Source of the DNA: Candidatus Latescibacterota bacterium
GTDB lineage: Bacteria > Latescibacterota > UBA2968
Direction of reading: 5' to 3'
Assembly (NCBI GenBank): GCA_965205975.1
Contig: OZ242195.1
Location: 4,128,001 to 4,192,000 of the forward strand
Length of the DNA stretch: 64,000 bases
Shown here: positions 1 through 64,000 of the stretch, piece by piece
Layout of the letters: every line of letters starts with the position of its first letter
Numbering within the stretch: the stretch's first letter is position 1
Notes under the pieces: generated by a model
Databases searched by the model: none
Seen by the model: only the letters and a program-made list of their open reading frames with translations
Told to the model about the DNA's origin: nothing
Program-made: the position numbers and the translations under genes

Positions 1-2
1 GC

Positions 3-218
3 GGGGGCAGCATGAGCGAATCCATCCTCGCCCGATTCGACTGCGACCTCAGCCGCGACACAGACCGCCCCCTCTTCAAAAACAACAACCTGCGCTTTGA
101 CGAACCCACCTACTTCCAGCGCGTCCTCAAATTGCCCGAATACCTCCAAAAGCAAATCCTCAGAGAACAGAATGATACTGATCAAAATACCATCGGAACC
201 TTCAAGGAGCCATCATGA
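3..218 (+). CDS. 3' end of a gene entering from the left edge (hypothetical)
   Basis: Frame is open back to the window edge; its stop overlaps the next ATG (ATGA at 215-218), suggesting translational coupling. Confidence 0.5.
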   Translation, partial: GGSMSESILARFDCDLSRDTDRPLFKNNNLRFDEPTYFQRVLKLPEYLQKQILREQNDTDQNTIGTFKEPS

Positions 219-1291
219 AAACGATCTACCGTTTAACACTCGTGCAAGGGATATGCTGTTTCCTGCTCATCGGCGGACTGCTCGCCCCACCCGCAGAGGC
301 AGTTAAATTTCGCACCGAAGCAGGTCAACTCCAGCAATCAAAATTCGTCATCGCCATACCGGAGTCCTGGAACGGAAAACTCCTAATGCTGGCGCACGGC
401 CATCGCTCCGAAAATGCGCCCCTGAGCGCCGATTTTCGCACAGAGTCTCCCACGTACCAGCATTTGCTTGCCGATGGCTGGATGATCGCATCTACCAGCT
501 ACCGCCGCAACGGAGCGATCATCGTCGATGCGGTAGCGGACATCGAACTGCTACGCCAGCACATTGCCCAAACTTATGGCGCGCCCAAACGTCTGCTTGT
601 ACAGGGCAGCTCAATGGGCGGTGCGATCGTGACACTGATCGCCGAAACCGCACCCGAAGGTTATGACGGCTTGCTCGCGTTGGGGGCGGCACTGCAAGTG
701 CGAGATGCAGAGCAACCCCACGAATGGCGTTATACCCCGCGTCTCCCGTTGCTCTTCGTCAGTAACCAGAGTGAAGTGGAGGGACCCCAGGCGTATATCC
801 AGAAAGCGGCAAAGGCACCGAATGTGCCAGTGTTCTGGTCTGTGGCACGCGACGGACATGTGAACCTCAGAGAGATCGAACGGGAAACCGCGTTGCGCGC
901 GCTCGACGCCTATCTGGACACCGGCACGATTGAACGAGACAAAGACGCGACCATCGCTCCGAATCATGTGTCGTCTGCGGAATTTGTGGAAGGTGGGGCT
1001 TACACAAAGATAGAGAGCATCTCCTCGACCTACGGCAACATCAACACCGAATTTATCGAAGGCGACCTGCAGCAACTTGGCATCTCTCCCAAAACCCGTT
1101 TTCAGGTCAGCTATGGGGAGCAGACGTTCACAGTGTTGCTTGCCACCACCTATGGAGACGTACCGCGGGGAGAGTGGGTTGCATTCCTGACAGCGGAAGG
1201 TCGCTTGAGGATTGCTCGCAACTACGAAAACGCCTCAAAGACACTTGGGTGTAAGGAGGGCGACAAAATCTTCATCGCGCCCGCCGAATAA
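215..1291 (+). CDS. Secreted alpha/beta-hydrolase fused to a SAM hydrolase/halogenase-type C-terminal domain
   Basis: Signal-peptide-like N-terminus (..PPAEA); HG motif, GSSMGG nucleophile elbow, GH catalytic His; C-terminus YGNINT..TYGDVPRGE..EGRLRIARNYENASKTLG..GDKI matches the SAM hydroxide adenosyltransferase C-domain pattern. Confidence 0.7.
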   Translation: MKTIYRLTLVQGICCFLLIGGLLAPPAEAVKFRTEAGQLQQSKFVIAIPESWNGKLLMLAHGHRSENAPLSADFRTESPTYQHLLADGWMIASTSYRRNGAIIVDAVADIELLRQHIAQTYGAPKRLLVQGSSMGGAIVTLIAETAPEGYDGLLALGAALQVRDAEQPHEWRYTPRLPLLFVSNQSEVEGPQAYIQKAAKAPNVPVFWSVARDGHVNLREIERETALRALDAYLDTGTIERDKDATIAPNHVSSAEFVEGGAYTKIESISSTYGNINTEFIEGDLQQLGISPKTRFQVSYGEQTFTVLLATTYGDVPRGEWVAFLTAEGRLRIARNYENASKTLGCKEGDKIFIAPAE

Positions 1292-1313
1292 ACCTTATAA
1301 AAGGAGTTTCTAC

Positions 1314-2540
1314 ATGGAAATGCTGTATCTATTGATCGCATTTGTAATTGGAGGCGTGGTTGGGGGCGTGATTATGAGCCTGCGAAAGAATGGGGATGAG
1401 GCTTTGCGAATTGAGTTGGCGAAGTTGCAGAGCGAGAAGGACGCCCAGGCGGACAAAGAAGAGTGGATCAAAAAAGCGGAAGAAAAATTGCGCGAGGCTT
1501 TTGACTCGCTGGCGGGCAAGTCATTGCGTCACAATGCCGATGCATTTTTGAAACAGGCGCAAACGCAAATGACCGGCGTACTAAATGAGGTCCGCGGCGA
1601 TTGGAAGACGCAGAAATCGGAAATGCAAAACTTGATGACGCCAGTGCGAGAGAATTTGGACAAACTCGACGGACATGTGCGGTTGCTGGAGGAAAAACGA
1701 GAAGGCGCGTATCGAGCACTCGACCAGCAATTAAAGGAACTCATGGATATGCAGCACAAACTTCAAACCACGACCGTCACATTATCTCAGGCACTCAAAT
1801 CATCTTCTGTGCGCGGACAATGGGGCGAGATTCAGTTGCGTCGCGTGGTGGAACTGGCGGGCATGGAACGATGGGTAGATTTTGAGGAACAGGTATCAGG
1901 TGACAGTGGCCGTCCGGATATGGTTGTGCATTTGCCTGGTGGGGGAGCGTTGCCAGTAGATGCCAAAACACCTATGACATCTTATTTGAACGCCGCGGAA
2001 GCTGATGATGATAAAGCATACAAAAACTATATGAGAGCACATGCTCAAGCAGTGCGCGGTCGGGTGCGCGAATTGGGGCAAAAAGCCTACTGGTCGCAGT
2101 TTGAAAAGACGCCAGAGTTTGTCGTCATGTTTGTGCCTGTTGAAGCCAGTGTTGCCGCGGCGTTTGAGGAAGAGCCAGGTTTGTTGGACGATGCCTTGCA
2201 AAGCAAAGTGCTGATTACAACGCCCGTGACACTGTTGGCGCTCTTGAAGGCTGTTGCTTACGGCTGGCAACAACAGGCGGTGTCTGAAAACGCGCGTCAA
2301 ATAGCCGCCGCGGGCAAAGAGTTATACCAGCGCATAACGCCATTTTTTGCCCACCTTAATACCCTGGGAAGTCGTATCGATCAGACCGTTAAGAGTTATA
2401 ATCAGTCCATCGGGTCACTGGAACACAGGGTTTTGCCCTCTGTGCAGCGGCTTCAGGCGTTGGACGTTGGAGACAACGAACTCAATGCGCCCCAGACCAT
2501 TGATCAACGCACCCGGTCATTGCCCGAAGCGTTAGAGTAG
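1314..2540 (+). CDS. rmuC: DNA recombination protein RmuC
   Basis: N-terminal TM helix, coiled coil, RGQWGEIQLRRVVELAGM, RPDMVVHLPG, VDAK, FVVMFVP motifs; AAGGAG RBS at 1301 supports the ATG at 1314. Confidence 0.93.
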   Translation: MEMLYLLIAFVIGGVVGGVIMSLRKNGDEALRIELAKLQSEKDAQADKEEWIKKAEEKLREAFDSLAGKSLRHNADAFLKQAQTQMTGVLNEVRGDWKTQKSEMQNLMTPVRENLDKLDGHVRLLEEKREGAYRALDQQLKELMDMQHKLQTTTVTLSQALKSSSVRGQWGEIQLRRVVELAGMERWVDFEEQVSGDSGRPDMVVHLPGGGALPVDAKTPMTSYLNAAEADDDKAYKNYMRAHAQAVRGRVRELGQKAYWSQFEKTPEFVVMFVPVEASVAAAFEEEPGLLDDALQSKVLITTPVTLLALLKAVAYGWQQQAVSENARQIAAAGKELYQRITPFFAHLNTLGSRIDQTVKSYNQSIGSLEHRVLPSVQRLQALDVGDNELNAPQTIDQRTRSLPEALE

Positions 2541-2634
2541 CCGAAGCGCAACATCAGAGTGAAACAGACGATATTAGGGCCTCTACAACAGGATGGTTCA
2601 AATTATGGGTTACAGATCCCTTGTCCCATCCGAT

Positions 2635-4557
2635 TTAGTATTTAAAAATCTCATTACTGCCCGAGAGGCTGTTAAGAGTAACCCTTTTATCCACTGGGTT
2701 CTTAATACCCTCAACTCGCCATCGCTCTAACGCAAAATTCACATATCTTTCCTCGTGTAGATCGAGAAATCTCGTATAGACTAAGTACCAATATTTCCAT
2801 GTCTTATTCTTCCGCTGTTCGTTGTTTTCTATCTCTTCCTGCGCTTGATCGAATAAATCTATCAACTCTCGGATCATCCGCGTATCCGGAACTTTTTCTG
2901 TGTTTCTAAAGTACTCCGTAACTTTTTCTTCGGGTGTTTTTTTTCCCATGCTTAGGTTTATAGATTCTTTGAGCAATATAAAATTTCCAAGGCGCCTTTT
3001 ATTTCTGTCAAGATTACCTTTGTCATTAATTCTCTTTGTATCTGCAACAGCCCAGATGTGTTCTAAGTGATAAAAGTCATTGGGATGTTGAGGATCTCTC
3101 TCAGCCAGATATTGCTCTAATTTTTCCTCTCTTCCCTCCTTGCGTTCCAAATTTCCCTCATAACTTGCCAGAAAGTATTTCAGCCATGACCAGTGATAGT
3201 AGTCTCCTGATTCATCTATATCTAAAGTCAGATTTTTGATCAGGTTTTTGTCTTTGGCATTATTATTTACAAATTCGCGCAATCGTTCTTCCAGCCATGA
3301 TGCATTGATCAGCACATCATCACGAGTTTTTGAATGATGGTTATAGAAATCGTGAGCCAACTTAAAAAGTTCTCCCTGTCCAGAATCAGTCCGGGAGGCA
3401 ATACCTGTTCCGTAGAATCGAAAGTTGAGTTTTTCAACCAATTCCAATAAAGGTACTCTCGTTGAGGCCTCAGTCTCGCGGTTAAATATTGCAAGAATCA
3501 ATGGCAACACGGATGCCAAGACAGGTTGATGCCCAAGACGAGTCAGGCATTCCTTTTCTTTATCTTCAGTTACTCCTTCTCTTGTGTAAAGTTTCTGATA
3601 CGTAAGTGCTGTTTTTTCGAGAAATGCGACGAAATCTTCGAGCCGCTTCCTGTCATTCCCTGTGGTGGGGAACTGATCTTTCAGGTTGTCATAGACGTTG
3701 AAGCTTTTGTTTTTAGTAGCGTCCTGAAATACGATCCAGCAGTTACGAAGGAATCCATTTTCGTCATCGTTGGATGTGTGATTGCAGCGATTAAGGTGTT
3801 CTAATATTTCTGACCACTTGTCATCCACAGCCTTTTTTAAGTCCTGAATGTCATTCTTTTCCGAATAGTACATAAGATAATTTTTCACTTTTTCCAATTC
3901 GCTCAGTGGTTTCCCCCGGTTATTGATAACTTCGAACATGATGCCTATTTCTCTCGTGTTATTAGGGGCGTACATTAGGAATCCGAGTTGGTTTGTAATA
4001 TATTCATAGATTTTAGAAAGAGATATTCCATTTTTAGGTTGAAGCCATTTCTTAAACTGATCAAATGCATCAACAATGTTTTGATGTCCCTTATTTTTAA
4101 CTTTTCCACTGGAGTCTGAGTCAGGTTCCTTAACCATATCCCAAAATAGGTTATCTTGTTCATTTGATAAGGCAAATTTGCGACAGGTGTTTCCGTGTTC
4201 GCTCCCTTCTTCAAGAAAGTAACGTCTCAAATCCTCTGGTTCCGGAATATTCCTTCGTTCACAGACATGAGCCATGCAGGACAAGAGAATTATCAGGGTT
4301 GCCAGTCGCTGTTGACCATCTACTATTTCGAAGTGGTCATTATCCTGAATTGAGTCTTTCTTGACTGCAACCAATGTGCCAGTATAGTGGCTATATCCCC
4401 CGTCCATTCCATATTCTATATCTTTGATTAAGTCTTTGCGCTGGTCTTCCTCCCATGAGTATCCGCGTTGATAGGCAGGGATACTGAATGATCTGTTTCC
4501 CTCAGCGAAAACCTGCTTCAATGTGAGTAATTCAAGACGTTGTTCAATGGTGAACAT
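2635..4557 (-). CDS. DUF262-DUF1524 (GmrSD/SspE-like) modification-dependent restriction endonuclease
   Basis: IPAYQRGYSW, IVDGQQRLAT, FEVINNRGKPL (DUF262); LEHIWA..LGNFILL..IN (DUF1524 HNH-like); GGAGG RBS; AT-rich. Confidence 0.88.
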   Translation of the reverse strand: MFTIEQRLELLTLKQVFAEGNRSFSIPAYQRGYSWEEDQRKDLIKDIEYGMDGGYSHYTGTLVAVKKDSIQDNDHFEIVDGQQRLATLIILLSCMAHVCERRNIPEPEDLRRYFLEEGSEHGNTCRKFALSNEQDNLFWDMVKEPDSDSSGKVKNKGHQNIVDAFDQFKKWLQPKNGISLSKIYEYITNQLGFLMYAPNNTREIGIMFEVINNRGKPLSELEKVKNYLMYYSEKNDIQDLKKAVDDKWSEILEHLNRCNHTSNDDENGFLRNCWIVFQDATKNKSFNVYDNLKDQFPTTGNDRKRLEDFVAFLEKTALTYQKLYTREGVTEDKEKECLTRLGHQPVLASVLPLILAIFNRETEASTRVPLLELVEKLNFRFYGTGIASRTDSGQGELFKLAHDFYNHHSKTRDDVLINASWLEERLREFVNNNAKDKNLIKNLTLDIDESGDYYHWSWLKYFLASYEGNLERKEGREEKLEQYLAERDPQHPNDFYHLEHIWAVADTKRINDKGNLDRNKRRLGNFILLKESINLSMGKKTPEEKVTEYFRNTEKVPDTRMIRELIDLFDQAQEEIENNEQRKNKTWKYWYLVYTRFLDLHEERYVNFALERWRVEGIKNPVDKRVTLNSLSGSNEIFKY

Positions 4558-4752
4558 GTAAAGCCTCCCGTGTATTGGTCAACTTAAAAGATAGAGCAAC
4601 AAATGTTCTCGGATAGCCAAAAAAAGGCCGATCTTCCTTATCAATATGAACAGATTCCAATGTATAAAAAATAAATTACAGATGTCAAGATCAATGGTTC
4701 GGACACTTTTTGATAGATTCTCCATTAGATAAAAACCTGAGTTTCTATAATA

Positions 4753-4779
4753 CAAAAGGGGATTATATACAATAGTGCC
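4753..4779. repeat. Left copy of a 27-bp imperfect inverted repeat flanking the 233-aa gene
   Basis: caaaaggggattatatacaatagtgcc matches the reverse complement of 5514-5540 at 24/27. Confidence 0.85.
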
Positions 4780-4792
4780 CAAAAATTACCCA

Positions 4793-5494
4793 TCACTCTC
4801 GTATATACCGCAGAAACACACTTCCGTCCCTATCATCTAACCACTCCTCAAGACTTGTCCCATTCAAAACACTTACAGGAACATCTCTCCATTCCTTCTT
4901 GCTAAAATTCCTGTAACCCATATACTCCAACATACCAGACGCAGGATAATGAACATTTAAAATCTCTACACTACCATCATAATCCTCATCAAAAATGAAC
5001 GGACGACCACTAACACGACTAAAAATATCTCCCGTAATACGCCCCAACCTCGCAGACCCCATATAACGCTTTTCATAGAGAGAATCCATATATATTGTAT
5101 ATGCGCGGCTCTTGCCACTCAACGCACCACGCGGAACAATCAAAACAGAATCTTGATCAGACTCTACACCCAAGTCTGCGACAACACGACCAAACACCTC
5201 TAAATCCATGACCTCAGGCTTCCCCTGATGAACAGTTCCTTTATTGACAATAAAAAAACTTTCCTCTCTCCTAACCCTCCCTTCCCTATCTTTCCAACGA
5301 CCCTTCAGGGAGATAATAAAAAAACTTGACCACAACTTTAACTTTGCCAACAACTTCGCATGTCGCTTTCTCTGCTCCCGACGGGGAATATTGCCTCCCG
5401 TAATATATCTCGAAATCATCGCACAATCATACGTCTCATTGTGTTCCACAATCCGAGATAAACCCTCCAACATCAAACCAGAACGACTATCCAT
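4793..5494 (-). CDS. Hypothetical protein, phage SAM-lyase-like motifs (paralogue A, 233 aa)
   Basis: CAMISRY..RKRHAKL..LKGRWKD..REESFFIV..GVESDQDSVLIV..SRAYTIY; ATG at 5494 follows a GGGGG RBS-like run; clearly paralogous to the 5549-6592 product. Confidence 0.6.
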   Translation of the reverse strand: MDSRSGLMLEGLSRIVEHNETYDCAMISRYITGGNIPRREQRKRHAKLLAKLKLWSSFFIISLKGRWKDREGRVRREESFFIVNKGTVHQGKPEVMDLEVFGRVVADLGVESDQDSVLIVPRGALSGKSRAYTIYMDSLYEKRYMGSARLGRITGDIFSRVSGRPFIFDEDYDGSVEILNVHYPASGMLEYMGYRNFSKKEWRDVPVSVLNGTSLEEWLDDRDGSVFLRYIRE

Positions 5495-5513
5495 AATATA
5501 ACCCCCAATAATT

Positions 5514-5540
5514 GGCACTATTTTATATAATCTCCTCTTG
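5514..5540. repeat. Right copy of the 27-bp inverted repeat
   Basis: ggcactattttatataatctcctcttg; reverse complement of 4753-4779 at 24/27. Confidence 0.85.
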
Positions 5541-5548
5541 GAAGCATC

Positions 5549-6592
5549 TCAATCGAACAGCAGATAAGAGTCTGTTTGCGCCTGGTATAAGGGTTTCAGT
5601 TCGTGTATATACAGGCCAACGTGCTCAGAAATAATCCACAGATCATTTGGGCGATCCAGCCTGCCACTTAGAAACCGCACCGTGTAAACGTCATCATCCT
5701 GGTAATACGTAATATAGCAAGAAGATGCACCATTCGTTGCGCTCGGTGCCATTGGTAACAACATCCAGAAGTTGCCATACCAATCTACACCATAGCGTTC
5801 ACCTTTTGCACCCATCAGGCGATACAGGTTATCCCGCCCGCCAAATCCATTCATAGCCGTTTCTATAAAGTCATTTATATCGTCGTCACAGGCAACATAC
5901 TCGGGAATCTCCTGAGATGGGATGTAAAACTCACGACGCGGTTCTCTTTTAGCCTGAAGAGAAAAACCGGATAAACAAATTTCTGTTTCTTCCCAGTCTT
6001 CTTGTCCCAGTCGGTGAAAAAAATCAAGACCCATATTATTTGCGGCGTCCCTATGTTGTGTGACAGCCTTTATTTTTTTTATTGAATCGGCGTCTCTGCC
6101 ACCAACGCGAGCAAAAAAGGCTTTAATCTCCCTGTTTATAAGCGTCCGACCAAAGAACTTTTTCTCCTTATTTAACAATCGCAAAAAATTGTGCTCGCAC
6201 GTATTGGTACGGGCATAATATGCCCGACTCTTACCCCTACCTTGCAGCGCACCTTTCGGAATAATCAGAACAGCATCTTGTTCAAAACTCTCCCCAAAAG
6301 AAATGATATTCTCGGCAAACTGTTCACTGCCATGATAATTGAGAACAAAAAAAGTTCTCTCCGAAGAATCCTGCCCACCATCCCTGAATTGACCCAAAAC
6401 CGATATCGCGCGGTAACGCCTGCTCATCAGTTTGTATAACAAATTGGTGCTTCGCTGTAAGTTTTCTCTTTTGGTATATCTCTTGCCCTGCCCACAATCT
6501 CGTGCTGTGCGATATGCCGAAATGAACGCACAATCATGTTGGTTGTCGTACGTGAGAAAGCTATATAGCTCTGATTCCATAAAAAAATCCAT
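5549..6592 (-). CDS. Hypothetical protein: N-terminal SAM-lyase-like domain plus C-terminal phage/MGE-type domain (paralogue B, 347 aa)
   Basis: CAFISAYR..ENLQRS..VLGQFRD..SERTFFV..GESFEQDAVLII..SRAYY; AAAGGA RBS before ATG 6592 (alternative start 6607). Confidence 0.62.
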   Translation of the reverse strand: MDFFMESELYSFLTYDNQHDCAFISAYRTARDCGQGKRYTKRENLQRSTNLLYKLMSRRYRAISVLGQFRDGGQDSSERTFFVLNYHGSEQFAENIISFGESFEQDAVLIIPKGALQGRGKSRAYYARTNTCEHNFLRLLNKEKKFFGRTLINREIKAFFARVGGRDADSIKKIKAVTQHRDAANNMGLDFFHRLGQEDWEETEICLSGFSLQAKREPRREFYIPSQEIPEYVACDDDINDFIETAMNGFGGRDNLYRLMGAKGERYGVDWYGNFWMLLPMAPSATNGASSCYITYYQDDDVYTVRFLSGRLDRPNDLWIISEHVGLYIHELKPLYQAQTDSYLLFD

Positions 6593-6625
6593 GATCTGTC
6601 CTTTCATAATTGATTCCGTCCCTGA

Positions 6626-7432
6626 TTATGCCTGCTCTGGCGTCATCATCACGGCAATGTCTTCTGGCAATTTCACATCATATTTCTCCTCAAATTCCTC
6701 AACATTTTTGTAATTCTCACAAAATCTCCTGATAATATCCATACCCTTGCTCTTGACAATTGTCAGATCTGCTCTGGCGTTATACCATCTGCCCATGCGT
6801 AACCACGTTTCACCGCGGTAATAATAGGCCACAGTGTAATCCGGGTATAATTCTATGGCCTTGTTAAAATCTTCAATAGCACAGTCATACGCGCATTTAT
6901 CCCTGTAAATTTTGCCACGATAGAAATAGGGGTCGGGATTATCCGGATCCAGTTCCATAACCGCGCTGTGGTCTTCCAGAGCCAGGGCACTCTCACCTTT
7001 AAATTCGTAACAAAAACCACGCAGATAATAGTATATTTGGTCGTATGGGTTTAGTTCTATGGCTTTGGTGAAGTCCTCAATACCCTGGTCAAGGTCGCCT
7101 TCATCACTGTAAGCATTGCCGCGATTGAAATAGGCGTCAGGATCATCCGGGGCTATTTCCATGGCTTTATTGAAGTCTTCTAGAGCCAAGTCATCCTCGC
7201 CTTTATATCTATAAGTCTTGCCACGATTGTTATAGGCTTCCACATAATCCGGGTTCAGTTCTATGGCCTTATTGAAGTCCTCAATACCCCGGTCATAATC
7301 GCCTTTATCGCTGTAAACACTGCCGCGATTGTTATAGACTGTCGCATCAGTCGGGTTCAGTTCTATAACTTTGGTCAGGTCTTCAATGGCAGGGCCATTC
7401 TCGTCTCGATCAAAAATATCTAAAATATCCAT
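6626..7432 (-). CDS. Tetratricopeptide repeat protein
   Basis: About six 34-aa repeats of the form AYxNRGxxYxxKGxYDxAIEDFNKAIELNP; AAAGGA RBS before ATG 7432. Confidence 0.93.
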   Translation of the reverse strand: MDILDIFDRDENGPAIEDLTKVIELNPTDATVYNNRGSVYSDKGDYDRGIEDFNKAIELNPDYVEAYNNRGKTYRYKGEDDLALEDFNKAMEIAPDDPDAYFNRGNAYSDEGDLDQGIEDFTKAIELNPYDQIYYYLRGFCYEFKGESALALEDHSAVMELDPDNPDPYFYRGKIYRDKCAYDCAIEDFNKAIELYPDYTVAYYYRGETWLRMGRWYNARADLTIVKSKGMDIIRRFCENYKNVEEFEEKYDVKLPEDIAVMMTPEQA

Positions 7433-7452
7433 GACTTGTCCTTTCGCAATGG

Positions 7453-10332
7453 TCAGAAACCTGTCGGGTTGTTGCCGGGTTTTATGCGGCATTCCTCGGT
7501 GAGTGCCTGTGAAATTTGTTCGGGATCGTCCATGAAGCCCAGGACCTCTGCGCGCTTCCGCACGTTGGCAAAGTCCGCGGGGGTGAGTTTGGTCAGCGCG
7601 AGTGCCGAAGACGGTGCTTTGCAGTTGAAAAACAATTCAAAGGCGCGGTTAATGCGCGGTTGGTCCAAAAAGTAAAACTGGATGCGAAATAGGAAGCGGC
7701 GTGCGGATGCCTCGTCGAGGCTGTCTCCCCGGTTCGTGGTGCAGGCAAATGGGAGGGGATGCCGCTCCATCTGGCTGAGCAATTCGTTGACCATGCTCAC
7801 TTCCCAACTGCGTTGGGCAGATTGACGGTTCATCAGAAGCGAATCCACTTCGTCGAAGATCAGAAATGCGTTCTTCTCAAGTGCCGCGGCAAAAGCAGAG
7901 GCAATCTGTTCCTCGGTTCCTCCGACGAATGCGTTCAAAAGATCGGATGCCCGTTTGCATAACACATCCATCCCCATCTGCTCGGCGATGTAGTGTGCAA
8001 AAGCCGTTTTGCCCGTACCGGGAGGACCACACAAGCAGAGCGAGAACTGGCGCGTATCAAGCCCGATGATCCGCTCGACCAGTGTCGGGAGATCCTTATC
8101 TGCGTGGATAAGGGCCGGGTCGTATTGTGCAATGGGCAGCATGTCGGGAGAACGCACGCCATAGCGCAGTTTTTCTTTTTGATCGATGTTGCGCTTGATC
8201 GTCTCACTGAGTTTGTGTTTGGTCGCACAGGTGGAATGATCTCGCACGAGAACAGCCTGTTTGGTCGCTAAAGTGACCTGGCGAGGGGTCACTTTGTTTT
8301 TATGTGCCAGTTCTTCGGCCAGTTGTCTGGTCTCGCTGTCTGACATACCCGCCTGGCGCAGGATATCCGCATAAACGGTTTCTCGGCTGCGAACAGGTAT
8401 GTGGCGAAACTCAATGGCGTATAGAATGCGGTCGATGAAGAACGACTTAAACATGCGGTAGAACTCAATTGAGTTACACGTCCAGATAATGGGCACCGGG
8501 TTCGCTTCGACAATGCGGTTCAGCCAGTGTTTTTGCGGCTGGCGAAAGTCTTCCATCTCATCAAAGAGAATCGCGGCATTTGGTTCGTCTGCCAAGGCTT
8601 CGAGGGCATAATCCAATGTCTCTGTGCGGCCTGCACTCAGGCGTGCCTGTGGACCGATTTCATTTTCCCCGATGGCGTATAAACGCGCGCCGACCTCGCC
8701 GCAAAGGGTGCGCGCAAACTCGGTTTTGCCAGTGCCCGGCGGTCCGTACAGGAGGATATTGATCCCCTTCTCTTTCTTCTCTATCACTGCGGCAAGGGTA
8801 TCTCGCACAGCGTCCGCATCTTGTCCGAGGTGTGAAAATGCCGCCCACGGAACCTTTGCCTCGATGGGTGGTCCCAGGCGCGGACGGGCACTGTGTGTGG
8901 CGATGGTGCGTTCCAGCCGCTCGCAGAAGTGGTAAATATCACGCTCGCCACCACCGATGAGGCGGGTGTTTTCGATAGCTTGTGCCAGAAGACCAGGAGG
9001 ACACTCGAGTTGATCGACCAGACGCCGCGCGCATGCGACCGCATCAATGCCCTCGATATTGCTTTTTTCCAACATCTGTTGCAGAATTGCGGTTTGGCGG
9101 GTCGGGCTGTGAGCTGTGAAGGTGAGGATATAGGTGAAACGCCGCAACATGCTTTCGTCTAAGTGATCCAGACGATTGGCTGTATAGACCACGGGCACGG
9201 GAGTATTTTCCAGCAGGCGGTGGTTCATCAGGCGGGTGCCCCGGATGGAATCCAGAACGTCCTCGGCCTCGTCGCACAAGATCGCGGCATCGGGAACGGA
9301 TCGTAAGAGAACTTGAGCCAGGTGCAACTGGTTGCGGCGTCTGGTGCCAGCCTTGGCCGCGCTATCGAAAGGTTCCTGATCTTCCCGGTTCGGCTCGCCG
9401 ATGGAAAAGAGGGATGTGCCGGCCGCCTGCGATAGGGTTTTGGCAAATTCGGTTTTCCCGGTGCCTGCCCGCCCAACCAGCAGGATATTGACCCCCGGCG
9501 TAGATAGGTCTTTGTGCCGCCTTTGCACAACTGCGCGAAGCAGGCGCACGGCCTCATCCCGATCCTCGAGGTATGCGAAGTCGCTCAGGTGCAGCGTGGC
9601 TTCGCAGGGCTGACCGACCAGACGCGCCACCAATTCATCCAGATCCCGTACGGGCGGATGCCATACGCGGGAAAAATATTTATGTGTGTAGTCGGTGGGA
9701 TCAGTGCGATTAGAGCGCAGATCTTCCAGGTCAGTAATACCCGCATCGGCCAGTTCGCGGAACGCATCCTTGACTTCTTCGCACGCGCAACCCAACAAGA
9801 TCGCAGTCGCTGTGAAATGGTCATGGATATCAGAGAACTCATCCCACAGGTTTTGGGTTAGAGAATCACAGTCATAACAGCATCTCAGGGTGAGTAGGGC
9901 GTGAGCTACGGATCCTAAAGAAAAACGCTGAACAATGAGACGGGTTGCTATCTCTTCAGGGGAAGGTGCGGGCTGCTGTTGTGTTTTCTCTTTAAACGTT
10001 TTTACCGCGTAGTCGAAGAATTGGTTTTGCTCTGGCTGATCGTCTTCCCGTTTTCTCTTCCTGTCAAATATCCTGTCGTACTCCTGTAGGAGAGAAGGGT
10101 CCAGTGTTTCCAGAGGATCATTATAGTGTCCGATCCAGTCGTGTATTGCCTTTTGCACCCGTCGATCCCTCTTTACTTTGCCAAGTGCGTTCAGCATGTA
10201 GATGCGGTTCATGTACAGGCTGTATTCATTGATGTATAGACTATCTTCATTGTCAATCATGGGTAGAATCTCCTTTCGTGTTCTGCGCCTCATATGCCTT
10301 ATAGCGATGCGACTCCTACGACGGTATTTCAT
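7453..10332 (-). CDS. AAA+ ATPase with three AAA modules
   Basis: Walker A GRAGTGKT, GPPGTGKT, GPPGTGKT; Walker B ILCDEAE, ILFDEME, LIFDEVD; arginine-finger motifs LDESMLRRF and LDEASARRF; GGAGG RBS at ATG 10332, second RBS at ATG 10260. Confidence 0.9.
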   Translation of the reverse strand: MKYRRRSRIAIRHMRRRTRKEILPMIDNEDSLYINEYSLYMNRIYMLNALGKVKRDRRVQKAIHDWIGHYNDPLETLDPSLLQEYDRIFDRKRKREDDQPEQNQFFDYAVKTFKEKTQQQPAPSPEEIATRLIVQRFSLGSVAHALLTLRCCYDCDSLTQNLWDEFSDIHDHFTATAILLGCACEEVKDAFRELADAGITDLEDLRSNRTDPTDYTHKYFSRVWHPPVRDLDELVARLVGQPCEATLHLSDFAYLEDRDEAVRLLRAVVQRRHKDLSTPGVNILLVGRAGTGKTEFAKTLSQAAGTSLFSIGEPNREDQEPFDSAAKAGTRRRNQLHLAQVLLRSVPDAAILCDEAEDVLDSIRGTRLMNHRLLENTPVPVVYTANRLDHLDESMLRRFTYILTFTAHSPTRQTAILQQMLEKSNIEGIDAVACARRLVDQLECPPGLLAQAIENTRLIGGGERDIYHFCERLERTIATHSARPRLGPPIEAKVPWAAFSHLGQDADAVRDTLAAVIEKKEKGINILLYGPPGTGKTEFARTLCGEVGARLYAIGENEIGPQARLSAGRTETLDYALEALADEPNAAILFDEMEDFRQPQKHWLNRIVEANPVPIIWTCNSIEFYRMFKSFFIDRILYAIEFRHIPVRSRETVYADILRQAGMSDSETRQLAEELAHKNKVTPRQVTLATKQAVLVRDHSTCATKHKLSETIKRNIDQKEKLRYGVRSPDMLPIAQYDPALIHADKDLPTLVERIIGLDTRQFSLCLCGPPGTGKTAFAHYIAEQMGMDVLCKRASDLLNAFVGGTEEQIASAFAAALEKNAFLIFDEVDSLLMNRQSAQRSWEVSMVNELLSQMERHPLPFACTTNRGDSLDEASARRFLFRIQFYFLDQPRINRAFELFFNCKAPSSALALTKLTPADFANVRKRAEVLGFMDDPEQISQALTEECRIKPGNNPTGF

Positions 10333-10443
10333 GGGCAAAACCTCCCTTCGCTCTAATTCGATTTTTCTCCTTTATCTTTTATGATCTGACCTTACGCAAT
10401 CAACCGCCCCCGCTGTGTTTTTTGTGTTACAAATGAAAATTGA

Positions 10444-10459
10444 AGCAAATACCGTGCCA
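10444..10459 (-). promoter_or_regulatory. Sigma54 (-24/-12) promoter of the AAA-TPR operon
   Basis: Minus strand reads TGGCAC-GGTAT-TTGCT, an exact match to TGGCAC-N5-TTGCW, ~110 bp upstream of the AAA start. Confidence 0.72.
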
Positions 10460-10490
10460 AAGTTTGGACAATAGCTCCCTTTGTGTTCTT

Positions 10491-10540
10491 ATTTTTTTGC
10501 TTTTCTCTACTTTTCTTTGCTTTTCTCTGCTTTTCTCTGT
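10491..10540. repeat. Pyrimidine-rich 10-bp tandem repeat (TTTTCTCTGC-like, about 4-5 units)
   Basis: ttttctctac ttttctttgc ttttctctgc ttttctctgt. Confidence 0.6.
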
Positions 10541-10596
10541 ATCCTCTATGGTTTGTGTGGTTGCTTTTTATTTTTAATTCCCAACCGGAGACCCCA

Positions 10597-12000
10597 ATGC
10601 CCAACCCCAACATCGTCTATATCTTCTTCGACGACCTCGGTTACGGAGACATCCGCTACCTCAATCCCGAATCCAAAATCCAAACCCCGAATATCGACCG
10701 CCTGTCCGCTGAAGGCATGTGCTTCACCGATGTCCACTCGTGCTCCGCCGTGTGCTCCCCCTCGCGCTACGGCGTCTTAACCGGACGCTATTGCTGGCGC
10801 ACCCGATTGCAAAACGGCGTCCTCAACGGATACTCAGAACCCCTCATCGAACCCGACCGCCTGACCGTCGCATCCCTGCTCAAACAACACGGATATCACA
10901 CCGCTTGCATCGGCAAATGGCATGTGGGATTAAACTGGACGCGCAAAAAAGGCGTCCAGAACCTCGAAAATTACAGACTGGGATGGGATCGAGGCGAAGC
11001 CATAGACTTCACCCAACCATTTACCGACGGACCGTGCGACCTCGGATTCGACTACTTTTACGGCATCTCCGCATCCCTGGACATGCCGCCTTATGTCTAT
11101 CTCGAAAACAACCGCACAATCTGTGAACCAACAGCCCGTGCTCCCAAGGGCCTCTTTGGACGCGAGGGACACGCTGCGCCGGGCCTCAAACCCGAACACG
11201 TCATCCCGGACCTCACAAAAAAAGCGGTCTCCTTCATCGAAGAAACTGCAACAGACAAACACCCCTTTTTCCTCTACTATCCCGTAACCGGACCGCACAC
11301 ACCCATCGCGCCAAACAAAGCATTCACAGACAAAAGCCAGGCCGGCAAATACGGCGACTTCGTCGTCGAATGCGACTGGGCAGTGGGGCAAATCATGGAC
11401 GCTGTTGAAAAAGCCGGCGCCACCGATAACACCCTCTTTATCGTCACCAGCGACAACGGACCCGAACGCTTTATGCACGCGCGAAAACAAGAATACAATC
11501 ACTACAGTGCCTATCACTTCCGCGGCTGCAAACGCGACAACTGGGAAGGCGGGCATCGCATCCCCTTTATCGCCCGCTGGCCCGAAAAAGTCGCCGCCGG
11601 ATCCTTCAGCGACGAAATCGTATGTCTCACAGACCTCATCGCAACAGCCGCCGACATTGTCGGCCATACCCTTCCCGAAAATACCGGCGAAGACAGTTGC
11701 AGCATCTTACCCATCCTGACGAGCCAGAACGCGACATCCATCCGCGAAGCCACCGTGCATCACTCATCCAAAGGCGAATTTGCCATCCGCCAGGGCAAAT
11801 GGAAATTGCTCCTCCACCAAAGCTCCGGCGGCAATGATTATCCCGACGACCCAATAGATGATGCTCCCGGCCAACTCTACGACCTGGAAACCGGCTACCG
11901 AGAACGCGAAAACCTCTACGCGCAACACCCCGAAATCGTATCCCGATTGACCGACCTGCTCAACCAGTACAAAACGAGGGGACGCAGTGTCCCCGCATAA
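10597..12000 (+). CDS. Arylsulfatase (Cys-type S1 sulfatase)
   Basis: PNIVYIFFDDLGYGD, CSPSR, GKWH, SDNG, WEGGHRIPF; GGAG RBS before ATG 10597. Confidence 0.95.
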   Translation: MPNPNIVYIFFDDLGYGDIRYLNPESKIQTPNIDRLSAEGMCFTDVHSCSAVCSPSRYGVLTGRYCWRTRLQNGVLNGYSEPLIEPDRLTVASLLKQHGYHTACIGKWHVGLNWTRKKGVQNLENYRLGWDRGEAIDFTQPFTDGPCDLGFDYFYGISASLDMPPYVYLENNRTICEPTARAPKGLFGREGHAAPGLKPEHVIPDLTKKAVSFIEETATDKHPFFLYYPVTGPHTPIAPNKAFTDKSQAGKYGDFVVECDWAVGQIMDAVEKAGATDNTLFIVTSDNGPERFMHARKQEYNHYSAYHFRGCKRDNWEGGHRIPFIARWPEKVAAGSFSDEIVCLTDLIATAADIVGHTLPENTGEDSCSILPILTSQNATSIREATVHHSSKGEFAIRQGKWKLLLHQSSGGNDYPDDPIDDAPGQLYDLETGYRERENLYAQHPEIVSRLTDLLNQYKTRGRSVPA

Positions 12001-12014
12001 ACCCGGAGGAAGCG

Positions 12015-13670
12015 ATGAACGCTTCGGATCTATTTGTCAAAGCACTGGAAAATGAAGGCGTGGAATATATCTACGGCGTGCCGGGAGAAGAAAACCTCGC
12101 CTTTTTGGAAGCCCTTCGCAAATCGAGCATCAAACTCATCCTGACCCGCCACGAACAGGGAGCCGCGTTTATGGCTGCGACTTACGGACGGCTCACGGGC
12201 AAAGCCGGCGTCTGCCTTGCCACACTCGGTCCCGGCGCGACCAACTTTGTGACAGGTGCGGCCTATGCCCAACTGGGCGGCATGCCCCTGCTCATGATCA
12301 CGGGCCAAAAACCCATCAAAAAGAGCAAACAGGGCCAATTTCAGATCATCGACGTTGTAAGCATGATGGAACCCCTCACAAAATACACCCGACAAATCGT
12401 CAACGTAGATATGATCCCCTCCATGGTGCGGGAGGCGTTTCGCCTCGCACAAGAAGAGCGCCCCGGCGCCGTACACCTGGAATTGCCGGAAGATGTCGCC
12501 GAAGAACCCGTTGACGAACACACCACGCCGGTCTTTAACATCAGCACATGCAGGCGCGGCGACGCCAATGAACGCGCCATTGACGACGCGGTAAAAATGA
12601 TCAAAGAAGCCACGCGCCCCTTGCTCCTCCTGGGCGCGGGCACCAACCGCAAACGCATCTGGGAATCCGTGGCGCATTTCCTCGACAAAACCGGCATCCC
12701 CTTTTTCAATACCCAACTGGGCAAAGGCGTCGTTGGCGGCCTCCATCCCCTATTTCTGGGCACCGCAGCACTCTCCGATGGCGACTATCTCCACTGTGCC
12801 ATTGAACGCGCCGATCTGATCATAAACGTCGGACACGATGTCGTGGAAAAACCGCCATTTTTCATGTCACACGACGAAGGGGCAACCCGGGTCATCCACA
12901 TCAACTTCCAATCCGCCGTGGTAGATAATGTCTATTTTCCACAACTGGAAGTAGTAGGCGACATTGCAAATACCATCCGGCGCCTCGCCGACAAAACTGG
13001 CAAAACAGCCTCGCACGATTTCGACTATTACATGCGAATCCGCGACCAAATACAGGAACACATTCGTCTGGGAGAAAACGACAACAGCTTCCCGGTAAAA
13101 CCACAGCGCCTCGTCTGGGACGTCCGCAAAGTCCTGCCCGAAGACGGCATTATTGCGCTGGACAACGGCGTGTACAAAATCTGGTTTGCACGCAACTACC
13201 CAACCACACAACCCAATACCGTATTGCTGGACAACGCCCTTGCCACCATGGGCGCGGGCCTGCCCTCGGCAATGGAAGCCGCGCGGTTTTATCCCAACCG
13301 GCGGGTCATGGCGATTTGCGGCGACGGTGGTTTTATGATGAACAGCCAGGAATTGGAAACAGCCGTAAGACTCAACCTCAATCTCGTCGTCCTGATCTTA
13401 CGAGACAATGCCTACGGCATGATCCGCTGGAAACAATACGGGATGGGGCTTCCCGATTTTGGACTGGAATTTGACAACCCGGATTTTGTCATGTACGCCA
13501 ACAGTTATGGCGCGCATGGACACCGCGTGAAATCCACAGAAATGACCGTACCCCTGCTGGAAAAATGTTATACCAAAGGCGGCGTACACCTCGTCGAAAT
13601 ACCCGTGGATTACTCTGAAAATCAGAAAGTGCTCGTTGATGAACTACAAGCAAAGACTTGTTTATTATAA
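12015..13670 (+). CDS. Acetolactate synthase large subunit (ThDP-dependent)
   Basis: YGVPGEEN, RHEQGAAFMA, TLGPGATN, GDGGFMMNSQE..DNAYGMI ThDP motif. Confidence 0.93.
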   Translation: MNASDLFVKALENEGVEYIYGVPGEENLAFLEALRKSSIKLILTRHEQGAAFMAATYGRLTGKAGVCLATLGPGATNFVTGAAYAQLGGMPLLMITGQKPIKKSKQGQFQIIDVVSMMEPLTKYTRQIVNVDMIPSMVREAFRLAQEERPGAVHLELPEDVAEEPVDEHTTPVFNISTCRRGDANERAIDDAVKMIKEATRPLLLLGAGTNRKRIWESVAHFLDKTGIPFFNTQLGKGVVGGLHPLFLGTAALSDGDYLHCAIERADLIINVGHDVVEKPPFFMSHDEGATRVIHINFQSAVVDNVYFPQLEVVGDIANTIRRLADKTGKTASHDFDYYMRIRDQIQEHIRLGENDNSFPVKPQRLVWDVRKVLPEDGIIALDNGVYKIWFARNYPTTQPNTVLLDNALATMGAGLPSAMEAARFYPNRRVMAICGDGGFMMNSQELETAVRLNLNLVVLILRDNAYGMIRWKQYGMGLPDFGLEFDNPDFVMYANSYGAHGHRVKSTEMTVPLLEKCYTKGGVHLVEIPVDYSENQKVLVDELQAKTCLL

Positions 13671-13732
13671 CGTTATTGCTCCTTGATCATTTTTTTAACA
13701 ATATTAGTCAACAAATCTGTTGACTAATATTT
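13640..13732 (+). repeat. 93-bp direct repeat, copy 1 (ALS 3' end plus 14-bp-arm palindrome)
   Basis: 81/93 identical to 13853-13945; contains aatattagtcaaca-aatc-tgttgactaatatt. Confidence 0.9.
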
Positions 13733-13852
13733 ATTAGCTGACTTAAAATATAACTTCAAATTTATAAAAAACTCGCAGTTGACTCTTCCCCTGCCCCTTG
13801 CCATAGGCGAAGGTGCAATAGGCTTGTTGAATGAGCCTCAAGAACAACTCAT

Positions 13853-13945
13853 TGAACTGCAAACAAAGACTTGTTTATTATGACGTTATTGCTTCCCTAT
13901 CGTTTTTTTAAAAATATTTGTCAACAAATCTGTTGATAAATATTT
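13853..13945 (+). repeat. 93-bp direct repeat, copy 2
   Basis: Encodes ELQTKTCLL* versus ALS ELQAKTCLL*; palindrome retained. Confidence 0.9.
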
Positions 13946-13984
13946 GCCAACAGTGCAATAAATAACTTGCACCGCTGGCATGTC

Positions 13985-15301
13985 CTAATCCATCAACCTC
14001 ACATTGTATTGTCGCGCAGAGGACCGGTATCCGCGATACAGACTCTCATCCAGAGGATGCGGCGTGTAAATATAGATCGCGGAATCCCACGGATTGTACA
14101 GAACCACCTCTTCCCGTTCATCTCCGCACACATCTGCTGGAATGCAGTGATACCATGCCATGCGCCCAACGGGTTCCGGATCCGGAAGACCCGGCAGAGA
14201 GATAGAGGTCCCCTCAAGAGGCAGCCACAGCATCCCACCATTGTACAGAAGCGCAGGCGCGTCCGCCCCATTCCAGTACACAACCTCCATACCCGTATTG
14301 TTGGGCGAAGGATTGAGGCGAAAACCGTTGAGACAATTCCCTTTTGTATCCACAACCATAACATCCGTATTGTGACCCTGATATCGAATCACCATCTGGG
14401 GAGACGGATCGTGCGCGCTAAACCGCGCCACCCTCACCTCCTGACCGTGGGGAACCTTCTCCTCGCCGAGACGCAGAACTACATTTCCACAACCGTCCAT
14501 CACATGTCCAAACCCAGAGCATATGGCACGCATCTGTCCATTATCCCACTCTGTGATAAACACCGAATCCATATTCCATCCAAGTTGCTCTTCCCAGAGC
14601 ACCGTCCCATCGTGATCTAACAAAAAGTATCCGCCATTCACCTCGTCCCTGCCATCGCCGTCAATGTCTCCGACCGAGGGAATGTACGCAGGACATCGGC
14701 TGTACTCGGTCCATTCGGATTCATAGGTCCAGAGTACCTGAAGATCCTCATCAAAAGCAATGACCTTGCCCCCGAGCTTAATCACAAAATCTCGAGGCGT
14801 ATCAGTCCCGCGGAAATTGGCAATCATAATGCGCTGATGCACCCAATTCGCCCCTTGTCCACGACACGACTGCAACTCAGCGGGATTATCTTGCTTCACG
14901 AGATCGCCATTCGCCCCGTCCCGAATCTGAATGACGACATTTGCCATCGAATCGGGATCGGCCTCAACCGCAGGATCCAGGAAAAAGCAAATAACCTCCT
15001 CAGCTCCATCGCCATCAATATCGCAAATAGCGACGGGACCTGGCCGGCTGGGCTGGACGCCACCCTCTCCCACCCGCCACAGAACCTCGCCATCCGCGTT
15101 AAAAGCACCGAGAAAACACGGCTTCATGCCCCCGCCGTCATGCGCATCGTCAACCGACCGGTACACCAGAAAATCCGCCCGCCCCTTTCCCTCGAGATCG
15201 CCCATCCGGATATCCCCGCCATATATACCCTCCTCTGCCGTAACGCAGAACTCAGGCGGAATCTCCACTCGCTTATATAAAATCGGGCTGCCGTATTGCA
15301 T
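13985..15301 (-). CDS. FG-GAP-repeat / rhamnogalacturonan lyase (PL11)-like beta-propeller protein
   Basis: Repeated DxDGDGxxE Ca-binding motifs (CDIDGDGAEE, GDIDGDGRDE, ADVCGDEREE); DHDGTVLW; PHGQ. Confidence 0.65.
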   Translation of the reverse strand: MQYGSPILYKRVEIPPEFCVTAEEGIYGGDIRMGDLEGKGRADFLVYRSVDDAHDGGGMKPCFLGAFNADGEVLWRVGEGGVQPSRPGPVAICDIDGDGAEEVICFFLDPAVEADPDSMANVVIQIRDGANGDLVKQDNPAELQSCRGQGANWVHQRIMIANFRGTDTPRDFVIKLGGKVIAFDEDLQVLWTYESEWTEYSRCPAYIPSVGDIDGDGRDEVNGGYFLLDHDGTVLWEEQLGWNMDSVFITEWDNGQMRAICSGFGHVMDGCGNVVLRLGEEKVPHGQEVRVARFSAHDPSPQMVIRYQGHNTDVMVVDTKGNCLNGFRLNPSPNNTGMEVVYWNGADAPALLYNGGMLWLPLEGTSISLPGLPDPEPVGRMAWYHCIPADVCGDEREEVVLYNPWDSAIYIYTPHPLDESLYRGYRSSARQYNVRLMD

Positions 15302-15345
15302 CGGGTTGCTCCCCTTGTCTTTATGTAGTTCAACAAAAAAATGCC

Positions 15346-15374
15346 TTGAAAGAATATATCTCTCTAACTAAGAT
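15346..15374 (+). promoter_or_regulatory. Putative sigma70 promoter
   Basis: TTGAAA-N17-TAAGAT upstream of the 15466 ORF. Confidence 0.45.
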
Positions 15375-15465
15375 TAAAAAGACAAAACGTCCGGTGTGTC
15401 AGGGTAAGATGGAAGGTGTAGAAAGTAGATAGGATTTGATGTTTGCTACATATTGAGGATCTCAC

Positions 15466-16137
15466 ATGAGCAGAAAGAAAATTTCTTTTCCAAGTTCAAA
15501 TTTTGAATCTGGTATATGTGGATTAAGGGATAATACGACGGGTAAATATTTGGGACATGTGGAAAAAGAACCAGAAAAACTTGGTTTTTATCCTGTGATT
15601 GACGGATTGTTGCCTGAGAGATGGCTGGTAGATATAGAGGGCCTTTGGGGTGAGAAAGAAGCATTGGATATTTTGTCCAAACATACAGGGATACACAGAA
15701 AAAATTTAGAATTGGTACAGCACAGCGAAAATTTTTCTGTATTATCATTTTATCCTGTTGAGAGGACAAACAAGATGCCCAGACAGCGCTTTTGTGCCAC
15801 AGTTGAAAAAATTTACAAAGAACCGAATTATTGGTTTAAGGGACCGGAAGAATTGGAAATGGTACGTTTATCCGATGTGTTTTTAGTTTGTGATAAGTGC
15901 GGAGAAGTATCAGATACACGAGTGCTATTTCATTATGGCACATTTGGAGAATCTATTACATGTACTTATACATCTGTGAGTAAAGGAAAATGGGCTGAGT
16001 ATATTACTGAAGGGGATATTATACATTTTTATGCTCGGTATAGCCAACGAGGGCGTGAGCCAGAAGAATGGACATTAAAAAATATCACAAAGGTCGAAGT
16101 GCGTCGTCGTAAAGTTATTCGTATGAATACAAGGTGA
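15466..16137 (+). CDS. Hypothetical protein (AT-rich; possible OB-fold C-terminal half)
   Basis: 223-aa ORF with GAGG RBS; composition differs from its neighbours. Confidence 0.7.
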   Translation: MSRKKISFPSSNFESGICGLRDNTTGKYLGHVEKEPEKLGFYPVIDGLLPERWLVDIEGLWGEKEALDILSKHTGIHRKNLELVQHSENFSVLSFYPVERTNKMPRQRFCATVEKIYKEPNYWFKGPEELEMVRLSDVFLVCDKCGEVSDTRVLFHYGTFGESITCTYTSVSKGKWAEYITEGDIIHFYARYSQRGREPEEWTLKNITKVEVRRRKVIRMNTR

Positions 16138-16185
16138 TGTGTTCACGAATTTTAATTCTGTTATCAAGAGGGGTATCGTATAATT

Positions 16186-16273
16186 GATCCGTGCGGCGAG
16201 CGGCGTTGGTTTTTTGGATGACAGCTCAAAACATTCTGGATCGCGGCTAAAATCCTGCCGCGATGACGGGATC
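16186..16273. repeat. REP-like palindromic intergenic element
   Basis: ctggatcgcggc-taaaatcct-gccgcgatgacg hairpin within gatccgt..acgggatc ends. Confidence 0.4.
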
Positions 16274-16301
16274 CTCTCTTCTCCCTTTATACCTATATCC
16301 C

Positions 16302-18770
16302 ATGAAAAAAACCCTCTACCTCGCAAAAAACTACCTCACCATCGCCGTCCGCAACCTGCTGAGACATCCGGGCTATTCATTGATCAACCTGTCCGGACTG
16401 GCACTCGGAATGGCGTGTGCGGTATTACTCGCGATCTACATCTCCTATGAACTGAGCTACGACCGGTTTCGCCCAGAAGTAGCGCGCACCTACCGCGTCA
16501 TGAAACAAACCCGCCATGCAAACGGGCGGATAGCGTGGAACACAGGGCAACAGGGACCATTGGCAACCGTACTGACCGAAGAATTTCCAGACGTGGAAGA
16601 CGCCACGCGATTTTGGGCGGGGCTCAGATGGATAACCGCCGGGGAAAAATCGTTTCAACAGATGTTCTGGCTAAGCGACCCCAACGTATTCGCATTCTTC
16701 GGCATCGAAGTCCTGACAGGCGATCTCCAAACCGCATTACAGGACCCCTTTTCAGTAGTTATCACAGAACCCATCGCCCGGAAATTTTTCGGAATCGCCG
16801 ATCCAATCGGCAAAACAATCACCGTAGATCACAACCTGTTTGGCGGCACATATCAAATCACGGGCGTCATTCGGCAATCGCCTCACAACTCGCGGTTCCA
16901 GTATGACTTCATCACCGCCACCATGCCGCAGGGCGTTCGCCAGCGCAGATCGTGGGACCACTGGTTGCCGCCAGCGTACTCGCGCCCGGCAAACACATAT
17001 CTGCGCCTGAAACCTGGAGCAAACCCCGAAGACATCGCCTCCAAATTGCCAGAACTCGTCGAACGCTACGCGGAAATCGCAGAAGACGAAAGCGAAACCG
17101 TGCGCTATTATCTGCATCCCGTCTCGCGCATGCACCTGTATTCCAAAGCCGATATGCCCGGATTTACCGGCGATGCGGGAAGATCCTACAAAGACATACA
17201 GCAACTTTATCTGCTGGGACTCGTGGGATTCTTCATCCTCACAATAGCCTGCATCAACTTCATGAACCTCTCCACAGCCCGATCCGCCAGCCGTGCGAAA
17301 GAAGTGGGACTCCGAAAAGTCGTGGGCGCATATCGCTCGCACCTCATAAAGCAATTCCTTGGCGAATCCCTCCTCTTATCCGCCCTATCCGCCTGTATAG
17401 CCCTCGGACTGGTATATCTCGCACTGCCCCCGTTCAGCGCATTTGTGCAGGAAAATCTCGCCATGAACAGCGGATTAATCCTCTGGATCCTGGGAATCAC
17501 CCTCTTCGTCGGGCTATTATCCGGAAGCTATCCCGCACTCTACCTCTCTGCATTCGAACCCGCAACCGTATTGAAAGGCGGTGCAATCAAAGCCGGTTCG
17601 ACCCCTGCCCGCGTGCGAAAAGGACTCGTCGTACTGCAATTTGCCATTTCGATTATATTAATTATAGGAACCATCATTGTAGCCGATCAAATGCGATTGA
17701 TCCGGGAAAAAGACCTGGGATTTAACAAAGATGAAGTCGTCGTCGCCTCAATCTTCCGGCAAGACCGATATCAGAGCAATGGCGGACAATTGCAAAAGCG
17801 GTATATTCAGATAAAAGACGCATTCTCACAACACCCGAACATCACAACCGTATCGGCAACATCGGATCTGCCGGGAAACAGCTGGCCTAACCGCGAGTGG
17901 TTCTTCCCGGAAGGCGACCCAAACCGGGGCGTTGAAGTGCGCGTATTTGGCGCAGACGAGGCATTTATAGACTGCTACGACATTCCCCTGCTATCCGGAC
18001 GAAATTACGACCGCGCGTATGCGGAACGGGCGTGGGAAAGACGCGGCAAACCCGGCGAATTATTCGTCATAAACGAAACCGCAGCAAAAGCATTTGGCTG
18101 GACAGACCCCGTGGGCAAAATACTGAACTCACACGTTCGAAAAGGACATGTAATCGGCGTAGTCAAAGACTTTCACTATCGGCCCCTCTACGAAACCATC
18201 GAGCCACTGGTCATCACAGCCGCGTGGTATCGCCTCAGCCACCTCTCCATACGAATTCGACCGCAAGGACTCTCAGAAACAATGGCATTTCTACAACGCA
18301 CCTGGACGGAATTTCTCCCCACCCGCTCGCCCGAAATCGTCTTTGCGTCCGATCCGTTGGAAAGCTGGTATCGGGACGACCAGCGCACGGGACAAATATT
18401 CAGCGCGGCATTTGTCATCGCGATCTTCGTAGCGTGTCTGGGACTACTGGGTCTGGCGGCCTTCACCGCAGAACAGCGCACAAAAGAAATAGGCATACGC
18501 AAAACAATGGGCGCGTCTGTCTGGAATCTCGTAATACTCCTGTGCAAAGACTTCGTCATACTCGTCGGAATAGCAAATCTAATCGCCTATCCGATTATTT
18601 ATCTGGCGATGGAACGGTGGTTGCAGCATTTCGCCTATCGGATAGAACTCAGCGCAGCCCCATTTGTCCTCGGAAGCCTCCTGACATTGGGAATCGCGCT
18701 ATTAACCGTAAGCACGCAGGCGTGGAAAGCCGCTCGAACAAATCCCACTGAGACACTGCGATATGAGTGA
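16302..18770 (+). CDS. ABC transporter permease, MacB/FtsX family (double periplasmic/FtsX architecture)
   Basis: YLTIAVRNL, SLINLSGLALG, IACINFMNLSTARS..RAKEVGLRKVVGA, EQRTKEIGIRK..GAS, NPTETLRYE. Confidence 0.93.
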   Translation: MKKTLYLAKNYLTIAVRNLLRHPGYSLINLSGLALGMACAVLLAIYISYELSYDRFRPEVARTYRVMKQTRHANGRIAWNTGQQGPLATVLTEEFPDVEDATRFWAGLRWITAGEKSFQQMFWLSDPNVFAFFGIEVLTGDLQTALQDPFSVVITEPIARKFFGIADPIGKTITVDHNLFGGTYQITGVIRQSPHNSRFQYDFITATMPQGVRQRRSWDHWLPPAYSRPANTYLRLKPGANPEDIASKLPELVERYAEIAEDESETVRYYLHPVSRMHLYSKADMPGFTGDAGRSYKDIQQLYLLGLVGFFILTIACINFMNLSTARSASRAKEVGLRKVVGAYRSHLIKQFLGESLLLSALSACIALGLVYLALPPFSAFVQENLAMNSGLILWILGITLFVGLLSGSYPALYLSAFEPATVLKGGAIKAGSTPARVRKGLVVLQFAISIILIIGTIIVADQMRLIREKDLGFNKDEVVVASIFRQDRYQSNGGQLQKRYIQIKDAFSQHPNITTVSATSDLPGNSWPNREWFFPEGDPNRGVEVRVFGADEAFIDCYDIPLLSGRNYDRAYAERAWERRGKPGELFVINETAAKAFGWTDPVGKILNSHVRKGHVIGVVKDFHYRPLYETIEPLVITAAWYRLSHLSIRIRPQGLSETMAFLQRTWTEFLPTRSPEIVFASDPLESWYRDDQRTGQIFSAAFVIAIFVACLGLLGLAAFTAEQRTKEIGIRKTMGASVWNLVILLCKDFVILVGIANLIAYPIIYLAMERWLQHFAYRIELSAAPFVLGSLLTLGIALLTVSTQAWKAARTNPTETLRYE

Positions 18771-18934
18771 TATATCATTAACTGAGGTTACGTAGTTTTA
18801 AAACACTGTCTTTACAGACTTGCAAGCTGGACCTAAAGGCTTTTTGCTGGCTTTTTGTGATGACACTTTTTATTTTGGAATGTCTGAATACTACATACTG
18901 ATTTGGATATTCGCTGCAAAAGGAGAATTCATAG

Positions 18935-21919
18935 ATGGCTAAAGAAAATCGAGATGAAGCACTGAAACGCGCAGGTGAAGTCGCAAAAGATATCATAGCA
19001 GAACTTGACCACTTCGAGGTTGATTACCAATCCAGTATTCCTACTACTAAACCACCTACAACACGCGATAGAATAGCGGTAACTGAGTCGTCTATAAAGA
19101 GTCATAACATTGTGGCACAAAACATGCGTGAATTAAAAAAAGAACCCTTTATTGCCTATGCCAAATGCCTCCGGAATGGAAAAGAAATCTATTTCCTTTT
19201 TTGCCGAAATTACACGCCACCTACAAATCAAGCCCCCTTAAAGGTCAATAGCCTTTTTGTCAGTTACAAAGCTCCTATTGGTCAAGTCGCATCTCTTGAT
19301 TTAGGTCAGCAAATTCCTGTGAATGGACGGTATATCAAAGTTCTTGAAAAGACTATCTTTAAACCAGTATTCGACAAGAAATGGGATGGAACTGATAACC
19401 AATTCAATTTGCTAAAAGAAGATATTTCAGCCGAATCTCTCCGTAAACTTATAGAACTGTTTACAGAATCCAAGATTGAGAAGCAGGATACGGTAGCAAC
19501 AGCAGACCAACGCGATTTGCTAATGAAATTGATTCGTTCTCGGTCATTTACACCAGAGGAGCGAAACAAAACCGAAAAGTGGCTTGAGACGCCCAAGGCA
19601 ACGGCAGAGCAGGTCTCATTGCTCATTGACAAGGCACGGCACCGTATTGCTACCAATTATCAGGATGAATTGGATGAAGAAGAAGCTCTCAAGGCGTATA
19701 AAGAAGCAGAAGAGTTGGGCAAACTCCGTGAGCTTGAACGAGCGCGCCAGCAGCGTAACCGGAGAGCGATCCGACGAAAACTGGAATTGATTGATAGACC
19801 AGTACTCGACCAACATCAGGATAAGATTTTTCGCCTTTCTCTAAGATCACAGATTATTCTTACAGGCGCGCCTGGTACAGGAAAAACAACTGCACTTGTC
19901 AAGCGCATCTCACAAAAATCTAGAGAAGAGTTTCTTAGTGATGAAGAAAAAAGGGGCCTCGGAGAATTTACCAACCGAGAAGAAATTGCCAACCAATGGA
20001 TTATGTTTGCACCCAGCGATCTTCTGAAGGTCTATCTCAAAGAAGCCATGAACAAGGAAGGAATAGCAGAATCTAATATCGTTACTTGGGAAACTACACA
20101 AACCCGCCTTGCCCGAGAGGGCGTGTTAGATTTCCTTAAAGTGGCTGCTAATAGTAAAGGTCTGTTCCGTTTAGGGCGTGATGAAATCCTTGCAAGAACT
20201 CAGAACCGACAGTTGATACAATACACCAAGCGATTTGAGACGTATGTGACGGAAACCGTCTGGAAGACCTGCCGCGAAATAATGAGAACTCTCAGGACAA
20301 ACAAAACCAGCCCAGAGTTACTGAATCAACTAAAAAGAATTACTGGCAAATACTCACAGAAAATTCTTGCCAATATAGATAAGCAAGTTGATTTCGTAGA
20401 CGAACTTGCCAGACTTCAAAATATTTTTGAGAAGTTGCGTGAAGATCTAAAAAAAGATATGGAAAAGCTCACTGACAAAGTGATAAAAAGAAAAGGTGTT
20501 CTGAACGCTGTCGTTGAATTACTCGAAAAAGAAGCAACTTTGGAGACTCCCCAAATGACTGCGGAAGACGAGGACGAAGATGAAGGTGAATCACTCGAAG
20601 CTTTTGAAGAGATAGAGGAAATATCTTCTTGGGGGCGAAGATCTACGAAACAATACCAACGCGGTCATGCGGTAAACCGCATTAAGCTGGCTATTGCCTG
20701 GTATGTCGAATGGCTAGCAAGAGACCGAAAAAGCACAGAGAGCAAAAAGTATTGGCCAGTCATTCAATGCGTGCAATCGGTACTCGGGAATCAAGGGGTA
20801 GAAATGGCTTTTGGTGACGAAAAAACGCTTGTCGAATTGGGCAAGAGGCATTTGGACCTACGGTCTATAAGCCCATTGACGAAGGGTCATGAGATACTCT
20901 TGGATCAGATACCAGCATATTACAACAGGTTCCGTCGGATACTGCTTCGGGAAAAGAGTGCTTATCTTAAGACTGACCGCGCAACAGATATACGGGAGAA
21001 CAAGCTTTCTCGATCTGAAATTGATTTGTTAATTTTTATTATGCTAAAAAATGCGCGATCAATCTTTAAACGCCATAGCGACCTACTTTTCGACAACACA
21101 TGGCTTTCAAATCAGATTCTTGAAAAGATTCGTGCAGAATATAGAGTTCAGGTACTCGTTGATGAAGCCACTGACTTTTCATCTTTGCAATTGGGGTGTA
21201 TGTTTTTCCTTTCACATCCGAGATTCAATTCATTTGTGCTTTCGGGTGATCTCATGCAGCGTGTAACAAATCACGGACTGGCAGATTGGCAAGAGTGTAA
21301 TCTGTTTCTGAAAAAATTAGAGAAACACACGCTGGACAAAAGCTATCGGCAAAGTGCCAGATTATTGCAGATCGCCAAAAGGCTCTATGTCCAGACTATG
21401 AAAACACCTGCTCCTTTTGAAACTTCATACAATAAAAATGAAAATGCTCCTCCCCCTTTGCAATTCAATGCCAAACAGAATCGAGATGCACTGGCTGAAT
21501 GGCTGGCTGAGCGCATTTCTGAAATCTACAGAATCCATGAAAACCACCTGCCTTCTATCGCTATCTTCGTGCCCGATGAGTCAGATATTGAACCTCTCTA
21601 TGACATTTTGGTAGAACCTCTCAATTCTCGTGCCTTTGAACTCGACAAGTGTATTGATGGAAAATTTGGCGATGGCGAAAAGGTTCGTATTTTCAGTGTC
21701 AAATATATCAAAGGGCTTGAGTTTCAAGGCGCATTTTTAGTAGATGTGGATAAAATTCAGCGAAACAATCCTAACCTGGTGGATAAATATCTTTACGTGG
21801 GATTAACTCGAGCGGCGGAATTTCTGGGCATTACTTACAATGGAAGGTTTCCATCTCGTCTGAGCGCAGTTCAAGAAGAATTCCATACTTCAGACTGGAA
21901 CGACTATATAAGCATATGA
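18935..21919 (+). CDS. Large SF1 (UvrD/HelD-like) helicase/ATPase
   Basis: GAPGTGKT, VLVDEATDF, SGDLMQR, SYRQS, IKGLEF, LYVGLTRA; N-terminal VSYKAPIG resembles the HelD-type DWRAPIA motif. Confidence 0.85.
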   Translation: MAKENRDEALKRAGEVAKDIIAELDHFEVDYQSSIPTTKPPTTRDRIAVTESSIKSHNIVAQNMRELKKEPFIAYAKCLRNGKEIYFLFCRNYTPPTNQAPLKVNSLFVSYKAPIGQVASLDLGQQIPVNGRYIKVLEKTIFKPVFDKKWDGTDNQFNLLKEDISAESLRKLIELFTESKIEKQDTVATADQRDLLMKLIRSRSFTPEERNKTEKWLETPKATAEQVSLLIDKARHRIATNYQDELDEEEALKAYKEAEELGKLRELERARQQRNRRAIRRKLELIDRPVLDQHQDKIFRLSLRSQIILTGAPGTGKTTALVKRISQKSREEFLSDEEKRGLGEFTNREEIANQWIMFAPSDLLKVYLKEAMNKEGIAESNIVTWETTQTRLAREGVLDFLKVAANSKGLFRLGRDEILARTQNRQLIQYTKRFETYVTETVWKTCREIMRTLRTNKTSPELLNQLKRITGKYSQKILANIDKQVDFVDELARLQNIFEKLREDLKKDMEKLTDKVIKRKGVLNAVVELLEKEATLETPQMTAEDEDEDEGESLEAFEEIEEISSWGRRSTKQYQRGHAVNRIKLAIAWYVEWLARDRKSTESKKYWPVIQCVQSVLGNQGVEMAFGDEKTLVELGKRHLDLRSISPLTKGHEILLDQIPAYYNRFRRILLREKSAYLKTDRATDIRENKLSRSEIDLLIFIMLKNARSIFKRHSDLLFDNTWLSNQILEKIRAEYRVQVLVDEATDFSSLQLGCMFFLSHPRFNSFVLSGDLMQRVTNHGLADWQECNLFLKKLEKHTLDKSYRQSARLLQIAKRLYVQTMKTPAPFETSYNKNENAPPPLQFNAKQNRDALAEWLAERISEIYRIHENHLPSIAIFVPDESDIEPLYDILVEPLNSRAFELDKCIDGKFGDGEKVRIFSVKYIKGLEFQGAFLVDVDKIQRNNPNLVDKYLYVGLTRAAEFLGITYNGRFPSRLSAVQEEFHTSDWNDYISI

Positions 21920-22043
21920 TCGCGCCCTAGTAATGCGTAATTATTATTCACTAATGTTATGCATTACTACTGATACGCCATCAAGCGCAGTACGCAAACT
22001 AATTGTGCTTTTTCTGCCATCTCTTCAGGGTATTATTTCACAA

Positions 22044-23147
22044 TCAAAATCCCGATTTTTGTTTATCAATGTATTTTCCAAATCCATCAAATTCATAAAT
22101 CACCATTACCATTCCGGTATTAAAGTCTATGCCTTCCGCTTTCACACCCACAGCTTGAAGTTGCCACTTATTGTCAAGAATAAATCCTTTAGTCCAACCA
22201 AGAATACGCGCCCCCTTCGCCAATGCCGTCATATAAAACGGTGGGTCCTTCAACATAGAATCTGCGGCCGGCCGCAAAAAATCCTGCTCAACACCTTTTC
22301 CATACTTCCATTCGAGTAGGTCGCGCAATTCCTCATATTTTTCTCTGATTTTAAAACCATACTCATCTGCTTTTACCTCAAAACTAAACAACACCTTAAC
22401 AAGTCCATCAGAGGGCGGAACAACAAAAGTTGCATTTAACGCACCTATTGGCACCTTAGGGTTAAACTGAGCATAGACACCCTCTCCTTGTTCTTCAAGA
22501 TCACCAAATCCCAAAGCACGTATTTCCGAAATACTCATGCCTTTTTTAAGACCAAAAATATCACCTTCAGTACTTGAGTCTGAAGTAAAAACTATGTTTA
22601 CAACATCCGTTTCTTTGATAAAATTAGCAAACATCGCGGTATCCGTTCCGGAACTTTCACTTGACTGTTTAGCCAAATCCAAAAGCTGCGCTCCTGAAAT
22701 AGTAAGAATTAGGTTATCGCCATCCAAAAAGCAACCATACCTGAAAACAAAATCTTCATCAATAGCTACGACGAGCTTATCACCATCAATACGCCAAGTC
22801 CCTTTATCTCCAATCTTATTTTGCCATGTATTATCCGCGTAAAAACGCCTTTCCATTCCCTCTGATATTTGTATAAAAAAGTCTTCCAAAATGGGCAACA
22901 CGGTATTACTCATCGTCTCAGCCTGAACGGAATCCATGCCTTGAACGCGAAGATAATTTTTCAGATTATCAGCCAACAGCACAGGCGCGTCAGTATCCTT
23001 AAATTTCCATACACCGACAAGGTCGCTTTCTCCAGGTATAGAAACAGCCTTACCTTTAACCTCAGGGTCTTTCTCCGATGCAGAAACAACCAAAAAACAA
23101 CCAAAAGTTAAGTAAAGCAAACTAGTCCATACCAAAAATCTATTCAT
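22044..23147 (-). CDS. Hypothetical secreted protein (two-domain)
   Basis: Signal-peptide-like N-terminus; LVGVW and GTWRIDGDKL beta-barrel-like motifs; AGGAG RBS. Confidence 0.75.
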   Translation of the reverse strand: MNRFLVWTSLLYLTFGCFLVVSASEKDPEVKGKAVSIPGESDLVGVWKFKDTDAPVLLADNLKNYLRVQGMDSVQAETMSNTVLPILEDFFIQISEGMERRFYADNTWQNKIGDKGTWRIDGDKLVVAIDEDFVFRYGCFLDGDNLILTISGAQLLDLAKQSSESSGTDTAMFANFIKETDVVNIVFTSDSSTEGDIFGLKKGMSISEIRALGFGDLEEQGEGVYAQFNPKVPIGALNATFVVPPSDGLVKVLFSFEVKADEYGFKIREKYEELRDLLEWKYGKGVEQDFLRPAADSMLKDPPFYMTALAKGARILGWTKGFILDNKWQLQAVGVKAEGIDFNTGMVMVIYEFDGFGKYIDKQKSGF

Positions 23148-23294
23148 ATCGAAATCTCCTATTTAACTGATGTTACGCAGTTGCGGATTTATTCTTTATA
23201 TTACGTCGTGTGTGAACTCAAAGCAACCATAGATAAAAGGCAACTGTATGCAACTATCATCTTTACCGCTCTCTCCAGAATCGCGATTTCCCCC

Positions 23295-26273
23295 ATGCAA
23301 TACCACCTCACACAACTGAAAGCATTTTGTGACGCGCATCCAATCGACACAAAAGTCCTGATCGTCCCCACCATGACAGTGGGACACGACCTGACACTCG
23401 CACTTGCGGAAACGGGATATTCGTGGCTGAACCTGCAAATCGAAACCCCGCACAGCCTCGCGGAAAAAGATGCGGGTGCCCATCTCATCGCGGAAGGACA
23501 TTCGCGCATGGCGCAAGACGCGGACTTATTCTATCTGGACGAAATCATCCCCCGGGCCGTGCGCGAAATCGATGATGAGTACTTCGCACAACGGGCAACC
23601 GCGCTCACGCGACCTTTTCTGCGCACATTGCGCGTCCTGCGTGCAGCGGGACTGGAACCCGATTCGATCTCTGGGAAAGGCACGCGACATCGGGTATTAC
23701 GGCGGCTTTACCAGACGTATTGCGCGACATTTGAAAGAGATAACCTCTACGACAACGCCGTATTGTATCGACATGCATTGAAATATCTAAAAACCCATCC
23801 GCCCCCACAAAATACACACTATGCCATCCTCGACGAAACCCCATTACCCGCGCTGGCATTCGAATATCTCAGCGAAAAAACACAGGGACATATCTGTCGC
23901 ATTGGGCGAAATGATATGGGTGTATCACCCCCGCCACACAGCGCAGCAAAACGCTTTGAAAAAGTACCCTATCCCGATACCACGGGCAAAATCGGAGTGG
24001 GCGGAAACATATCTAAATCGAGATTAGACCCCAGAGACAAATCTCAAATCCAACTGTGCGAAACCCTCGGCACCGAAACAGAAATCAGCAAAGTATTGCG
24101 CGACATAAGATCGGGAACCATACCCCTGGATACCGTCGAAATCGCATACACCTCGGAAATGCCTTATGTGAGCCTGTTGTGCGATGCGGTTCAACGATAT
24201 GGGCTGCCCGCCACATTTGCCGAAGGCATTCCGATAGCGACAACCCGAACTGGTCGCGCACTGGTGAACTTCTACCGGTGGGTCGGCGCGGGATATCCCG
24301 CTGACGAACTCGTAATGATGTGCCGCGCGAGCCTGATCGCCTCTGAAGGCGCACCTGTAATTGCAACCGTCCTCCAACACGCGCATATTGGCGAGGGCGA
24401 AGGTCCTCGGCGTTATTTTGCTGCCCTGAACCAGATAAAAGCCGACCTCCGCGATAGAAACGATGAAAACTCGGAAACCGGCCATCGCGGATTAACCCTT
24501 GAGGAAATCGAAACTGTTGAAGAAGAACTCAATGGCTTATTCGCTCTCATCCCCAGAGGACCCCGTGTATCTCTCAGCGCATTGGTCAATGCTGGCTTGC
24601 AATTTCTCGCGCACTTTGTAAACGCCGAAGATGAAGTCCTCACCGCGATCTGGGATCGCCTGCACCATGTGGCCCAATCCGTGCGCCGCAAAGCACCTGT
24701 ACGCCGACTGGCAAACCGTCTATCTGAACTAACCGCCAACCTTTCTTTCAAAGCCGAAGCAGCCAAACCCGGGCATCTGGCTATTGCCCCGCTTTCGCGC
24801 GCGGGATACACCAATCGCGCACATATTTACATCGTGGGCATGGACGAAGCCACCTTCCCTGGTGGCGCAACAGAAGACCCCATACTATTAGACGGCGAGC
24901 GCTCGGGCGTATCCGGTGAACTGGAATTGCGCCGCACGCGACCCGCCGAGCAAGTGTGGCATCTCATTCGCGTATTGGGCATGGCATATAGCAAAGTGAC
25001 ATTATTGTCCTGCCACCGAAGCCTATCCGACAGCAGGGAACGCTATCCCGCCGCACTCTTTCAGCAAGCAGCCGAACAGATGAACATCGACCCTGTACCT
25101 GTTGCACGCGCCTTGCCCCGAACATCTGCACGGGCGCTGGACGACGCAGAGGCATTGATAGCGCACCACGCCTCTGCCGACTACGAATCCGTTGTGCATC
25201 AGACCTTCCCCCATCTGGTCGCAGGACAAAAGGCGCGCCAAAATCGCGAATGGAACGGATTGACGACCTATGACGGATGGCTGGGCGCACGCACACCCGA
25301 ACTGGCGATTACCGCACAGCACCGCATATTTTCACCCTCAAAACTGGAAATGCTCGCCCGATGTCCATACCGGTATTTTTTGAACTATGTACTCGAAATA
25401 CAACCCATAGAAAAAGCCGAAACCGACCCTACGCGATGGCTCGATCCCCTGTCTTACGGCGCTCTGCTACACAGCTTATTCCACAAATTCATGCAACTTC
25501 TGAAAGCGCGAGGCGAACGCCCGGATCGCGACCGACACGGAACACTTATTCGTGAACTTCTGGAACGAGAAATAGAAGCCAAAAAAGAAACCCATCCCGT
25601 TGAACACGAAGCGGCGTATCGCGCCGACGTCAAACGTCTATCGCAAGCCGCGCAAGTATTTCTATCCGTCGAGTCCGAGCAAAAAAACGCCGACCCCATC
25701 GGATTTGAAGTGAGCTTCGGATTTGGCGAATCGGGCGGGCTAAACTGCGAACCCCCTGTGACACTCGAACTCGCAGAAGATGTCGCGCTTCGCATCCGCG
25801 GGCGCATCGACCGCGTAGATCGCGTTGACGACAACTTTGCAATTTGGGATTACAAAACCGGATCCATGGCGCAATACGACGAACAGGACCTGCTCAAACG
25901 CGGCACACATCTGCAATGGGCACTGTACGCCTATGCCCTGAACTCGATCTTGAGACAACAACAGGAACCTGCTCGCGTGCAATTATCCGGCTACGTCTTT
26001 CCCGGCGACAGAGAACACGGCCGCAGGCTTTCAGAAACGCCGCCAGCGCCCGAAACACTCGCCAATGTATTGCGCCCCTTGCTCGAACTGGTAGAGAACG
26101 GCGGCTTTTTTCACATACAAAAATCCCAAGAATGCGACTACTGCATCTACAACCGCGTCTGCAGCAAAGAACGCCTGGACGCCAACGCCCTCGCCGATGC
26201 GCGTGAAGAAATGGACGACGATCCCAATTTCGCACTCTTACTGGACAGCCTGAACCGCTGGATGGGAATATGA
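23295..26273 (+). CDS. addB: ATP-dependent nuclease subunit AddB-like (PD-(D/E)XK nuclease, Fe-S cysteines)
   Basis: FSPSKLE..CPYRYF, RGRIDRVD, WDYKTG, HLQWALY, CDYCIYNRVC; coupled to addA by ATGA overlap. Confidence 0.85.
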   Translation: MQYHLTQLKAFCDAHPIDTKVLIVPTMTVGHDLTLALAETGYSWLNLQIETPHSLAEKDAGAHLIAEGHSRMAQDADLFYLDEIIPRAVREIDDEYFAQRATALTRPFLRTLRVLRAAGLEPDSISGKGTRHRVLRRLYQTYCATFERDNLYDNAVLYRHALKYLKTHPPPQNTHYAILDETPLPALAFEYLSEKTQGHICRIGRNDMGVSPPPHSAAKRFEKVPYPDTTGKIGVGGNISKSRLDPRDKSQIQLCETLGTETEISKVLRDIRSGTIPLDTVEIAYTSEMPYVSLLCDAVQRYGLPATFAEGIPIATTRTGRALVNFYRWVGAGYPADELVMMCRASLIASEGAPVIATVLQHAHIGEGEGPRRYFAALNQIKADLRDRNDENSETGHRGLTLEEIETVEEELNGLFALIPRGPRVSLSALVNAGLQFLAHFVNAEDEVLTAIWDRLHHVAQSVRRKAPVRRLANRLSELTANLSFKAEAAKPGHLAIAPLSRAGYTNRAHIYIVGMDEATFPGGATEDPILLDGERSGVSGELELRRTRPAEQVWHLIRVLGMAYSKVTLLSCHRSLSDSRERYPAALFQQAAEQMNIDPVPVARALPRTSARALDDAEALIAHHASADYESVVHQTFPHLVAGQKARQNREWNGLTTYDGWLGARTPELAITAQHRIFSPSKLEMLARCPYRYFLNYVLEIQPIEKAETDPTRWLDPLSYGALLHSLFHKFMQLLKARGERPDRDRHGTLIRELLEREIEAKKETHPVEHEAAYRADVKRLSQAAQVFLSVESEQKNADPIGFEVSFGFGESGGLNCEPPVTLELAEDVALRIRGRIDRVDRVDDNFAIWDYKTGSMAQYDEQDLLKRGTHLQWALYAYALNSILRQQQEPARVQLSGYVFPGDREHGRRLSETPPAPETLANVLRPLLELVENGGFFHIQKSQECDYCIYNRVCSKERLDANALADAREEMDDDPNFALLLDSLNRWMGI

Positions 26274-29200
26274 GCCTTCGAGATCAACAAGCACGCGATA
26301 AAATATCCGAAGCACTGGATCGCAATATGATGGTGCTCGCAGGGGCAGGCGCGGGAAAAACCCATGCGTTGGTACAGCGGATGGCGAACGCAGTGGAAAA
26401 AGGCGTCGTACCCGTAGATCAACTATCCGCCATCACCTTCACGCGCAAAGCAGCGGGTGAAATGCGCGGGCGCTTCTTCAGTGAATTAAAATCGCGCGCC
26501 CAAAAAGCAGATGGTGAAGCATCGAAACGCATTCAAGCCGCACTCGAAAAAGTAGATCAATGCTTTATCGGCACCATACACTCATTCTGCGGCCAGTTAT
26601 TGCGCGAACGCCCCGTTGAAGCGGGCCTGCCACCCGACTTTTCAGAAGTCGAAGAACGCGAAGAAGCCGTCATGCGCCGCGAAGCGTGGGATCAATTTGT
26701 CCAGCAGAGTTTTCTATCCGAAGACCCGCGACTCGATAAATTTGAAGAACTGGGTCTGCGCCCGGAAGACCTGTATGGCTTTTTTCAAAGACGCTACCAG
26801 TTCAGCGATGTACCGCTCGTACGCGAATCTGTACAAAAACCCGATCTATCGACCGCAGTTTCAGAACTTGAAGCCTTTCTACAACACACGGGAGCCTTTA
26901 TCCCCGATCCCCTCCCAGGCAGACGCGATGCCCTCCAGACAGCATTGGTGCGCACGCGATTATTCCTGTCGAACCGGGGAATTCAGTCCGACGCGGATCG
27001 CATCGAGCTCCTGCAAATACTCAGCGGAAACCTCGGTGTCACCCTCAAAAGCTGGACACCCAACCAGGATTTTGCAAAACACTTGCGAGACACCTTATTA
27101 CCCGAATTTCAAACCGAAATACTCAACCCCACCCTCACCCAATGGCGGCAATACATCTACCGATTCGCTGCCCCTTATGTCGATGACGCAGTTGCAGAAT
27201 ACGCCAGAACCCGCCGCGAAACCGGACGCCTCACATTTCAGGACCTGCTCGAACTCGCCGCGCGATTACTGCGCGACCACCCTGAAGTGCGCCGTCACTT
27301 TCAGGAGCGCTATCGCTGCCTATTCGTAGATGAATTTCAAGATACCGATCCCATCCAAGCCGAAATATTGTTGTATTTAACCGGCGAAAATCTGGAAGAG
27401 ACCGATTGGCGCAAACTCACACCCCGCCCGGGCAGCTTATTTTTAGTAGGCGACGGCAAACAATCGATCTATCGCTTTCGCCGCGCGGATGTCGAAACCT
27501 TTGACCTCGTCCGCAACCGCATTGAAAACACCAATGGCGATATCGTCGGCCTGAACACAAACTTTCGCTCACTGGGCCACCTCTGTGATTGGATCAACGC
27601 GGCATTTGAACCCCTATTCGCCGCGCATGAAAAACCCTATCAAGCTGAATTTGCTCCGCTATTCAAATACAGATCCAATGATGAAACAGATGCAGTCCGC
27701 CGAATCTCAATCGACAAAGTCTATCGCAACAGCCGAAGCCAGATCGCGGAGGAAGACGCCAGGCGGATTGCAAACTTCATCGCAGCGGCCATAGAAGGCA
27801 AAACGGAATTTAATGGGGAAGCCGCCAACGCATCGCCGGGCGACTTTCTCATCTTAACGCGCACCTCTGGCTATTTGTCCCATTACGCCCAAGCACTGGA
27901 GGAACGCGGCATACCCTTTGAAATCACGGGAGGCGATCGCCTGGGCGAAGCAGACGTATTGCACACACTCGCGGACTTTTTGGAAACCGTTTATATGCCT
28001 GACAATCCGCTACCGCTACTCGCCTATTTGCGGGGGGATCTCGTCGGCCTGGGAGATGATGCCCTCTATGCCTTCAAAAAATCAGGCGGCGATTTCAACT
28101 GGACACGCGATTTGCCCAAAGGAATGGACCCAGAATTGCGCCAAACATTCGAGCAGGCTTATGACCATCTCAAAAAAGCGTCGGAATGGTTGCAATCTCT
28201 ATCGCCCGATACCGCCATAGCGCGCTGTGTAGAAAGCCTCGGCCTCCTGCCTTTTGTGCGCACTCTGCCCATGGGAGAAACACATGCCGGCAATCTCATC
28301 CGAATCTTATCTCTCGTCCGAGAATGGAGCGCACAGGGAATGCATTGGGGGCAGGTAGTGACCGAACTACGCGCCCTCATTGACGACAGAGACTACAAAA
28401 TTGAACAAATGACCATTCCCTCCGCACAGGAAGACGTCGTGCGATTGATGAACCTGCACCAGGCCAAGGGGTTACAGGGCAAAATCGTCTTCCTCGCCGA
28501 CCCCTATGACACGAGTTACACGCGCTATGGTCCCGAATTTCACGTATCCCGCACCCGCGACGAACCCTTTTTGGCATTGCCCATTACAAAACCCCGCGGA
28601 CCATATCAACGCGAGGTCGTCGCCGAGCCTGTAGGTTGGGAAGACGCCGAAACCGAAGAAACGCGATTTTTGCAAGGCGAAGAACTGCGATTGCTCTACG
28701 TAGCGGCAACGCGCGCAGAAAATTTGCTCATAGTATCCACCTACGAGGAAAAACCCGACCATGGACCGTGGTCGCCGCTCTATCCTCATCTAAAAAACGT
28801 GCCCGAACTGGCGCACGGCACCCCTTCATCACAACCCATCCCAGAAACCCCATCAACCAAAACACCGTCTGTAGAACTGGAACGAAAGCAACGGAATCAA
28901 TTCTGGCAAGCTGTAAAAAAACAATCCTTTGAAATCACACAGGTGACAGATGACCGGGTGGACATCACGTATTCAGACGAGGGAAGATCAGCAACACCAG
29001 CAGGAAAAGGAGCAGCGTATGGCATCGTGATCCACCAGATATTCGACGATGCCATCAACAGGCGATTGCCCGATGATCCAACGCCTTATGTCGCGCATTT
29101 GCTGAATGATGCAGGTTCAGACGCCGGGTTTCTACCGCACGCACTGGACGCCTTGCAGCAATTTCGCAACTCGGAGATATGGGCGGAAATACAGGCTTCA

Positions 29201-29485
29201 GAAACCGTATATACCGAAGTCTCCTTTGCGGTATCGCAAGCGGAGAACAACACCAGCGAAATTATTCGCGGCGTCATCGATCTGGTCTATCGCCTGCCCG
29301 AAGGATGGAAAATCGTCGATTACAAAACCAATGTGGTGAAAACCGATGAAGATGTACAGGCACTGTGTGAGCAAACAGCCGACCAGGTGAACACCTATGC
29401 CAGACACTGGGAGAAATTCACCGGTGAAACAGTTATTGCAAAGGGATTATGGCTCGCGGAAAGACGTGTATTTTTAACCATTTAA
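26270..29485 (+). CDS. addA: ATP-dependent helicase/nuclease AddA-like
   Basis: AGAGAGKT, ITFTRKAA, TIHSFC, VDEFQDTD, VGDGKQSIYRFR, HQAKGLQ, LLYVAATRA, GVIDL..IVDYKT. Confidence 0.9.
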   Translation: MSLRDQQARDKISEALDRNMMVLAGAGAGKTHALVQRMANAVEKGVVPVDQLSAITFTRKAAGEMRGRFFSELKSRAQKADGEASKRIQAALEKVDQCFIGTIHSFCGQLLRERPVEAGLPPDFSEVEEREEAVMRREAWDQFVQQSFLSEDPRLDKFEELGLRPEDLYGFFQRRYQFSDVPLVRESVQKPDLSTAVSELEAFLQHTGAFIPDPLPGRRDALQTALVRTRLFLSNRGIQSDADRIELLQILSGNLGVTLKSWTPNQDFAKHLRDTLLPEFQTEILNPTLTQWRQYIYRFAAPYVDDAVAEYARTRRETGRLTFQDLLELAARLLRDHPEVRRHFQERYRCLFVDEFQDTDPIQAEILLYLTGENLEETDWRKLTPRPGSLFLVGDGKQSIYRFRRADVETFDLVRNRIENTNGDIVGLNTNFRSLGHLCDWINAAFEPLFAAHEKPYQAEFAPLFKYRSNDETDAVRRISIDKVYRNSRSQIAEEDARRIANFIAAAIEGKTEFNGEAANASPGDFLILTRTSGYLSHYAQALEERGIPFEITGGDRLGEADVLHTLADFLETVYMPDNPLPLLAYLRGDLVGLGDDALYAFKKSGGDFNWTRDLPKGMDPELRQTFEQAYDHLKKASEWLQSLSPDTAIARCVESLGLLPFVRTLPMGETHAGNLIRILSLVREWSAQGMHWGQVVTELRALIDDRDYKIEQMTIPSAQEDVVRLMNLHQAKGLQGKIVFLADPYDTSYTRYGPEFHVSRTRDEPFLALPITKPRGPYQREVVAEPVGWEDAETEETRFLQGEELRLLYVAATRAENLLIVSTYEEKPDHGPWSPLYPHLKNVPELAHGTPSSQPIPETPSTKTPSVELERKQRNQFWQAVKKQSFEITQVTDDRVDITYSDEGRSATPAGKGAAYGIVIHQIFDDAINRRLPDDPTPYVAHLLNDAGSDAGFLPHALDALQQFRNSEIWAEIQASETVYTEVSFAVSQAENNTSEIIRGVIDLVYRLPEGWKIVDYKTNVVKTDEDVQALCEQTADQVNTYARHWEKFTGETVIAKGLWLAERRVFLTI

Positions 29486-29547
29486 GTTGCTGTTTTTTTT
29501 TCTGATAATTCTTTGGGACACAGAGGGTTTTATAAGAAAAAGTAAGG

Positions 29548-29576
29548 TTGACAAAACCGTTAAAATTCAGTAAATT
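29548..29576 (+). promoter_or_regulatory. Sigma70 promoter of the dnaN operon
   Basis: TTGACA-N17-TAAATT. Confidence 0.65.
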
Positions 29577-29691
29577 ATGATGTTTGTAATTGAACAAAAA
29601 ATCAGCCATTTTTGAACTTGAAAAAACGCGCTATTCAACACCATAAAAAATCATTTACAAAGAGCTTCACGCGCTTGGGAGAGACGCATTC

Positions 29692-30867
29692 ATGAAAGTA
29701 TCAATAGAAAAAGATGAACTCCTCAAAGGTATCCAGGCTGTGATTGATATTGTGCCCTCTAAAACCGCATTGCCAGTATTGTCCAATATCTTGATAGATG
29801 CAAACAATGGTAGCGATGTGTGTTTGAGTGCCACAGATCTCGATATATCAATAACATGCAAACTTTCAGCCACCATCGAAGACGCCGGGGCAACAACGGT
29901 GCCAGCGCGCAAATTCTCAGAAATTGTGCGCGAGTTGCCCGAAGAATCCCTATCCCTCACCGCTGAAGAAGGTCGTGTAACGCTTCAGCGCCAAAGTGGT
30001 GCCGAAGGAACTTATGCCTTGATGTCGGTGCCAGCCGACGACTTTCCCGAACTGCCTGAGGAGATTGACGGTCCCGAGATCGCGTTTCTATCCGATGAAG
30101 ATGAGGAGTCTCAGGACTCTTCGGCCGATAGCGATGTTCTCAGCGAGATGATCTCTAAGACGATCTTTGCCGTATCTCGCGATGAAACTCGCCCGATACT
30201 CACAGGAGTGCTCTGGCAGGTTGGCAATGGACGCATGACCATGGTGGCAACAGATGGTCACCGCCTGGTCAAATATTCGCGGATTCAGGATGGATTACCC
30301 GAAGAAAATAAAGAGGCGATTGTTCCCCCTCGCGCTTTGAATCATGTGGTTAAACTCATGGGGGGGGGGATAGATCTTCAAAAAGTCCAACTCGGGCAAA
30401 GCCATGTGCTCTTTTCACTGGGCGACGAAGACGCCATCCAGATTTTCTCTCGACTAATTGAAGGTCCTTATGTCGATTACGAACAAGTGATTCCCCAAAA
30501 CAACGGCAAGCGCCTTCGCGTTTCGAACAGCCAATTGCTACCTGCTGTGCGACGCGTATCCATTCTGGCAAGTGCCCAAACCCATCAATTGCGGCTCGAA
30601 CTCCAAAAGAACGAACTCGCATTGTCGGCTACCAGCCAGGAAATAGGAGGCGAAGCGCGCGAATCTATGGGCGTTGAATACGATGAAGATGAAATGACCA
30701 TTGGATATAATTCCGGCTATCTACAAGACGTGCTCCGGCGCATCAATTGTGACGAAATCCTCTTTGAACTCGACAGCGCTGTTGCCGCGGGAATCATCAG
30801 ACCTGGAGAACAACTCGAAGGCGAAGACTATCTTTGTCTCCTTATGCCCTTGCGGCTCAATGAATGA
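29692..30867 (+). CDS. dnaN: DNA polymerase III beta clamp
   Basis: LPVLSNILI, ATDLD, ETRPILTGV, VATDGHRL, SRLIEGPY, LLMPLRL; contains an acidic linker insertion. Confidence 0.97.
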   Translation: MKVSIEKDELLKGIQAVIDIVPSKTALPVLSNILIDANNGSDVCLSATDLDISITCKLSATIEDAGATTVPARKFSEIVRELPEESLSLTAEEGRVTLQRQSGAEGTYALMSVPADDFPELPEEIDGPEIAFLSDEDEESQDSSADSDVLSEMISKTIFAVSRDETRPILTGVLWQVGNGRMTMVATDGHRLVKYSRIQDGLPEENKEAIVPPRALNHVVKLMGGGIDLQKVQLGQSHVLFSLGDEDAIQIFSRLIEGPYVDYEQVIPQNNGKRLRVSNSQLLPAVRRVSILASAQTHQLRLELQKNELALSATSQEIGGEARESMGVEYDEDEMTIGYNSGYLQDVLRRINCDEILFELDSAVAAGIIRPGEQLEGEDYLCLLMPLRLNE

Positions 30868-31952
30868 TGTATGTCTCCTCTCTTAAACTCACCAATTTTC
30901 GAAACTTTGAGCATGCTGAATTTACATTTGATCAGGCAAAAACGGCAATTTGGGCAGATAATGCCCGCGGGAAATCAAATGTTTTAGAAGCGTTGTATTT
31001 TTTGGCACTGGCAAAATCGGGTCGCGGTGCCAGAGATCGGGACGTGCTCAGGTGGGGTGCTAACTATTTCGTGATCGACGCCCAGATAGAGCGCGAAGAT
31101 CGTTCCTTTCCCATTCGCATTGCCTACGATCCCCTCGTCGGCAAGAAACAAGCCTCTCTTGCAGAGACATCTCTTCCCCGCCTTTCAGACCTTATTGGCG
31201 CATTCAACGCTGTTTTATTTTCCCCCGAAGATGTAGATCTCGTATTGCGGGAACCGGCTCAGCGCCGCCGTATTTTAGATATTCTCGTTTCGCAATCAAA
31301 CGCATCCTATTTGGCTGATCTGGAAGGGTATCAGCGCGTTTTGGCGCAGCGCAATCGGTTGTTAAAAGACCGCCGTTCAGCATTATTATCACATCCCGAA
31401 CAAGTTGAACCTTGGAATGAGCAATTGTCCAATTTGGGTGCTCGCATTATATCTCGCCGTCTCGAAGCACTGAATGATATACAACATCTTCTGTTGGAAT
31501 ACTATCGGGCTATCGCGCCCACACCCGAAAAAATGAAAGCGAGTTATCGCAGTCCCATATCCATGGAAACGCGCGACCAGGGCAGGGAAATACTCTTCGA
31601 AGCACTGACGACCCGATTGCCACAAGAAGTCGAATTGCGATATACACTTACGGGACCACACCGCGACAATTTGATTTTTACACTCGATGACAAAGCTGTA
31701 CATCAATTCGCGTCCCAGGGCCAACTCAAAACCGTTCTCCTTTCCTGGAAACTGGCCGAAGCAACATTTTTAGAGCAACAAACCGGGTGGCGCCCTGTTT
31801 TGCTGATGGACGATGTGTTTTCAGAACTCGATCCCAATCGGGCAAAAGCCGTATTGAACCTGATCCCCGATTTTGGGCAGGTGGTCGTAACCTCAGCACG
31901 CGATCCGGATTTGGATTTTGAAGCCCAGGGGTTTCGGCTGTTGAAATTGTGA
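30864..31952 (+). CDS. recF: DNA replication/repair protein RecF
   Basis: NFRN, NARGKSNVLEA, GPHRD, SQGQ, LLMDDVFSELD. Confidence 0.96.
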   Translation: MMYVSSLKLTNFRNFEHAEFTFDQAKTAIWADNARGKSNVLEALYFLALAKSGRGARDRDVLRWGANYFVIDAQIEREDRSFPIRIAYDPLVGKKQASLAETSLPRLSDLIGAFNAVLFSPEDVDLVLREPAQRRRILDILVSQSNASYLADLEGYQRVLAQRNRLLKDRRSALLSHPEQVEPWNEQLSNLGARIISRRLEALNDIQHLLLEYYRAIAPTPEKMKASYRSPISMETRDQGREILFEALTTRLPQEVELRYTLTGPHRDNLIFTLDDKAVHQFASQGQLKTVLLSWKLAEATFLEQQTGWRPVLLMDDVFSELDPNRAKAVLNLIPDFGQVVVTSARDPDLDFEAQGFRLLKL

Positions 31953-32302
31953 ATAACGTTATGGATGCCGAGATTGATAGACGCAAGAGTGGTGTTTACA
32001 AGTATCGGGCTGGTGGGACATCCGAGCCGGTTTCCGCAGGTGATGCCATTCGCCAGTTGGCGGATAACCTGGGAATTGCGGAAAAATTGAGAGAACAGCG
32101 CGTGTTGTCACTCTGGGAAGAAATTGTGGGTGAAGATATAGCTGCTGTAACGCAAGCTGAAGGCTTTCGGGGGGGGCAATTAACGGTCTCAGTACAAAAC
32201 CCCACCTGGCGGCACTGGTTGATCTTTCAACGCGAGAATATACGTCAAAATTTGAACCGCGAGGTTGGCGGTGAGGTTGTAAAAATAATCAGATTACAAT
32301 AG
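31949..32302 (+). CDS. DUF721 / DciA family protein
   Basis: WEEIVGEDIA..GQLTVSV..W; canonical position between recF and gyrB. Confidence 0.85.
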   Translation: MNNVMDAEIDRRKSGVYKYRAGGTSEPVSAGDAIRQLADNLGIAEKLREQRVLSLWEEIVGEDIAAVTQAEGFRGGQLTVSVQNPTWRHWLIFQRENIRQNLNREVGGEVVKIIRLQ

Positions 32303-34267
<1,965 letters not shown>

Positions 34268-34312
34268 AAACTGGCGACTGGCGACAGATAACACCAAGGA
34301 GACGATAAGACA

Positions 34313-36886
34313 ATGTTGATAGAACGATCGCGAGTGATCCCTGTTGAAATTGGTGATGAGTTGAAAAAGTCCATGCTCGATTATTCGATGAGCACGCTGG
34401 TCAATCGCGCATTGCCGGATGTGCGCGATGGGATGAAGCCATCGCAAAGACGCATTTTGGTGGCGATGAATGACCTCGGCCTGGGCGCAAACCGTCAGCA
34501 TCGAAAATGCGCTCATATTGCCGGTCATGCCTCGGGCAATTATCATCCGCACGGTGAAGACATTGTCTATCCAACGCTGGTGCATCTGGCGCAGGATTTT
34601 AAGTTGCGTTATCCACTCGTAGATGGACAGGGTAATTTTGGCTCCATCGACGGGTATCCACCCGCTGCAATGCGCTACACAGAAGCGCGTATGGCCGGAC
34701 CGGGGCAGGAGATGTTGAACGACCTCGAGAAAGAGACTGTTGATTATCGCCCCAACTACGACGAGCGCCTGGAAGAACCCAAAGTATTGCCTTCTGCGTT
34801 TCCAAACATGGTCTGCAACGGTGCTGTAGGCATTGCCACGACAATGGCGACGGCAATCCCACCGCACAATTTGCAGGAGGTCGCCGATGGCCTTGTCGCA
34901 TTGATCGATAATCCCGAATTGGATATTGTTGAGTTGATGGAATATATCAAAGCACCCGACTTTCCAACCGGTGGCATCATTTATGGTATAGGTGGCGTTT
35001 TAGACGCCTATCAGACGGGACGCGGACATCTGCGGATCCGGGCAAAAGCCGATATAGAAGAAGACAAAACCGGTCGAGAAACCATTATCATCACAGAAAT
35101 CCCCTATATGGTGAACAAGACAACGCTATTGGAAAAAATGGCGGATCTGGTGCGCGAAAAACGCATTGAAGGGATTTCAAATATTCAGGATGAATCCGAC
35201 CGCGATGGGCTGCGCATCGTGGTGGAACTCAAACGCGATGTAGTCGGGGATGTGATCCTGAATCAGCTCTACAAAAACACCCAATTGGAAACGACATTTG
35301 CGGCCAATATGGTTGCACTGGTCAACGGCCGGCCACAACAAGTGACCTTGAAGCACATGTTACAGTGCTATATCGACCACCGCCACGATGTCGTAAAGCG
35401 ACGCACAGAATACGAACTGCGAGTAGCTGAAGATCGCGCACATATCCTGGAAGGATTGATAATCGCGCAGGACAATATTGACGAAGTAATCCGCATTATC
35501 CGCGGGTCAGCAGATCCCAATGAAGCGCGGCGTGCGTTGACGGCACAACTCGAATTATCTGAACGCCAGACACAGGCCATTCTGTCCATGACATTGCAGC
35601 GATTGACCAACATGGAGCAACAAAAGATAGAAGATGAATACTCCGACCTGACGCAAGAGATTGAACGCTTGCGCTCTATTCTGGACAACCGCGAATCGCG
35701 CATGCAAATTGTCAAAGACGAATTGGATGTGATGCGCGAAAAGTACGGCGACGAGCGGCGGTCAGAAATCGTGTTCTCGGCTTCTGAGTTCAGTATTGAA
35801 GATTTGATCCACGAAGAAGATATGGTCATTACAATTTCTCACAACGGGTATATCAAACGCATTCCCGTATCCACCTATCGCGCACAAAACCGCGGCGGTC
35901 GCGGAATCACGGGGATGAGAACAAAAGATGAAGATTTTGTAGAAAGCTTGTTCGTGGCTTCCACGCACAGTTATATCCTCGTATTGACAGACCGCGGGCA
36001 CTGTGTGTGGTTAAAAGTCCATGAAATTCCACGGGGTACGCGTCAAGCGCGCGGTCGGCCCATTGTCAATGTGGTAGATATTCCCTTTGGGCATAAAGTC
36101 GCCGAGGTCGTGCCAGTGCGCGAATTTGATGAAGACCGCTATCTGCTGTCTATAACCCAAAAGGGGCTAACAAAAAAGACCGCGCTATCGGCTTATAGTC
36201 GCCCGCGCAAGGGTGGCATTATTGCGATGAATGTGCGGGAAGACGATCAGCTAATCAAAGCCGCGGTTACAGGGGGTAACGACCGGGTGATCATTGCCAC
36301 AAAGCACGGACAAGCTGTGTACTTTGACGAAAACAAGGTGCGGGCTATGGGGCGCAACTCACAGGGAGTGCGCGGCGTGTCTTTGCAAGGGGATGATGTG
36401 GTGGTGGGCATGGTGGTCATTAATCCTGAAAATGTCGAGCAGTCTCATTTATTGACCGTCTGTGCCAATGGATATGGCAAGCGCTCGCCGATTTCGGAGT
36501 ATCGCCTGACAAACCGGGGTGGTAAAGGCGTGATCAACATCAAGACCACAGATCGCAATGGTCCCGTGGTATCGGTGATGGGTGTGACGGAAGACAGCCG
36601 CGACGATATGGTGATTGTGACACAAAATGGCATCTTGATCCGACAAAAAGTAGCGGACGTGAGCGTGATAGGGCGCAATACGCAGGGCGTGCGTCTGATC
36701 AACCCGGATGACGGCGACCGGGTAATCGATGTGGCACAGGTCAGCCAGGATGAGGAAGAAGGCGAAACCGCCATGGACGCGACATCTGAAGAAGTAAGTG
36801 AAAGTGAAGATGAGAACACTGCTGAGGAAAACGGAACGATGAAGACGTTATGGCGCGAGGTGCAAAAGCGAACGGGATGGAAGTAA
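34313..36886 (+). CDS. gyrA: DNA gyrase subunit A
   Basis: RALPDVRDG, YHPHG, AAMRYTE catalytic Tyr, GyrA-box QNRGGRG, C-terminal pinwheel repeats. Confidence 0.98.
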   Translation: MLIERSRVIPVEIGDELKKSMLDYSMSTLVNRALPDVRDGMKPSQRRILVAMNDLGLGANRQHRKCAHIAGHASGNYHPHGEDIVYPTLVHLAQDFKLRYPLVDGQGNFGSIDGYPPAAMRYTEARMAGPGQEMLNDLEKETVDYRPNYDERLEEPKVLPSAFPNMVCNGAVGIATTMATAIPPHNLQEVADGLVALIDNPELDIVELMEYIKAPDFPTGGIIYGIGGVLDAYQTGRGHLRIRAKADIEEDKTGRETIIITEIPYMVNKTTLLEKMADLVREKRIEGISNIQDESDRDGLRIVVELKRDVVGDVILNQLYKNTQLETTFAANMVALVNGRPQQVTLKHMLQCYIDHRHDVVKRRTEYELRVAEDRAHILEGLIIAQDNIDEVIRIIRGSADPNEARRALTAQLELSERQTQAILSMTLQRLTNMEQQKIEDEYSDLTQEIERLRSILDNRESRMQIVKDELDVMREKYGDERRSEIVFSASEFSIEDLIHEEDMVITISHNGYIKRIPVSTYRAQNRGGRGITGMRTKDEDFVESLFVASTHSYILVLTDRGHCVWLKVHEIPRGTRQARGRPIVNVVDIPFGHKVAEVVPVREFDEDRYLLSITQKGLTKKTALSAYSRPRKGGIIAMNVREDDQLIKAAVTGGNDRVIIATKHGQAVYFDENKVRAMGRNSQGVRGVSLQGDDVVVGMVVINPENVEQSHLLTVCANGYGKRSPISEYRLTNRGGKGVINIKTTDRNGPVVSVMGVTEDSRDDMVIVTQNGILIRQKVADVSVIGRNTQGVRLINPDDGDRVIDVAQVSQDEEEGETAMDATSEEVSESEDENTAEENGTMKTLWREVQKRTGWK

Positions 36887-36913
36887 ACAACACACTTTTG
36901 AACTGAAATACGC

Positions 36914-36944
36914 AGCGGCAGAGAGTTTTTTCTGCCGCTTTTTT
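36914..36944 (+). terminator. Rho-independent terminator after gyrA
   Basis: agcggcaga-loop-tctgccgct followed by a T run. Confidence 0.8.
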
Positions 36945-36958
36945 GTTTTTTCATCCTC

Positions 36959-38254
36959 TTATGGATGCAAAATGCGAATGCTCTGCGGTTTTTCTGTCAC
37001 AGCGGGCAAATTCCCGATGCGCGTGATGGCACGTTGCATTGCGGATTCGGGAGCATCGTGCGTGATCATGATCAGAGGAACTGTGCCACCTTCTGTTTCC
37101 GAGCGCCCGTGCTGAATAACGGTTTCTATGCTAATATTCTCACCGGCAAAGAGTGCTGCAACCTGCGCCAGAACCCCGGGTTTGTCGTAAACGGTAAGCC
37201 TACAATAGCTGCCGGTCTGAATATCGCCGATGGGAACGCGGTCGGCCTCGGGCAGCGGAGCAAGTGGTGCTCCCGCAGGACCAAGACCGGCTTTGCGCCG
37301 CTCGGCAATGGCGACGAGATCGGCAATCACCGCGCTGGCTGTGGGCAATTCGCCGGCACCTTTGCCGTAAAAGACCTGAGCGTCAACCGCACTGCCGACA
37401 ATTTCCACAGCGTTAAATTCATTGCGTATATCGGCCAGGAGTGCATCGTGAGGCACAAAGGCGGGATGCACGCGCGCTTCAATGCGACTGCCCACCACGC
37501 TGGCTATGCCGAGCAATTTGATGGTATAGCCAAGTTCGCGGGCAAAATCGATATCTAATGCGGTAATATGAGAGATGCCCTCTTTGAGAATATCGCCGGA
37601 CGAGACGCGCTGGCGAAACGCAAGGCGACAGAGAAGCGCGAGCTTTTGAGCCGCATCCGTGCCGTCGATATCCATAGTGGGATCGGCTTCTGCAAACCCT
37701 TTGTCCTGTGCTTCTTTCAGCATGGGATCAAAATCCTCTCCGGCTTCTGTCATGCGGGTGAGGATGTAGTTGGTCGTGCCGTTGAGGATACCGTAGAGCG
37801 ATTGAATATTGTTGGCCACCAGACCCTGGCTGAGTGTTTGGATAATGGGAATGCCGCCACAGACGCTGGCCTCAAAGCCGAGTCCAACATTGTTTTGAAC
37901 CGCTGCCTCAAAGAGGCTGTCGCCGCGTTCGGCAAGAAGGGCTTTGTTCGCCGTAACCACATCTTTGCCATTTTGAAGCGCCGCGAGAACGAGATCATAA
38001 GCCGCATCAACACCGCCCATCACCTCGACCACAATCTGGATTGCAGGGTCGGCGACCACATCCATGGGATTGGTCGTAAAACGGTCAGAAGGCAAGTCAA
38101 TTGCGCGAGGTTTGGACAGATCGCGCACAGCGATTTTGCGAATGTCGAGGTCAAGACCCCGAACGTGTTTAAATTCATGGTCGCGATCACGCAAAATACG
38201 TGCCACGCCGCCACCGACAACACCCATGCCAATCAAGCCGATACCAATTGCCAC
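36959..38254 (-). CDS. hom: Homoserine dehydrogenase with ACT domain
   Basis: GMGVVGGG, VVTANKA, FEASVCGGIP, GILNGTTNYIL, AEADP, GKGAG..PTASAV, DKPGVLA. Confidence 0.96.
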   Translation of the reverse strand: MAIGIGLIGMGVVGGGVARILRDRDHEFKHVRGLDLDIRKIAVRDLSKPRAIDLPSDRFTTNPMDVVADPAIQIVVEVMGGVDAAYDLVLAALQNGKDVVTANKALLAERGDSLFEAAVQNNVGLGFEASVCGGIPIIQTLSQGLVANNIQSLYGILNGTTNYILTRMTEAGEDFDPMLKEAQDKGFAEADPTMDIDGTDAAQKLALLCRLAFRQRVSSGDILKEGISHITALDIDFARELGYTIKLLGIASVVGSRIEARVHPAFVPHDALLADIRNEFNAVEIVGSAVDAQVFYGKGAGELPTASAVIADLVAIAERRKAGLGPAGAPLAPLPEADRVPIGDIQTGSYCRLTVYDKPGVLAQVAALFAGENISIETVIQHGRSETEGGTVPLIMITHDAPESAMQRAITRIGNLPAVTEKPQSIRILHP

Positions 38255-38360
38255 TTTTGCCTCATAAAGTTAGAGATGAAAATTTTTGCGTTTTTCTTTA
38301 TACTGTCAAACTCTTAAAGTGTATCCTAACGTCTTTCTCTTGTCAAGAAAAGGATTCGAT

Positions 38361-39443
38361 ATGGGTGATCTGCCAAAAACAATGCCCGTAGTAATGTGCC
38401 GCGCGCCCGAAGATTATCGCCTGGAAGAATACGCAGTACCCCAGATAGAGGCGGGAGAGGTTCTACTTCGCGTGCAATCGGTCGGTATATGTGCAAGCGA
38501 TTTAAAGTGCTATTTGGGAGCACCCATGTTTTGGGGCGATTCCCACCGCGAGGGCTATTGCCAGGCACCGATTATTCCCGGGCACGAATTTGTGGGAGAG
38601 GTCGTAGCACTCGGTGACGGAGCTGGTAACAAATATGGATTGGCGATTGGCGACCTCGCCGTATCGGAGCAAATCGTGCCGTGCGGCGCGTGTCGTTATT
38701 GCTTGCGCGGGCAATACTGGATGTGCATGGTACACGATATTTACGGCTTTCGCCAGGCGACCTTTGGCGCAATGGCCGAATATTGCAGGTTGCCTGCTAA
38801 AGCCCTGAATTATCGCGTGCCAAAATCCATACCCGCCGCGCATGCAGCGTATGTAGAACCCCTCGCCTGTGCGATTCACGCGGTCGAACGCGGCAATATC
38901 CAGTTAAATGACACAGTCGTCATTGCCGGCGCGGGACCACTGGGCCTGGGTATGGTCGCTGCTGCGCGAATGAAGAATCCCGCTTTGCTGATTGCGTTAG
39001 ACCTGAGTGATAGACGTCTAAAAATAGCCAGAGCGTGTGGGGCGGATCTGGGGCTGAATCCAAATTCGGTGGATGTGGTTGACGAAGTCCATAAATTGAC
39101 AGAAGGTTATGGTTGCGATGTGTATATCGAGGCGACCGGGCATCCCGCGGCAGTGGAACAGGGACTGCTCATGATTTGCAAACTCGGCACATTTGTCGAA
39201 TTCAGCGTGATGCGCGAACCCGTGACAACGGACTGGACGATTATTGGCGACACAAAAGAACTCAATATTCACGGCGCTCATTTAAGTCCCCATTCCTATC
39301 CCATTGCCATTCGAATGCTCGAACAGGGTCTCCTCCCAATGGACCAGATCGTAACCCATCAATTGCCACTTGAGGATTTTCACAAGGGCATGGACCTCGT
39401 CGCAGACGGAACGCAGTCCGTAAAGGTGACATTGAGACCGTAA
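38361..39443 (+). CDS. Zn-dependent polyol dehydrogenase (erythritol/L-threitol dehydrogenase-like)
   Basis: GICASD, PGHEFVG, CGACRYC..C, GAGPLG. Confidence 0.88.
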   Translation: MGDLPKTMPVVMCRAPEDYRLEEYAVPQIEAGEVLLRVQSVGICASDLKCYLGAPMFWGDSHREGYCQAPIIPGHEFVGEVVALGDGAGNKYGLAIGDLAVSEQIVPCGACRYCLRGQYWMCMVHDIYGFRQATFGAMAEYCRLPAKALNYRVPKSIPAAHAAYVEPLACAIHAVERGNIQLNDTVVIAGAGPLGLGMVAAARMKNPALLIALDLSDRRLKIARACGADLGLNPNSVDVVDEVHKLTEGYGCDVYIEATGHPAAVEQGLLMICKLGTFVEFSVMREPVTTDWTIIGDTKELNIHGAHLSPHSYPIAIRMLEQGLLPMDQIVTHQLPLEDFHKGMDLVADGTQSVKVTLRP

Positions 39444-40234
39444 TGGAGAACAACATGTCAGAAATATATGTAATGGATTTATTTCGATTAGACGGAAAGG
39501 TCGCGTTAATCACCGGGGGATCCAAAGGATTGGGCGCATCAATGGCGATGGGATTGGCGCAGGCCGGTGCAAAAACCGTCATTTGCTCGCGGACGCAGGC
39601 AGATTGTGACCGCGTGGCCTCAGAGATCGCAGATGAAACACGGCAAGAAAGTCTCGGTATCGCTGGAGATGTAACCCGTGAAAAAGACGTGGATCGGGTA
39701 TTTGATACCGTCATCGAGAAATACGGCAAGCTGGACGTGTTGATCAACAGCGCGGGGATTAATATTCGGCATCCCGTAGAGGAGTTTCCCCTCGACGAGT
39801 TTAAGCAAGTGATCGATATCAATCTGACCGGCGTATGGTTGTGTTGCCGTGCGGCCGCCCGGGTTATGAAGCCCCAGGGATCGGGGTCAGTGGTGAACAT
39901 CGCGTCGGCATTAAGCGGCGTCGGGTTAAGAGAGCGCTCGGCCTATTGTTCGTCAAAAGCGGGATTAATCGGCATGACTAAAACGATGGCTCTGGAGTGG
40001 GCCGAGTCCAATGTGCGGTGCAATGCCCTGTGTCCCGGACCCTTTTTAACAGAGATCAATGTGCCGCTTCTCAAGACGCCCGAGAAAGTGAAGTCGTTGT
40101 TGGAATTGACGGCATTAAATCGCTGGGCCGAATTGCATGAAATTCGTGGCGCAGCCTTATTTTTGGCGAGCGATGCCTCCAGCTTTATGACGGGAGCATC
40201 GCTATATGTGGATGGCGGATGGAACGCGCAGTAA
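39443..40234 (+). CDS. SDR family oxidoreductase
   Basis: TGGSKGLG, NSAG, YCSSK, VDGG. Confidence 0.93.
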   Translation: MENNMSEIYVMDLFRLDGKVALITGGSKGLGASMAMGLAQAGAKTVICSRTQADCDRVASEIADETRQESLGIAGDVTREKDVDRVFDTVIEKYGKLDVLINSAGINIRHPVEEFPLDEFKQVIDINLTGVWLCCRAAARVMKPQGSGSVVNIASALSGVGLRERSAYCSSKAGLIGMTKTMALEWAESNVRCNALCPGPFLTEINVPLLKTPEKVKSLLELTALNRWAELHEIRGAALFLASDASSFMTGASLYVDGGWNAQ

Positions 40235-40259
40235 ACCACCAAAGTGAAGGAAAATCACA

Positions 40260-40718
40260 GTGATAGAAAAAATCAACGAATCGGAAATAGAGGAAAAATC
40301 GCGCCAATCGCACACGGGCAAATACGGTTTGTGTTGGAAGGATATTTCCGGAGCATTAGAAACCACGGGACAACCCTTTGAGGTCGAATGGGTGCGATTG
40401 CCGCCGGGAAAGATAAATTTTCCGTGCCACGCGCACCAGGTACAGTGGGAATTTTATATCGTGCTCCGAGGCCAGGGTGCCGTGCGCCGAAATGATCACA
40501 CATTTGAGGTGGGAGTAGGCGATGCATTCGTTCAACCACCCGGCACCGCGCATCAGATTCGCAACACAAGTGCGACAGAGGACTTGATTTATTATGTCAT
40601 TGCCGACAATCCCGTAAGTGACCCGGTCTATTATCCGGACTCGGATAAATGGGCGATCCGTCCACCAGGCAAATTGGGCCGCCTGACCGAGACGGACTAT
40701 TACGATGGGGAAGAATAG
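40260..40718 (+). CDS. Cupin domain protein
   Basis: LPPG..PCHAH..EFYIVLRG..GD..PPGTAHQI..YPDSDK. Confidence 0.88.
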   Translation: MIEKINESEIEEKSRQSHTGKYGLCWKDISGALETTGQPFEVEWVRLPPGKINFPCHAHQVQWEFYIVLRGQGAVRRNDHTFEVGVGDAFVQPPGTAHQIRNTSATEDLIYYVIADNPVSDPVYYPDSDKWAIRPPGKLGRLTETDYYDGEE

Positions 40719-40732
40719 AGGAAAGGAGCAAT

Positions 40733-42145
40733 ATGGACAGACCAAATTTTATGTTGATAACAGCAGATGACATGAACTGGGATGCAGTGGGGGCGTTTGG
40801 TTGCCCAACAGCGGGGACGACCCCAAATATTGACCGATTAGCTGGGGGGGGATTGCGGTTTAACCACGGACATGTGACAATTGCAGTATGCCAACCGAGC
40901 CGCTCGGCATTGATGACCGGGCGCTATCCGCATCTCAGCGGGGGCGAGGGCTTTTATCACTTGCGACACGAAGGCGTCCCCATTCTACCCGATATTTTGC
41001 GCGGTGAGGGCTATGACGTGGGCATTTTAGGCAAGGTGCCGCACTCGACGCCTTATGCGGCATTTCAATGGGACATGGCGCATGATCAGATCAATTTGGG
41101 GCAGGGACGAAATCCCGATGCGTATTATCAGCATGCAAAAAGCTTTGTTCAATCTGCCGTAGATGGCGACCGCCCATTTTTCCTCATGGCAAATTCCCAC
41201 GATCCACACCGCCCGTTTTACGGCAATGACAAGCCCGAATGGTACAGCGAACTCGACCCGCCTGCGGTGCCCCCCTCGCGCACATTTGATCCAGAAGAAG
41301 TGGTCATTCCCGAGTTCTTGCCCGATCTACCGGATGTGCGTCTGGAAATAGCCGAGTATTACAACTCTGTTCGCCGCTGTGATGATACCGTAGGCAGATT
41401 GCTCGATGTATTAGACGAAGCGGGCGTGGCGGAGGACACACTGATAATGTTCTTATCCGACAATGGCATGGCATTCCCCTTCGCAAAAACAAATTGTTAC
41501 TTAAACAGCACGCGCACACCCTTTTTGGCGCGATGGCCCGCGGTTATTCAAGCCGGACGCGTGGATACCGAGCATTTTATTTCCGGGGTAGATTATTTAC
41601 CCACAGTACTGGATGCGATTGGGGTAGATATCCCGGACGGCGTCAATGGCAAATCGCGTTTGCCCGTATTGCGGGGTGAAAAACAGGATGGATGCGAACA
41701 AGTGTTCACGCAATTTCACCAGACTTCGGGACGGCGCAATTACCCGATGCGATGCGTGCAAAATACGCGGTTCGGCTATATCTTCAATCCCTGGTCTGAT
41801 GGCGAACGAGAATTTCGAAATGAATCCCAGAATGGTCGGTCCTGGCAGGCGATGAAAGAAGCAGAAGCCAACGACCCGGAATTGGCTGCGCGAAACCATT
41901 TGTTCAGCTATCGCGTACTCGAAGAATTTTACGATTTTGAGAACGACCCCAACGCGCTGAACAACCTGATTGACGACCCCAACTATGCCGATGAAATCCA
42001 AGGCTTGAGAAACGCACTCGATGAATGGATGGTGGAAACAAACGATCCGACGCTCAAAGCATTTCGCGGTCGCACATCGCGGCAGGCACTCGACGATCTG
42101 ATGGACCACCTCGCGGATACAATTGGAAAACGCCCCAATGAGTAA
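40733..42145 (+). CDS. Sulfatase (sulfamidase/N-sulfoglucosamine sulfohydrolase-like)
   Basis: PNFMLITADD, CQPSR, DPHRPF, SDNGMAFPFAK, YPMR; AAGGAG RBS. Confidence 0.92.
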   Translation: MDRPNFMLITADDMNWDAVGAFGCPTAGTTPNIDRLAGGGLRFNHGHVTIAVCQPSRSALMTGRYPHLSGGEGFYHLRHEGVPILPDILRGEGYDVGILGKVPHSTPYAAFQWDMAHDQINLGQGRNPDAYYQHAKSFVQSAVDGDRPFFLMANSHDPHRPFYGNDKPEWYSELDPPAVPPSRTFDPEEVVIPEFLPDLPDVRLEIAEYYNSVRRCDDTVGRLLDVLDEAGVAEDTLIMFLSDNGMAFPFAKTNCYLNSTRTPFLARWPAVIQAGRVDTEHFISGVDYLPTVLDAIGVDIPDGVNGKSRLPVLRGEKQDGCEQVFTQFHQTSGRRNYPMRCVQNTRFGYIFNPWSDGEREFRNESQNGRSWQAMKEAEANDPELAARNHLFSYRVLEEFYDFENDPNALNNLIDDPNYADEIQGLRNALDEWMVETNDPTLKAFRGRTSRQALDDLMDHLADTIGKRPNE

Positions 42146-42161
42146 CAGGAGGATTTTAGTC

Positions 42162-42452
42162 ATGCAAAAGGACAAACTCGCGGAAACTGTTGCGGAGCAA
42201 GGCTTGAAATACGGCGATATGCTCCGGGATCTGGGCACTTATTTTTTGCGAAATCCGAAACGATTCAAATTTGCACTAAACCGCATGTCCCACAGACTCG
42301 ATACCCGCGAAATTGCGCAGTTACAAAAATTGAGTCGGGATCGAAAGATCGAAAATTCCGGAACATTTGAAGATCGGTTTGAGGAAATTTGCTGGGCAAA
42401 AGATCCCGAGGAAAAACGCGAACTGGTGCGGCGGATGCTCCGGCACATGTAA
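42162..42452 (+). CDS. Hypothetical protein (96 aa)
   Basis: AGGAGG RBS before ATG 42162; fills the gap within the operon. Confidence 0.7.
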   Translation: MQKDKLAETVAEQGLKYGDMLRDLGTYFLRNPKRFKFALNRMSHRLDTREIAQLQKLSRDRKIENSGTFEDRFEEICWAKDPEEKRELVRRMLRHM

Positions 42453-42467
42453 TTATAAGGAGATGAA

Positions 42468-43739
42468 ATGGCACAGTTGCCAAATATCTTGATAATCCTG
42501 GGCGATGATCACGGTTACGGCGATATCTCAGCGCATCGGGGACCGCATATTCAAACGCCAAATATCGATCGCATTGCTGAAAACGGCATTCGCTTGACGC
42601 AGTTCTACGCAAATTCATCCGTATGTTCCCCCAGTCGCGCAGCATTGATGACGGGGCGATATCCAGATCGGGTCGGCGTGCCTGGCGTGATTCGCACGTA
42701 CCCCGAGAGCAATTGGGGCTATTTCAGTCGCGATGCCATAACACTGCCATCAATGCTCAAACAAAAAGACTATCACACATCCATCATTGGAAAATGGCAT
42801 CTGGGCCTCGAGCCAGAAAACCATCCGTGTAAGCGCGGGTTTGATCATTTCCACGGTTTTTTGGGCGACATGATGGACGACTATTACACGCATTTGCGGC
42901 ACGACCAGAATTACATGCGGAAAGATCTCGAGGTAATTGATCCGCGAGGACACGCGACGGATTTGTTTACAGAATGGGCGATAGACGTGATTCGCGGACA
43001 CGCGCATTCGTCACAACCGTTCTTCCTCTATCTGGCTTATAATGCGCCGCACACACCCATTCAACCGCCAGAAGAATGGATTGAACGGGTGCGCCAGCGC
43101 GAGCCTGATGCCTCGCCCGAACGGGTGAAATACATCGCACTGGTCGAACACATGGATGCGGGCATTGGTCGGGTCATAGACGGGCTCGAGAACACCGGAC
43201 AACTCTCCAATACACTTGTGGTTTACACGTCAGACAATGGCGGACAGTTAAATGTGGGCGCGACCAACGGTGATCTAAAAGGCGGAAAAGGACAGATGTA
43301 TGAAGGTGGCATTCGAGTACCTGCCTGTGCAATGTGGGCAGATGGAATCGAAAAAGGCCTGGTATGTGACAACGTTGCGATGCTAATGGACCTGTTTCCC
43401 ACAGCCTGCGATATAGCAGGTGCATCGGTCAACCATGAGATTGAGGGACTGTCTATTTTACCAACGCTGAGAGGAGAAAACCAGGATTTCTCTGATCGCG
43501 CGATGTACTGGGTGCGAAAAGACGGGGGCCACTCCTTTCTCGGACTAAACCAGCACGCTGTTCGACGCGGCAATATCAAATTGCTGCACAACAGTCCTTT
43601 TGAACCACTGGAACTTTATGACCTGGGCAATGATCCTCAAGAGACATCCGATCGGGCAAAAATAGGCGCATTTCGGGAAATGGGTGAGTTGTTGCAGACG
43701 GAAATGCAGCAAAACGGCAGTGTGCCCTGGCAGTCTTAA
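42468..43739 (+). CDS. Arylsulfatase family sulfatase
   Basis: PNILIILGDDHGYGD, CSPSRAALMTGR, GKWHLG, YNAPH, SDNGG, YEGGIRVP. Confidence 0.95.
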   Translation: MAQLPNILIILGDDHGYGDISAHRGPHIQTPNIDRIAENGIRLTQFYANSSVCSPSRAALMTGRYPDRVGVPGVIRTYPESNWGYFSRDAITLPSMLKQKDYHTSIIGKWHLGLEPENHPCKRGFDHFHGFLGDMMDDYYTHLRHDQNYMRKDLEVIDPRGHATDLFTEWAIDVIRGHAHSSQPFFLYLAYNAPHTPIQPPEEWIERVRQREPDASPERVKYIALVEHMDAGIGRVIDGLENTGQLSNTLVVYTSDNGGQLNVGATNGDLKGGKGQMYEGGIRVPACAMWADGIEKGLVCDNVAMLMDLFPTACDIAGASVNHEIEGLSILPTLRGENQDFSDRAMYWVRKDGGHSFLGLNQHAVRRGNIKLLHNSPFEPLELYDLGNDPQETSDRAKIGAFREMGELLQTEMQQNGSVPWQS

Positions 43740-43837
43740 AACAGTGCAGAGAACAATGTAGAGATAGTGCCTCTCGCCCGTCCAGGGGGTTGCTGGGCGG
43801 GATTCGTCTATTCGTTGATTCGCTTGGAGGTTGTAAA

Positions 43838-44809
43838 ATGGCAATAAAAATGGTATTGCAGCGGGCGCTGGAAGATGAATACATGCAACAGATCCGCGAC
43901 CTGGGTGTAGAAACTGTAGTCGTGAAATCTCAAGAGGACTTATTATCCGAAATTGGCGATGCAGATGCCTATTTCGGCGGCATGACACCGCAGATTTTGA
44001 AAGCGGCGAAAAAACTGCGGTGGGTGCAGGCGACGAGTGCCGGGCTGGATGGCTATTACTTTCCAGAACTGCGAGAAAGCGATTTGACGGTAACGAATAT
44101 CCGCGGGATATACAGCGATGTGATCGCCGATCATGTATTTTCAATGCTCATGGCATTTGCCCGCGGATTGCATCACTATATTCGCAATCAGTCAGAGGGA
44201 AAATGGGAAAAAGACGCGCCGGTCATCCATCTTGCGGGAACGACATTGGGCGTCGTCGGTTTGGGAGGCATTGGTCTGGCTGTTGCCGAGCGAGGCCCGA
44301 CATTTGGCATGCGCGTGTTGGGAATGGATCCAGCCCCAAAGGGAAAACCCGATTTTATCGCGCGTATTTATTCCCCAGATGAACTTTCGGATATGGTCGG
44401 AGAGTCGGATTTTGTGGTAATTTGCGTACCGCATACAGCACAGACCGAAGGGTTATTCGACACGGATATGTTTCGCGCAATGAAAAATACGGGCATTCTG
44501 ATAAATATCGGCCGCGGCAAGGTAGTCCAATTGCACGCACTGACCAGCGCATTGCAATCCGGGCAAATCGGCGGTGCAGGACTCGATGTCTATGAAGAGG
44601 AACCACTGCCGCAAGATCACGCCCTGTGGTCCATGGAAAATGTAATTTTGACGCCGCATGTGGCTGGTGTTTCGCCCGAAATTGACAAGCGCAGAAAGGC
44701 ATTAATCGTGGAAAATGTGCGTCGATTCTGCGCCGGAGAACCCCTGTTAAACGTAGTGGATAATCAGAGGGGCTATGTCGTGGATGCGACATCGATTTGG
44801 AAGACATAA
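43838..44809 (+). CDS. D-2-hydroxyacid dehydrogenase
   Basis: GLGGIG, INIGRG, GAGLDV..EEPLP, TPHVAG; GGAGG RBS. Confidence 0.94.
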   Translation: MAIKMVLQRALEDEYMQQIRDLGVETVVVKSQEDLLSEIGDADAYFGGMTPQILKAAKKLRWVQATSAGLDGYYFPELRESDLTVTNIRGIYSDVIADHVFSMLMAFARGLHHYIRNQSEGKWEKDAPVIHLAGTTLGVVGLGGIGLAVAERGPTFGMRVLGMDPAPKGKPDFIARIYSPDELSDMVGESDFVVICVPHTAQTEGLFDTDMFRAMKNTGILINIGRGKVVQLHALTSALQSGQIGGAGLDVYEEEPLPQDHALWSMENVILTPHVAGVSPEIDKRRKALIVENVRRFCAGEPLLNVVDNQRGYVVDATSIWKT

Positions 44810-44821
44810 AGAGAGGAAAAA

Positions 44822-45094
44822 ATGGATACACAAACCATTGAATATCCTGCTAAAATTCTCGGGGCGTTAAAAAAAGATCCCGACGAATTTGAAAAAGAGG
44901 CCCGTTTGTTGTTGGCACTGAAATATTACGAAAACGGCAAACTCAGCACCGGACTCGCCGCTCAACTCGCGGGTGTACCACGCACCACATTTATGCTTCT
45001 TCTCGGTCAGTACGGTCTCTCGCCCTTTGGAGAAACCGCTGACGAACTTGAAGCAGATTTAGCCAATGCAAAAAAAGCCAGTCATCGCCAATAA
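44822..45094 (+). CDS. UPF0175 family putative antitoxin
   Basis: LALKYYENGKLSTGLAAQLAGVPRTTF..LEADL. Confidence 0.85.
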   Translation: MDTQTIEYPAKILGALKKDPDEFEKEARLLLALKYYENGKLSTGLAAQLAGVPRTTFMLLLGQYGLSPFGETADELEADLANAKKASHRQ

Positions 45095-45554
45095 TACACC
45101 GCTCGTTGCACTTTGGGAACTCAACAGCCTTTTCCTGTTGCGGGAACTCTTCACAGAAGTGTGGATCCCCCAGGCGGTCGAAGATGAGTTTATCGCAACT
45201 GAACCGATAGCTCGTCGGGTAGCACTCAACAACGCGCCCTATATTAAAACTGTTCCTTTGCCCCATCCCCAAAGTACATTGGCTTATGTTGGACTCCATC
45301 ACGGCGAAGCCTCCGTTTTGGCTCTTGCTGAAGAACACGATGCGCGTTTGGTTATTATTGACGAGCGAAAGGCGCGAGGGTATGCCCAACAGATCGGATT
45401 ACCGCTTACCGGAACGATTGGCGTTTTGTTGCTGGCGAAGAAAGAAGGATTGATTGATGCTATCAAGCCGCTTTTAACTACATTGCACGATAACGGTTTA
45501 TATTTGAGCGTATCGCTCATTGATAAAGCGTTACAACTTGCAGATGAAACATAA
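45066..45554 (+). CDS. DUF3368 PIN-domain putative toxin
   Basis: VIANNTPLV, IPQAVEDE, LHHGEASVLALA, IIDERKAR, TGTIGVLL. Confidence 0.87.
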   Translation: MQKKPVIANNTPLVALWELNSLFLLRELFTEVWIPQAVEDEFIATEPIARRVALNNAPYIKTVPLPHPQSTLAYVGLHHGEASVLALAEEHDARLVIIDERKARGYAQQIGLPLTGTIGVLLLAKKEGLIDAIKPLLTTLHDNGLYLSVSLIDKALQLADET

Positions 45555-45566
45555 AAGGAGAAAAAA

Positions 45567-46574
45567 ATGGCAGATTTTAAAGCTGGTGTTATCGGTTGTG
45601 GCGGTCGTGGAAAAGCGCACGCGCGCGGATGGACCGCGTCGGACGACGTAGTGATCGTAGCGTGTGCCGATCCGTTTGAGGATCCGCGTTCGGCGTATAT
45701 GGCGGAATTTGGTGTTGAAAATGGCTACGAAGACTATCGCGACATGCTGGAGGAGGAAGACCTGGATTTTGTAAGTGTGTGTACCTGGACCGGATTGCAT
45801 CACGATATGATTGTAGATGCGGCGGGCAGTGGGATTCAGGCGATTCACGCAGAAAAGCCCATGGCACCGACCTGGGGTGAGGCAAAATCGCTGTATCAGG
45901 CATGCGTAGATAACGACGTGGTCATTACATTTTGTCATCAGAGACGGTTTGCCGGGCAATTTATAAAGGCAAAAGAAATTGCAAAATCTGGTGCCATTGG
46001 CGAAGTGCGGCGTTTTGAGGGCAATTGCCCGAACATGTTCGACTGGGGCACGCACTGGTTCGATATGTTTTTCTTTTACAATGACGATGAACCCGCCGAG
46101 TGGGTAATCGGGCAAATCGACGCAGATGGTGGGCGCGAGGTATTTGGGACCCCCGTGGAAGGCAGCGGGATTTCCTGGATTCGGTATCAAAATGGGCGCG
46201 AGGGGTTGTTGGTAACAGGTGTAACCAGAATGCAGGGCATTGCGAATCGATTGGTCGGGAGCGAAGGATTCATTGAAATTGGGGGGCGCGATGCTCGCCC
46301 ACTCCGCGTTGTATCGGGCACCCAGGAGGTAGATGTAGATCTCAGCGGCATGGTGAGTCAGCGCGATGCGACAACCGTTGCTGTGCTGGACCTCGTCGAT
46401 GCCGTGAAAAACGGACGCGAACCCGAACTTTCAGGGCGCAAAGCACTGCAAGCAACAGAATTGATTTTTGCAACTTATGAATCGAGTCGTCGCCGGGGCA
46501 AAGTTGAATTACCTCTAAATGTAGATGATTCCGCACTGTTGAGCATGCTGGCAGATGGCACGGTCAAATTATGA
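45567..46574 (+). CDS. Gfo/Idh/MocA oxidoreductase
   Basis: GCGGRG, AEKPMA, HQRRF, DWGTHWFD. Confidence 0.93.
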   Translation: MADFKAGVIGCGGRGKAHARGWTASDDVVIVACADPFEDPRSAYMAEFGVENGYEDYRDMLEEEDLDFVSVCTWTGLHHDMIVDAAGSGIQAIHAEKPMAPTWGEAKSLYQACVDNDVVITFCHQRRFAGQFIKAKEIAKSGAIGEVRRFEGNCPNMFDWGTHWFDMFFFYNDDEPAEWVIGQIDADGGREVFGTPVEGSGISWIRYQNGREGLLVTGVTRMQGIANRLVGSEGFIEIGGRDARPLRVVSGTQEVDVDLSGMVSQRDATTVAVLDLVDAVKNGREPELSGRKALQATELIFATYESSRRRGKVELPLNVDDSALLSMLADGTVKL

Positions 46575-47659
46575 AACACGTAACAGTGTACCGAGAAACG
46601 GGGCGTTTTGCGGGTTGGCCCGCAAATTACGGCGTGTGGTCGTGGGGTGACGAGATCGCGCTGGGATTTACGCTGGGATTTACAGATCCCCAGGGCGGTT
46701 TTCACGCGCGAGACAAAGACCGCCCATTTGTAAACATGCAGGCGCGGAGCCTGGATGGCGGCGAAACCTGGAACGTGACGCCCATGCCGTGCAAAACCCC
46801 GGGAAATCGCGGATTATCAGCCGATGAACACATGAATGAGGGATTGCGCGTAGGTGAAATTCTGGACGGAGAACACGGGCCGATAGATTGTCCGGGCAAT
46901 GTGGATTTTTCGCATCCCGACTTCGCATTGATGTGCGCCAAGACGGGCCTGGGTCCAGGGGTCTGTTCCTTCTGGTACTATTCACAGGACCGATGCCAGT
47001 CGTGGAACGGGCCTTTCTATCTCCCAATGTGGGGGCAAACCGGGATTGCTGCGCGAACGGATTATCTGATAGATAGCGCGGATCAATGTACGCTATTTCT
47101 AACAGCGAATAAGCGCAATGGGCTGGAAGGCCGCGTATTTGCTGCGCGGTCTTATGATGGCGGGCGCAAATTTGGATTTCTATCGTGGCTGAGTGAAGAG
47201 CCTGCGGGTTTTCAAATTATGCCCGCAAGTTTGCGTCTCAGTAATGGGCATATTCTCGTCGCTGTGCGCTGCACGGAGCGCGGAGAATTTACAGCGTCTA
47301 AACACTGGATTGATACGTACTTGTCCGAAGATGACGGGTTGACCTGGACACATATCGGTCGGCCTGTACCGGCTTCTGGCCAGGGGGGGAACCCGCCGAC
47401 ACTGACGCTTCTGAAGGATGGGCGGATCGTTCTAACTTACGGTTATCGCGCAGCACCTTATGGTATCCGCGCCAGGATCTGTGATACAACCGGAACCTCC
47501 TGGAGTGAGGACATTGTACTGCGCGACGATGGTGGCAATGCGGATATCGGGTATCCGCGGACCGTCTTGAGACCCGATGGATCTCTTGTAACCGCCTATT
47601 ATTATAACGATACGCCAGAAGGGGAACGCTATATCGGCGCGACAATCTGGAATCCCTGA
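46571..47659 (+). CDS. Sialidase/BNR-repeat protein
   Basis: Asp-boxes SLDGGETW, SQDRCQSW, SYDGGRKF, SEDDGLTW; DIGYP. Confidence 0.85.
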   Translation: MKHVTVYRETGRFAGWPANYGVWSWGDEIALGFTLGFTDPQGGFHARDKDRPFVNMQARSLDGGETWNVTPMPCKTPGNRGLSADEHMNEGLRVGEILDGEHGPIDCPGNVDFSHPDFALMCAKTGLGPGVCSFWYYSQDRCQSWNGPFYLPMWGQTGIAARTDYLIDSADQCTLFLTANKRNGLEGRVFAARSYDGGRKFGFLSWLSEEPAGFQIMPASLRLSNGHILVAVRCTERGEFTASKHWIDTYLSEDDGLTWTHIGRPVPASGQGGNPPTLTLLKDGRIVLTYGYRAAPYGIRARICDTTGTSWSEDIVLRDDGGNADIGYPRTVLRPDGSLVTAYYYNDTPEGERYIGATIWNP

Positions 47660-47661
47660 AG

Positions 47662-49020
47662 TTATTCCTCCCAGACGTTTACACCTTCACTGTCAAAGGC
47701 CGGGAGCAGGACAAAGTGATCCTCTGTCTCAATCAGGCGCTCGCACAACAAGCGATGATGGTGGGCGACCTCGTCGCGGTAATTGGGATCATCTACCAGA
47801 TTATTCATTTCTCCGGGATCGTTTTTCAAATCAAAAAATTGCCAGGGCTTGCCGCCCATGTTGTTTCCCTTCACGGTATATTTGTAATCCCGCGTGCGAA
47901 ATCCCCGCCAGACTTCATCAAAAAATGGTGGCCGTTCTCGCAGTTCCGCAACAAATTCGAGCAAAACGCCCTCGCGACCAAGCGCATCTACATCCCCGTG
48001 AATGAGCGGTGTCAAGTTTGTCCCCTGCACCTTGTTTTTGGGAACCAATCCCGCCAGACCGAGTAATGTTGGAAATAAATCTTCGGTGCATGTCGGATCT
48101 TTGATCACCGTTCCCGCGCGTTCTCTCACACGAGAATCCCACACTATGAGCGGAATCCCCACAGATTCTTCATAGGGCCACTGCTTCGCACGCAGACCGT
48201 GTGCTCCCGCCAATTCGCCGTGGTCGGATAAAAAGACCACGATTGTATCATCCAATAATCCCTCCGTTTTGAGAAAAGCCATCATCTTTCCGACATTGGC
48301 ATCCAGATTCTCAACCATGGCATTGTAGCGCTTGCGATTGAGAATAAAAATTTCGCGCTCCGCGGGATCTGCCACATCAAAATTTTCGGGTAATACAATA
48401 TCTCTCGCTTCCCATGCGGATTGCACATCTTCGGGAGCCACAAAAGGATCGTGAGGCGGTTCCACGGAAATGACCATACAGAAGGGCCGTTCGTCTGTGC
48501 GGTCTTTTATATAGTCCATGCCAATTTGAAACAGACCATCGGTCTGATACCCTTCAATTTTTTGGGGTGTGGGATCGTCATCCTCAAAATAACAGGTATC
48601 AAAGGGATCATTGCGCAGCTCAAACCCGTACCACTTTTGCCAGCGACCCTGCCGAGATCGCGGCACCCGCGTGCGGTTGACCTGCAAAGCAGATCCCAAC
48701 CGCCCGTGCCCCCCATCGAGATGCCATTTGCCCACATAAATGGTCTCATACCCCGCCTCATTAAACTCATCGGCCAGCGTGCGTTCTTCTGACGACATAA
48801 CGTATTCAATACCCGGTATTTTGCGGACATGGGCATATTCTCCAGTCATAAGTGTAAACCTGAAAGGCACGCAGATCGGATACGTGGAACACGCATTGTC
48901 AAATCGCACACCCTGTTGTGCAAAGGCATCCAGATGCGGTGTGCGTGCATCCGGGTCACCGTGAATTCCAAGAGCCTGTCGGCGCAACTGGTCACTCAAT
49001 AAAACAATCAGGTTTGGCAT
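47662..49020 (-). CDS. Sulfatase
   Basis: PNLIVLLSDQLR, CVPFR, GKWHL, PPHDP, SDHGE; alternative start 49032. Confidence 0.92.
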   Translation of the reverse strand: MPNLIVLLSDQLRRQALGIHGDPDARTPHLDAFAQQGVRFDNACSTYPICVPFRFTLMTGEYAHVRKIPGIEYVMSSEERTLADEFNEAGYETIYVGKWHLDGGHGRLGSALQVNRTRVPRSRQGRWQKWYGFELRNDPFDTCYFEDDDPTPQKIEGYQTDGLFQIGMDYIKDRTDERPFCMVISVEPPHDPFVAPEDVQSAWEARDIVLPENFDVADPAEREIFILNRKRYNAMVENLDANVGKMMAFLKTEGLLDDTIVVFLSDHGELAGAHGLRAKQWPYEESVGIPLIVWDSRVRERAGTVIKDPTCTEDLFPTLLGLAGLVPKNKVQGTNLTPLIHGDVDALGREGVLLEFVAELRERPPFFDEVWRGFRTRDYKYTVKGNNMGGKPWQFFDLKNDPGEMNNLVDDPNYRDEVAHHHRLLCERLIETEDHFVLLPAFDSEGVNVWEE

Positions 49021-49052
49021 AATCCGCTCCATTTATACATGAAAGTTTATCC

Positions 49053-49679
49053 TCACAACTCAAGTGCTCGCCACATATACCAGCTTCCCACTGACCGATA
49101 AGGTCTCCACCGCTCGCAATAGACCATCATTTCTTTTTCTGCTGGCAACTCGTCCAATCCATAAGTAAGCATAAATCCCTTGCGTACCCCCAGATCTTTT
49201 GTCGGGAGTACATCTGGCCTACCGAGATGAAACATCAGAAGCATTTGAACGGTCCACTCCCCAATGCCACGCACCTGTGTGAGGTTTTCTACAATGTCGG
49301 CGTCCGACATTTCGCGAAGGCGTGACCCCGAGGGAATCAGCCCATCCATAGTTTTTTGCGCCAGATCATTTACTGAGGCTACTTTTGCCCGGGACATTCC
49401 CGCATTGCGAAGCATCTGATCATCCATCACAACCACTTCATGCGGGTTGATGTCTCTCCCTGAAAACAGGGCGCGAACCCGTTTGTGAATCGTGGCAGCA
49501 GCTCTCCCTGAAAGTTGTTGATAGATAATCGACCGCAAAAGCGCATCAAAAGGCTTTAATCGTTTGGGGAACTCAATATTTATTGGTCCTGCCCTTTGGA
49601 TTAATTCGGCGAGTGTGCGATCCTTTTTGCACAAAGCGCGCATCGCTTTTTGAGAATCATAAGTCAGCACCTCAACCAT
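49053..49679 (-). CDS. DNA-3-methyladenine glycosylase II (AlkA/HhH-GPD family)
   Basis: SIIYQQLSGRAA, VRGIGEWT, GRPDVLPTKDLG, WRPYRS. Confidence 0.92.
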   Translation of the reverse strand: MVEVLTYDSQKAMRALCKKDRTLAELIQRAGPINIEFPKRLKPFDALLRSIIYQQLSGRAAATIHKRVRALFSGRDINPHEVVVMDDQMLRNAGMSRAKVASVNDLAQKTMDGLIPSGSRLREMSDADIVENLTQVRGIGEWTVQMLLMFHLGRPDVLPTKDLGVRKGFMLTYGLDELPAEKEMMVYCERWRPYRSVGSWYMWRALEL

Positions 49680-49800
49680 CTCCTGCGAATAATTGTTGTG
49701 ATTGCCTACCTGACGACACAGAACAATAATAAACATATCAGAAGAAAAATAGAAAATTCTCCACCAACCCGATATACCTATCAACAGTAGATTTTCCCAA

Positions 49801-50170
49801 TGTGGATAACTCAATTTCCTGGACATTGGATCAAAAAATCAAAACGCATTGATTTTTAAAGAGAAAGGCGGTCTGTGCACAGATCTGTGCACAAGTTTTT
49901 GGGTGTGGAAAATAATCTGGATAAATTGTGGATTCTTTGTGTAAAAAAGATATCCACATGCTCAAGTGTGGAAAACCACACTCTTTTTCCACACTTTTTG
50001 CACACAGAAATACACAATGTCAAATTGGCAGAGATTTTCTTATCCCTCTATTTTTCTGCAAGTTGTTCTTTTTTTCGATTCTTTTCCACAGAATCCACAG
50101 CGTTATTATTATTGTTGTATATCATAGTACATATTTTCATTCTATTAATAACATAAACAGAAATTGTGAG
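49801..50170. other. Putative replication origin oriC (DnaA boxes, DnaA-trios, AT-rich unwinding region)
   Basis: TGTGGATAA 49801, TGTGGAAAA 49904 and 49967, ATATCCACA 49950, TTTTCCACA 49985 and 50082, GAATCCACA 50091, then GCG and TTATTATTATTGTTGT and an AT-rich tract; adjacent to dnaA. Confidence 0.88.
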
Positions 50171-50220
50171 TAAATGACGACCTGGACATCTAAAACAGGA
50201 ATACAAACGATAAAAATAAA

Positions 50221-50245
50221 CCCCAGACCTCTATGAGATCTGGGG
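50221..50245 (-). terminator. Terminator after dnaA
   Basis: ccccaga..tctgggg hairpin; A-run on the left gives a U-tract on the minus strand. Confidence 0.7.
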
Positions 50246-50293
50246 CATATTTTTAATATCTATCTGCTTATGTCATTATTGGGCTATCATTCC

Positions 50294-51682
50294 TTAACTT
50301 ATGATATGATCTTGTAGTTCACTGACAAGATGTTCAAATTCTGGATCCGATGATATTTTGTTTTCGACGCTCCGGCACGCGTGAATAACTGTGCTGTGAT
50401 CGCGATTTCCAAATTGTACACCAATGGTTTTGAGTGGAGCACCTGTAAGAGATTTGCTCAAATACATACTCACATGCCGGGCTGTTGCCACATCTTGCTT
50501 TCGAGTTGCGCCGATCAGTTTATCTAAAGGTATTTCAAAAAAGTGAGCGGCAGCTTTTTGAATGCTCTCAATAGTAACAGTTGGTTTGGTCTTTTGGGGC
50601 GGGCTTAGAAGAGTCTTTCGCGCTGTTTCAATCGTAAGTGGATAGCGTTGTAATTTAGTAAAGGCCACCAGGCGTTTTAATGCTCCTTCAAGTTCGCGGA
50701 TGTTGGTATGGATTTGTTCAGCTAAGAAACTGGCAATTTCGTGGGACAATGAAATACCCATTTCTTCTGCTTTCTGCATCAAAATTGCCACGCGCGTGGA
50801 AAGGTCCGGTGCTTCAATATTTGTAACCAGCCCCCATTGAAATCGAGAAATCAACCGATCTTCAAACCCTTTGAGATGAGATGGTGGGCGATCGGAACTG
50901 ATGATGATCTGTTTATCCGCCTGAAATAGCGCATTAAATGTATGGATAAACTCTCTTTGGCAACCTTCGGTTTTCACATAATACTGGATGTCATCAACGA
51001 GCAATACATCCGCCTGGCGATAGATTTGATAGAAATTAGAAGTTGTTCCGCGGTTAATTCCTTCTAAATAATCCGTGAGAAACTGCTGTGCAGTAACATA
51101 AACCACCCGTTGAGCTGTCCCCATTTCGATGCAATATGCACCAATAGCCTGTAGCAGGTGGGTTTTTCCCAATCCAACGCCACTATAAAGGACAAGGGGA
51201 TTAAAAGCTGTTTGTCCCGGCGACTCTGCTGTGGCTTTTGCAGCGGAAAACGACACTTCATTGCTTTCGCCAACAACAAAATTTTCAAACCGATACCGTG
51301 GGTTGAGAGGAAATACAGGTTGGGCAGGTCCAGAATGAAGAGATGGTCCAGTAGATACAGGATCGAGAGATGTTTCCTGCATGTATTCGGGACCCTGACC
51401 CTGTGTCACGGGAATTGCCATTTGTTGATGAGTATCACCAACGGCAAAACTTATGCGTGGATTCCAAGTAAAAACTTCCTGGATGGTCGTTTTGATCAAC
51501 CCGATGTAATTTTGTTCTAACCAATCGGCATAAATTCTTTCGGGCACCACCAGAATAGCTTCTTCGGAGGTAAATTGCCGCGCCGTAATTGGAGCGAACC
51601 AGGTTTCAAAACTTTGATCCTGTATTTTTTCTTGGATGGCGTGGAGACACCGGTTCCATAAGTTAGAAGAGCGTTCATCCAT
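50294..51682 (-). CDS. dnaA: Chromosomal replication initiator DnaA
   Basis: SFETWF, LNPRYRFENFVVGESN, GVGLGKTHL, VDDIQ, RLISRFQWGL, NIRELEGAL, RDHSTVIHA. Confidence 0.98.
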   Translation of the reverse strand: MDERSSNLWNRCLHAIQEKIQDQSFETWFAPITARQFTSEEAILVVPERIYADWLEQNYIGLIKTTIQEVFTWNPRISFAVGDTHQQMAIPVTQGQGPEYMQETSLDPVSTGPSLHSGPAQPVFPLNPRYRFENFVVGESNEVSFSAAKATAESPGQTAFNPLVLYSGVGLGKTHLLQAIGAYCIEMGTAQRVVYVTAQQFLTDYLEGINRGTTSNFYQIYRQADVLLVDDIQYYVKTEGCQREFIHTFNALFQADKQIIISSDRPPSHLKGFEDRLISRFQWGLVTNIEAPDLSTRVAILMQKAEEMGISLSHEIASFLAEQIHTNIRELEGALKRLVAFTKLQRYPLTIETARKTLLSPPQKTKPTVTIESIQKAAAHFFEIPLDKLIGATRKQDVATARHVSMYLSKSLTGAPLKTIGVQFGNRDHSTVIHACRSVENKISSDPEFEHLVSELQDHIIS

Positions 51683-52044
51683 AGTGCAAATATCCGTCTA
51701 TGGCTGGCAAACACGCGCCAACTAAGGGAAACATCATGAGAATGCTTTAAGCATTGGAAACCGTTGTCTGAGGAATCCGAATATAAGGGAGGTTGATTTC
51801 GGTTCAGAAGCCGGAGGGCTCTCAATTGAGGGGGGAAAATTGAAAGTATTCTGAAATTTTGAAATCGAAATATTTCGGTTATTCTTAACAGCAGACTACG
51901 GTGGGGGAATCCACTTCAAAAGTGAATTTCAAAAGATTCTAAAAGCTAATCGAAAATTAAGCAATGGAATAAGCGGTGTCAAGAGCGTTTTGGTCAAAGA
52001 AGAACGTTAATAAACATTTGAAAAATAGTAAAATAATAGTAAAA

Positions 52045-52089
52045 AGTCAATATATAGTGTACAAAAAAAATGTACACTATATGTAGTAG
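52045..52089. promoter_or_regulatory. Candidate tandem NrdR boxes in the dnaA/rpmH divergent promoter
   Basis: AGTCAATATATAGTGT (52045-52060) and ACACTATATGTAGTAG (52074-52089) match acaCwAtATaTwGtgt. Confidence 0.55.
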
Positions 52090-52125
52090 TATAACCAGAG
52101 GACTCTCCTATCAAAATGAAATCCC

Positions 52126-52154
52126 TTGACAAAGCAGATATGCACCTCTATATT
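52126..52154 (+). promoter_or_regulatory. Sigma70 promoter of the rpmH operon
   Basis: TTGACA-N17-TATATT. Confidence 0.7.
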
Positions 52155-52209
52155 CCAAACTCTTTGTCGATATAGATAATTGAAATTTTTGTAGATACGA
52201 GGTGGTTTG

Positions 52210-52344
52210 ATGAAACGGACGTTTCAACCACATAATCGCAAGCGCAAAAATAAACACGGTTTTCGCGCTCGCATGAGTTCTCCCGGTGGTCGCCATGTGC
52301 TGAATCGACGGCGCCGAAAGGGTCGCAAGCAGCTATCGCACTGA
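52210..52344 (+). CDS. rpmH: 50S ribosomal protein L34 (absent from the ORF track)
   Basis: Translates as [53 protein letters not shown]. Confidence 0.97.
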
Positions 52345-52358
52345 TATGTAGGTGTGTT

Positions 52359-52688
52359 ATGGGAACACCCAACCTACGCATTCGACGCGAAATAGCGAAA
52401 ATTCGACAGCACGGCCAGATCTTTCGTGGGCGTTGGGTTCATGTTCGGATTGGTACTTCCGAGATGGATCTAACGCTCATTTCAATTCGAAAAAAATTTG
52501 GAAACGCAGTTCGGCGCAATCGCATCCGCCGGCAAGTACGTGCAATATGTTCCGAACTAATACCTTCAGGTCATCCTCACTGTCTAATGCTTATCTCTAT
52601 AGGAGACCACGCATGCGGTGTCTCTTATACTCAACTCCGTCTTGAACTACACCTCGCATTTCAAAAGGTCGGTCTTATCGACTCCTGA
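52359..52688 (+). CDS. rnpA: Ribonuclease P protein component
   Basis: KKFGNAVRRNRIRR RNR motif; follows rpmH. Confidence 0.9.
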   Translation: MGTPNLRIRREIAKIRQHGQIFRGRWVHVRIGTSEMDLTLISIRKKFGNAVRRNRIRRQVRAICSELIPSGHPHCLMLISIGDHACGVSYTQLRLELHLAFQKVGLIDS

Positions 52689-52741
52689 TTTGTTTTTGCA
52701 ATCCCTTCCTTTATTATTCTCTGTGTAGAAAGACTGAATTT

Positions 52742-54433
52742 ATGGATAGACGTACGGTATTTGCCTTTGCGTTAATCGGCCTGATCTTGATACTGATGCC
52801 GTATTACATGCAATTCTTTCAAGGTGACACACCTCCTGTAGAAAAATCCGCCCCTCGCCAGATTGAGCCACCGCAGATTACTGATCTAGCTCCCAAACCT
52901 CAACCCACACAACAACCCGAGACTCAACGGCCTCCTATCCAGGACAAAAGTCCAGCCTCTACATCGACGTTCCAGGCTCGCGATATTGTCATAGATGCGG
53001 AACTGTACCGCGCCGTCATCTCCACGCGCGGTGGCGTGATTACCAGTTGGCAACTCAAGAGCTATTTTGATGGCAATGGCAATTGGCTGGAATTGATCCC
53101 ACGCAACGGTGCTGGACTTGGTGCTACTGTTGCGAGTGAGTCCCTAAATGGTCTCGAATTTACTCCCGATCGTGATCGCCTTAATATTTATGGTGATACG
53201 CAAGATCTGATCGTGTTTCGTGCTCAATCTCCGCGTGGCCCAGTCGAGAAACGTTTCCGATTTCAGGGCAACCGGTATCGCATTCACGTTTCCGTCATAG
53301 CTGAAAGTCTTGCTCGAGATGATAAATTAGGGATAACATGGGATGGAAGTCTCGCTGACACAGAAAATAAGCGCGGGACGTCAGAGAGCTTTTACGAAGG
53401 TGTTTATGAACAAATCGTTACCTACATGGGAGGGGAAGTTGAAACATGGGATACAGACCGCCTTCAAGATAAAGAGACGCCTCCAAGTGGTCAACTGACC
53501 TGGATTGGCGTAAGAAATAAATACTTTCTCGCCGCGGTTATCCCCAACGAAGGTCGTTATGACCTCGACCTTTACGGCGATAATAAGATTGATCCATTTG
53601 GTTTTTCATATCGCGATTTTGCTTTTGATATGTATGCTGATTCTGGACTTAATACTATCAATTACTCCGCGTATATTGGTCCAATTTCTTATGACATTTT
53701 ACGTGCTCAAAATCGCGATCTCGATGGACTTGAACGAGAACTGGACCTCGATGACTTTGTCGATTACGGTCCTTATTTTGTTCGCTCTATTCTCAAGCCA
53801 GTTACGATTTTAATTCTTAAAGCCTTCCTCGCCATGCACGCTCTGGTTCCAAATTACGGCGTGGTCATAATTCTTTTTTCTATTCTCGTCAAAGTCGTTG
53901 TCTTCCCACTCACGCATAAGAGTCTTGAATCTACTGCCAAGATGCAGACGCTTCAGCCCAAAATTGCCGAACTTCGCGAGCGTTATGCCAACGACCAGCA
54001 AAAAGTGAATCAGGCGATGATGAAACTCTACCGGGACGAGAAGATCAACCCCATCGGTGGATGTTTGCCCATGGTCTTACAGATGCCCATACTGTTTTCT
54101 CTTTTCTCACTGTTTCGCGGGACTATTGAACTCCGGCAAGCTGGATTCGCCCTTTGGATTACCGACCTTTCCCAACCAGATACCATCCCCATTGGTGATT
54201 TTGACCTGCACCTCTTGCCTCTTTTAATGGGGATATCGATGTTCATTCAGCAAAAGATGATGATGAAAGATCCCAAACAGGCTATTCTCGTTTATATCAT
54301 GCCCATCTTTCTCACCTATATTTTTTGGAGTATGTCCTCTGGCCTCGTCTTTTATTACACGCTCTATAATGTGCTGACCCTCGCCCAGCAGATCATCATG
54401 GAAAAAACCAAATCGATGTTGGGCACGTCCTGA
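52742..54433 (+). CDS. yidC: Membrane protein insertase YidC
   Basis: NYGVVIILFSILVK..FPLT, NPIGGCLPMVLQMP, LWITDLSQPD, SSGLVFYY. Confidence 0.96.
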   Translation: MDRRTVFAFALIGLILILMPYYMQFFQGDTPPVEKSAPRQIEPPQITDLAPKPQPTQQPETQRPPIQDKSPASTSTFQARDIVIDAELYRAVISTRGGVITSWQLKSYFDGNGNWLELIPRNGAGLGATVASESLNGLEFTPDRDRLNIYGDTQDLIVFRAQSPRGPVEKRFRFQGNRYRIHVSVIAESLARDDKLGITWDGSLADTENKRGTSESFYEGVYEQIVTYMGGEVETWDTDRLQDKETPPSGQLTWIGVRNKYFLAAVIPNEGRYDLDLYGDNKIDPFGFSYRDFAFDMYADSGLNTINYSAYIGPISYDILRAQNRDLDGLERELDLDDFVDYGPYFVRSILKPVTILILKAFLAMHALVPNYGVVIILFSILVKVVVFPLTHKSLESTAKMQTLQPKIAELRERYANDQQKVNQAMMKLYRDEKINPIGGCLPMVLQMPILFSLFSLFRGTIELRQAGFALWITDLSQPDTIPIGDFDLHLLPLLMGISMFIQQKMMMKDPKQAILVYIMPIFLTYIFWSMSSGLVFYYTLYNVLTLAQQIIMEKTKSMLGTS

Positions 54434-54446
54434 CAGGTTTATTTCT

Positions 54447-55793
54447 ATGTCCGACAACGATACCATCGCGGCAATCGCTACAGCTCCGGGTGACGGTGCG
54501 ATTGGCATCATCAGACTCAGCGGACCAGATGCCATCTCAATTGGAGAACGTCTCTTCAGAGGCAAAAGCCCTCTCCGCAACCTTCCTTCTCGCCAACTAT
54601 CTTTTGGACATCTCTACATTCAGGGTCGGGATTTTGACAAAGTCCTGGTCTCGGTCATGCGTGCTCCCAATTCCTTTACCGGCGACGATACAGTTGAATT
54701 TAACTGCCATGGAGGTCCTTTTCTCCTCAGACGGGTTGTGGAAGCAGTATTTCAAGAGGGTGGTCGGCCGGCTGGTCCAGGAGAATTCACCAGGCGAGCT
54801 TTTCTCAACGGCAAGATAGATCTCTCGCAGGCAGAAGCAGTTTCTGATATGATCACCGCGAAATCTGACCTGAGCCTCCAATCTGCTTTTTTTCAACTCC
54901 GAGGTGGATTTCATCGCCGTTTCGTAAAAATGGCAGAATCTATTCGTCAGGCGGCCATGCTTCTCGAAGCTAATTTAGACTTTTCTGAGGATGTAGAGAT
55001 AGATGTCGAGATGATTAAGCCACCACTCTCTCGGGCTTTAAAGCATATTGAAGAGCTCATTCTTTCCTATGAACGCGGAAAAATTATTCGCGAAGGTGCC
55101 GTCGTCACCCTCGCAGGTCAACCCAATGTGGGAAAATCCAGTCTTCTCAACCGACTTCTCGAAGAAGATCGTGCGATTGTTACAGATATTCCCGGTACAA
55201 CGCGAGACACAATTGAAGAGCAAATCGATCTCAATGGAATTGCTGTTACACTGGTTGACACAGCTGGTATTCGCGATACCGACGACCCGGTGGAAAGAGA
55301 GGGTACGCGTCGGTCTCAACAATTCATAGACCGCGCAGCTATTGTTCTCTATATTGTAGATGGATCGCTTCCACCACATTCCCAGGATCTGGACAACATC
55401 AGTCGTTATGATCAGGCGTTTCTTGTTCTCAATAAGAGCGATCTGGGTATTTACACTGGGTGGCAAAGCGTTCAGCCTTGCCACCCCCAAATCATTCTCT
55501 CAGCCAAAACGGGCGATGGCATCCCCACTCTGCGTGCTCGCCTTCGTGAGACTCTCCTGGGAAAGAGCGACCTGCCTGACGAAATTGTCACCAAAGAACG
55601 GCATGTTCTCGCACTTCAGCAAGCTTCAACGGGACTCTCCCAGGCTCTTCAAAGCCTTGAATTCGGCAATCCGGGGGAAATTATTGCGCTGGACCTCCGC
55701 GTTGCTCTGGACGCGCTCGCCGCAATCATTGGAGAGACCACGCCCGATGATGTTCTTGATCGAATCTTCCAAACCTTTTGCATCGGAAAATAA
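54447..55793 (+). CDS. mnmE: tRNA modification GTPase MnmE
   Basis: DTIAAIAT, GEFTRRAFLNGK, GQPNVGKSSL, GTTRD, DTAGIR, NKSD, C-terminal FCIGK. Confidence 0.97.
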   Translation: MSDNDTIAAIATAPGDGAIGIIRLSGPDAISIGERLFRGKSPLRNLPSRQLSFGHLYIQGRDFDKVLVSVMRAPNSFTGDDTVEFNCHGGPFLLRRVVEAVFQEGGRPAGPGEFTRRAFLNGKIDLSQAEAVSDMITAKSDLSLQSAFFQLRGGFHRRFVKMAESIRQAAMLLEANLDFSEDVEIDVEMIKPPLSRALKHIEELILSYERGKIIREGAVVTLAGQPNVGKSSLLNRLLEEDRAIVTDIPGTTRDTIEEQIDLNGIAVTLVDTAGIRDTDDPVEREGTRRSQQFIDRAAIVLYIVDGSLPPHSQDLDNISRYDQAFLVLNKSDLGIYTGWQSVQPCHPQIILSAKTGDGIPTLRARLRETLLGKSDLPDEIVTKERHVLALQQASTGLSQALQSLEFGNPGEIIALDLRVALDALAAIIGETTPDDVLDRIFQTFCIGK

Positions 55794-55865
55794 TGTTGAA
55801 CTGGTCTGGCCCTGTGTAGAACCCTCACGGGACCAGACCAGTTGTAAAACGTTCCACGTGAAACA
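55793..55865. repeat. Structured repeat, copy A (hairpin followed by parS)
   Basis: aactggtctgg..ccagaccagtt 11-bp stem; shares gttgaactgg and gtgtagaaccxtcacggga with copy B. Confidence 0.7.
55850..55865. promoter_or_regulatory. parS site
   Basis: CGTTCCACGTGAAACA versus consensus TGTTNCACGTGAAACA; near the origin. Confidence 0.88.
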
Positions 55866-55943
55866 TCGGTGAGACGTGAAACGCAAGAGGGGTTGAGCGG
55901 TCATCTCACCTGCTTCTTACCGCCTTTTCTAAAGGTATATCCA

Positions 55944-56582
55944 ATGCAACCCGCTAAAGCTATTGAGCTTGCGAAGAGGTCCTTTGCTCTCTCTTTTTCT
56001 TATGAACAGATCGCCAGGCTCCAGCAATATGTCGACTTGCTTACCGATTGGTCGGGTCGCGTTCGATTGATCTCCCGCAATGATCGCAATTTTATATGGG
56101 AACGTCATATTCTCGATTGTCTCTCGCTGGTACCGCACCTTCCAGGGGATGGACCTCTCCTGGATTTGGGGTCAGGTGCTGGTCTGCCGGGTATTGTGAT
56201 CAAGATTATGAGGTCCGACCTCGAAGTTTATCTCCTTGAACCCACCCGCATGAAAAACCTATTTCTCCAGGAAGCTATTACTGCGCTCGGCCTTCAAAAC
56301 GCTTTCGCTATCAGATATCGCGCTGAGCACCTTGTTGAAGATCCTTCATTCTCTGGTAAATTTCTGGTTGGTACAGCCCGTGCAGTTGCACGCCTGCCCC
56401 AGCTCTGGAATTGGGCAGAACCGTTTCTCGCCCCTCACGGTGTACTTATTTCAATGAAAGGCCCAGATTCTCTCTGCGAGTTCACAAACGGTGTTCCACA
56501 CCACATCTATGCTACTGAAACCTCTTTGACCTTACCCTTTACACGACGCAGACGGTCTTTTGTCTTTCTTAAAAGACGTTGA
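55944..56582 (+). CDS. rsmG: 16S rRNA m7G527 methyltransferase RsmG
   Basis: RHILDCL, LDLGSGAGLPGI, ARAVA, MKG. Confidence 0.94.
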   Translation: MQPAKAIELAKRSFALSFSYEQIARLQQYVDLLTDWSGRVRLISRNDRNFIWERHILDCLSLVPHLPGDGPLLDLGSGAGLPGIVIKIMRSDLEVYLLEPTRMKNLFLQEAITALGLQNAFAIRYRAEHLVEDPSFSGKFLVGTARAVARLPQLWNWAEPFLAPHGVLISMKGPDSLCEFTNGVPHHIYATETSLTLPFTRRRRSFVFLKRR

Positions 56583-56740
56583 ACTGGTTCCGTGTAGAAC
56601 CATCACGGGATGACACGACCAGCTATACCCCGTTTCACGTGAAACGGGGTATGAAGGCGAGTAATGAACTGCTGATAAACCATCGCAGTTATACACCGCT
56701 CCGAGCATGACTGGTCGCTGTCCAGACCACAGTTCAACAT
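56578..56740. repeat. Structured repeat, copy B (~160 bp, terminal inverted ends, contains parS)
   Basis: gttgaactg..cagttcaac ends; internal hairpins; 56649-56713 is 60/65 identical to 60081-60145. Confidence 0.75.
56631..56646. promoter_or_regulatory. parS site
   Basis: CGTTTCACGTGAAACG within a perfect 28-bp palindrome (56625-56652). Confidence 0.9.
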
Positions 56741-56797
56741 GAGTTAGTAAATGGGGTATTAAATTAACGTATTATTATATCAAATAACATAGAGAGA

Positions 56798-56833
56798 AAG
56801 CCCGTTTCCCAACGCGAGAAACGGGCTTCTTTT
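56798..56833. terminator. Terminator between convergent rsmG and the XRE gene
   Basis: aagcccgtttc-loop-gaaacgggctt followed by ctttt. Confidence 0.75.
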
Positions 56834-56875
56834 GAGTTTAATGGATTTTGGGCAGTTACACGCTTTTAATCCAGA

Positions 56876-57379
56876 TCAGGTTATGCCAGCAAAAGCTTTT
56901 GCTGTACTGAGCAATGTTTGCCATTGTTGGGCGGGGATCTGAGTGATGATCTTAATGAGTTCGGGAATATCCCGGTCTGTGGTAGAAGCACTCGCGTTCA
57001 GGGCTTCGCACCACTGCTTGTTCTTGAGTACCTTGCGAATATCGGGGCTTTGAAGTGCTTTGACAATGCTTGCATTGAGCATTTTGGGGTTGGTAATAAT
57101 CTGGCTGATGACGGGGTCTGTTATCAGCTTTTCCATCTGGGTAAAAAGTTTGCGGCCTTCGGGTGTTTTCTGTGCGCGTTCTTTGTAAGCTAAAAAAAGA
57201 AGCCTTTGAGGGTCGAGATCGAGTGTTTTTGCAAGATTCGTACACACGTCGTCGGATGGTATGCGTTCGCCTTTTTCTATTTGATAAATATAAGTGCCCC
57301 ACACCCCAATACTTTCCCCCAAAGCCTGCTGGCTAAATCTTCCATTTCGAGCTTGTTTTATTATTTCACCAAACCTCAT
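56876..57379 (-). CDS. XRE-family HTH transcriptional regulator
   Basis: FGEIIKQAR..SQQALGESIGV..YIYQIEKGERIPS..LAKTL; GGAGG RBS. Confidence 0.88.
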   Translation of the reverse strand: MRFGEIIKQARNGRFSQQALGESIGVWGTYIYQIEKGERIPSDDVCTNLAKTLDLDPQRLLFLAYKERAQKTPEGRKLFTQMEKLITDPVISQIITNPKMLNASIVKALQSPDIRKVLKNKQWCEALNASASTTDRDIPELIKIITQIPAQQWQTLLSTAKAFAGIT

Positions 57380-57498
57380 ACACCCCTCCCAAAAGATCGG
57401 TCGCGTTTAAAAATCTGATAACATAATATGAATTGAAAAGAGCTGCGTGGCAAGCTAAATCCTTAAGAAACAGACAGGTTAAATGAAAATATTTACTC

Positions 57499-57527
57499 TT
57501 GACAACACAAACTTGACAGTGTATATT
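57499..57527 (+). promoter_or_regulatory. Sigma70 promoter divergent from the XRE gene
   Basis: TTGACA-N17-TATATT with a second CTTGACA inside the spacer. Confidence 0.6.
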
Positions 57528-57827
57528 TGGGTAGTTGCATTCTGGCACTCCCCATACAGAAAGCAACACATACACACTTGTTTGTGTGTATGTAGGGCTT
57601 AAAGCCCTGGAAAATAAAGAGAAACGCAATTCAGTTAAATTCTATTTCCCCTGAATTTAAGTCTCTCTTTATTTGGGTGGGGAGGGTAAACCGATCTTGC
57701 TCTGATTCCCCTTTCTCCCCAGATCGTCAGGCTTATCCTCCCCATTTCCCCTTTTTCTCCCCTTTTTTTCTACATTCAAGTACGGGTATTCTTTCGTACT
57801 CCATCTGTCTTTTTCAGGAAATCGCCC

Positions 57828-58178
57828 ATGGCCCTTGATGCTGGCGAACTCGATCTCATTCGAGAAACCGTTCACAATGCCATTGAGTCTTCGCAAGAAA
57901 ACTTTGCTCAAATGGTCGCCAGGCAGTTTGTAGAAGTTCGATCTGATATCCAAAATGTGCAGGATGCAATTCGCAAAATAAGCACACGTCAGGCTCAGGT
58001 CGAGGCCGATATATCAGAAGTCGGTCACATCTGCGAACAGCTAAAGCGCAGGCTTTCGATCATACACGATGGCATGGGTACTGCTGATCGGCTGTTGCAC
58101 GAGCGTGAAGTTTCACTCAGATTGGATCATCTCGAACGCGAGTTGGCAGAATTGCGGAGCCGTTTGCCCTCTGTTTGA
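57828..58178 (+). CDS. Hypothetical coiled-coil protein
   Basis: 116-aa ORF with heptad pattern and AGGA RBS. Confidence 0.7.
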   Translation: MALDAGELDLIRETVHNAIESSQENFAQMVARQFVEVRSDIQNVQDAIRKISTRQAQVEADISEVGHICEQLKRRLSIIHDGMGTADRLLHEREVSLRLDHLERELAELRSRLPSV

Positions 58179-58222
58179 TTTCCTCCCCCAAACATCCAGG
58201 TCCCCTATAACTTTGGGATAGC

Positions 58223-59083
58223 TCAATCTGAAACAACCGGATTTTCGAGTCGTCCCAGTCCGTCAATTTCACATATTACACGGTCGCCGTGTTTGAGCCA
58301 GAGTTGTGGCTCACGCCCCATACCCACACCGTGTGGTGTGCCGGTAAAAATCAAATCTCCGGGGGCAAGTGTGAATACATGTGTGAGATAAGCAATGAGT
58401 TTGGGTACATCGAAGATCAGTTGAGATGTATTGGAATCCTGTACTGTTTTGCCATTGAGAATACAGCGAATGCCCAGGTTGTGAGGATCGGGTACATCGT
58501 CTGTTGTGACCAGGTCAGGTCCTATTGGAGCAAATGTGTCAAAGGTTTTGCCCATCATCCATTGTGCACTTGGTTTTTCAAGCTGGTAATCACGAGCACT
58601 CACGTCGTGTCCAACCATGTAACCTGCAACATGGTTGAGGGCATCTTCTTCAGAGATGTTGCGACCGCTTTTGCCAATAACGACGACAAGCTCGACTTCG
58701 TAGTCAACCTGGGAACTCGCGCTGGGAGCTACGATATTCTCATCGGGACCAATGATGGATGATGCGTATTTGGAAAAGACAATGGGTTCGTCGGGAATGG
58801 GCATACTGCTCTCGGCGGCATGGTCGGCGTAGTTGAGACCTATGCAAATAATTTTTTCTGGATTGTCGATGGGCGCATGAATGGTGACATCGGTTGCAGA
58901 AATAGCATGCGTCCCACTATCAATTATTGCCCTGGCTCTGGAAATGGCATTATCGCCCGCTTCGAGAAATTCTTTCATGGTGGAAGGTATTGACGGGTCG
59001 GCAGCACTGAGGTCAATGATTGAATCGCCTGATCGGGCACCGAGCCGACGTTGTCCCTGATGCGTAAATGTAACGAGTCGCAT
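58223..59083 (-). CDS. Fumarylacetoacetate hydrolase family protein
   Basis: KIICIGLNYADH, DYEVEL, HDVSARD, GKTFDTFAPIGP, PGDLIFTGTP. Confidence 0.95.
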   Translation of the reverse strand: MRLVTFTHQGQRRLGARSGDSIIDLSAADPSIPSTMKEFLEAGDNAISRARAIIDSGTHAISATDVTIHAPIDNPEKIICIGLNYADHAAESSMPIPDEPIVFSKYASSIIGPDENIVAPSASSQVDYEVELVVVIGKSGRNISEEDALNHVAGYMVGHDVSARDYQLEKPSAQWMMGKTFDTFAPIGPDLVTTDDVPDPHNLGIRCILNGKTVQDSNTSQLIFDVPKLIAYLTHVFTLAPGDLIFTGTPHGVGMGREPQLWLKHGDRVICEIDGLGRLENPVVSD

Positions 59084-59364
59084 AATGATGTTGTCCTTGG
59101 GAATGTGGGGGTTTATATTGTTCTGCGCGGCGGCATTTCAGCCCCGCGATAGGTGCAATGGGTGACCGACGTTGTGTTGCGTCTGTATCACCACAGCGGG
59201 AACAATAAAGCGTGGAGAAGAACCACTGTCAAGGAAGATTTGGAGGTGTTTTTTTTTCGCTTAAAATGTGCAAACGGGTTGTTGTCTATGATGAGCGTCT
59301 GGGCTTATATTTAGAAACAGTACCATATATCAGGCGGTGTTGTTTTGGTTAAGGAGGACTGTAT

Positions 59365-60048
59365 ATGAAACGATTTGTTTTTTTGGGGCTATGCCTTTCG
59401 GTAGTGGCCTGTGGAGGTAGTGGAATGGAAGATTTAAAACAAGCCAATGAGAAGTTGAACAATGAGAATCGGTCGTTAAAAAGCTCTTTGAACAAGGCGC
59501 AAAACCAGATTAAGCGGGCTGGCGAGGTCGGAGGCCGAATGCTATTTCTGGTAAAACAGATTCGGGATGTGCGAGCGCGTATCGCGACGAATATGGGGGA
59601 TATTGAATTGAAGTTCTATCCCGAAAAGGCACCTGTTCATTGTTTTGCCTTTATCGCGCGGGCAGAAAGTGGATTTTATAACAATACCAAGTTTCATCGC
59701 GTAATTAAAAATTTTATGATTCAGGGCGGCGATCCAAATTCAAAGGATGATGATTCATCTGATGATGGAACGGGGGGACCCCTCGTACATATCCCTCACG
59801 AATTTAATGATACAAAACATGTACCGGGTATTCTTTCTATGGCACGCATTTCAGATGTGTCGGCGGGTGCTGGCTCACAATTTTTTATTATGCATGGGTC
59901 TTCGCCCAATTTGGACAATCAATATACTGCTTTTGGAGAAGTGACAAAGGGAATGGATGTGGTTAACAGTATTGCAATGGTCGAAACCGCACCAGGGGAT
60001 CGACCTCTAAAACCCGTGGTGATCAAGCGCATAGATGTGTTTCGATAG
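59365..60048 (+). CDS. Cyclophilin-type peptidyl-prolyl isomerase (lipoprotein)
   Basis: Lipobox VVAC; FHRVIKNFMIQGGDP, GILSMAR, AGSQFFI, YTAFGEV. Confidence 0.94.
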   Translation: MKRFVFLGLCLSVVACGGSGMEDLKQANEKLNNENRSLKSSLNKAQNQIKRAGEVGGRMLFLVKQIRDVRARIATNMGDIELKFYPEKAPVHCFAFIARAESGFYNNTKFHRVIKNFMIQGGDPNSKDDDSSDDGTGGPLVHIPHEFNDTKHVPGILSMARISDVSAGAGSQFFIMHGSSPNLDNQYTAFGEVTKGMDVVNSIAMVETAPGDRPLKPVVIKRIDVFR

Positions 60049-60074
60049 ATAGGTGTGAAGAGATGAGATGGGCA

Positions 60075-60145
60075 AGCGGTGTATGAAGGCAAGTAATGAG
60101 CTGCTGATGAACCGTCGCAGTTGTACACCGCTCCGAGCATGACTG
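60075..60145. repeat. Structured repeat, copy C (no parS)
   Basis: 60/65 identical to 56649-56713; closed by agcggtgta..tacaccgct. Confidence 0.8.
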
Positions 60146-60183
60146 CGGCAGCAAGTTCATCAAAGGAGATGTGTCGCATCGAA

Positions 60184-60288
60184 TGTGGAAAAGTGGATAA
60201 TCTTATCAACAATTTAAGTAGTTGATTTTATTTAATAACGGAATAAATTGATATGGAGAGGTGAAAGTTATTCACATACTTTTCCACA
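60184..60288. promoter_or_regulatory. Second DnaA-box cluster
   Basis: TGTGGAAAA, AGTGGATAA, TTATCAACA, TTATTCACA, TTTTCCACA within 105 bp. Confidence 0.7.
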
Positions 60289-60454
60289 ATTCCTCTCAGA
60301 TTTCTCAACGCTGAAATGCAGGCATTTTGGGTTGTTTTTTGGCCTGTGCGGAAGGGATATTTCGCTTGCTACACCTACAGAATTGGCCTATATTTGGATT
60401 TGTTCTAACAGTAGAAAATTCAAATAAAAACTTCACTCTCCGTGGGTTTTAACA

Positions 60455-61054
60455 GTGATTGAAAAAGTTAAAGATGATGTTGCCGAGATTTTGGCACCTT
60501 CTACGGAATATCTCGTCGAAAAACGCTTTACTCCCGATTTGTTGACGATGATCGGGTTTGTTTTCAATATAGGCGCCGCAGTGCTCTTTGGCTTTGGATT
60601 GTATATGTGGGCCGGGTTGACGGTGCTTGTTGCGGGTATTTTTGATTTTCTCGACGGGCAGGTGGCGCGCAAGGGTAAAACAGAATCCAAATTTGGTGCG
60701 CTTCTCGATTCTACTGTTGATCGATATTCCGAAATTTTTATCTGGTTTGGTATCGCGATCAGTTTTATACGAGCTGATGATCTCTGGACAAGCTCGGCGG
60801 TCTTTTTTGCACTGGCAGGATCTCTGATGGTGAGTTATGTGCGCGCGCGCATTGAGGGTCTTGGGGCGGAGTGCAAAGTTGGGTTTATGCAGCGCCCCGA
60901 GCGCATTATTGCCATTGGTGCTGGCGGGGTGTTGGCGATCGTACCTTTGATTGGGGATATTGGTTTGATCGTTGTGGTCTGGGCAATTGCTCTGTTGGGA
61001 AATTTTACTGCGATGGAGCGGGTAATTCACTTTCGAAAACTGACAAAATCATAA
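60455..61054 (+). CDS. CDP-alcohol phosphatidyltransferase (phosphatidylinositol-phosphate synthase-like)
   Basis: DFLDGQVAR..SKFGALLDSTVDR signature; MVSYVRAR..G.MQRPER. Confidence 0.9.
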   Translation: MIEKVKDDVAEILAPSTEYLVEKRFTPDLLTMIGFVFNIGAAVLFGFGLYMWAGLTVLVAGIFDFLDGQVARKGKTESKFGALLDSTVDRYSEIFIWFGIAISFIRADDLWTSSAVFFALAGSLMVSYVRARIEGLGAECKVGFMQRPERIIAIGAGGVLAIVPLIGDIGLIVVVWAIALLGNFTAMERVIHFRKLTKS

Positions 61055-61136
61055 GGCCTGGTTGTCGAATACAGGATGACAAAACCCGGGGGTACCGCCG
61101 GGTTCTTTTTTTCCTTACAGAAAAACGTGGGAACAA

Positions 61137-62207
61137 ATGTCCGGTATTTTCATATCATTTGAAGGTATTGATCAAAGCGGGAAAAGCACCCAGGCCAAGT
61201 TGCTATTTGATCATTTGCAGGAGCGTGGGTACGAGGTTGTATTTACTTATGAGCCGGGCGATACAGAACTCGGTCAAGAAATTCGGCGTCTCGTACTCGA
61301 AAGGAAATCGCAAGGCGAGATTGATGCAACCGCCGAAATGTTCTTATTTTCAGCGGATCGCGTACAGCATGTTAACGAATTGATTCGGCCATCGCTGGAT
61401 GCGGGCAAAGTGGTAATTTCAGATCGTTACGTCGATTCTACATTGGCCTATCAGGGCTATGGTCGCGGGTTGAATCTCGATGACCTGAGAATGGTTCAAA
61501 ACGTGGCCACGGGTGGTTTAAAACCAGATATTACAATCTGGATAGATGTTGATTTGCAGACGGTTCAAAAACGGGAATTGCCACTTTTTTCAGACCGCAT
61601 TGAATCAGAAGATAGAGGAGGAGAGAAAACATTTTTTCAAAGGGTTCGGCAGGGTTTTAAAGAAGCGTGTCAATCTGAACCCAACCGCATTTTCAGGGTG
61701 GATGGAACGCGGTCCATCAGTGCTGTGTTTAAGGATGTTAAAAAGGTAGTTGTTAATCAGATCTCGGTCAGGGATTTATATAAGATTAACTTGAAAGATT
61801 GGGTATTTAGTACCATTGAGAAGGTAGAAAAAGGGACTGCTTGGAACTATGCGTGGCAAGAGACATATTTCGAGTTGGGAGGCAAGAGCAAAGAAAGCGG
61901 ACGTAAATTCTCACCTATGAACGGCACAGAGATCCTGTATCGACTGGGAAGAATAAAAGGCAGTAGAAAGCCTTTTCGAAATCCAGAATTGAAAGAGATA
62001 TGGAACGGTTCAACGAATGGAGCCTATGCAATTCTGGCGTTGGAATACATTTTAGAAAAGCCCGATATTTCTCGGTCCGAGTTGTGGACCAGAATACAAG
62101 AGCGTATTCGTTCTGAATTGGGTGAGGAACCCGCAAGGTTCAATCAAGGTGCTCCCACAGTTGCATATAAGCTGTGGCATCTCGGACTGATCATGCACGA
62201 CAAATGA
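61137..62207 (+). CDS. tmk: Thymidylate kinase with an extra ~145-aa C-terminal domain
   Basis: FISFEGIDQSGKSTQ, EPG, ADRVQH, SDRYVDSTLAYQGYGRG, PD; the frame continues well past the normal ~210-aa end. Confidence 0.9.
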   Translation: MSGIFISFEGIDQSGKSTQAKLLFDHLQERGYEVVFTYEPGDTELGQEIRRLVLERKSQGEIDATAEMFLFSADRVQHVNELIRPSLDAGKVVISDRYVDSTLAYQGYGRGLNLDDLRMVQNVATGGLKPDITIWIDVDLQTVQKRELPLFSDRIESEDRGGEKTFFQRVRQGFKEACQSEPNRIFRVDGTRSISAVFKDVKKVVVNQISVRDLYKINLKDWVFSTIEKVEKGTAWNYAWQETYFELGGKSKESGRKFSPMNGTEILYRLGRIKGSRKPFRNPELKEIWNGSTNGAYAILALEYILEKPDISRSELWTRIQERIRSELGEEPARFNQGAPTVAYKLWHLGLIMHDK

Positions 62208-62248
62208 GTTTGCTGTAAGAACCCGTTACCACAAACTGGAGGCGCCCC

Positions 62249-64000
62249 ATGTTTCTCCGAAGAAGATTCGCCATTTTTATAACTTTAATTGGTGTTTTAG
62301 GTGTTTATCTGGTGCTCGATTCCCGGTTGGTGACCGGCGAAGATACTTATGAGCAATTGGGGCGCGGTTTTGATGAGATTAACGAAGCCTACCGCCTGCT
62401 CTTCAACCAGTATGTCGATGAGCTGAAGCCAGGGGATTTGAGCAAGGCTGCCATTTCCGGAATGTTGTGGGATCTGGATCCTTATACGACCCTTTTTGAT
62501 AGTAGTGACCTCAAGCAACTTCAGATCGAAACACAGGGCAAATTTGGTGGGCTGGGCATTATGATCAGCAAGCGAGGAAAGGATGATGGGCCTCCGGTTG
62601 TGATGAGTGTTATTGAAGGCACGCCTGCCGACTCCACCAGGCTCGTTGTGGGAGATCGCATCGTCGCGATTGACGGGGATCCGACTTTTGACAAGGATCT
62701 GCGCGAAATTGTCGATGTTTTGCGGGGTGATCCTGGCGCTGGCGTGACCATTAAAATTGAGCGACCAGGGATGAAGGACCCCTTTGATCAGCCCATTATT
62801 CGGGCGCGCATTGACATTTCAAGTGTACAAATTCCGGGCGAAGTCGATCCCGATATCGGTTATATTTCCATGTCCTGGCTCAGTGCTTCTCGATTTACTG
62901 AACGCACAGGAGGAGAGTTGCAACAGGCATTGATAAGAGCGCTCAATAATGGTGCGACGGGGATTATCTTGGATTTGCGCGGCAATCCGGGAGGCTTACT
63001 CAACGCGGCGGTTGATGTGGTCGATAAATTTTTGCCATCTGATCGCCTGGTCGTGTCAACCAGAGGTCGCCTTTCGGATCAGAGTCGCAGTCACAAAACG
63101 CGCGACGACTCCGTATTGCCCGCCGAGATTCCACTCGTGATCCTGGTTGACGAGCGCAGTGCCAGTGCATCAGAAATTGTCGCAGGGGCAATTCAGGATT
63201 GGGATCGGGGGGTTATAGTGGGCACGCAAACATTTGGAAAAGGCTCTGTACAAACCGTGCGCCAACTGGGGCCAAAGGGCGATAAGGCTTTGAAGCTGAC
63301 AACAGCAGCCTATTATACGCCGAGTGGACGCAGCATTCACAATGCTGAGAAGCGCCGATATCGCGGCGGTCCCATTGAGATTACTGTGGGAAATTCAACA
63401 CAGGTTTCGGCCTATGAACTCTTTGGTATTATTGGTCAGGCTGAACGGCGCGAAGATGTTATTACGGAACTCGAGGAGAGATTTGATCTGGACAAGGACC
63501 TGGCTGAAGAGGTACTTGGAATGCGGTTGGAAGGGTTGTTGGGGTTGGCTACCAAAGAGCATAATGGGCCTGAAGATATCGATCCTGAAAAGGTATTTAC
63601 AACGCGCGTGAACAAGCGCAAAGTTTATGGCGGCGGTGGGATTAAGCCCGATGTGGTGGTTGAACAAGAGCGTAGGCCACGGCTGGTGATAGCATTATTG
63701 CGCGAGGGGTTGATTTTTGATTTTGCGGTTGATTTTGCAACAAAGCAATCATTCCCCAATCGGTTTGAAGACTACACCTTGCCCGAAGATATTGTCGCTC
63801 AATTCTGGACTTTCATGGCAGATTCATCCAATGCCGAGGGTTTTGACTATAAAGCGGATACAGAAATTCAAGTGCAAGAGGTCAAGAAATCACTAAAAGA
63901 GAAGGATGTATTGACAGACGAGACCATAGCCGCACTCAATCAATTGTTACAGGCTGCCGAGCGCGAGCGCGAAGCCGATTATAATAAGGCCGAGCCGTAT
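62249..64000 (+). CDS. S41 family C-terminal processing protease (CtpA/Prc-like), truncated by the window edge; absent from the ORF track
   Basis: GGAGG RBS; MFLRRRF..LDPYT, FGGLGI PDZ start, DLRGNPGGLL, SASASEIVAGAIQD, TFGKGSVQ, YYTPSGRSI, GGGIKPD. Confidence 0.95.
   Translation, partial: MFLRRRFAIFITLIGVLGVYLVLDSRLVTGEDTYEQLGRGFDEINEAYRLLFNQYVDELKPGDLSKAAISGMLWDLDPYTTLFDSSDLKQLQIETQGKFGGLGIMISKRGKDDGPPVVMSVIEGTPADSTRLVVGDRIVAIDGDPTFDKDLREIVDVLRGDPGAGVTIKIERPGMKDPFDQPIIRARIDISSVQIPGEVDPDIGYISMSWLSASRFTERTGGELQQALIRALNNGATGIILDLRGNPGGLLNAAVDVVDKFLPSDRLVVSTRGRLSDQSRSHKTRDDSVLPAEIPLVILVDERSASASEIVAGAIQDWDRGVIVGTQTFGKGSVQTVRQLGPKGDKALKLTTAAYYTPSGRSIHNAEKRRYRGGPIEITVGNSTQVSAYELFGIIGQAERREDVITELEERFDLDKDLAEEVLGMRLEGLLGLATKEHNGPEDIDPEKVFTTRVNKRKVYGGGGIKPDVVVEQERRPRLVIALLREGLIFDFAVDFATKQSFPNRFEDYTLPEDIVAQFWTFMADSSNAEGFDYKADTEIQVQEVKKSLKEKDVLTDETIAALNQLLQAAEREREADYNKAEPY

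What the first reader, a model, noticed from the sequence alone, without database searches (positions are those of the whole stretch)
2635..10459. Candidate new system: sigma54-driven triple-AAA ATPase, TPR protein, two SAM-lyase-like proteins and a GmrSD-like nuclease
Seen: five co-directional minus-strand genes between rmuC and a sulfatase, with tight spacing among the first four (20, 33 and 54 bp), a perfect sigma54 motif upstream, and more AT-rich sequence in the distal genes. Known: DUF262-DUF1524 proteins are modification-dependent restriction enzymes typical of defence islands; phage T3 SAM lyase destroys SAM to disable SAM-dependent restriction; AAA plus TPR pairs often act as sensor/remodeller modules. 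Inference: a defence or stress module in which the ATPase and TPR control SAM-cleaving (or SAM-like nucleotide-cleaving) effectors, next to a SAM-independent nuclease. I do not recognise this gene combination from any named system.
Basis: partly seen in the sequence, partly recalled or inferred. Interest (0 to 1): 0.85.

Follow-up and report, generated by a model that had tools for sequence, protein, structure and literature searches.

The report
Captured phage SAM lyases behind ATPase
This is not one five-gene system but a gene-swapping defence spot, in which a bacterium keeps virus-type enzymes that probably destroy the cell's methyl donor SAM behind a stress-linked ATPase gene, a use of these normally viral enzymes that has not been tested.

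Summary
The genes, spacings and sigma54 site are real, but the five genes are not a fixed system. They fill most of a 9.3 kb insertion that is absent from 10 of 12 genus relatives holding both flanks. TPR is missing in one strain. The second lyase (SL2) sits between IS1595-type inverted repeats and is missing in three relatives. GmrSD has its own promoter-like site and occurs elsewhere without the ATPase.

What recurs is ATPase plus lyase. All 5 of 168 phylum genomes with the lyase carry it downstream of the triple-AAA gene. SL1 has the T3 SAM-lyase fold, keeps the three conserved substrate-binding residues, and is under purifying selection (dN/dS about 0.2).

The ATPase is normally the lead gene of a WYL-regulated operon with changing cargo: 17 of 20 loci have a WYL gene and a DriD-type box. 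This copy lacks both and keeps only the sigma54 site.

Best reading: a stress- or infection-induced operon whose phage-derived cargo drains SAM. Activity and role are untested. New variant of a WYL-type defence island.

The parts
1299..10575 (.). Inserted island (about 9.3 kb) in the short spacer between a hydrolase gene and a sulfatase gene; right end approximate
   Evidence: Flank genes are 15-27 bp apart in 10 of 12 genus relatives that have both; junctions read; no integrase seen among the island ORFs
10444..10459 (-). sigma54-type -24/-12 promoter site
   Evidence: a relaxed form lies upstream of the AAA in 9 of 14 triple-AAA loci of this genus and 0 of 6 in the sister family
10381..10400 (-). 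Copy of a 20-nt leader repeat in the AAA 5' leader
   Evidence: Repeat family D4
7453..10332 (-). Triple-AAA ATPase (start 10332 or 10260): N-terminal helical bundle and winged-helix-like domain, then three AAA modules
   Evidence: Pfam; Walker A Lys, Walker B Asp-Glu, sensor Asn and an Arg-finger-position Arg kept in 39-40 of 40 aligned rows in all three modules; N-terminal model pLDDT 88.9 with weak winged-helix matches, Z up to 7.6; no GAFTGA loop
7431..7450 (-). 20-nt leader repeat (RBS plus start) at the TPR 5' end
   Evidence: the joint that skips TPR in run X5 (6593 to 7442) falls at these repeats
6626..7432 (-). TPR-repeat protein, optional cargo
   Evidence: shorter in G012 (228 aa); skipped in X5; dN/dS 0.24-0.25
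6591..6610 (-). 20-nt leader repeat (RBS plus start) at the SL1 5' end
5549..6592 (-). SL1: SAM-lyase-family domain (about residues 15-210) plus a C-terminal alpha/beta domain of no clear family
   Evidence: PF23780 above cut-off; best PDB matches are T3 and Svi3-3 SAM lyases; G72, E83, Q110 conserved; dN/dS 0.21-0.24
5514..5535 (+). IS1595-type terminal inverted repeat
4793..5494 (-). SL2: second SAM-lyase-family protein of a different clade, passenger between inverted repeats
4758..4779 (-). IS1595-type terminal inverted repeat; no 8-bp target duplication survives here
4692..4756 (.). About 65-bp repeat dispersed in genus genomes
   Evidence: Many 77-89% matches to query 2293-2357
4659..4688 (-). 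sigma70-like promoter site upstream of GmrSD
   Evidence: 10 of 12 consensus match (the scan found 16 sites against 11.8 expected, so weak on its own); the same stretch is kept in G012
2635..4557 (-). GmrSD-family (DUF262-DUF1524) nuclease, independent defence gene
   Evidence: (PADLOC HEC-06, E 2e-48)
1314..2540 (+). rmuC, also part of the insertion
   Evidence: Absent from this site in relatives; homologues in G007 and G020 align from window 1299 onward in other contexts

Best explanation
The locus is a defence hotspot holding two units. Unit 1 is a sigma54-driven operon AAA-(TPR)-SL1-(SL2). It derives from a widespread 'WYL regulator, AAA lead gene, changing cargo' operon, and this copy has lost the WYL gene and its box (architecture shown by comparison). 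Unit 2 is a separately promoted GmrSD nuclease (inferred). Proposed mechanism: a sigma54 activator encoded elsewhere switches unit 1 on under stress or infection (inferred). SL1 binds SAM at the PII-like lyase site and cleaves it to MTA and homoserine lactone (inferred from fold and residues, about 60%). The SAM drop slows the cell and starves phage or plasmid methyltransferases and base-modifying enzymes (inferred, weakest step). The ATPase acts on DNA or nucleoprotein through its winged-helix-like domain and is not a dedicated controller of the lyase (inferred).
For: Empty site in 10 of 12 relatives; the two filled sites hold other defence cargo, HEC-01 in G012 and Ssp/Pbe-type genes in G015. 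WYL gene upstream in 17 of 20 triple-AAA loci. DriD-type box in 17 of those 17 and 0 of 3 window-type loci (consensus from PMC10853764). WYL within a few genes in 5 of 6 plasmid loci of the double-AAA form that I opened. Lyase in 5 of 168 phylum genomes, each time downstream of and co-directional with the triple AAA. 18 of 31 SL1-clade records share a contig length with a triple-AAA record, against a control mean of 0.07 (indirect). SL1 fold: T3 SAM lyase is the top hit in Foldseek (8bb1, E 7e-3, probability 1.00) and VIA-align (7ock, Z 8.4, rmsd 4.2, 130 aligned). G72, E83 and Q110 occur in 86, 82 and 85 of 88 rows and fall on T3's G-x-Y, E67/E68 and Q94 positions; these are the three strictly conserved residues (PMC7877911). 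Purifying selection.
Against: No activity, expression or phage data. The 5 genomes are only two independent loci (three in one genus, two in another). Most triple-AAA loci lack a lyase (15 of the 20 examined). The Tyr58 position is Phe in SL1 and Trp in SL2, and Y58F cut Svi3-3 activity fivefold. The SL1 fold scores are moderate. A family member with the same Glu and Gln cleaves SAM-AMP and not SAM (PMC12255297), so the substrate is not fixed by these residues. Draining SAM would also disable the host's own type I restriction systems, of which G000 has five intact hsdR matches above cut-off. No sigma54 activator lies next to the island.
Confidence: 0.4

Rival explanations
1. Accretion without a joint function: phage genes land behind a strong, mobile lead gene and promoter, and the lyase is kept for a benefit unrelated to the ATPase.
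For: Cargo after the AAA is very mixed: PD-(D/E)XK nucleases, NucS, M48 peptidase, DnaB, beta-barrels, DUF2779. Junctions fall at shared RBS-type repeats. SL2 is IS-end-bounded.
Against: No lyase was found away from a triple AAA in 168 genomes. Different lyase clades sit behind the AAA in two families. One lyase clade is fused to the HTH-like gene that follows the AAA in the sister family (P0016). SL1 dN/dS is about 0.2.
Confidence: 0.22
2. Restriction alleviation: after DNA damage, the operon lowers SAM so that the host's SAM-dependent type I or BREX-type systems do not cut its own under-methylated DNA, or so that incoming DNA can establish.
For: Ancestral control is by a DriD-type WYL box, and DriD answers to ssDNA and DNA damage. 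All 5 lyase-bearing genomes have hsdR above cut-off. Alleviation after damage is known for type I systems, by other means (PMC12707154). This is the known anti-restriction chemistry of T3 SAMase.
Against: The window copy has lost the WYL box. hsdR was not counted in lyase-free relatives, so no enrichment is shown. Low SAM would also slow re-methylation.
Confidence: 0.18
3. The lyase fold acts on another ligand (SAM-AMP or a related nucleotide), or works as a PII-like sensor or an inhibitor of SAM synthetase rather than as a SAM-cleaving enzyme.
For: Only the Glu and Gln are shared between SAM and SAM-AMP lyases. G000 has a type III-B CRISPR locus. T3 SAMase also binds MAT. The SL2 clade has drifted at the SAFR-type and QD motifs.
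Against: No CorA match in 5 of 5 lyase-bearing genomes. The effectors scanned at the G000 type III locus are CARF-type. G012 has no Cas10 match.
Confidence: 0.12
4. One reading: a five-part system in which AAA and TPR sense and remodel the two lyases, working with the SAM-independent nuclease.
For: Tight spacing and shared strand. SL2 homologues share contig lengths with SL1 homologues in 3 of 12 cases. GmrSD follows SL1 in G000, G012 and X5.
Against: TPR, SL2 and GmrSD are each missing in at least one close relative. GmrSD homologues occur in unrelated islands. The full five-gene set was seen only in G000 and runs of one study.
Confidence: 0.06

Closest known systems
Phage SAM lyases: T3 gp0.3 (PDB 8BB1, 7OCK) and Svi3-3 (6ZM9); Pfam PF23780
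   Same: PII-like fold; Gly, Glu and Gln substrate-binding residues; SAFR-type first strand in SL1.
   Different: Host-chromosomal, in an operon behind an ATPase; about 200-aa form closest to uncharacterised proteins of large phages; SL1 has an extra C-terminal domain; Tyr replaced by Phe or Trp; activity untested.
SAM-AMP lyase of CorA-linked type III-B CRISPR (PMC12255297)
   Same: The one bacterial branch of this fold that I found described; same Glu and Gln.
   Different: Not in a CRISPR locus; no CorA match in the five genomes.
WYL-regulated defence and damage operons (BrxR, PMC9122601; DriD, PMC10853764)
   Same: Orthologous loci have an HTH-WYL-WCX gene and a DriD-consensus box ahead of variable, nuclease-rich cargo.
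   Different: A constant AAA lead gene, tripled in this lineage; the window copy has lost WYL and box and has a sigma54 site only.
GmrSD / BrxU type IV restriction enzymes (PADLOC HEC-06-like)
   Same: Fused DUF262-DUF1524 with the DGQQR and His-Asn motifs.
   Different: EHxxP reads EHxxA; substrate unknown.
IS1595-family transporter IS and mobile insertion cassettes
   Same: 22-27 bp inverted repeats around passenger genes; 8-bp target duplications in 5 of 8 pairs checked; a cognate-family transposase inside one pair.
   Different: The SL2 cassette has no transposase and no target duplication, and G000 has no IS1595 transposase match.

Membership tests
Phage SAM lyase (T3 gp0.3 / Svi3-3, PF23780) | PII-like ferredoxin fold of the SAM-lyase type | tested here: met
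   SL1 model: top hits 8bb1, 7ock, 6zm9; Pfam above cut-off for SL1. SL2 by homology to SL1 only; it was not folded.
Phage SAM lyase (T3 gp0.3 / Svi3-3, PF23780) | Conserved Gly56, Glu69, Gln104 (Svi3-3 numbering) | tested here: met
   G72, E83, Q110 in SL1 and the same columns in SL2; hhalign to T3, probability 78.7, E 1.7e-5, with a one-residue ambiguity at E67/E68
Phage SAM lyase (T3 gp0.3 / Svi3-3, PF23780) | Tyr58 cation-pi residue | tested here: inconclusive
   Phe in SL1, Trp in SL2; column is Y 48, F 24, W 9 of 88 rows
Phage SAM lyase (T3 gp0.3 / Svi3-3, PF23780) | Trimer with active sites between subunits | not testable with these tools
   Needs SEC-MALS or a structure
Phage SAM lyase (T3 gp0.3 / Svi3-3, PF23780) | Cleaves SAM to MTA and homoserine lactone | not testable with these tools
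   Enzyme assay needed
SAM-AMP lyase (type III-B CorA CRISPR) | Encoded with a type III CRISPR and CorA effector | tested here: not met
   No cas genes among the island ORFs; PF01544 in 0 of 5 genomes
SAM-AMP lyase (type III-B CorA CRISPR) | Extended AMP pocket and conserved T-loop Cys | not tested
   No SAM-AMP lyase sequence was aligned
GmrSD type IV restriction enzyme | DUF262 plus DUF1524 with NTP-site motifs | tested here: met
GmrSD type IV restriction enzyme | EHxxP His-metal nuclease motif | tested here: inconclusive
   Glu-His and downstream Asn residues present, Pro replaced by Ala (motif from PMC12707154)
GmrSD type IV restriction enzyme | Cleaves modified DNA | not testable with these tools
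   Assay needed
WYL (DriD/BrxR-type) regulated operon | Adjacent HTH-WYL-WCX gene and its operator | tested here: not met
   Absent at the window and in G012, G015; present in 17 of 17 other triple-AAA loci
sigma54-dependent operon | -24/-12 consensus and rpoN in the genome | tested here: met
sigma54-dependent operon | Cognate enhancer-binding activator and its upstream site | tested here: inconclusive
   22 activator matches in G000, none in window 1-16000; the AAA lacks GAFTGA; no upstream site was searched
IS1595-family cassette (SL2) | About 25-bp terminal inverted repeats | tested here: met
   family features from PMC5704250
IS1595-family cassette (SL2) | 8-bp target duplication | tested here: not met
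   Absent at the window copy; present in 5 of the 8 pairs checked
IS1595-family cassette (SL2) | Cognate DDE transposase | tested here: inconclusive
   PF12762 inside one repeat pair in G016 and near the motif in 5 of 17 transposase loci; no match in G000
IetAS and other named AAA defence systems | IetA-level ATPase score and partner protease | tested here: not met
   NF042959 90 bits against cut-off 510; no partner among the neighbours

The most novel reading that the evidence does not exclude
Bacteria have domesticated a phage anti-defence enzyme, more than once, as a host effector: an inducible SAM-draining response coupled to a DNA-acting triple-AAA ATPase. It would be a metabolite-depletion defence (or damage-time restriction switch) based on SAM, placed first under a DriD-type ssDNA sensor and then rewired to sigma54.
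Probability: 0.27. Interest if true: 0.8.

Novelty: new variant of a known kind. Interest (0 to 1): 0.52.

Why it matters
SAM lyases are known as phage weapons against restriction-modification and BREX; the one bacterial branch I found described cleaves a CRISPR signal. A chromosomal, selected, inducible copy would show the weapon turned to host use, and would make SAM depletion testable as a defence or restriction-alleviation route. The work also outlines an uncharacterised WYL-AAA lead module with a DriD-consensus operator, seen in both Latescibacterota-related genomes and proteobacterial plasmids. Its cargo slot is a place to look for new defence genes.

Tried and rejected
Trimer prediction of the SL1 lyase domain gave no verdict; it is not used for or against.

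No RNA holder was listed among 22 runs, so co-transcription could not be examined.

Sequence searches of the PDB with lyase profiles found no meaningful match; the link came from structure and from hhalign to T3. The SL1 C-terminal domain had no phage match by tblastn and only middling fold matches (Z up to 7.3). The Atlas did not hold the sequence or its homologue, so that domain stays unassigned. The AAA N-terminus had no Foldseek match at E 0.001 or better.

Pattern scans of viral and metagenome contigs returned no confirmed locus, so wider synteny rests on GTDB relatives, one run and contig-length matches.

I considered the SL2 repeats as dif/Xer sites: rejected, because the true dif lies at the GC-skew maximum (C1:1482500) and the repeats show 8-bp target duplications elsewhere. 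I considered an invertible SL2 segment: no strand-changing joint was listed in four contig sets, which drop rare variants. The AAA as its own sigma54 activator: rejected, no GAFTGA. Rfam found nothing in 1-16000.

The tree (quick method, 164 of 165 rows, T3 left out) separates SL1, SL2 and the G031/G048 lyases into distinct clades but cannot decide between one and several captures: the deep forks are open and my bacterial label was assigned by eye. Summed contig depth was lower over the island than over its flanks in two runs; not used, as flanks collect other organisms.

Literature searches (listings and abstract starts only) showed no description of a chromosomal SAM lyase behind a WYL-AAA module. 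Subscription papers and supplements were not seen; supplementary gene-neighbourhood tables of WYL or defence-mining papers could hold this pairing.
Full report
Observation. The five minus-strand ORFs, their 20, 33 and 54 bp gaps and the sigma54-type site at 10459 are as described. Pfam gives three AAA stretches, TPR repeats, S-AdoMet_lyase PF23780 for SL1 (32.5 bits, cut-off 28) and weakly for SL2, and GmrSD_N plus GmrSD_C. The sigma54 consensus (recalled) has 38 strict matches in the genome against 2.7 expected, and the genome has rpoN and 22 activator matches. The AAA gene has host-like GC (54.5%); the other four are at 40-44%. Named records carrying 88-92% identical SL1 relatives are Ca. 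Latescibacterota, so the host probably belongs there. No PADLOC or NCBIfam system fits the set.

The island. The flanking hydrolase (215-1291) and sulfatase (10588-12000) are 15-27 bp apart in 10 of the 12 genus relatives that have both, of 20 searched. The insertion in G000 therefore runs from 1299 to about 10575 and includes rmuC. The other two filled sites differ. G012 has AAA-TPR-SL1-GmrSD followed by HEC-01-like genes. G015 has AAA-TPR-SL1 followed by Ssp/Pbe-type phosphorothioate genes. A contig pair from run X5, another study, joins AAA directly to SL1 and SL1 to GmrSD, skipping TPR and SL2. The TPR-skipping joint falls at a 20-nt RBS-type repeat shared by the AAA leader, TPR and SL1. 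GmrSD lies 235 bp from SL2 with a sigma70-like site (weak alone). Its homologues at about 70% DNA identity in G036 and G043 sit with MmeI-like, Druantia and type III R-M genes, in genomes with no triple-AAA match. The five genes are thus not a fixed unit.

SL2 cassette. SL2 is bounded by 22-27 nt inverted repeats. The motif occurs in 15 of 20 genus relatives, with no match for the reversed control in any of 61 genomes. It forms inverted pairs around unrelated passenger genes, with 8-bp target duplications in 5 of 8 pairs. One pair encloses an IS1595 transposase. IS1595-type elements have about 25-bp repeats and 8-bp duplications (PMC5704250, passages). The window copy lacks the duplication, and G000 has no such transposase, so it is a stranded cassette. 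Against a purely recent, random landing: 3 of 12 SL2 homologues share a contig length with an SL1 homologue.

The ATPase. It matches 19 of 61 related genomes at E 1e-60 or better. All three modules keep their catalytic motifs in 39-40 of 40 rows. The N-terminus models as a helical bundle plus a winged-helix-like domain, with weak scores (Z up to 7.6). Of 20 full-length or split triple-AAA loci examined, 17 have an HTH-WYL-WCX gene directly upstream and changing cargo downstream. All 17 have a box between WYL and AAA that fits the DriD consensus, exactly so in three (consensus from PMC10853764, passages). The three window-type loci have neither gene nor box. A relaxed sigma54 site lies upstream in 9 of 14 genus loci, six of them WYL-type, and in 0 of 6 loci of the sister family. 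So the window copy kept the sigma54 site and lost the WYL control. A shorter double-AAA form occurs in G000 and on proteobacterial plasmids (15 records); 5 of the 6 loci I opened have a WYL gene within a few genes, with PD-(D/E)XK, DUF2779, macro, RtcB or ADP-ribosylglycohydrolase neighbours. About half of BrxR-type WYL regulators co-localise with defence systems (PMC9122601, abstract).

The lyases. A profile search found 1,159 representatives at E 0.001 or better. Named matches are in large phages: Lak, Mel-JY01, GD virus 1 and others, 11 records. The SL1 model (pLDDT 82.2) matches T3 SAM lyase best in both structure searches and annotated SAM hydrolases among viral models. The three strictly conserved Svi3-3 residues, Gly56, Glu69 and Gln104 (PMC7877911, passages), correspond to G72, E83 and Q110, kept in SL1, SL2 and 82-86 of 88 rows. 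The Tyr58 position is Phe or Trp. SL1 has dN/dS 0.21-0.24 against G012 and G015, like the AAA (0.17-0.19) and the flanking hydrolase (0.24), with synonymous distances similar to the flanks.

Linkage. The family was found in 5 of 168 phylum genomes by two searches. In all five it is downstream of and co-directional with a triple AAA, though this is only two independent loci. 18 of 31 SL1-clade records share a contig length with a triple-AAA record, 13 of them under 100 kb, against a shifted control mean of 0.07. Members were listed for only 12 AAA clusters, so misses are not absences, and the evidence is indirect. SL1, SL2 and the G031/G048 lyases fall in separate clades; one versus several captures is undecided.

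Mechanism. Shown by comparison: hotspot, optional parts, ancestral WYL control, AAA-lyase linkage, family membership, selection. Inferred: induction through a sigma54 activator in trans; SAM cleavage by SL1 (about 60%); and the purpose. I rank a SAM-draining defence or dormancy response first (0.40), accretion without joint function second (0.22), restriction alleviation third (0.18), another ligand or MAT inhibition fourth (0.12) and the five-part system last (0.06). G000 has five intact hsdR matches above cut-off. That argues against SAM drain as pure defence and for alleviation, which is known after DNA damage by other routes (PMC12707154, passages). SAM-AMP is disfavoured: CorA has no match in the five genomes and the scanned type III effectors in G000 are CARF-type, although the shared Glu and Gln do not fix the substrate (PMC12255297, parts 2-4 of 6).

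Novelty. Each part belongs to a known family, and hotspots of this kind are familiar. My searches (listings only) showed no chromosomal SAM lyase behind a WYL-AAA module. Two earlier notes of this scan describe SAM-lyase-like domains in phage proteins (unchecked by me); none of my six look-ups returned this arrangement. Verdict: new variant of a known kind, interest 0.52. The domesticated SAM-drain reading has probability about 0.27 and would merit 0.8.

Noticed in passing
window 4758-4779 and 5514-5535; G000:C1:2122462/2123371 and 1688492/1689978; L110-L112, L115, L118: A genus-wide family of IS1595-type cassettes carries passenger genes, among them a methylase-HNH gene, between the same inverted repeats. 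The outer end resembles the ISNwi1 subgroup signature as I recall it (not checked).
   Followed up: yes
L011 (G000:C1:3975459-3979376) and L012 (G000:C1:763180-768356): G000 has two further WYL-AAA loci: a 66% identical triple AAA with a DriD-type box, and a double AAA with two boxes. In the triple-AAA loci inspected, a conserved -10-like hexamer and a hairpin with a T run follow the box, which could end the WYL transcript while a WYL-activated start inside the hairpin reads through.
   Followed up: partly
L157:3900-5564 (G000:C1 about 3479900-3481560): A CARF (Cas_NE0113)-fused sigma54 activator heads a type III-B CRISPR locus with two sigma54 sites nearby; a candidate link between cyclic oligoadenylate signalling and sigma54 promoters.
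   Followed up: partly
window 1299-2540; G000:C1:742724-742875; L167-L170: rmuC behaves as a movable single-gene unit in this genus, and a copy of its 3' end lies after a type I R-M cluster elsewhere in G000.
   Followed up: partly
L166 (G015) and L165 (G012), island far end: A short duplicate of the sulfatase RBS and 5' end marks the far end of the island in G015, and a shorter RBS-like copy in G012, suggesting insertion through RBS-region homology.
   Followed up: partly
proteins P0016, P0006, P0034: Lyase fusions: to the HTH-like gene that follows the AAA in the sister family (P0016), to a TPR N-terminal stub (P0006), and to a C5 cytosine methylase fragment (P0034, possibly an assembly artefact).
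   Followed up: no
proteins P0014, P0017, P0021, P0032, P0040, P0058: Many phage-like members carry two lyase domains or an extra uncharacterised domain.
   Followed up: no
window about 31800; G000:C1:1482500: The GC-skew minimum (likely replication origin) lies in this window, and a dif site lies at the skew maximum.
   Followed up: no
L013:6368-8992: The closest TPR paralogue in G000 (48% identity) is a TIR-TPR-TaqI_C protein next to an SMC-like ATPase gene.
   Followed up: no
window 4381, minus strand: A second strict sigma54-type match lies inside the GmrSD coding sequence and is kept in G012; probably incidental.
   Followed up: no

Follow-up and report, generated by a model that had tools for sequence, protein, structure and literature searches.

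Tandem homologues of phage SAM lyases in a defence hotspot of a Latescibacterota chromosome

SAM lyases are known as phage weapons, as in T3 and Svi3-3, and in bacteria they serve in SAM-AMP clean-up for CorA-linked type III CRISPR systems. The available text of 10.1101/2023.02.27.530186 describes the T3 SAMase as a monomeric barrel and Svi3-3 as a trimer, and reports T3 E68Q/Q94A as inactive. In Svi3-3, according to the available sections of PMC7877911, residues G56, E69 and Q104 bind the ligand and E69Q nearly abolishes activity. The Y58F change lowers activity about fivefold, and the Tyr is not among the strictly required residues (same sections). The CRISPR SAM-AMP lyase structurally keeps only the Glu and the Gln (PMC12255297, available part).

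We analyzed a stretch of 64,000 nucleotides of a Candidatus Latescibacterota chromosome (hereafter the window) in which a preliminary description had proposed tandem paralogues with T3 SAMase-like motifs. Two intact, co-oriented open reading frames are indeed present, and their cores of about 210 residues are 28% identical over 227 columns (E 4e-19). The quoted motifs occur in both translations and keep the same order in profile alignments to T3. The features of the locus are as follows.

2635-4557, minus strand: GmrSD-type nuclease (type IV restriction, HEC-06-like), variable defence cargo downstream
4758-4779, plus strand: IS1595-family terminal inverted repeat, left end of the cassette
4793-5494, minus strand: gene A, intact open reading frame with ATG start, 233 aa
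5514-5535, minus strand: IS1595-family terminal inverted repeat, right end of the cassette
5549-6592, minus strand: gene B, intact open reading frame with ATG start, 347 aa
5552-5920, minus strand: C-terminal domain of B, about 120 aa, alpha/beta
6626-7492, minus strand: TPR-repeat gene, directly upstream of B
7453-10338, minus strand: triple-AAA ATPase gene

The order of transcription is triple-AAA ATPase, TPR, B, A and GmrSD, with a sulfatase and RmuC as flanks. Against a GC content of 0.51 for the whole genome, the AAA gene stands at 0.55, A and B at 0.43-0.44, and the set formed by GmrSD, A, B and TPR at 0.40-0.44. The starts of B (6582-6610) and of the TPR gene (7422-7450), comprising the ribosome-binding site and first codons, have 29 nt in common (83%), and from this sequence likeness the start signals of B may have been taken over from the TPR gene. 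In one relative, P0019, a TPR remnant is fused to B. A promoter scan of the locus was uninformative (12 sites against 7.3 +/- 2.3 expected, no terminator), and a single RNA run had a 0.05 share of sequence words in common with this DNA. For two runs labelled sponge metagenome the share was under 0.1, which says nothing about habitat. Adjoining the hotspot, at 215-1291 of the window, lies a fusion of an alpha/beta hydrolase with a SAM hydroxide adenosyltransferase C-terminal domain (PF20257).

To place the two proteins in a family, we compared them with Pfam and with family profiles. PF23780 (S-AdoMet_lyase) has a cut-off of 28 bits. B exceeds it with 32.5 bits (E 9e-8); A, at 15.5 bits (E 0.017), stays under it and joins the family through the family profile (E 2e-51). 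Among the aligned relatives 38 out of 39 match PF23780 at E<=0.01, and the T3 0.3 protein (from KC960671) matches the family profiles at E 6e-5 and 2e-6. The profile alignment places T3 E68, Q94 and D95 at E77, Q114 and D115 of A and at E78, Q105 and D106 of B; the ribose-packing Gly and aromatic positions (Svi3-3 G56 and Y58) are G65 and W67 in A, and G67 and F69 in B.

The AlphaFold models (pLDDT 85 for A, 79 for B) have a beta-alpha-beta-beta-alpha-beta core of the PII-like/ferredoxin-like type. Foldseek, the check proposed beforehand, ranked the Svi3-3 and T3 lyases first for both models, at an E-value of only 0.011. When the models were compared with 48,161 chains, the T3 SAM lyase 7ock_L was the best match of both (A: Z 9.3, rmsd 3.6, 135 aligned; B: Z 9.0, rmsd 4.2, 132 aligned) and the sole chain at Z>=8, and Svi3-3 reached Z 5.6-6.4. 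Superposition on the SAM lyase fold had been set in advance as the point on which the assignment hung, and both models superpose. The SAM-lyase assignment is thus upheld by PF23780 for B, by the relatives, by the alignment to T3 and by the predicted folds. On these profiles and models, A and B are almost certainly homologous to phage SAM lyases and of the same fold. Because the T3 SAMase is monomeric, Svi3-3 is trimeric and the T3 match is better, both proteins would be better read as T3-type. A sequence search of the PDB with B returned nothing at E<=10, and a search with the family profile returned the T3 SAMase only at E 1.6. CRISPR SAM-AMP lyase structures are absent among the fold matches listed, which carries no weight either way; the same holds for a homotrimer prediction of B residues 5-205 with SAM (score 0.00, with controls that did not fold).

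In B, a SAM-lyase core at about residues 5-205 is followed by the C-terminal alpha/beta domain. This domain, the IS1595-type ends around A and the defence-hotspot context were absent from the preliminary description. The domain matches a phage family of unknown function, phrog_9437, weakly (E 0.027; E 4e-4 in the relative P0018). It has only two close homologues, and its best fold match (Z 7.3) is within the chance range. No match in the Atlas, no phage record and no second copy in the genome were found for it.

The family is carried by 5 of the 132 genomes of the class, with profile and Pfam in agreement, and the close relatives with B are Latescibacterota. The family counts 3,315 representatives at E<=0.001, among which there may be more distant lyases. 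It is mostly viral: its viral carriers comprise 76 IMG/VR loci and 11 phage records, with MW805361 and OQ508957 as examples of cultured phages that have it, and in the nearest three Atlas clusters 74-92% of the few recorded members are viral. A peptide pattern searched in 185,579 species genomes occurred at 11 loci, four in Latescibacterota and seven elsewhere; by eye, these seven were three phage contigs, two contigs that were too short and two that look chromosomal. We built a quick tree, rooted at the midpoint, from 99 rows of the 203 core domains; the remaining 104 were the context-free domains that resemble the host proteins least. In this tree a branch with SH-aLRT 96 separates the A-types, the B-types, the G031 copy and two context-free proteins from all 35 viral rows. 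The distribution suggests a single capture from phage. Two Bradymonadales-type genome bins also hold family members with non-phage neighbours (L099 7863-8522 and L098 836-1477), possibly a second, separate host capture.

For 3 of the 11 A-type relatives, the contig has exactly the same size as the contig of a B-type protein, which suggests that the A-B pair recurs in relatives. The A-type proteins (n=10) are 49-82% identical, with 56 of 212 ungapped columns invariant. A search for A-type loci in JGI metagenome contigs gave 53 pattern matches, none of them confirmed.

Many members of the family have a distinctive N-terminus. A Glu precedes an SSLSR-like helix in 84 of 104 rows (median position 11), and the residue two before that Glu is Leu, Ile, Val, Phe or Met in all 84. 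The cleavage rule of the phage head protease is Leu/Ile-x-Glu. In T4, the head protease cuts a capsid-targeting sequence of about 10 aa off the internal proteins (PMC9958956, available part). By analogy, this sequence pattern suggests that phage members may be packaged in virions and injected with the DNA. Phage members are often in tandem or fused to another domain, and nearby open reading frames start similarly (L008-L083, L094, L095). Among the host copies listed, all 11 A-types and 9 of the 11 B-types retain the N-terminal Glu, which may reflect ancestry alone.

The genes around B are those of a defence hotspot. In all five lyase-bearing genomes, a triple-AAA homologue lies <=5 kb upstream of the lyase gene. 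The AAA-TPR-B block occupies the same site in this genome (G000), G012 and G015, and the content downstream varies. It consists of A and GmrSD here, GmrSD and HEC-01 in G012, and Mza-, Pbe- and DndB-like genes in G015, as judged by matches to the GmrSD/HEC-06, HEC-01, Pbe, Mza and DndB models. No PADLOC model matched A or B. In another genus the lyase gene comes after a WYL-AAA module, intact in G031 and frameshifted in G048, where an upstream HTH gene runs into the lyase frame by a frameshift or deletion and the lyase N-terminus is broken (L087 8941-10030). The AAA gene occurs in 19 of 61 relatives, and 14 of these 19 have no lyase match, so the genes form no fixed system. In many relatives a WYL and triple-AAA module heads variable cargo regions (L108-L119), and this genome holds a second triple-AAA copy at C1:3976622-3979372.

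Across the three genomes, dN/dS of B is 0.18-0.24, and B is under purifying selection. Its dS (0.17-0.29) is close to that of the neighbouring housekeeping ALS gene (0.22-0.28), which, together with the position of B at one chromosomal site in three species, fits long vertical descent. A PHROGs scan of the 38 long open reading frames of the window at E<=1e-8 found no head, tail, terminase, integrase or lysis family, and no integrase, conjugation or prophage genes were matched among them. The CRISPR locus of this genome lies outside the window; both results agree with the preliminary remark that neither CRISPR nor prophage genes are present here. HsdR_N is matched 11 times in the genome, 7 of them in frames >=991 aa, and PglZ once.

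We tentatively read A and B as phage SAM lyases that were domesticated by the host, are regulated, and are used by the host in its conflict with phages; here we infer both activity and role. T3-type SAM lyases form a large phage family, one member of which would have been captured by a bacterial lineage and duplicated. The captured lyases would then have been retained as accessory cargo of an anti-phage defence hotspot of the form AAA-TPR-B-(A)-variable defence genes. B would bind SAM or a SAM-derived sulfonium in a T3-type pocket, where Glu78 and Gln105 would hold the aminoacyl end while the carboxylate attacks the gamma carbon, yielding MTA and homoserine lactone. Many type I systems on which this genome relies need SAM, so this activity would probably be on only during stress or infection; with the 11 HsdR_N and the PglZ matches, a constitutive SAM lyase would undercut the cell's own defences. 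With SAM drained, an infecting phage would lack the methyl donor it needs to protect its DNA by methylation, and the infected cell would be slowed, while nucleases that do not depend on SAM, GmrSD among them, would keep acting. A, the more divergent of the two, would be an optional partner whose activity is weak or changed.

Several points count against this reading. No characterised member was found in the subfamily with the 200-aa core. A phage SAM-AMP lyase does not cut SAM, so close folds differ in substrate (available part of PMC12255297), and the available text of 10.1101/2023.02.27.530186 reports no anti-BREX effect for the Svi3-3 and Orf1 lyases. A loss of SAM would disarm the type I systems and PglZ, and one of the two other-genus copies is frameshifted (G048). 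We regard as unlikely the more specific idea that B is an anti-phage effector that drains SAM on infection, gated by AAA-TPR or by the phage head protease, with A as a mobile add-on that tunes or blocks B. Gating by the head protease is raised by the N-terminal Glu of most host copies, which resembles the head-protease site of the phage members. If such an effector exists, SAM would join the metabolites depleted by defence systems.

The surroundings of A raise the possibility of another beneficiary. A 27-nt inverted repeat (89%) brackets A exactly, delimiting a cassette of 778 bp (4758-5535) that contains only gene A and no transposase. Its ends, of about 22 bp, are of the IS1595-family type and presumably fit the ISNwi1 subgroup. 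The end motif was found in 23 of 53 genomes of the order and 19 of 20 of the genus (reversed control, 0 matches; viral contigs, 0), and it lies where core genes give way to cargo of lower GC. Of nine loci with facing ends, six are flanked by an exact 8-bp direct repeat; the A cassette, where 6 of the 8 flanking letters differ, and two others have no such target duplication. In G020, a 4,717-bp element has ends of the same motif family that are identical to each other, an 8-bp duplication and a PF12762 IS1595 transposase. A 4,940-bp element with such ends in G016 also holds an IS1595 transposase, and plain IS1595 copies in G017 start with the same first letters as the cassette ends. The PF12762 transposase is present in 13 of 20 congeners; this genome has no match. 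A sits in a non-autonomous IS1595 cassette, and its duplication would have been lost through an adjacent deletion, or the cassette would have arisen by capture in place. IS1595 relatives with 8-bp duplications, 25-bp ends and passengers (available part of PMC5704250) and transposase-free IS1595 cassettes, or MICs (available parts of PMC5704250 and PMC3129680), have been described. A is missing from the same site in G012, in G015 and in a contig of run X6; the frames of A and B are intact here in two sequencing runs.

Other origins of the ends were considered. No strand-changing joint that would mark A as an invertible switch appeared in contigs of runs X1 and X3, although contigs drop rare forms, and the idea was given up because IS1595 termini explain the ends. 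In view of the 8-bp duplications of sister cassettes and the IS1595 transposase, a promoter, dif, REP or IS6 ends were no longer considered. Across the genus, IS1595-ended cassettes with 8-bp duplications carry unrelated passengers (methyltransferase-HNH, HNH, FRG-domain and unknown proteins). Examples of IS1595-ended cassettes, and further end pairs in this genome, are listed below.

L166 1289-6228: IS1595-ended cassette
L168 1154-2928: IS1595-ended cassette
L169 1178-4774: IS1595-ended cassette
L170 1205-2856: IS1595-ended cassette
L171 1198-4108: IS1595-ended cassette
L172 3442-4393: IS1595-ended cassette
L211 2626-7342: IS1595-ended cassette
C1:2122441-2123392: end pair in this genome, with duplication
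C1:1688471-1689999: end pair in this genome, without duplication

Such a setting would suit anti-defence cargo: by lowering SAM in a newly entered host, the lyase would let an arriving island or cassette evade type I restriction or BREX, to the benefit of the mobile DNA and not of the cell. This is the known role of the T3 SAMase (in the parts of the sources available). The IS1595-type cassette around A, the GC content of A and B (below that of the genome), a host rich in type I systems and the patchy distribution agree with it. However, the window has no matched prophage, integrase or conjugation genes among its long open reading frames, B stays at one site in three species with a dS like that of the ALS gene, and the sister cassettes hold methyltransferase-HNH, HNH and FRG proteins, which are more like defence cargo. 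We consider cargo of this kind unlikely, and domestication for host defence remains our preferred reading.

Whether that reading extends equally to both proteins depends on their active sites. All 10 A-type and all 10 B-type proteins have the catalytic Glu and Gln, and 19 of these 20 host proteins have the Gly. We compared the host proteins with 105 other members of the family (16 from viral contigs, 1 from G031 and 88 without context). The Tyr position is Phe in B and Trp in A, residues found there in 13 and 4 of the 105, respectively. In all 10 A-type proteins Ile takes the place of the near-invariant Arg (103 of 105 others) and Gln that of the Asn (96 of 105), and the Glu that 100 of 105 others have two positions after the Tyr is missing. 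All 10 B-type proteins keep the Arg and Asn. The preliminary description had proposed that the Tyr change may alter activity. This is only partly borne out: the Svi3-3 Y58F protein is only about fivefold down, and Phe or Trp occurs in 17 of the 105. The stronger signs of altered activity are those in A. Because B keeps the Arg and Asn, it looks like a plausible enzyme; A, which replaces both and is without the Glu two after the Tyr, looks like an altered one. B is probably active on SAM.

The substitutions in A also bear on a non-catalytic role or a changed substrate. In that case the pocket would act as a sensor or decoy that binds SAM, MTA or a different adenosyl ligand, or else the protein would bind a partner, on the model of the T3 SAMase binding MetK. 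A is the likelier candidate: besides these replacements it has a long stem in the quick tree (1.46) and falls under the Pfam cut-off. A TPR gene adjoins, and a catalytically dead T3 SAMase still acts through MetK binding (available text of 10.1101/2023.02.27.530186). Against this stand the Glu and Gln, which do not vary in either host group although the sequences diverge by about 50%, and the Arg and Asn of B in 10 of 10. For the pair, we rate such a role as improbable.

A decaying phage relic without function is very unlikely. It would account for the patchy distribution, the frameshift in G048 and the absence of A from the site in G012, G015 and the contig of run X6, but the dN/dS of about 0.2 largely refutes it for B, and the 56 of 212 invariant columns of the A-types and the frames intact in two runs argue against it for A.

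The genome does have a type III-B (Cmr) locus with Cas10, outside the window and about 640 kb from A and B. This locus (L130 3900-15762; G000 C1:3479899-3491761) carries a fusion of Cas_NE0113 with a sigma54 activator and a Cas_APE2256 protein; beyond the array lie a TPR-primase (AEP-TOTE) gene and then cas1-like and cas2-like genes. We take Cas_APE2256 and Cas_NE0113 to be CARF-type effectors. CorA had no match in this 98% complete single-contig genome (the control matched in 13 of 14). It is thus extremely improbable that A and B are SAM-AMP lyases serving this type III system in trans: they have the fold family in common with such lyases and the genome has Cas10, but the Cmr locus is distant, carries the Cas_APE2256 and Cas_NE0113 proteins, and comes without CorA.

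We favour host use in phage conflict over anti-restriction cargo, a non-catalytic role, a relic and SAM-AMP clean-up. The fold and chemistry are already known, and Pfam labels many relatives automatically. A bacterial clade that is under selection, independent of CRISPR and located in a defence hotspot would give SAM lyases a third setting and would exemplify the domestication of an anti-restriction enzyme by a host. Around it are a large, unstudied phage subfamily that looks virion-packaged and a genus-wide IS1595 cassette system that moves accessory genes. Neither CRISPR-independent chromosomal SAM lyases nor SAM depletion as a defence was found in the literature covered, which takes in a minority of subscription journals, and the available parts of PMC12839542 and PMC11724313 do not describe such a clade.

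Among known systems, the IS1595 transporter IS and MICs (MTnSag1, tISCpe8) resemble the A cassette in their inverted ends of about 22 bp and their passenger gene; they differ in the 8-bp target duplications that the sister cassettes share and the A cassette lacks, and the A cassette has no transposase. The type III-B CRISPR SAM-AMP lyases and candidate AcrIIIB4 (available part of PMC12255297) are like A and B chromosomal, set among defence genes and equipped with the same Glu and Gln, whereas A and B have no linkage to Cas10 or CorA. Svi3-3 (PDB 6ZM9, 6ZNB) has the PII-like core and the equivalents of G56, E69 and Q104, but it is a trimer with shared active sites, and A and B fit the monomeric T3 barrel better. 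T3 gp0.3 (PF23780; PDB 7OCK, 8BB1) differs from A and B in several respects: they are chromosomal and outside a prophage, their core of about 200 aa has extra helices, the Tyr is Phe or Trp, B has an added C-terminal domain, and the MetK-binding N-tail of T3 is unaligned. Even so, A and B share with it the fold over about 130 residues, past the PII core to model residue 180, and keep its E68, Q94, D95 and Gly.
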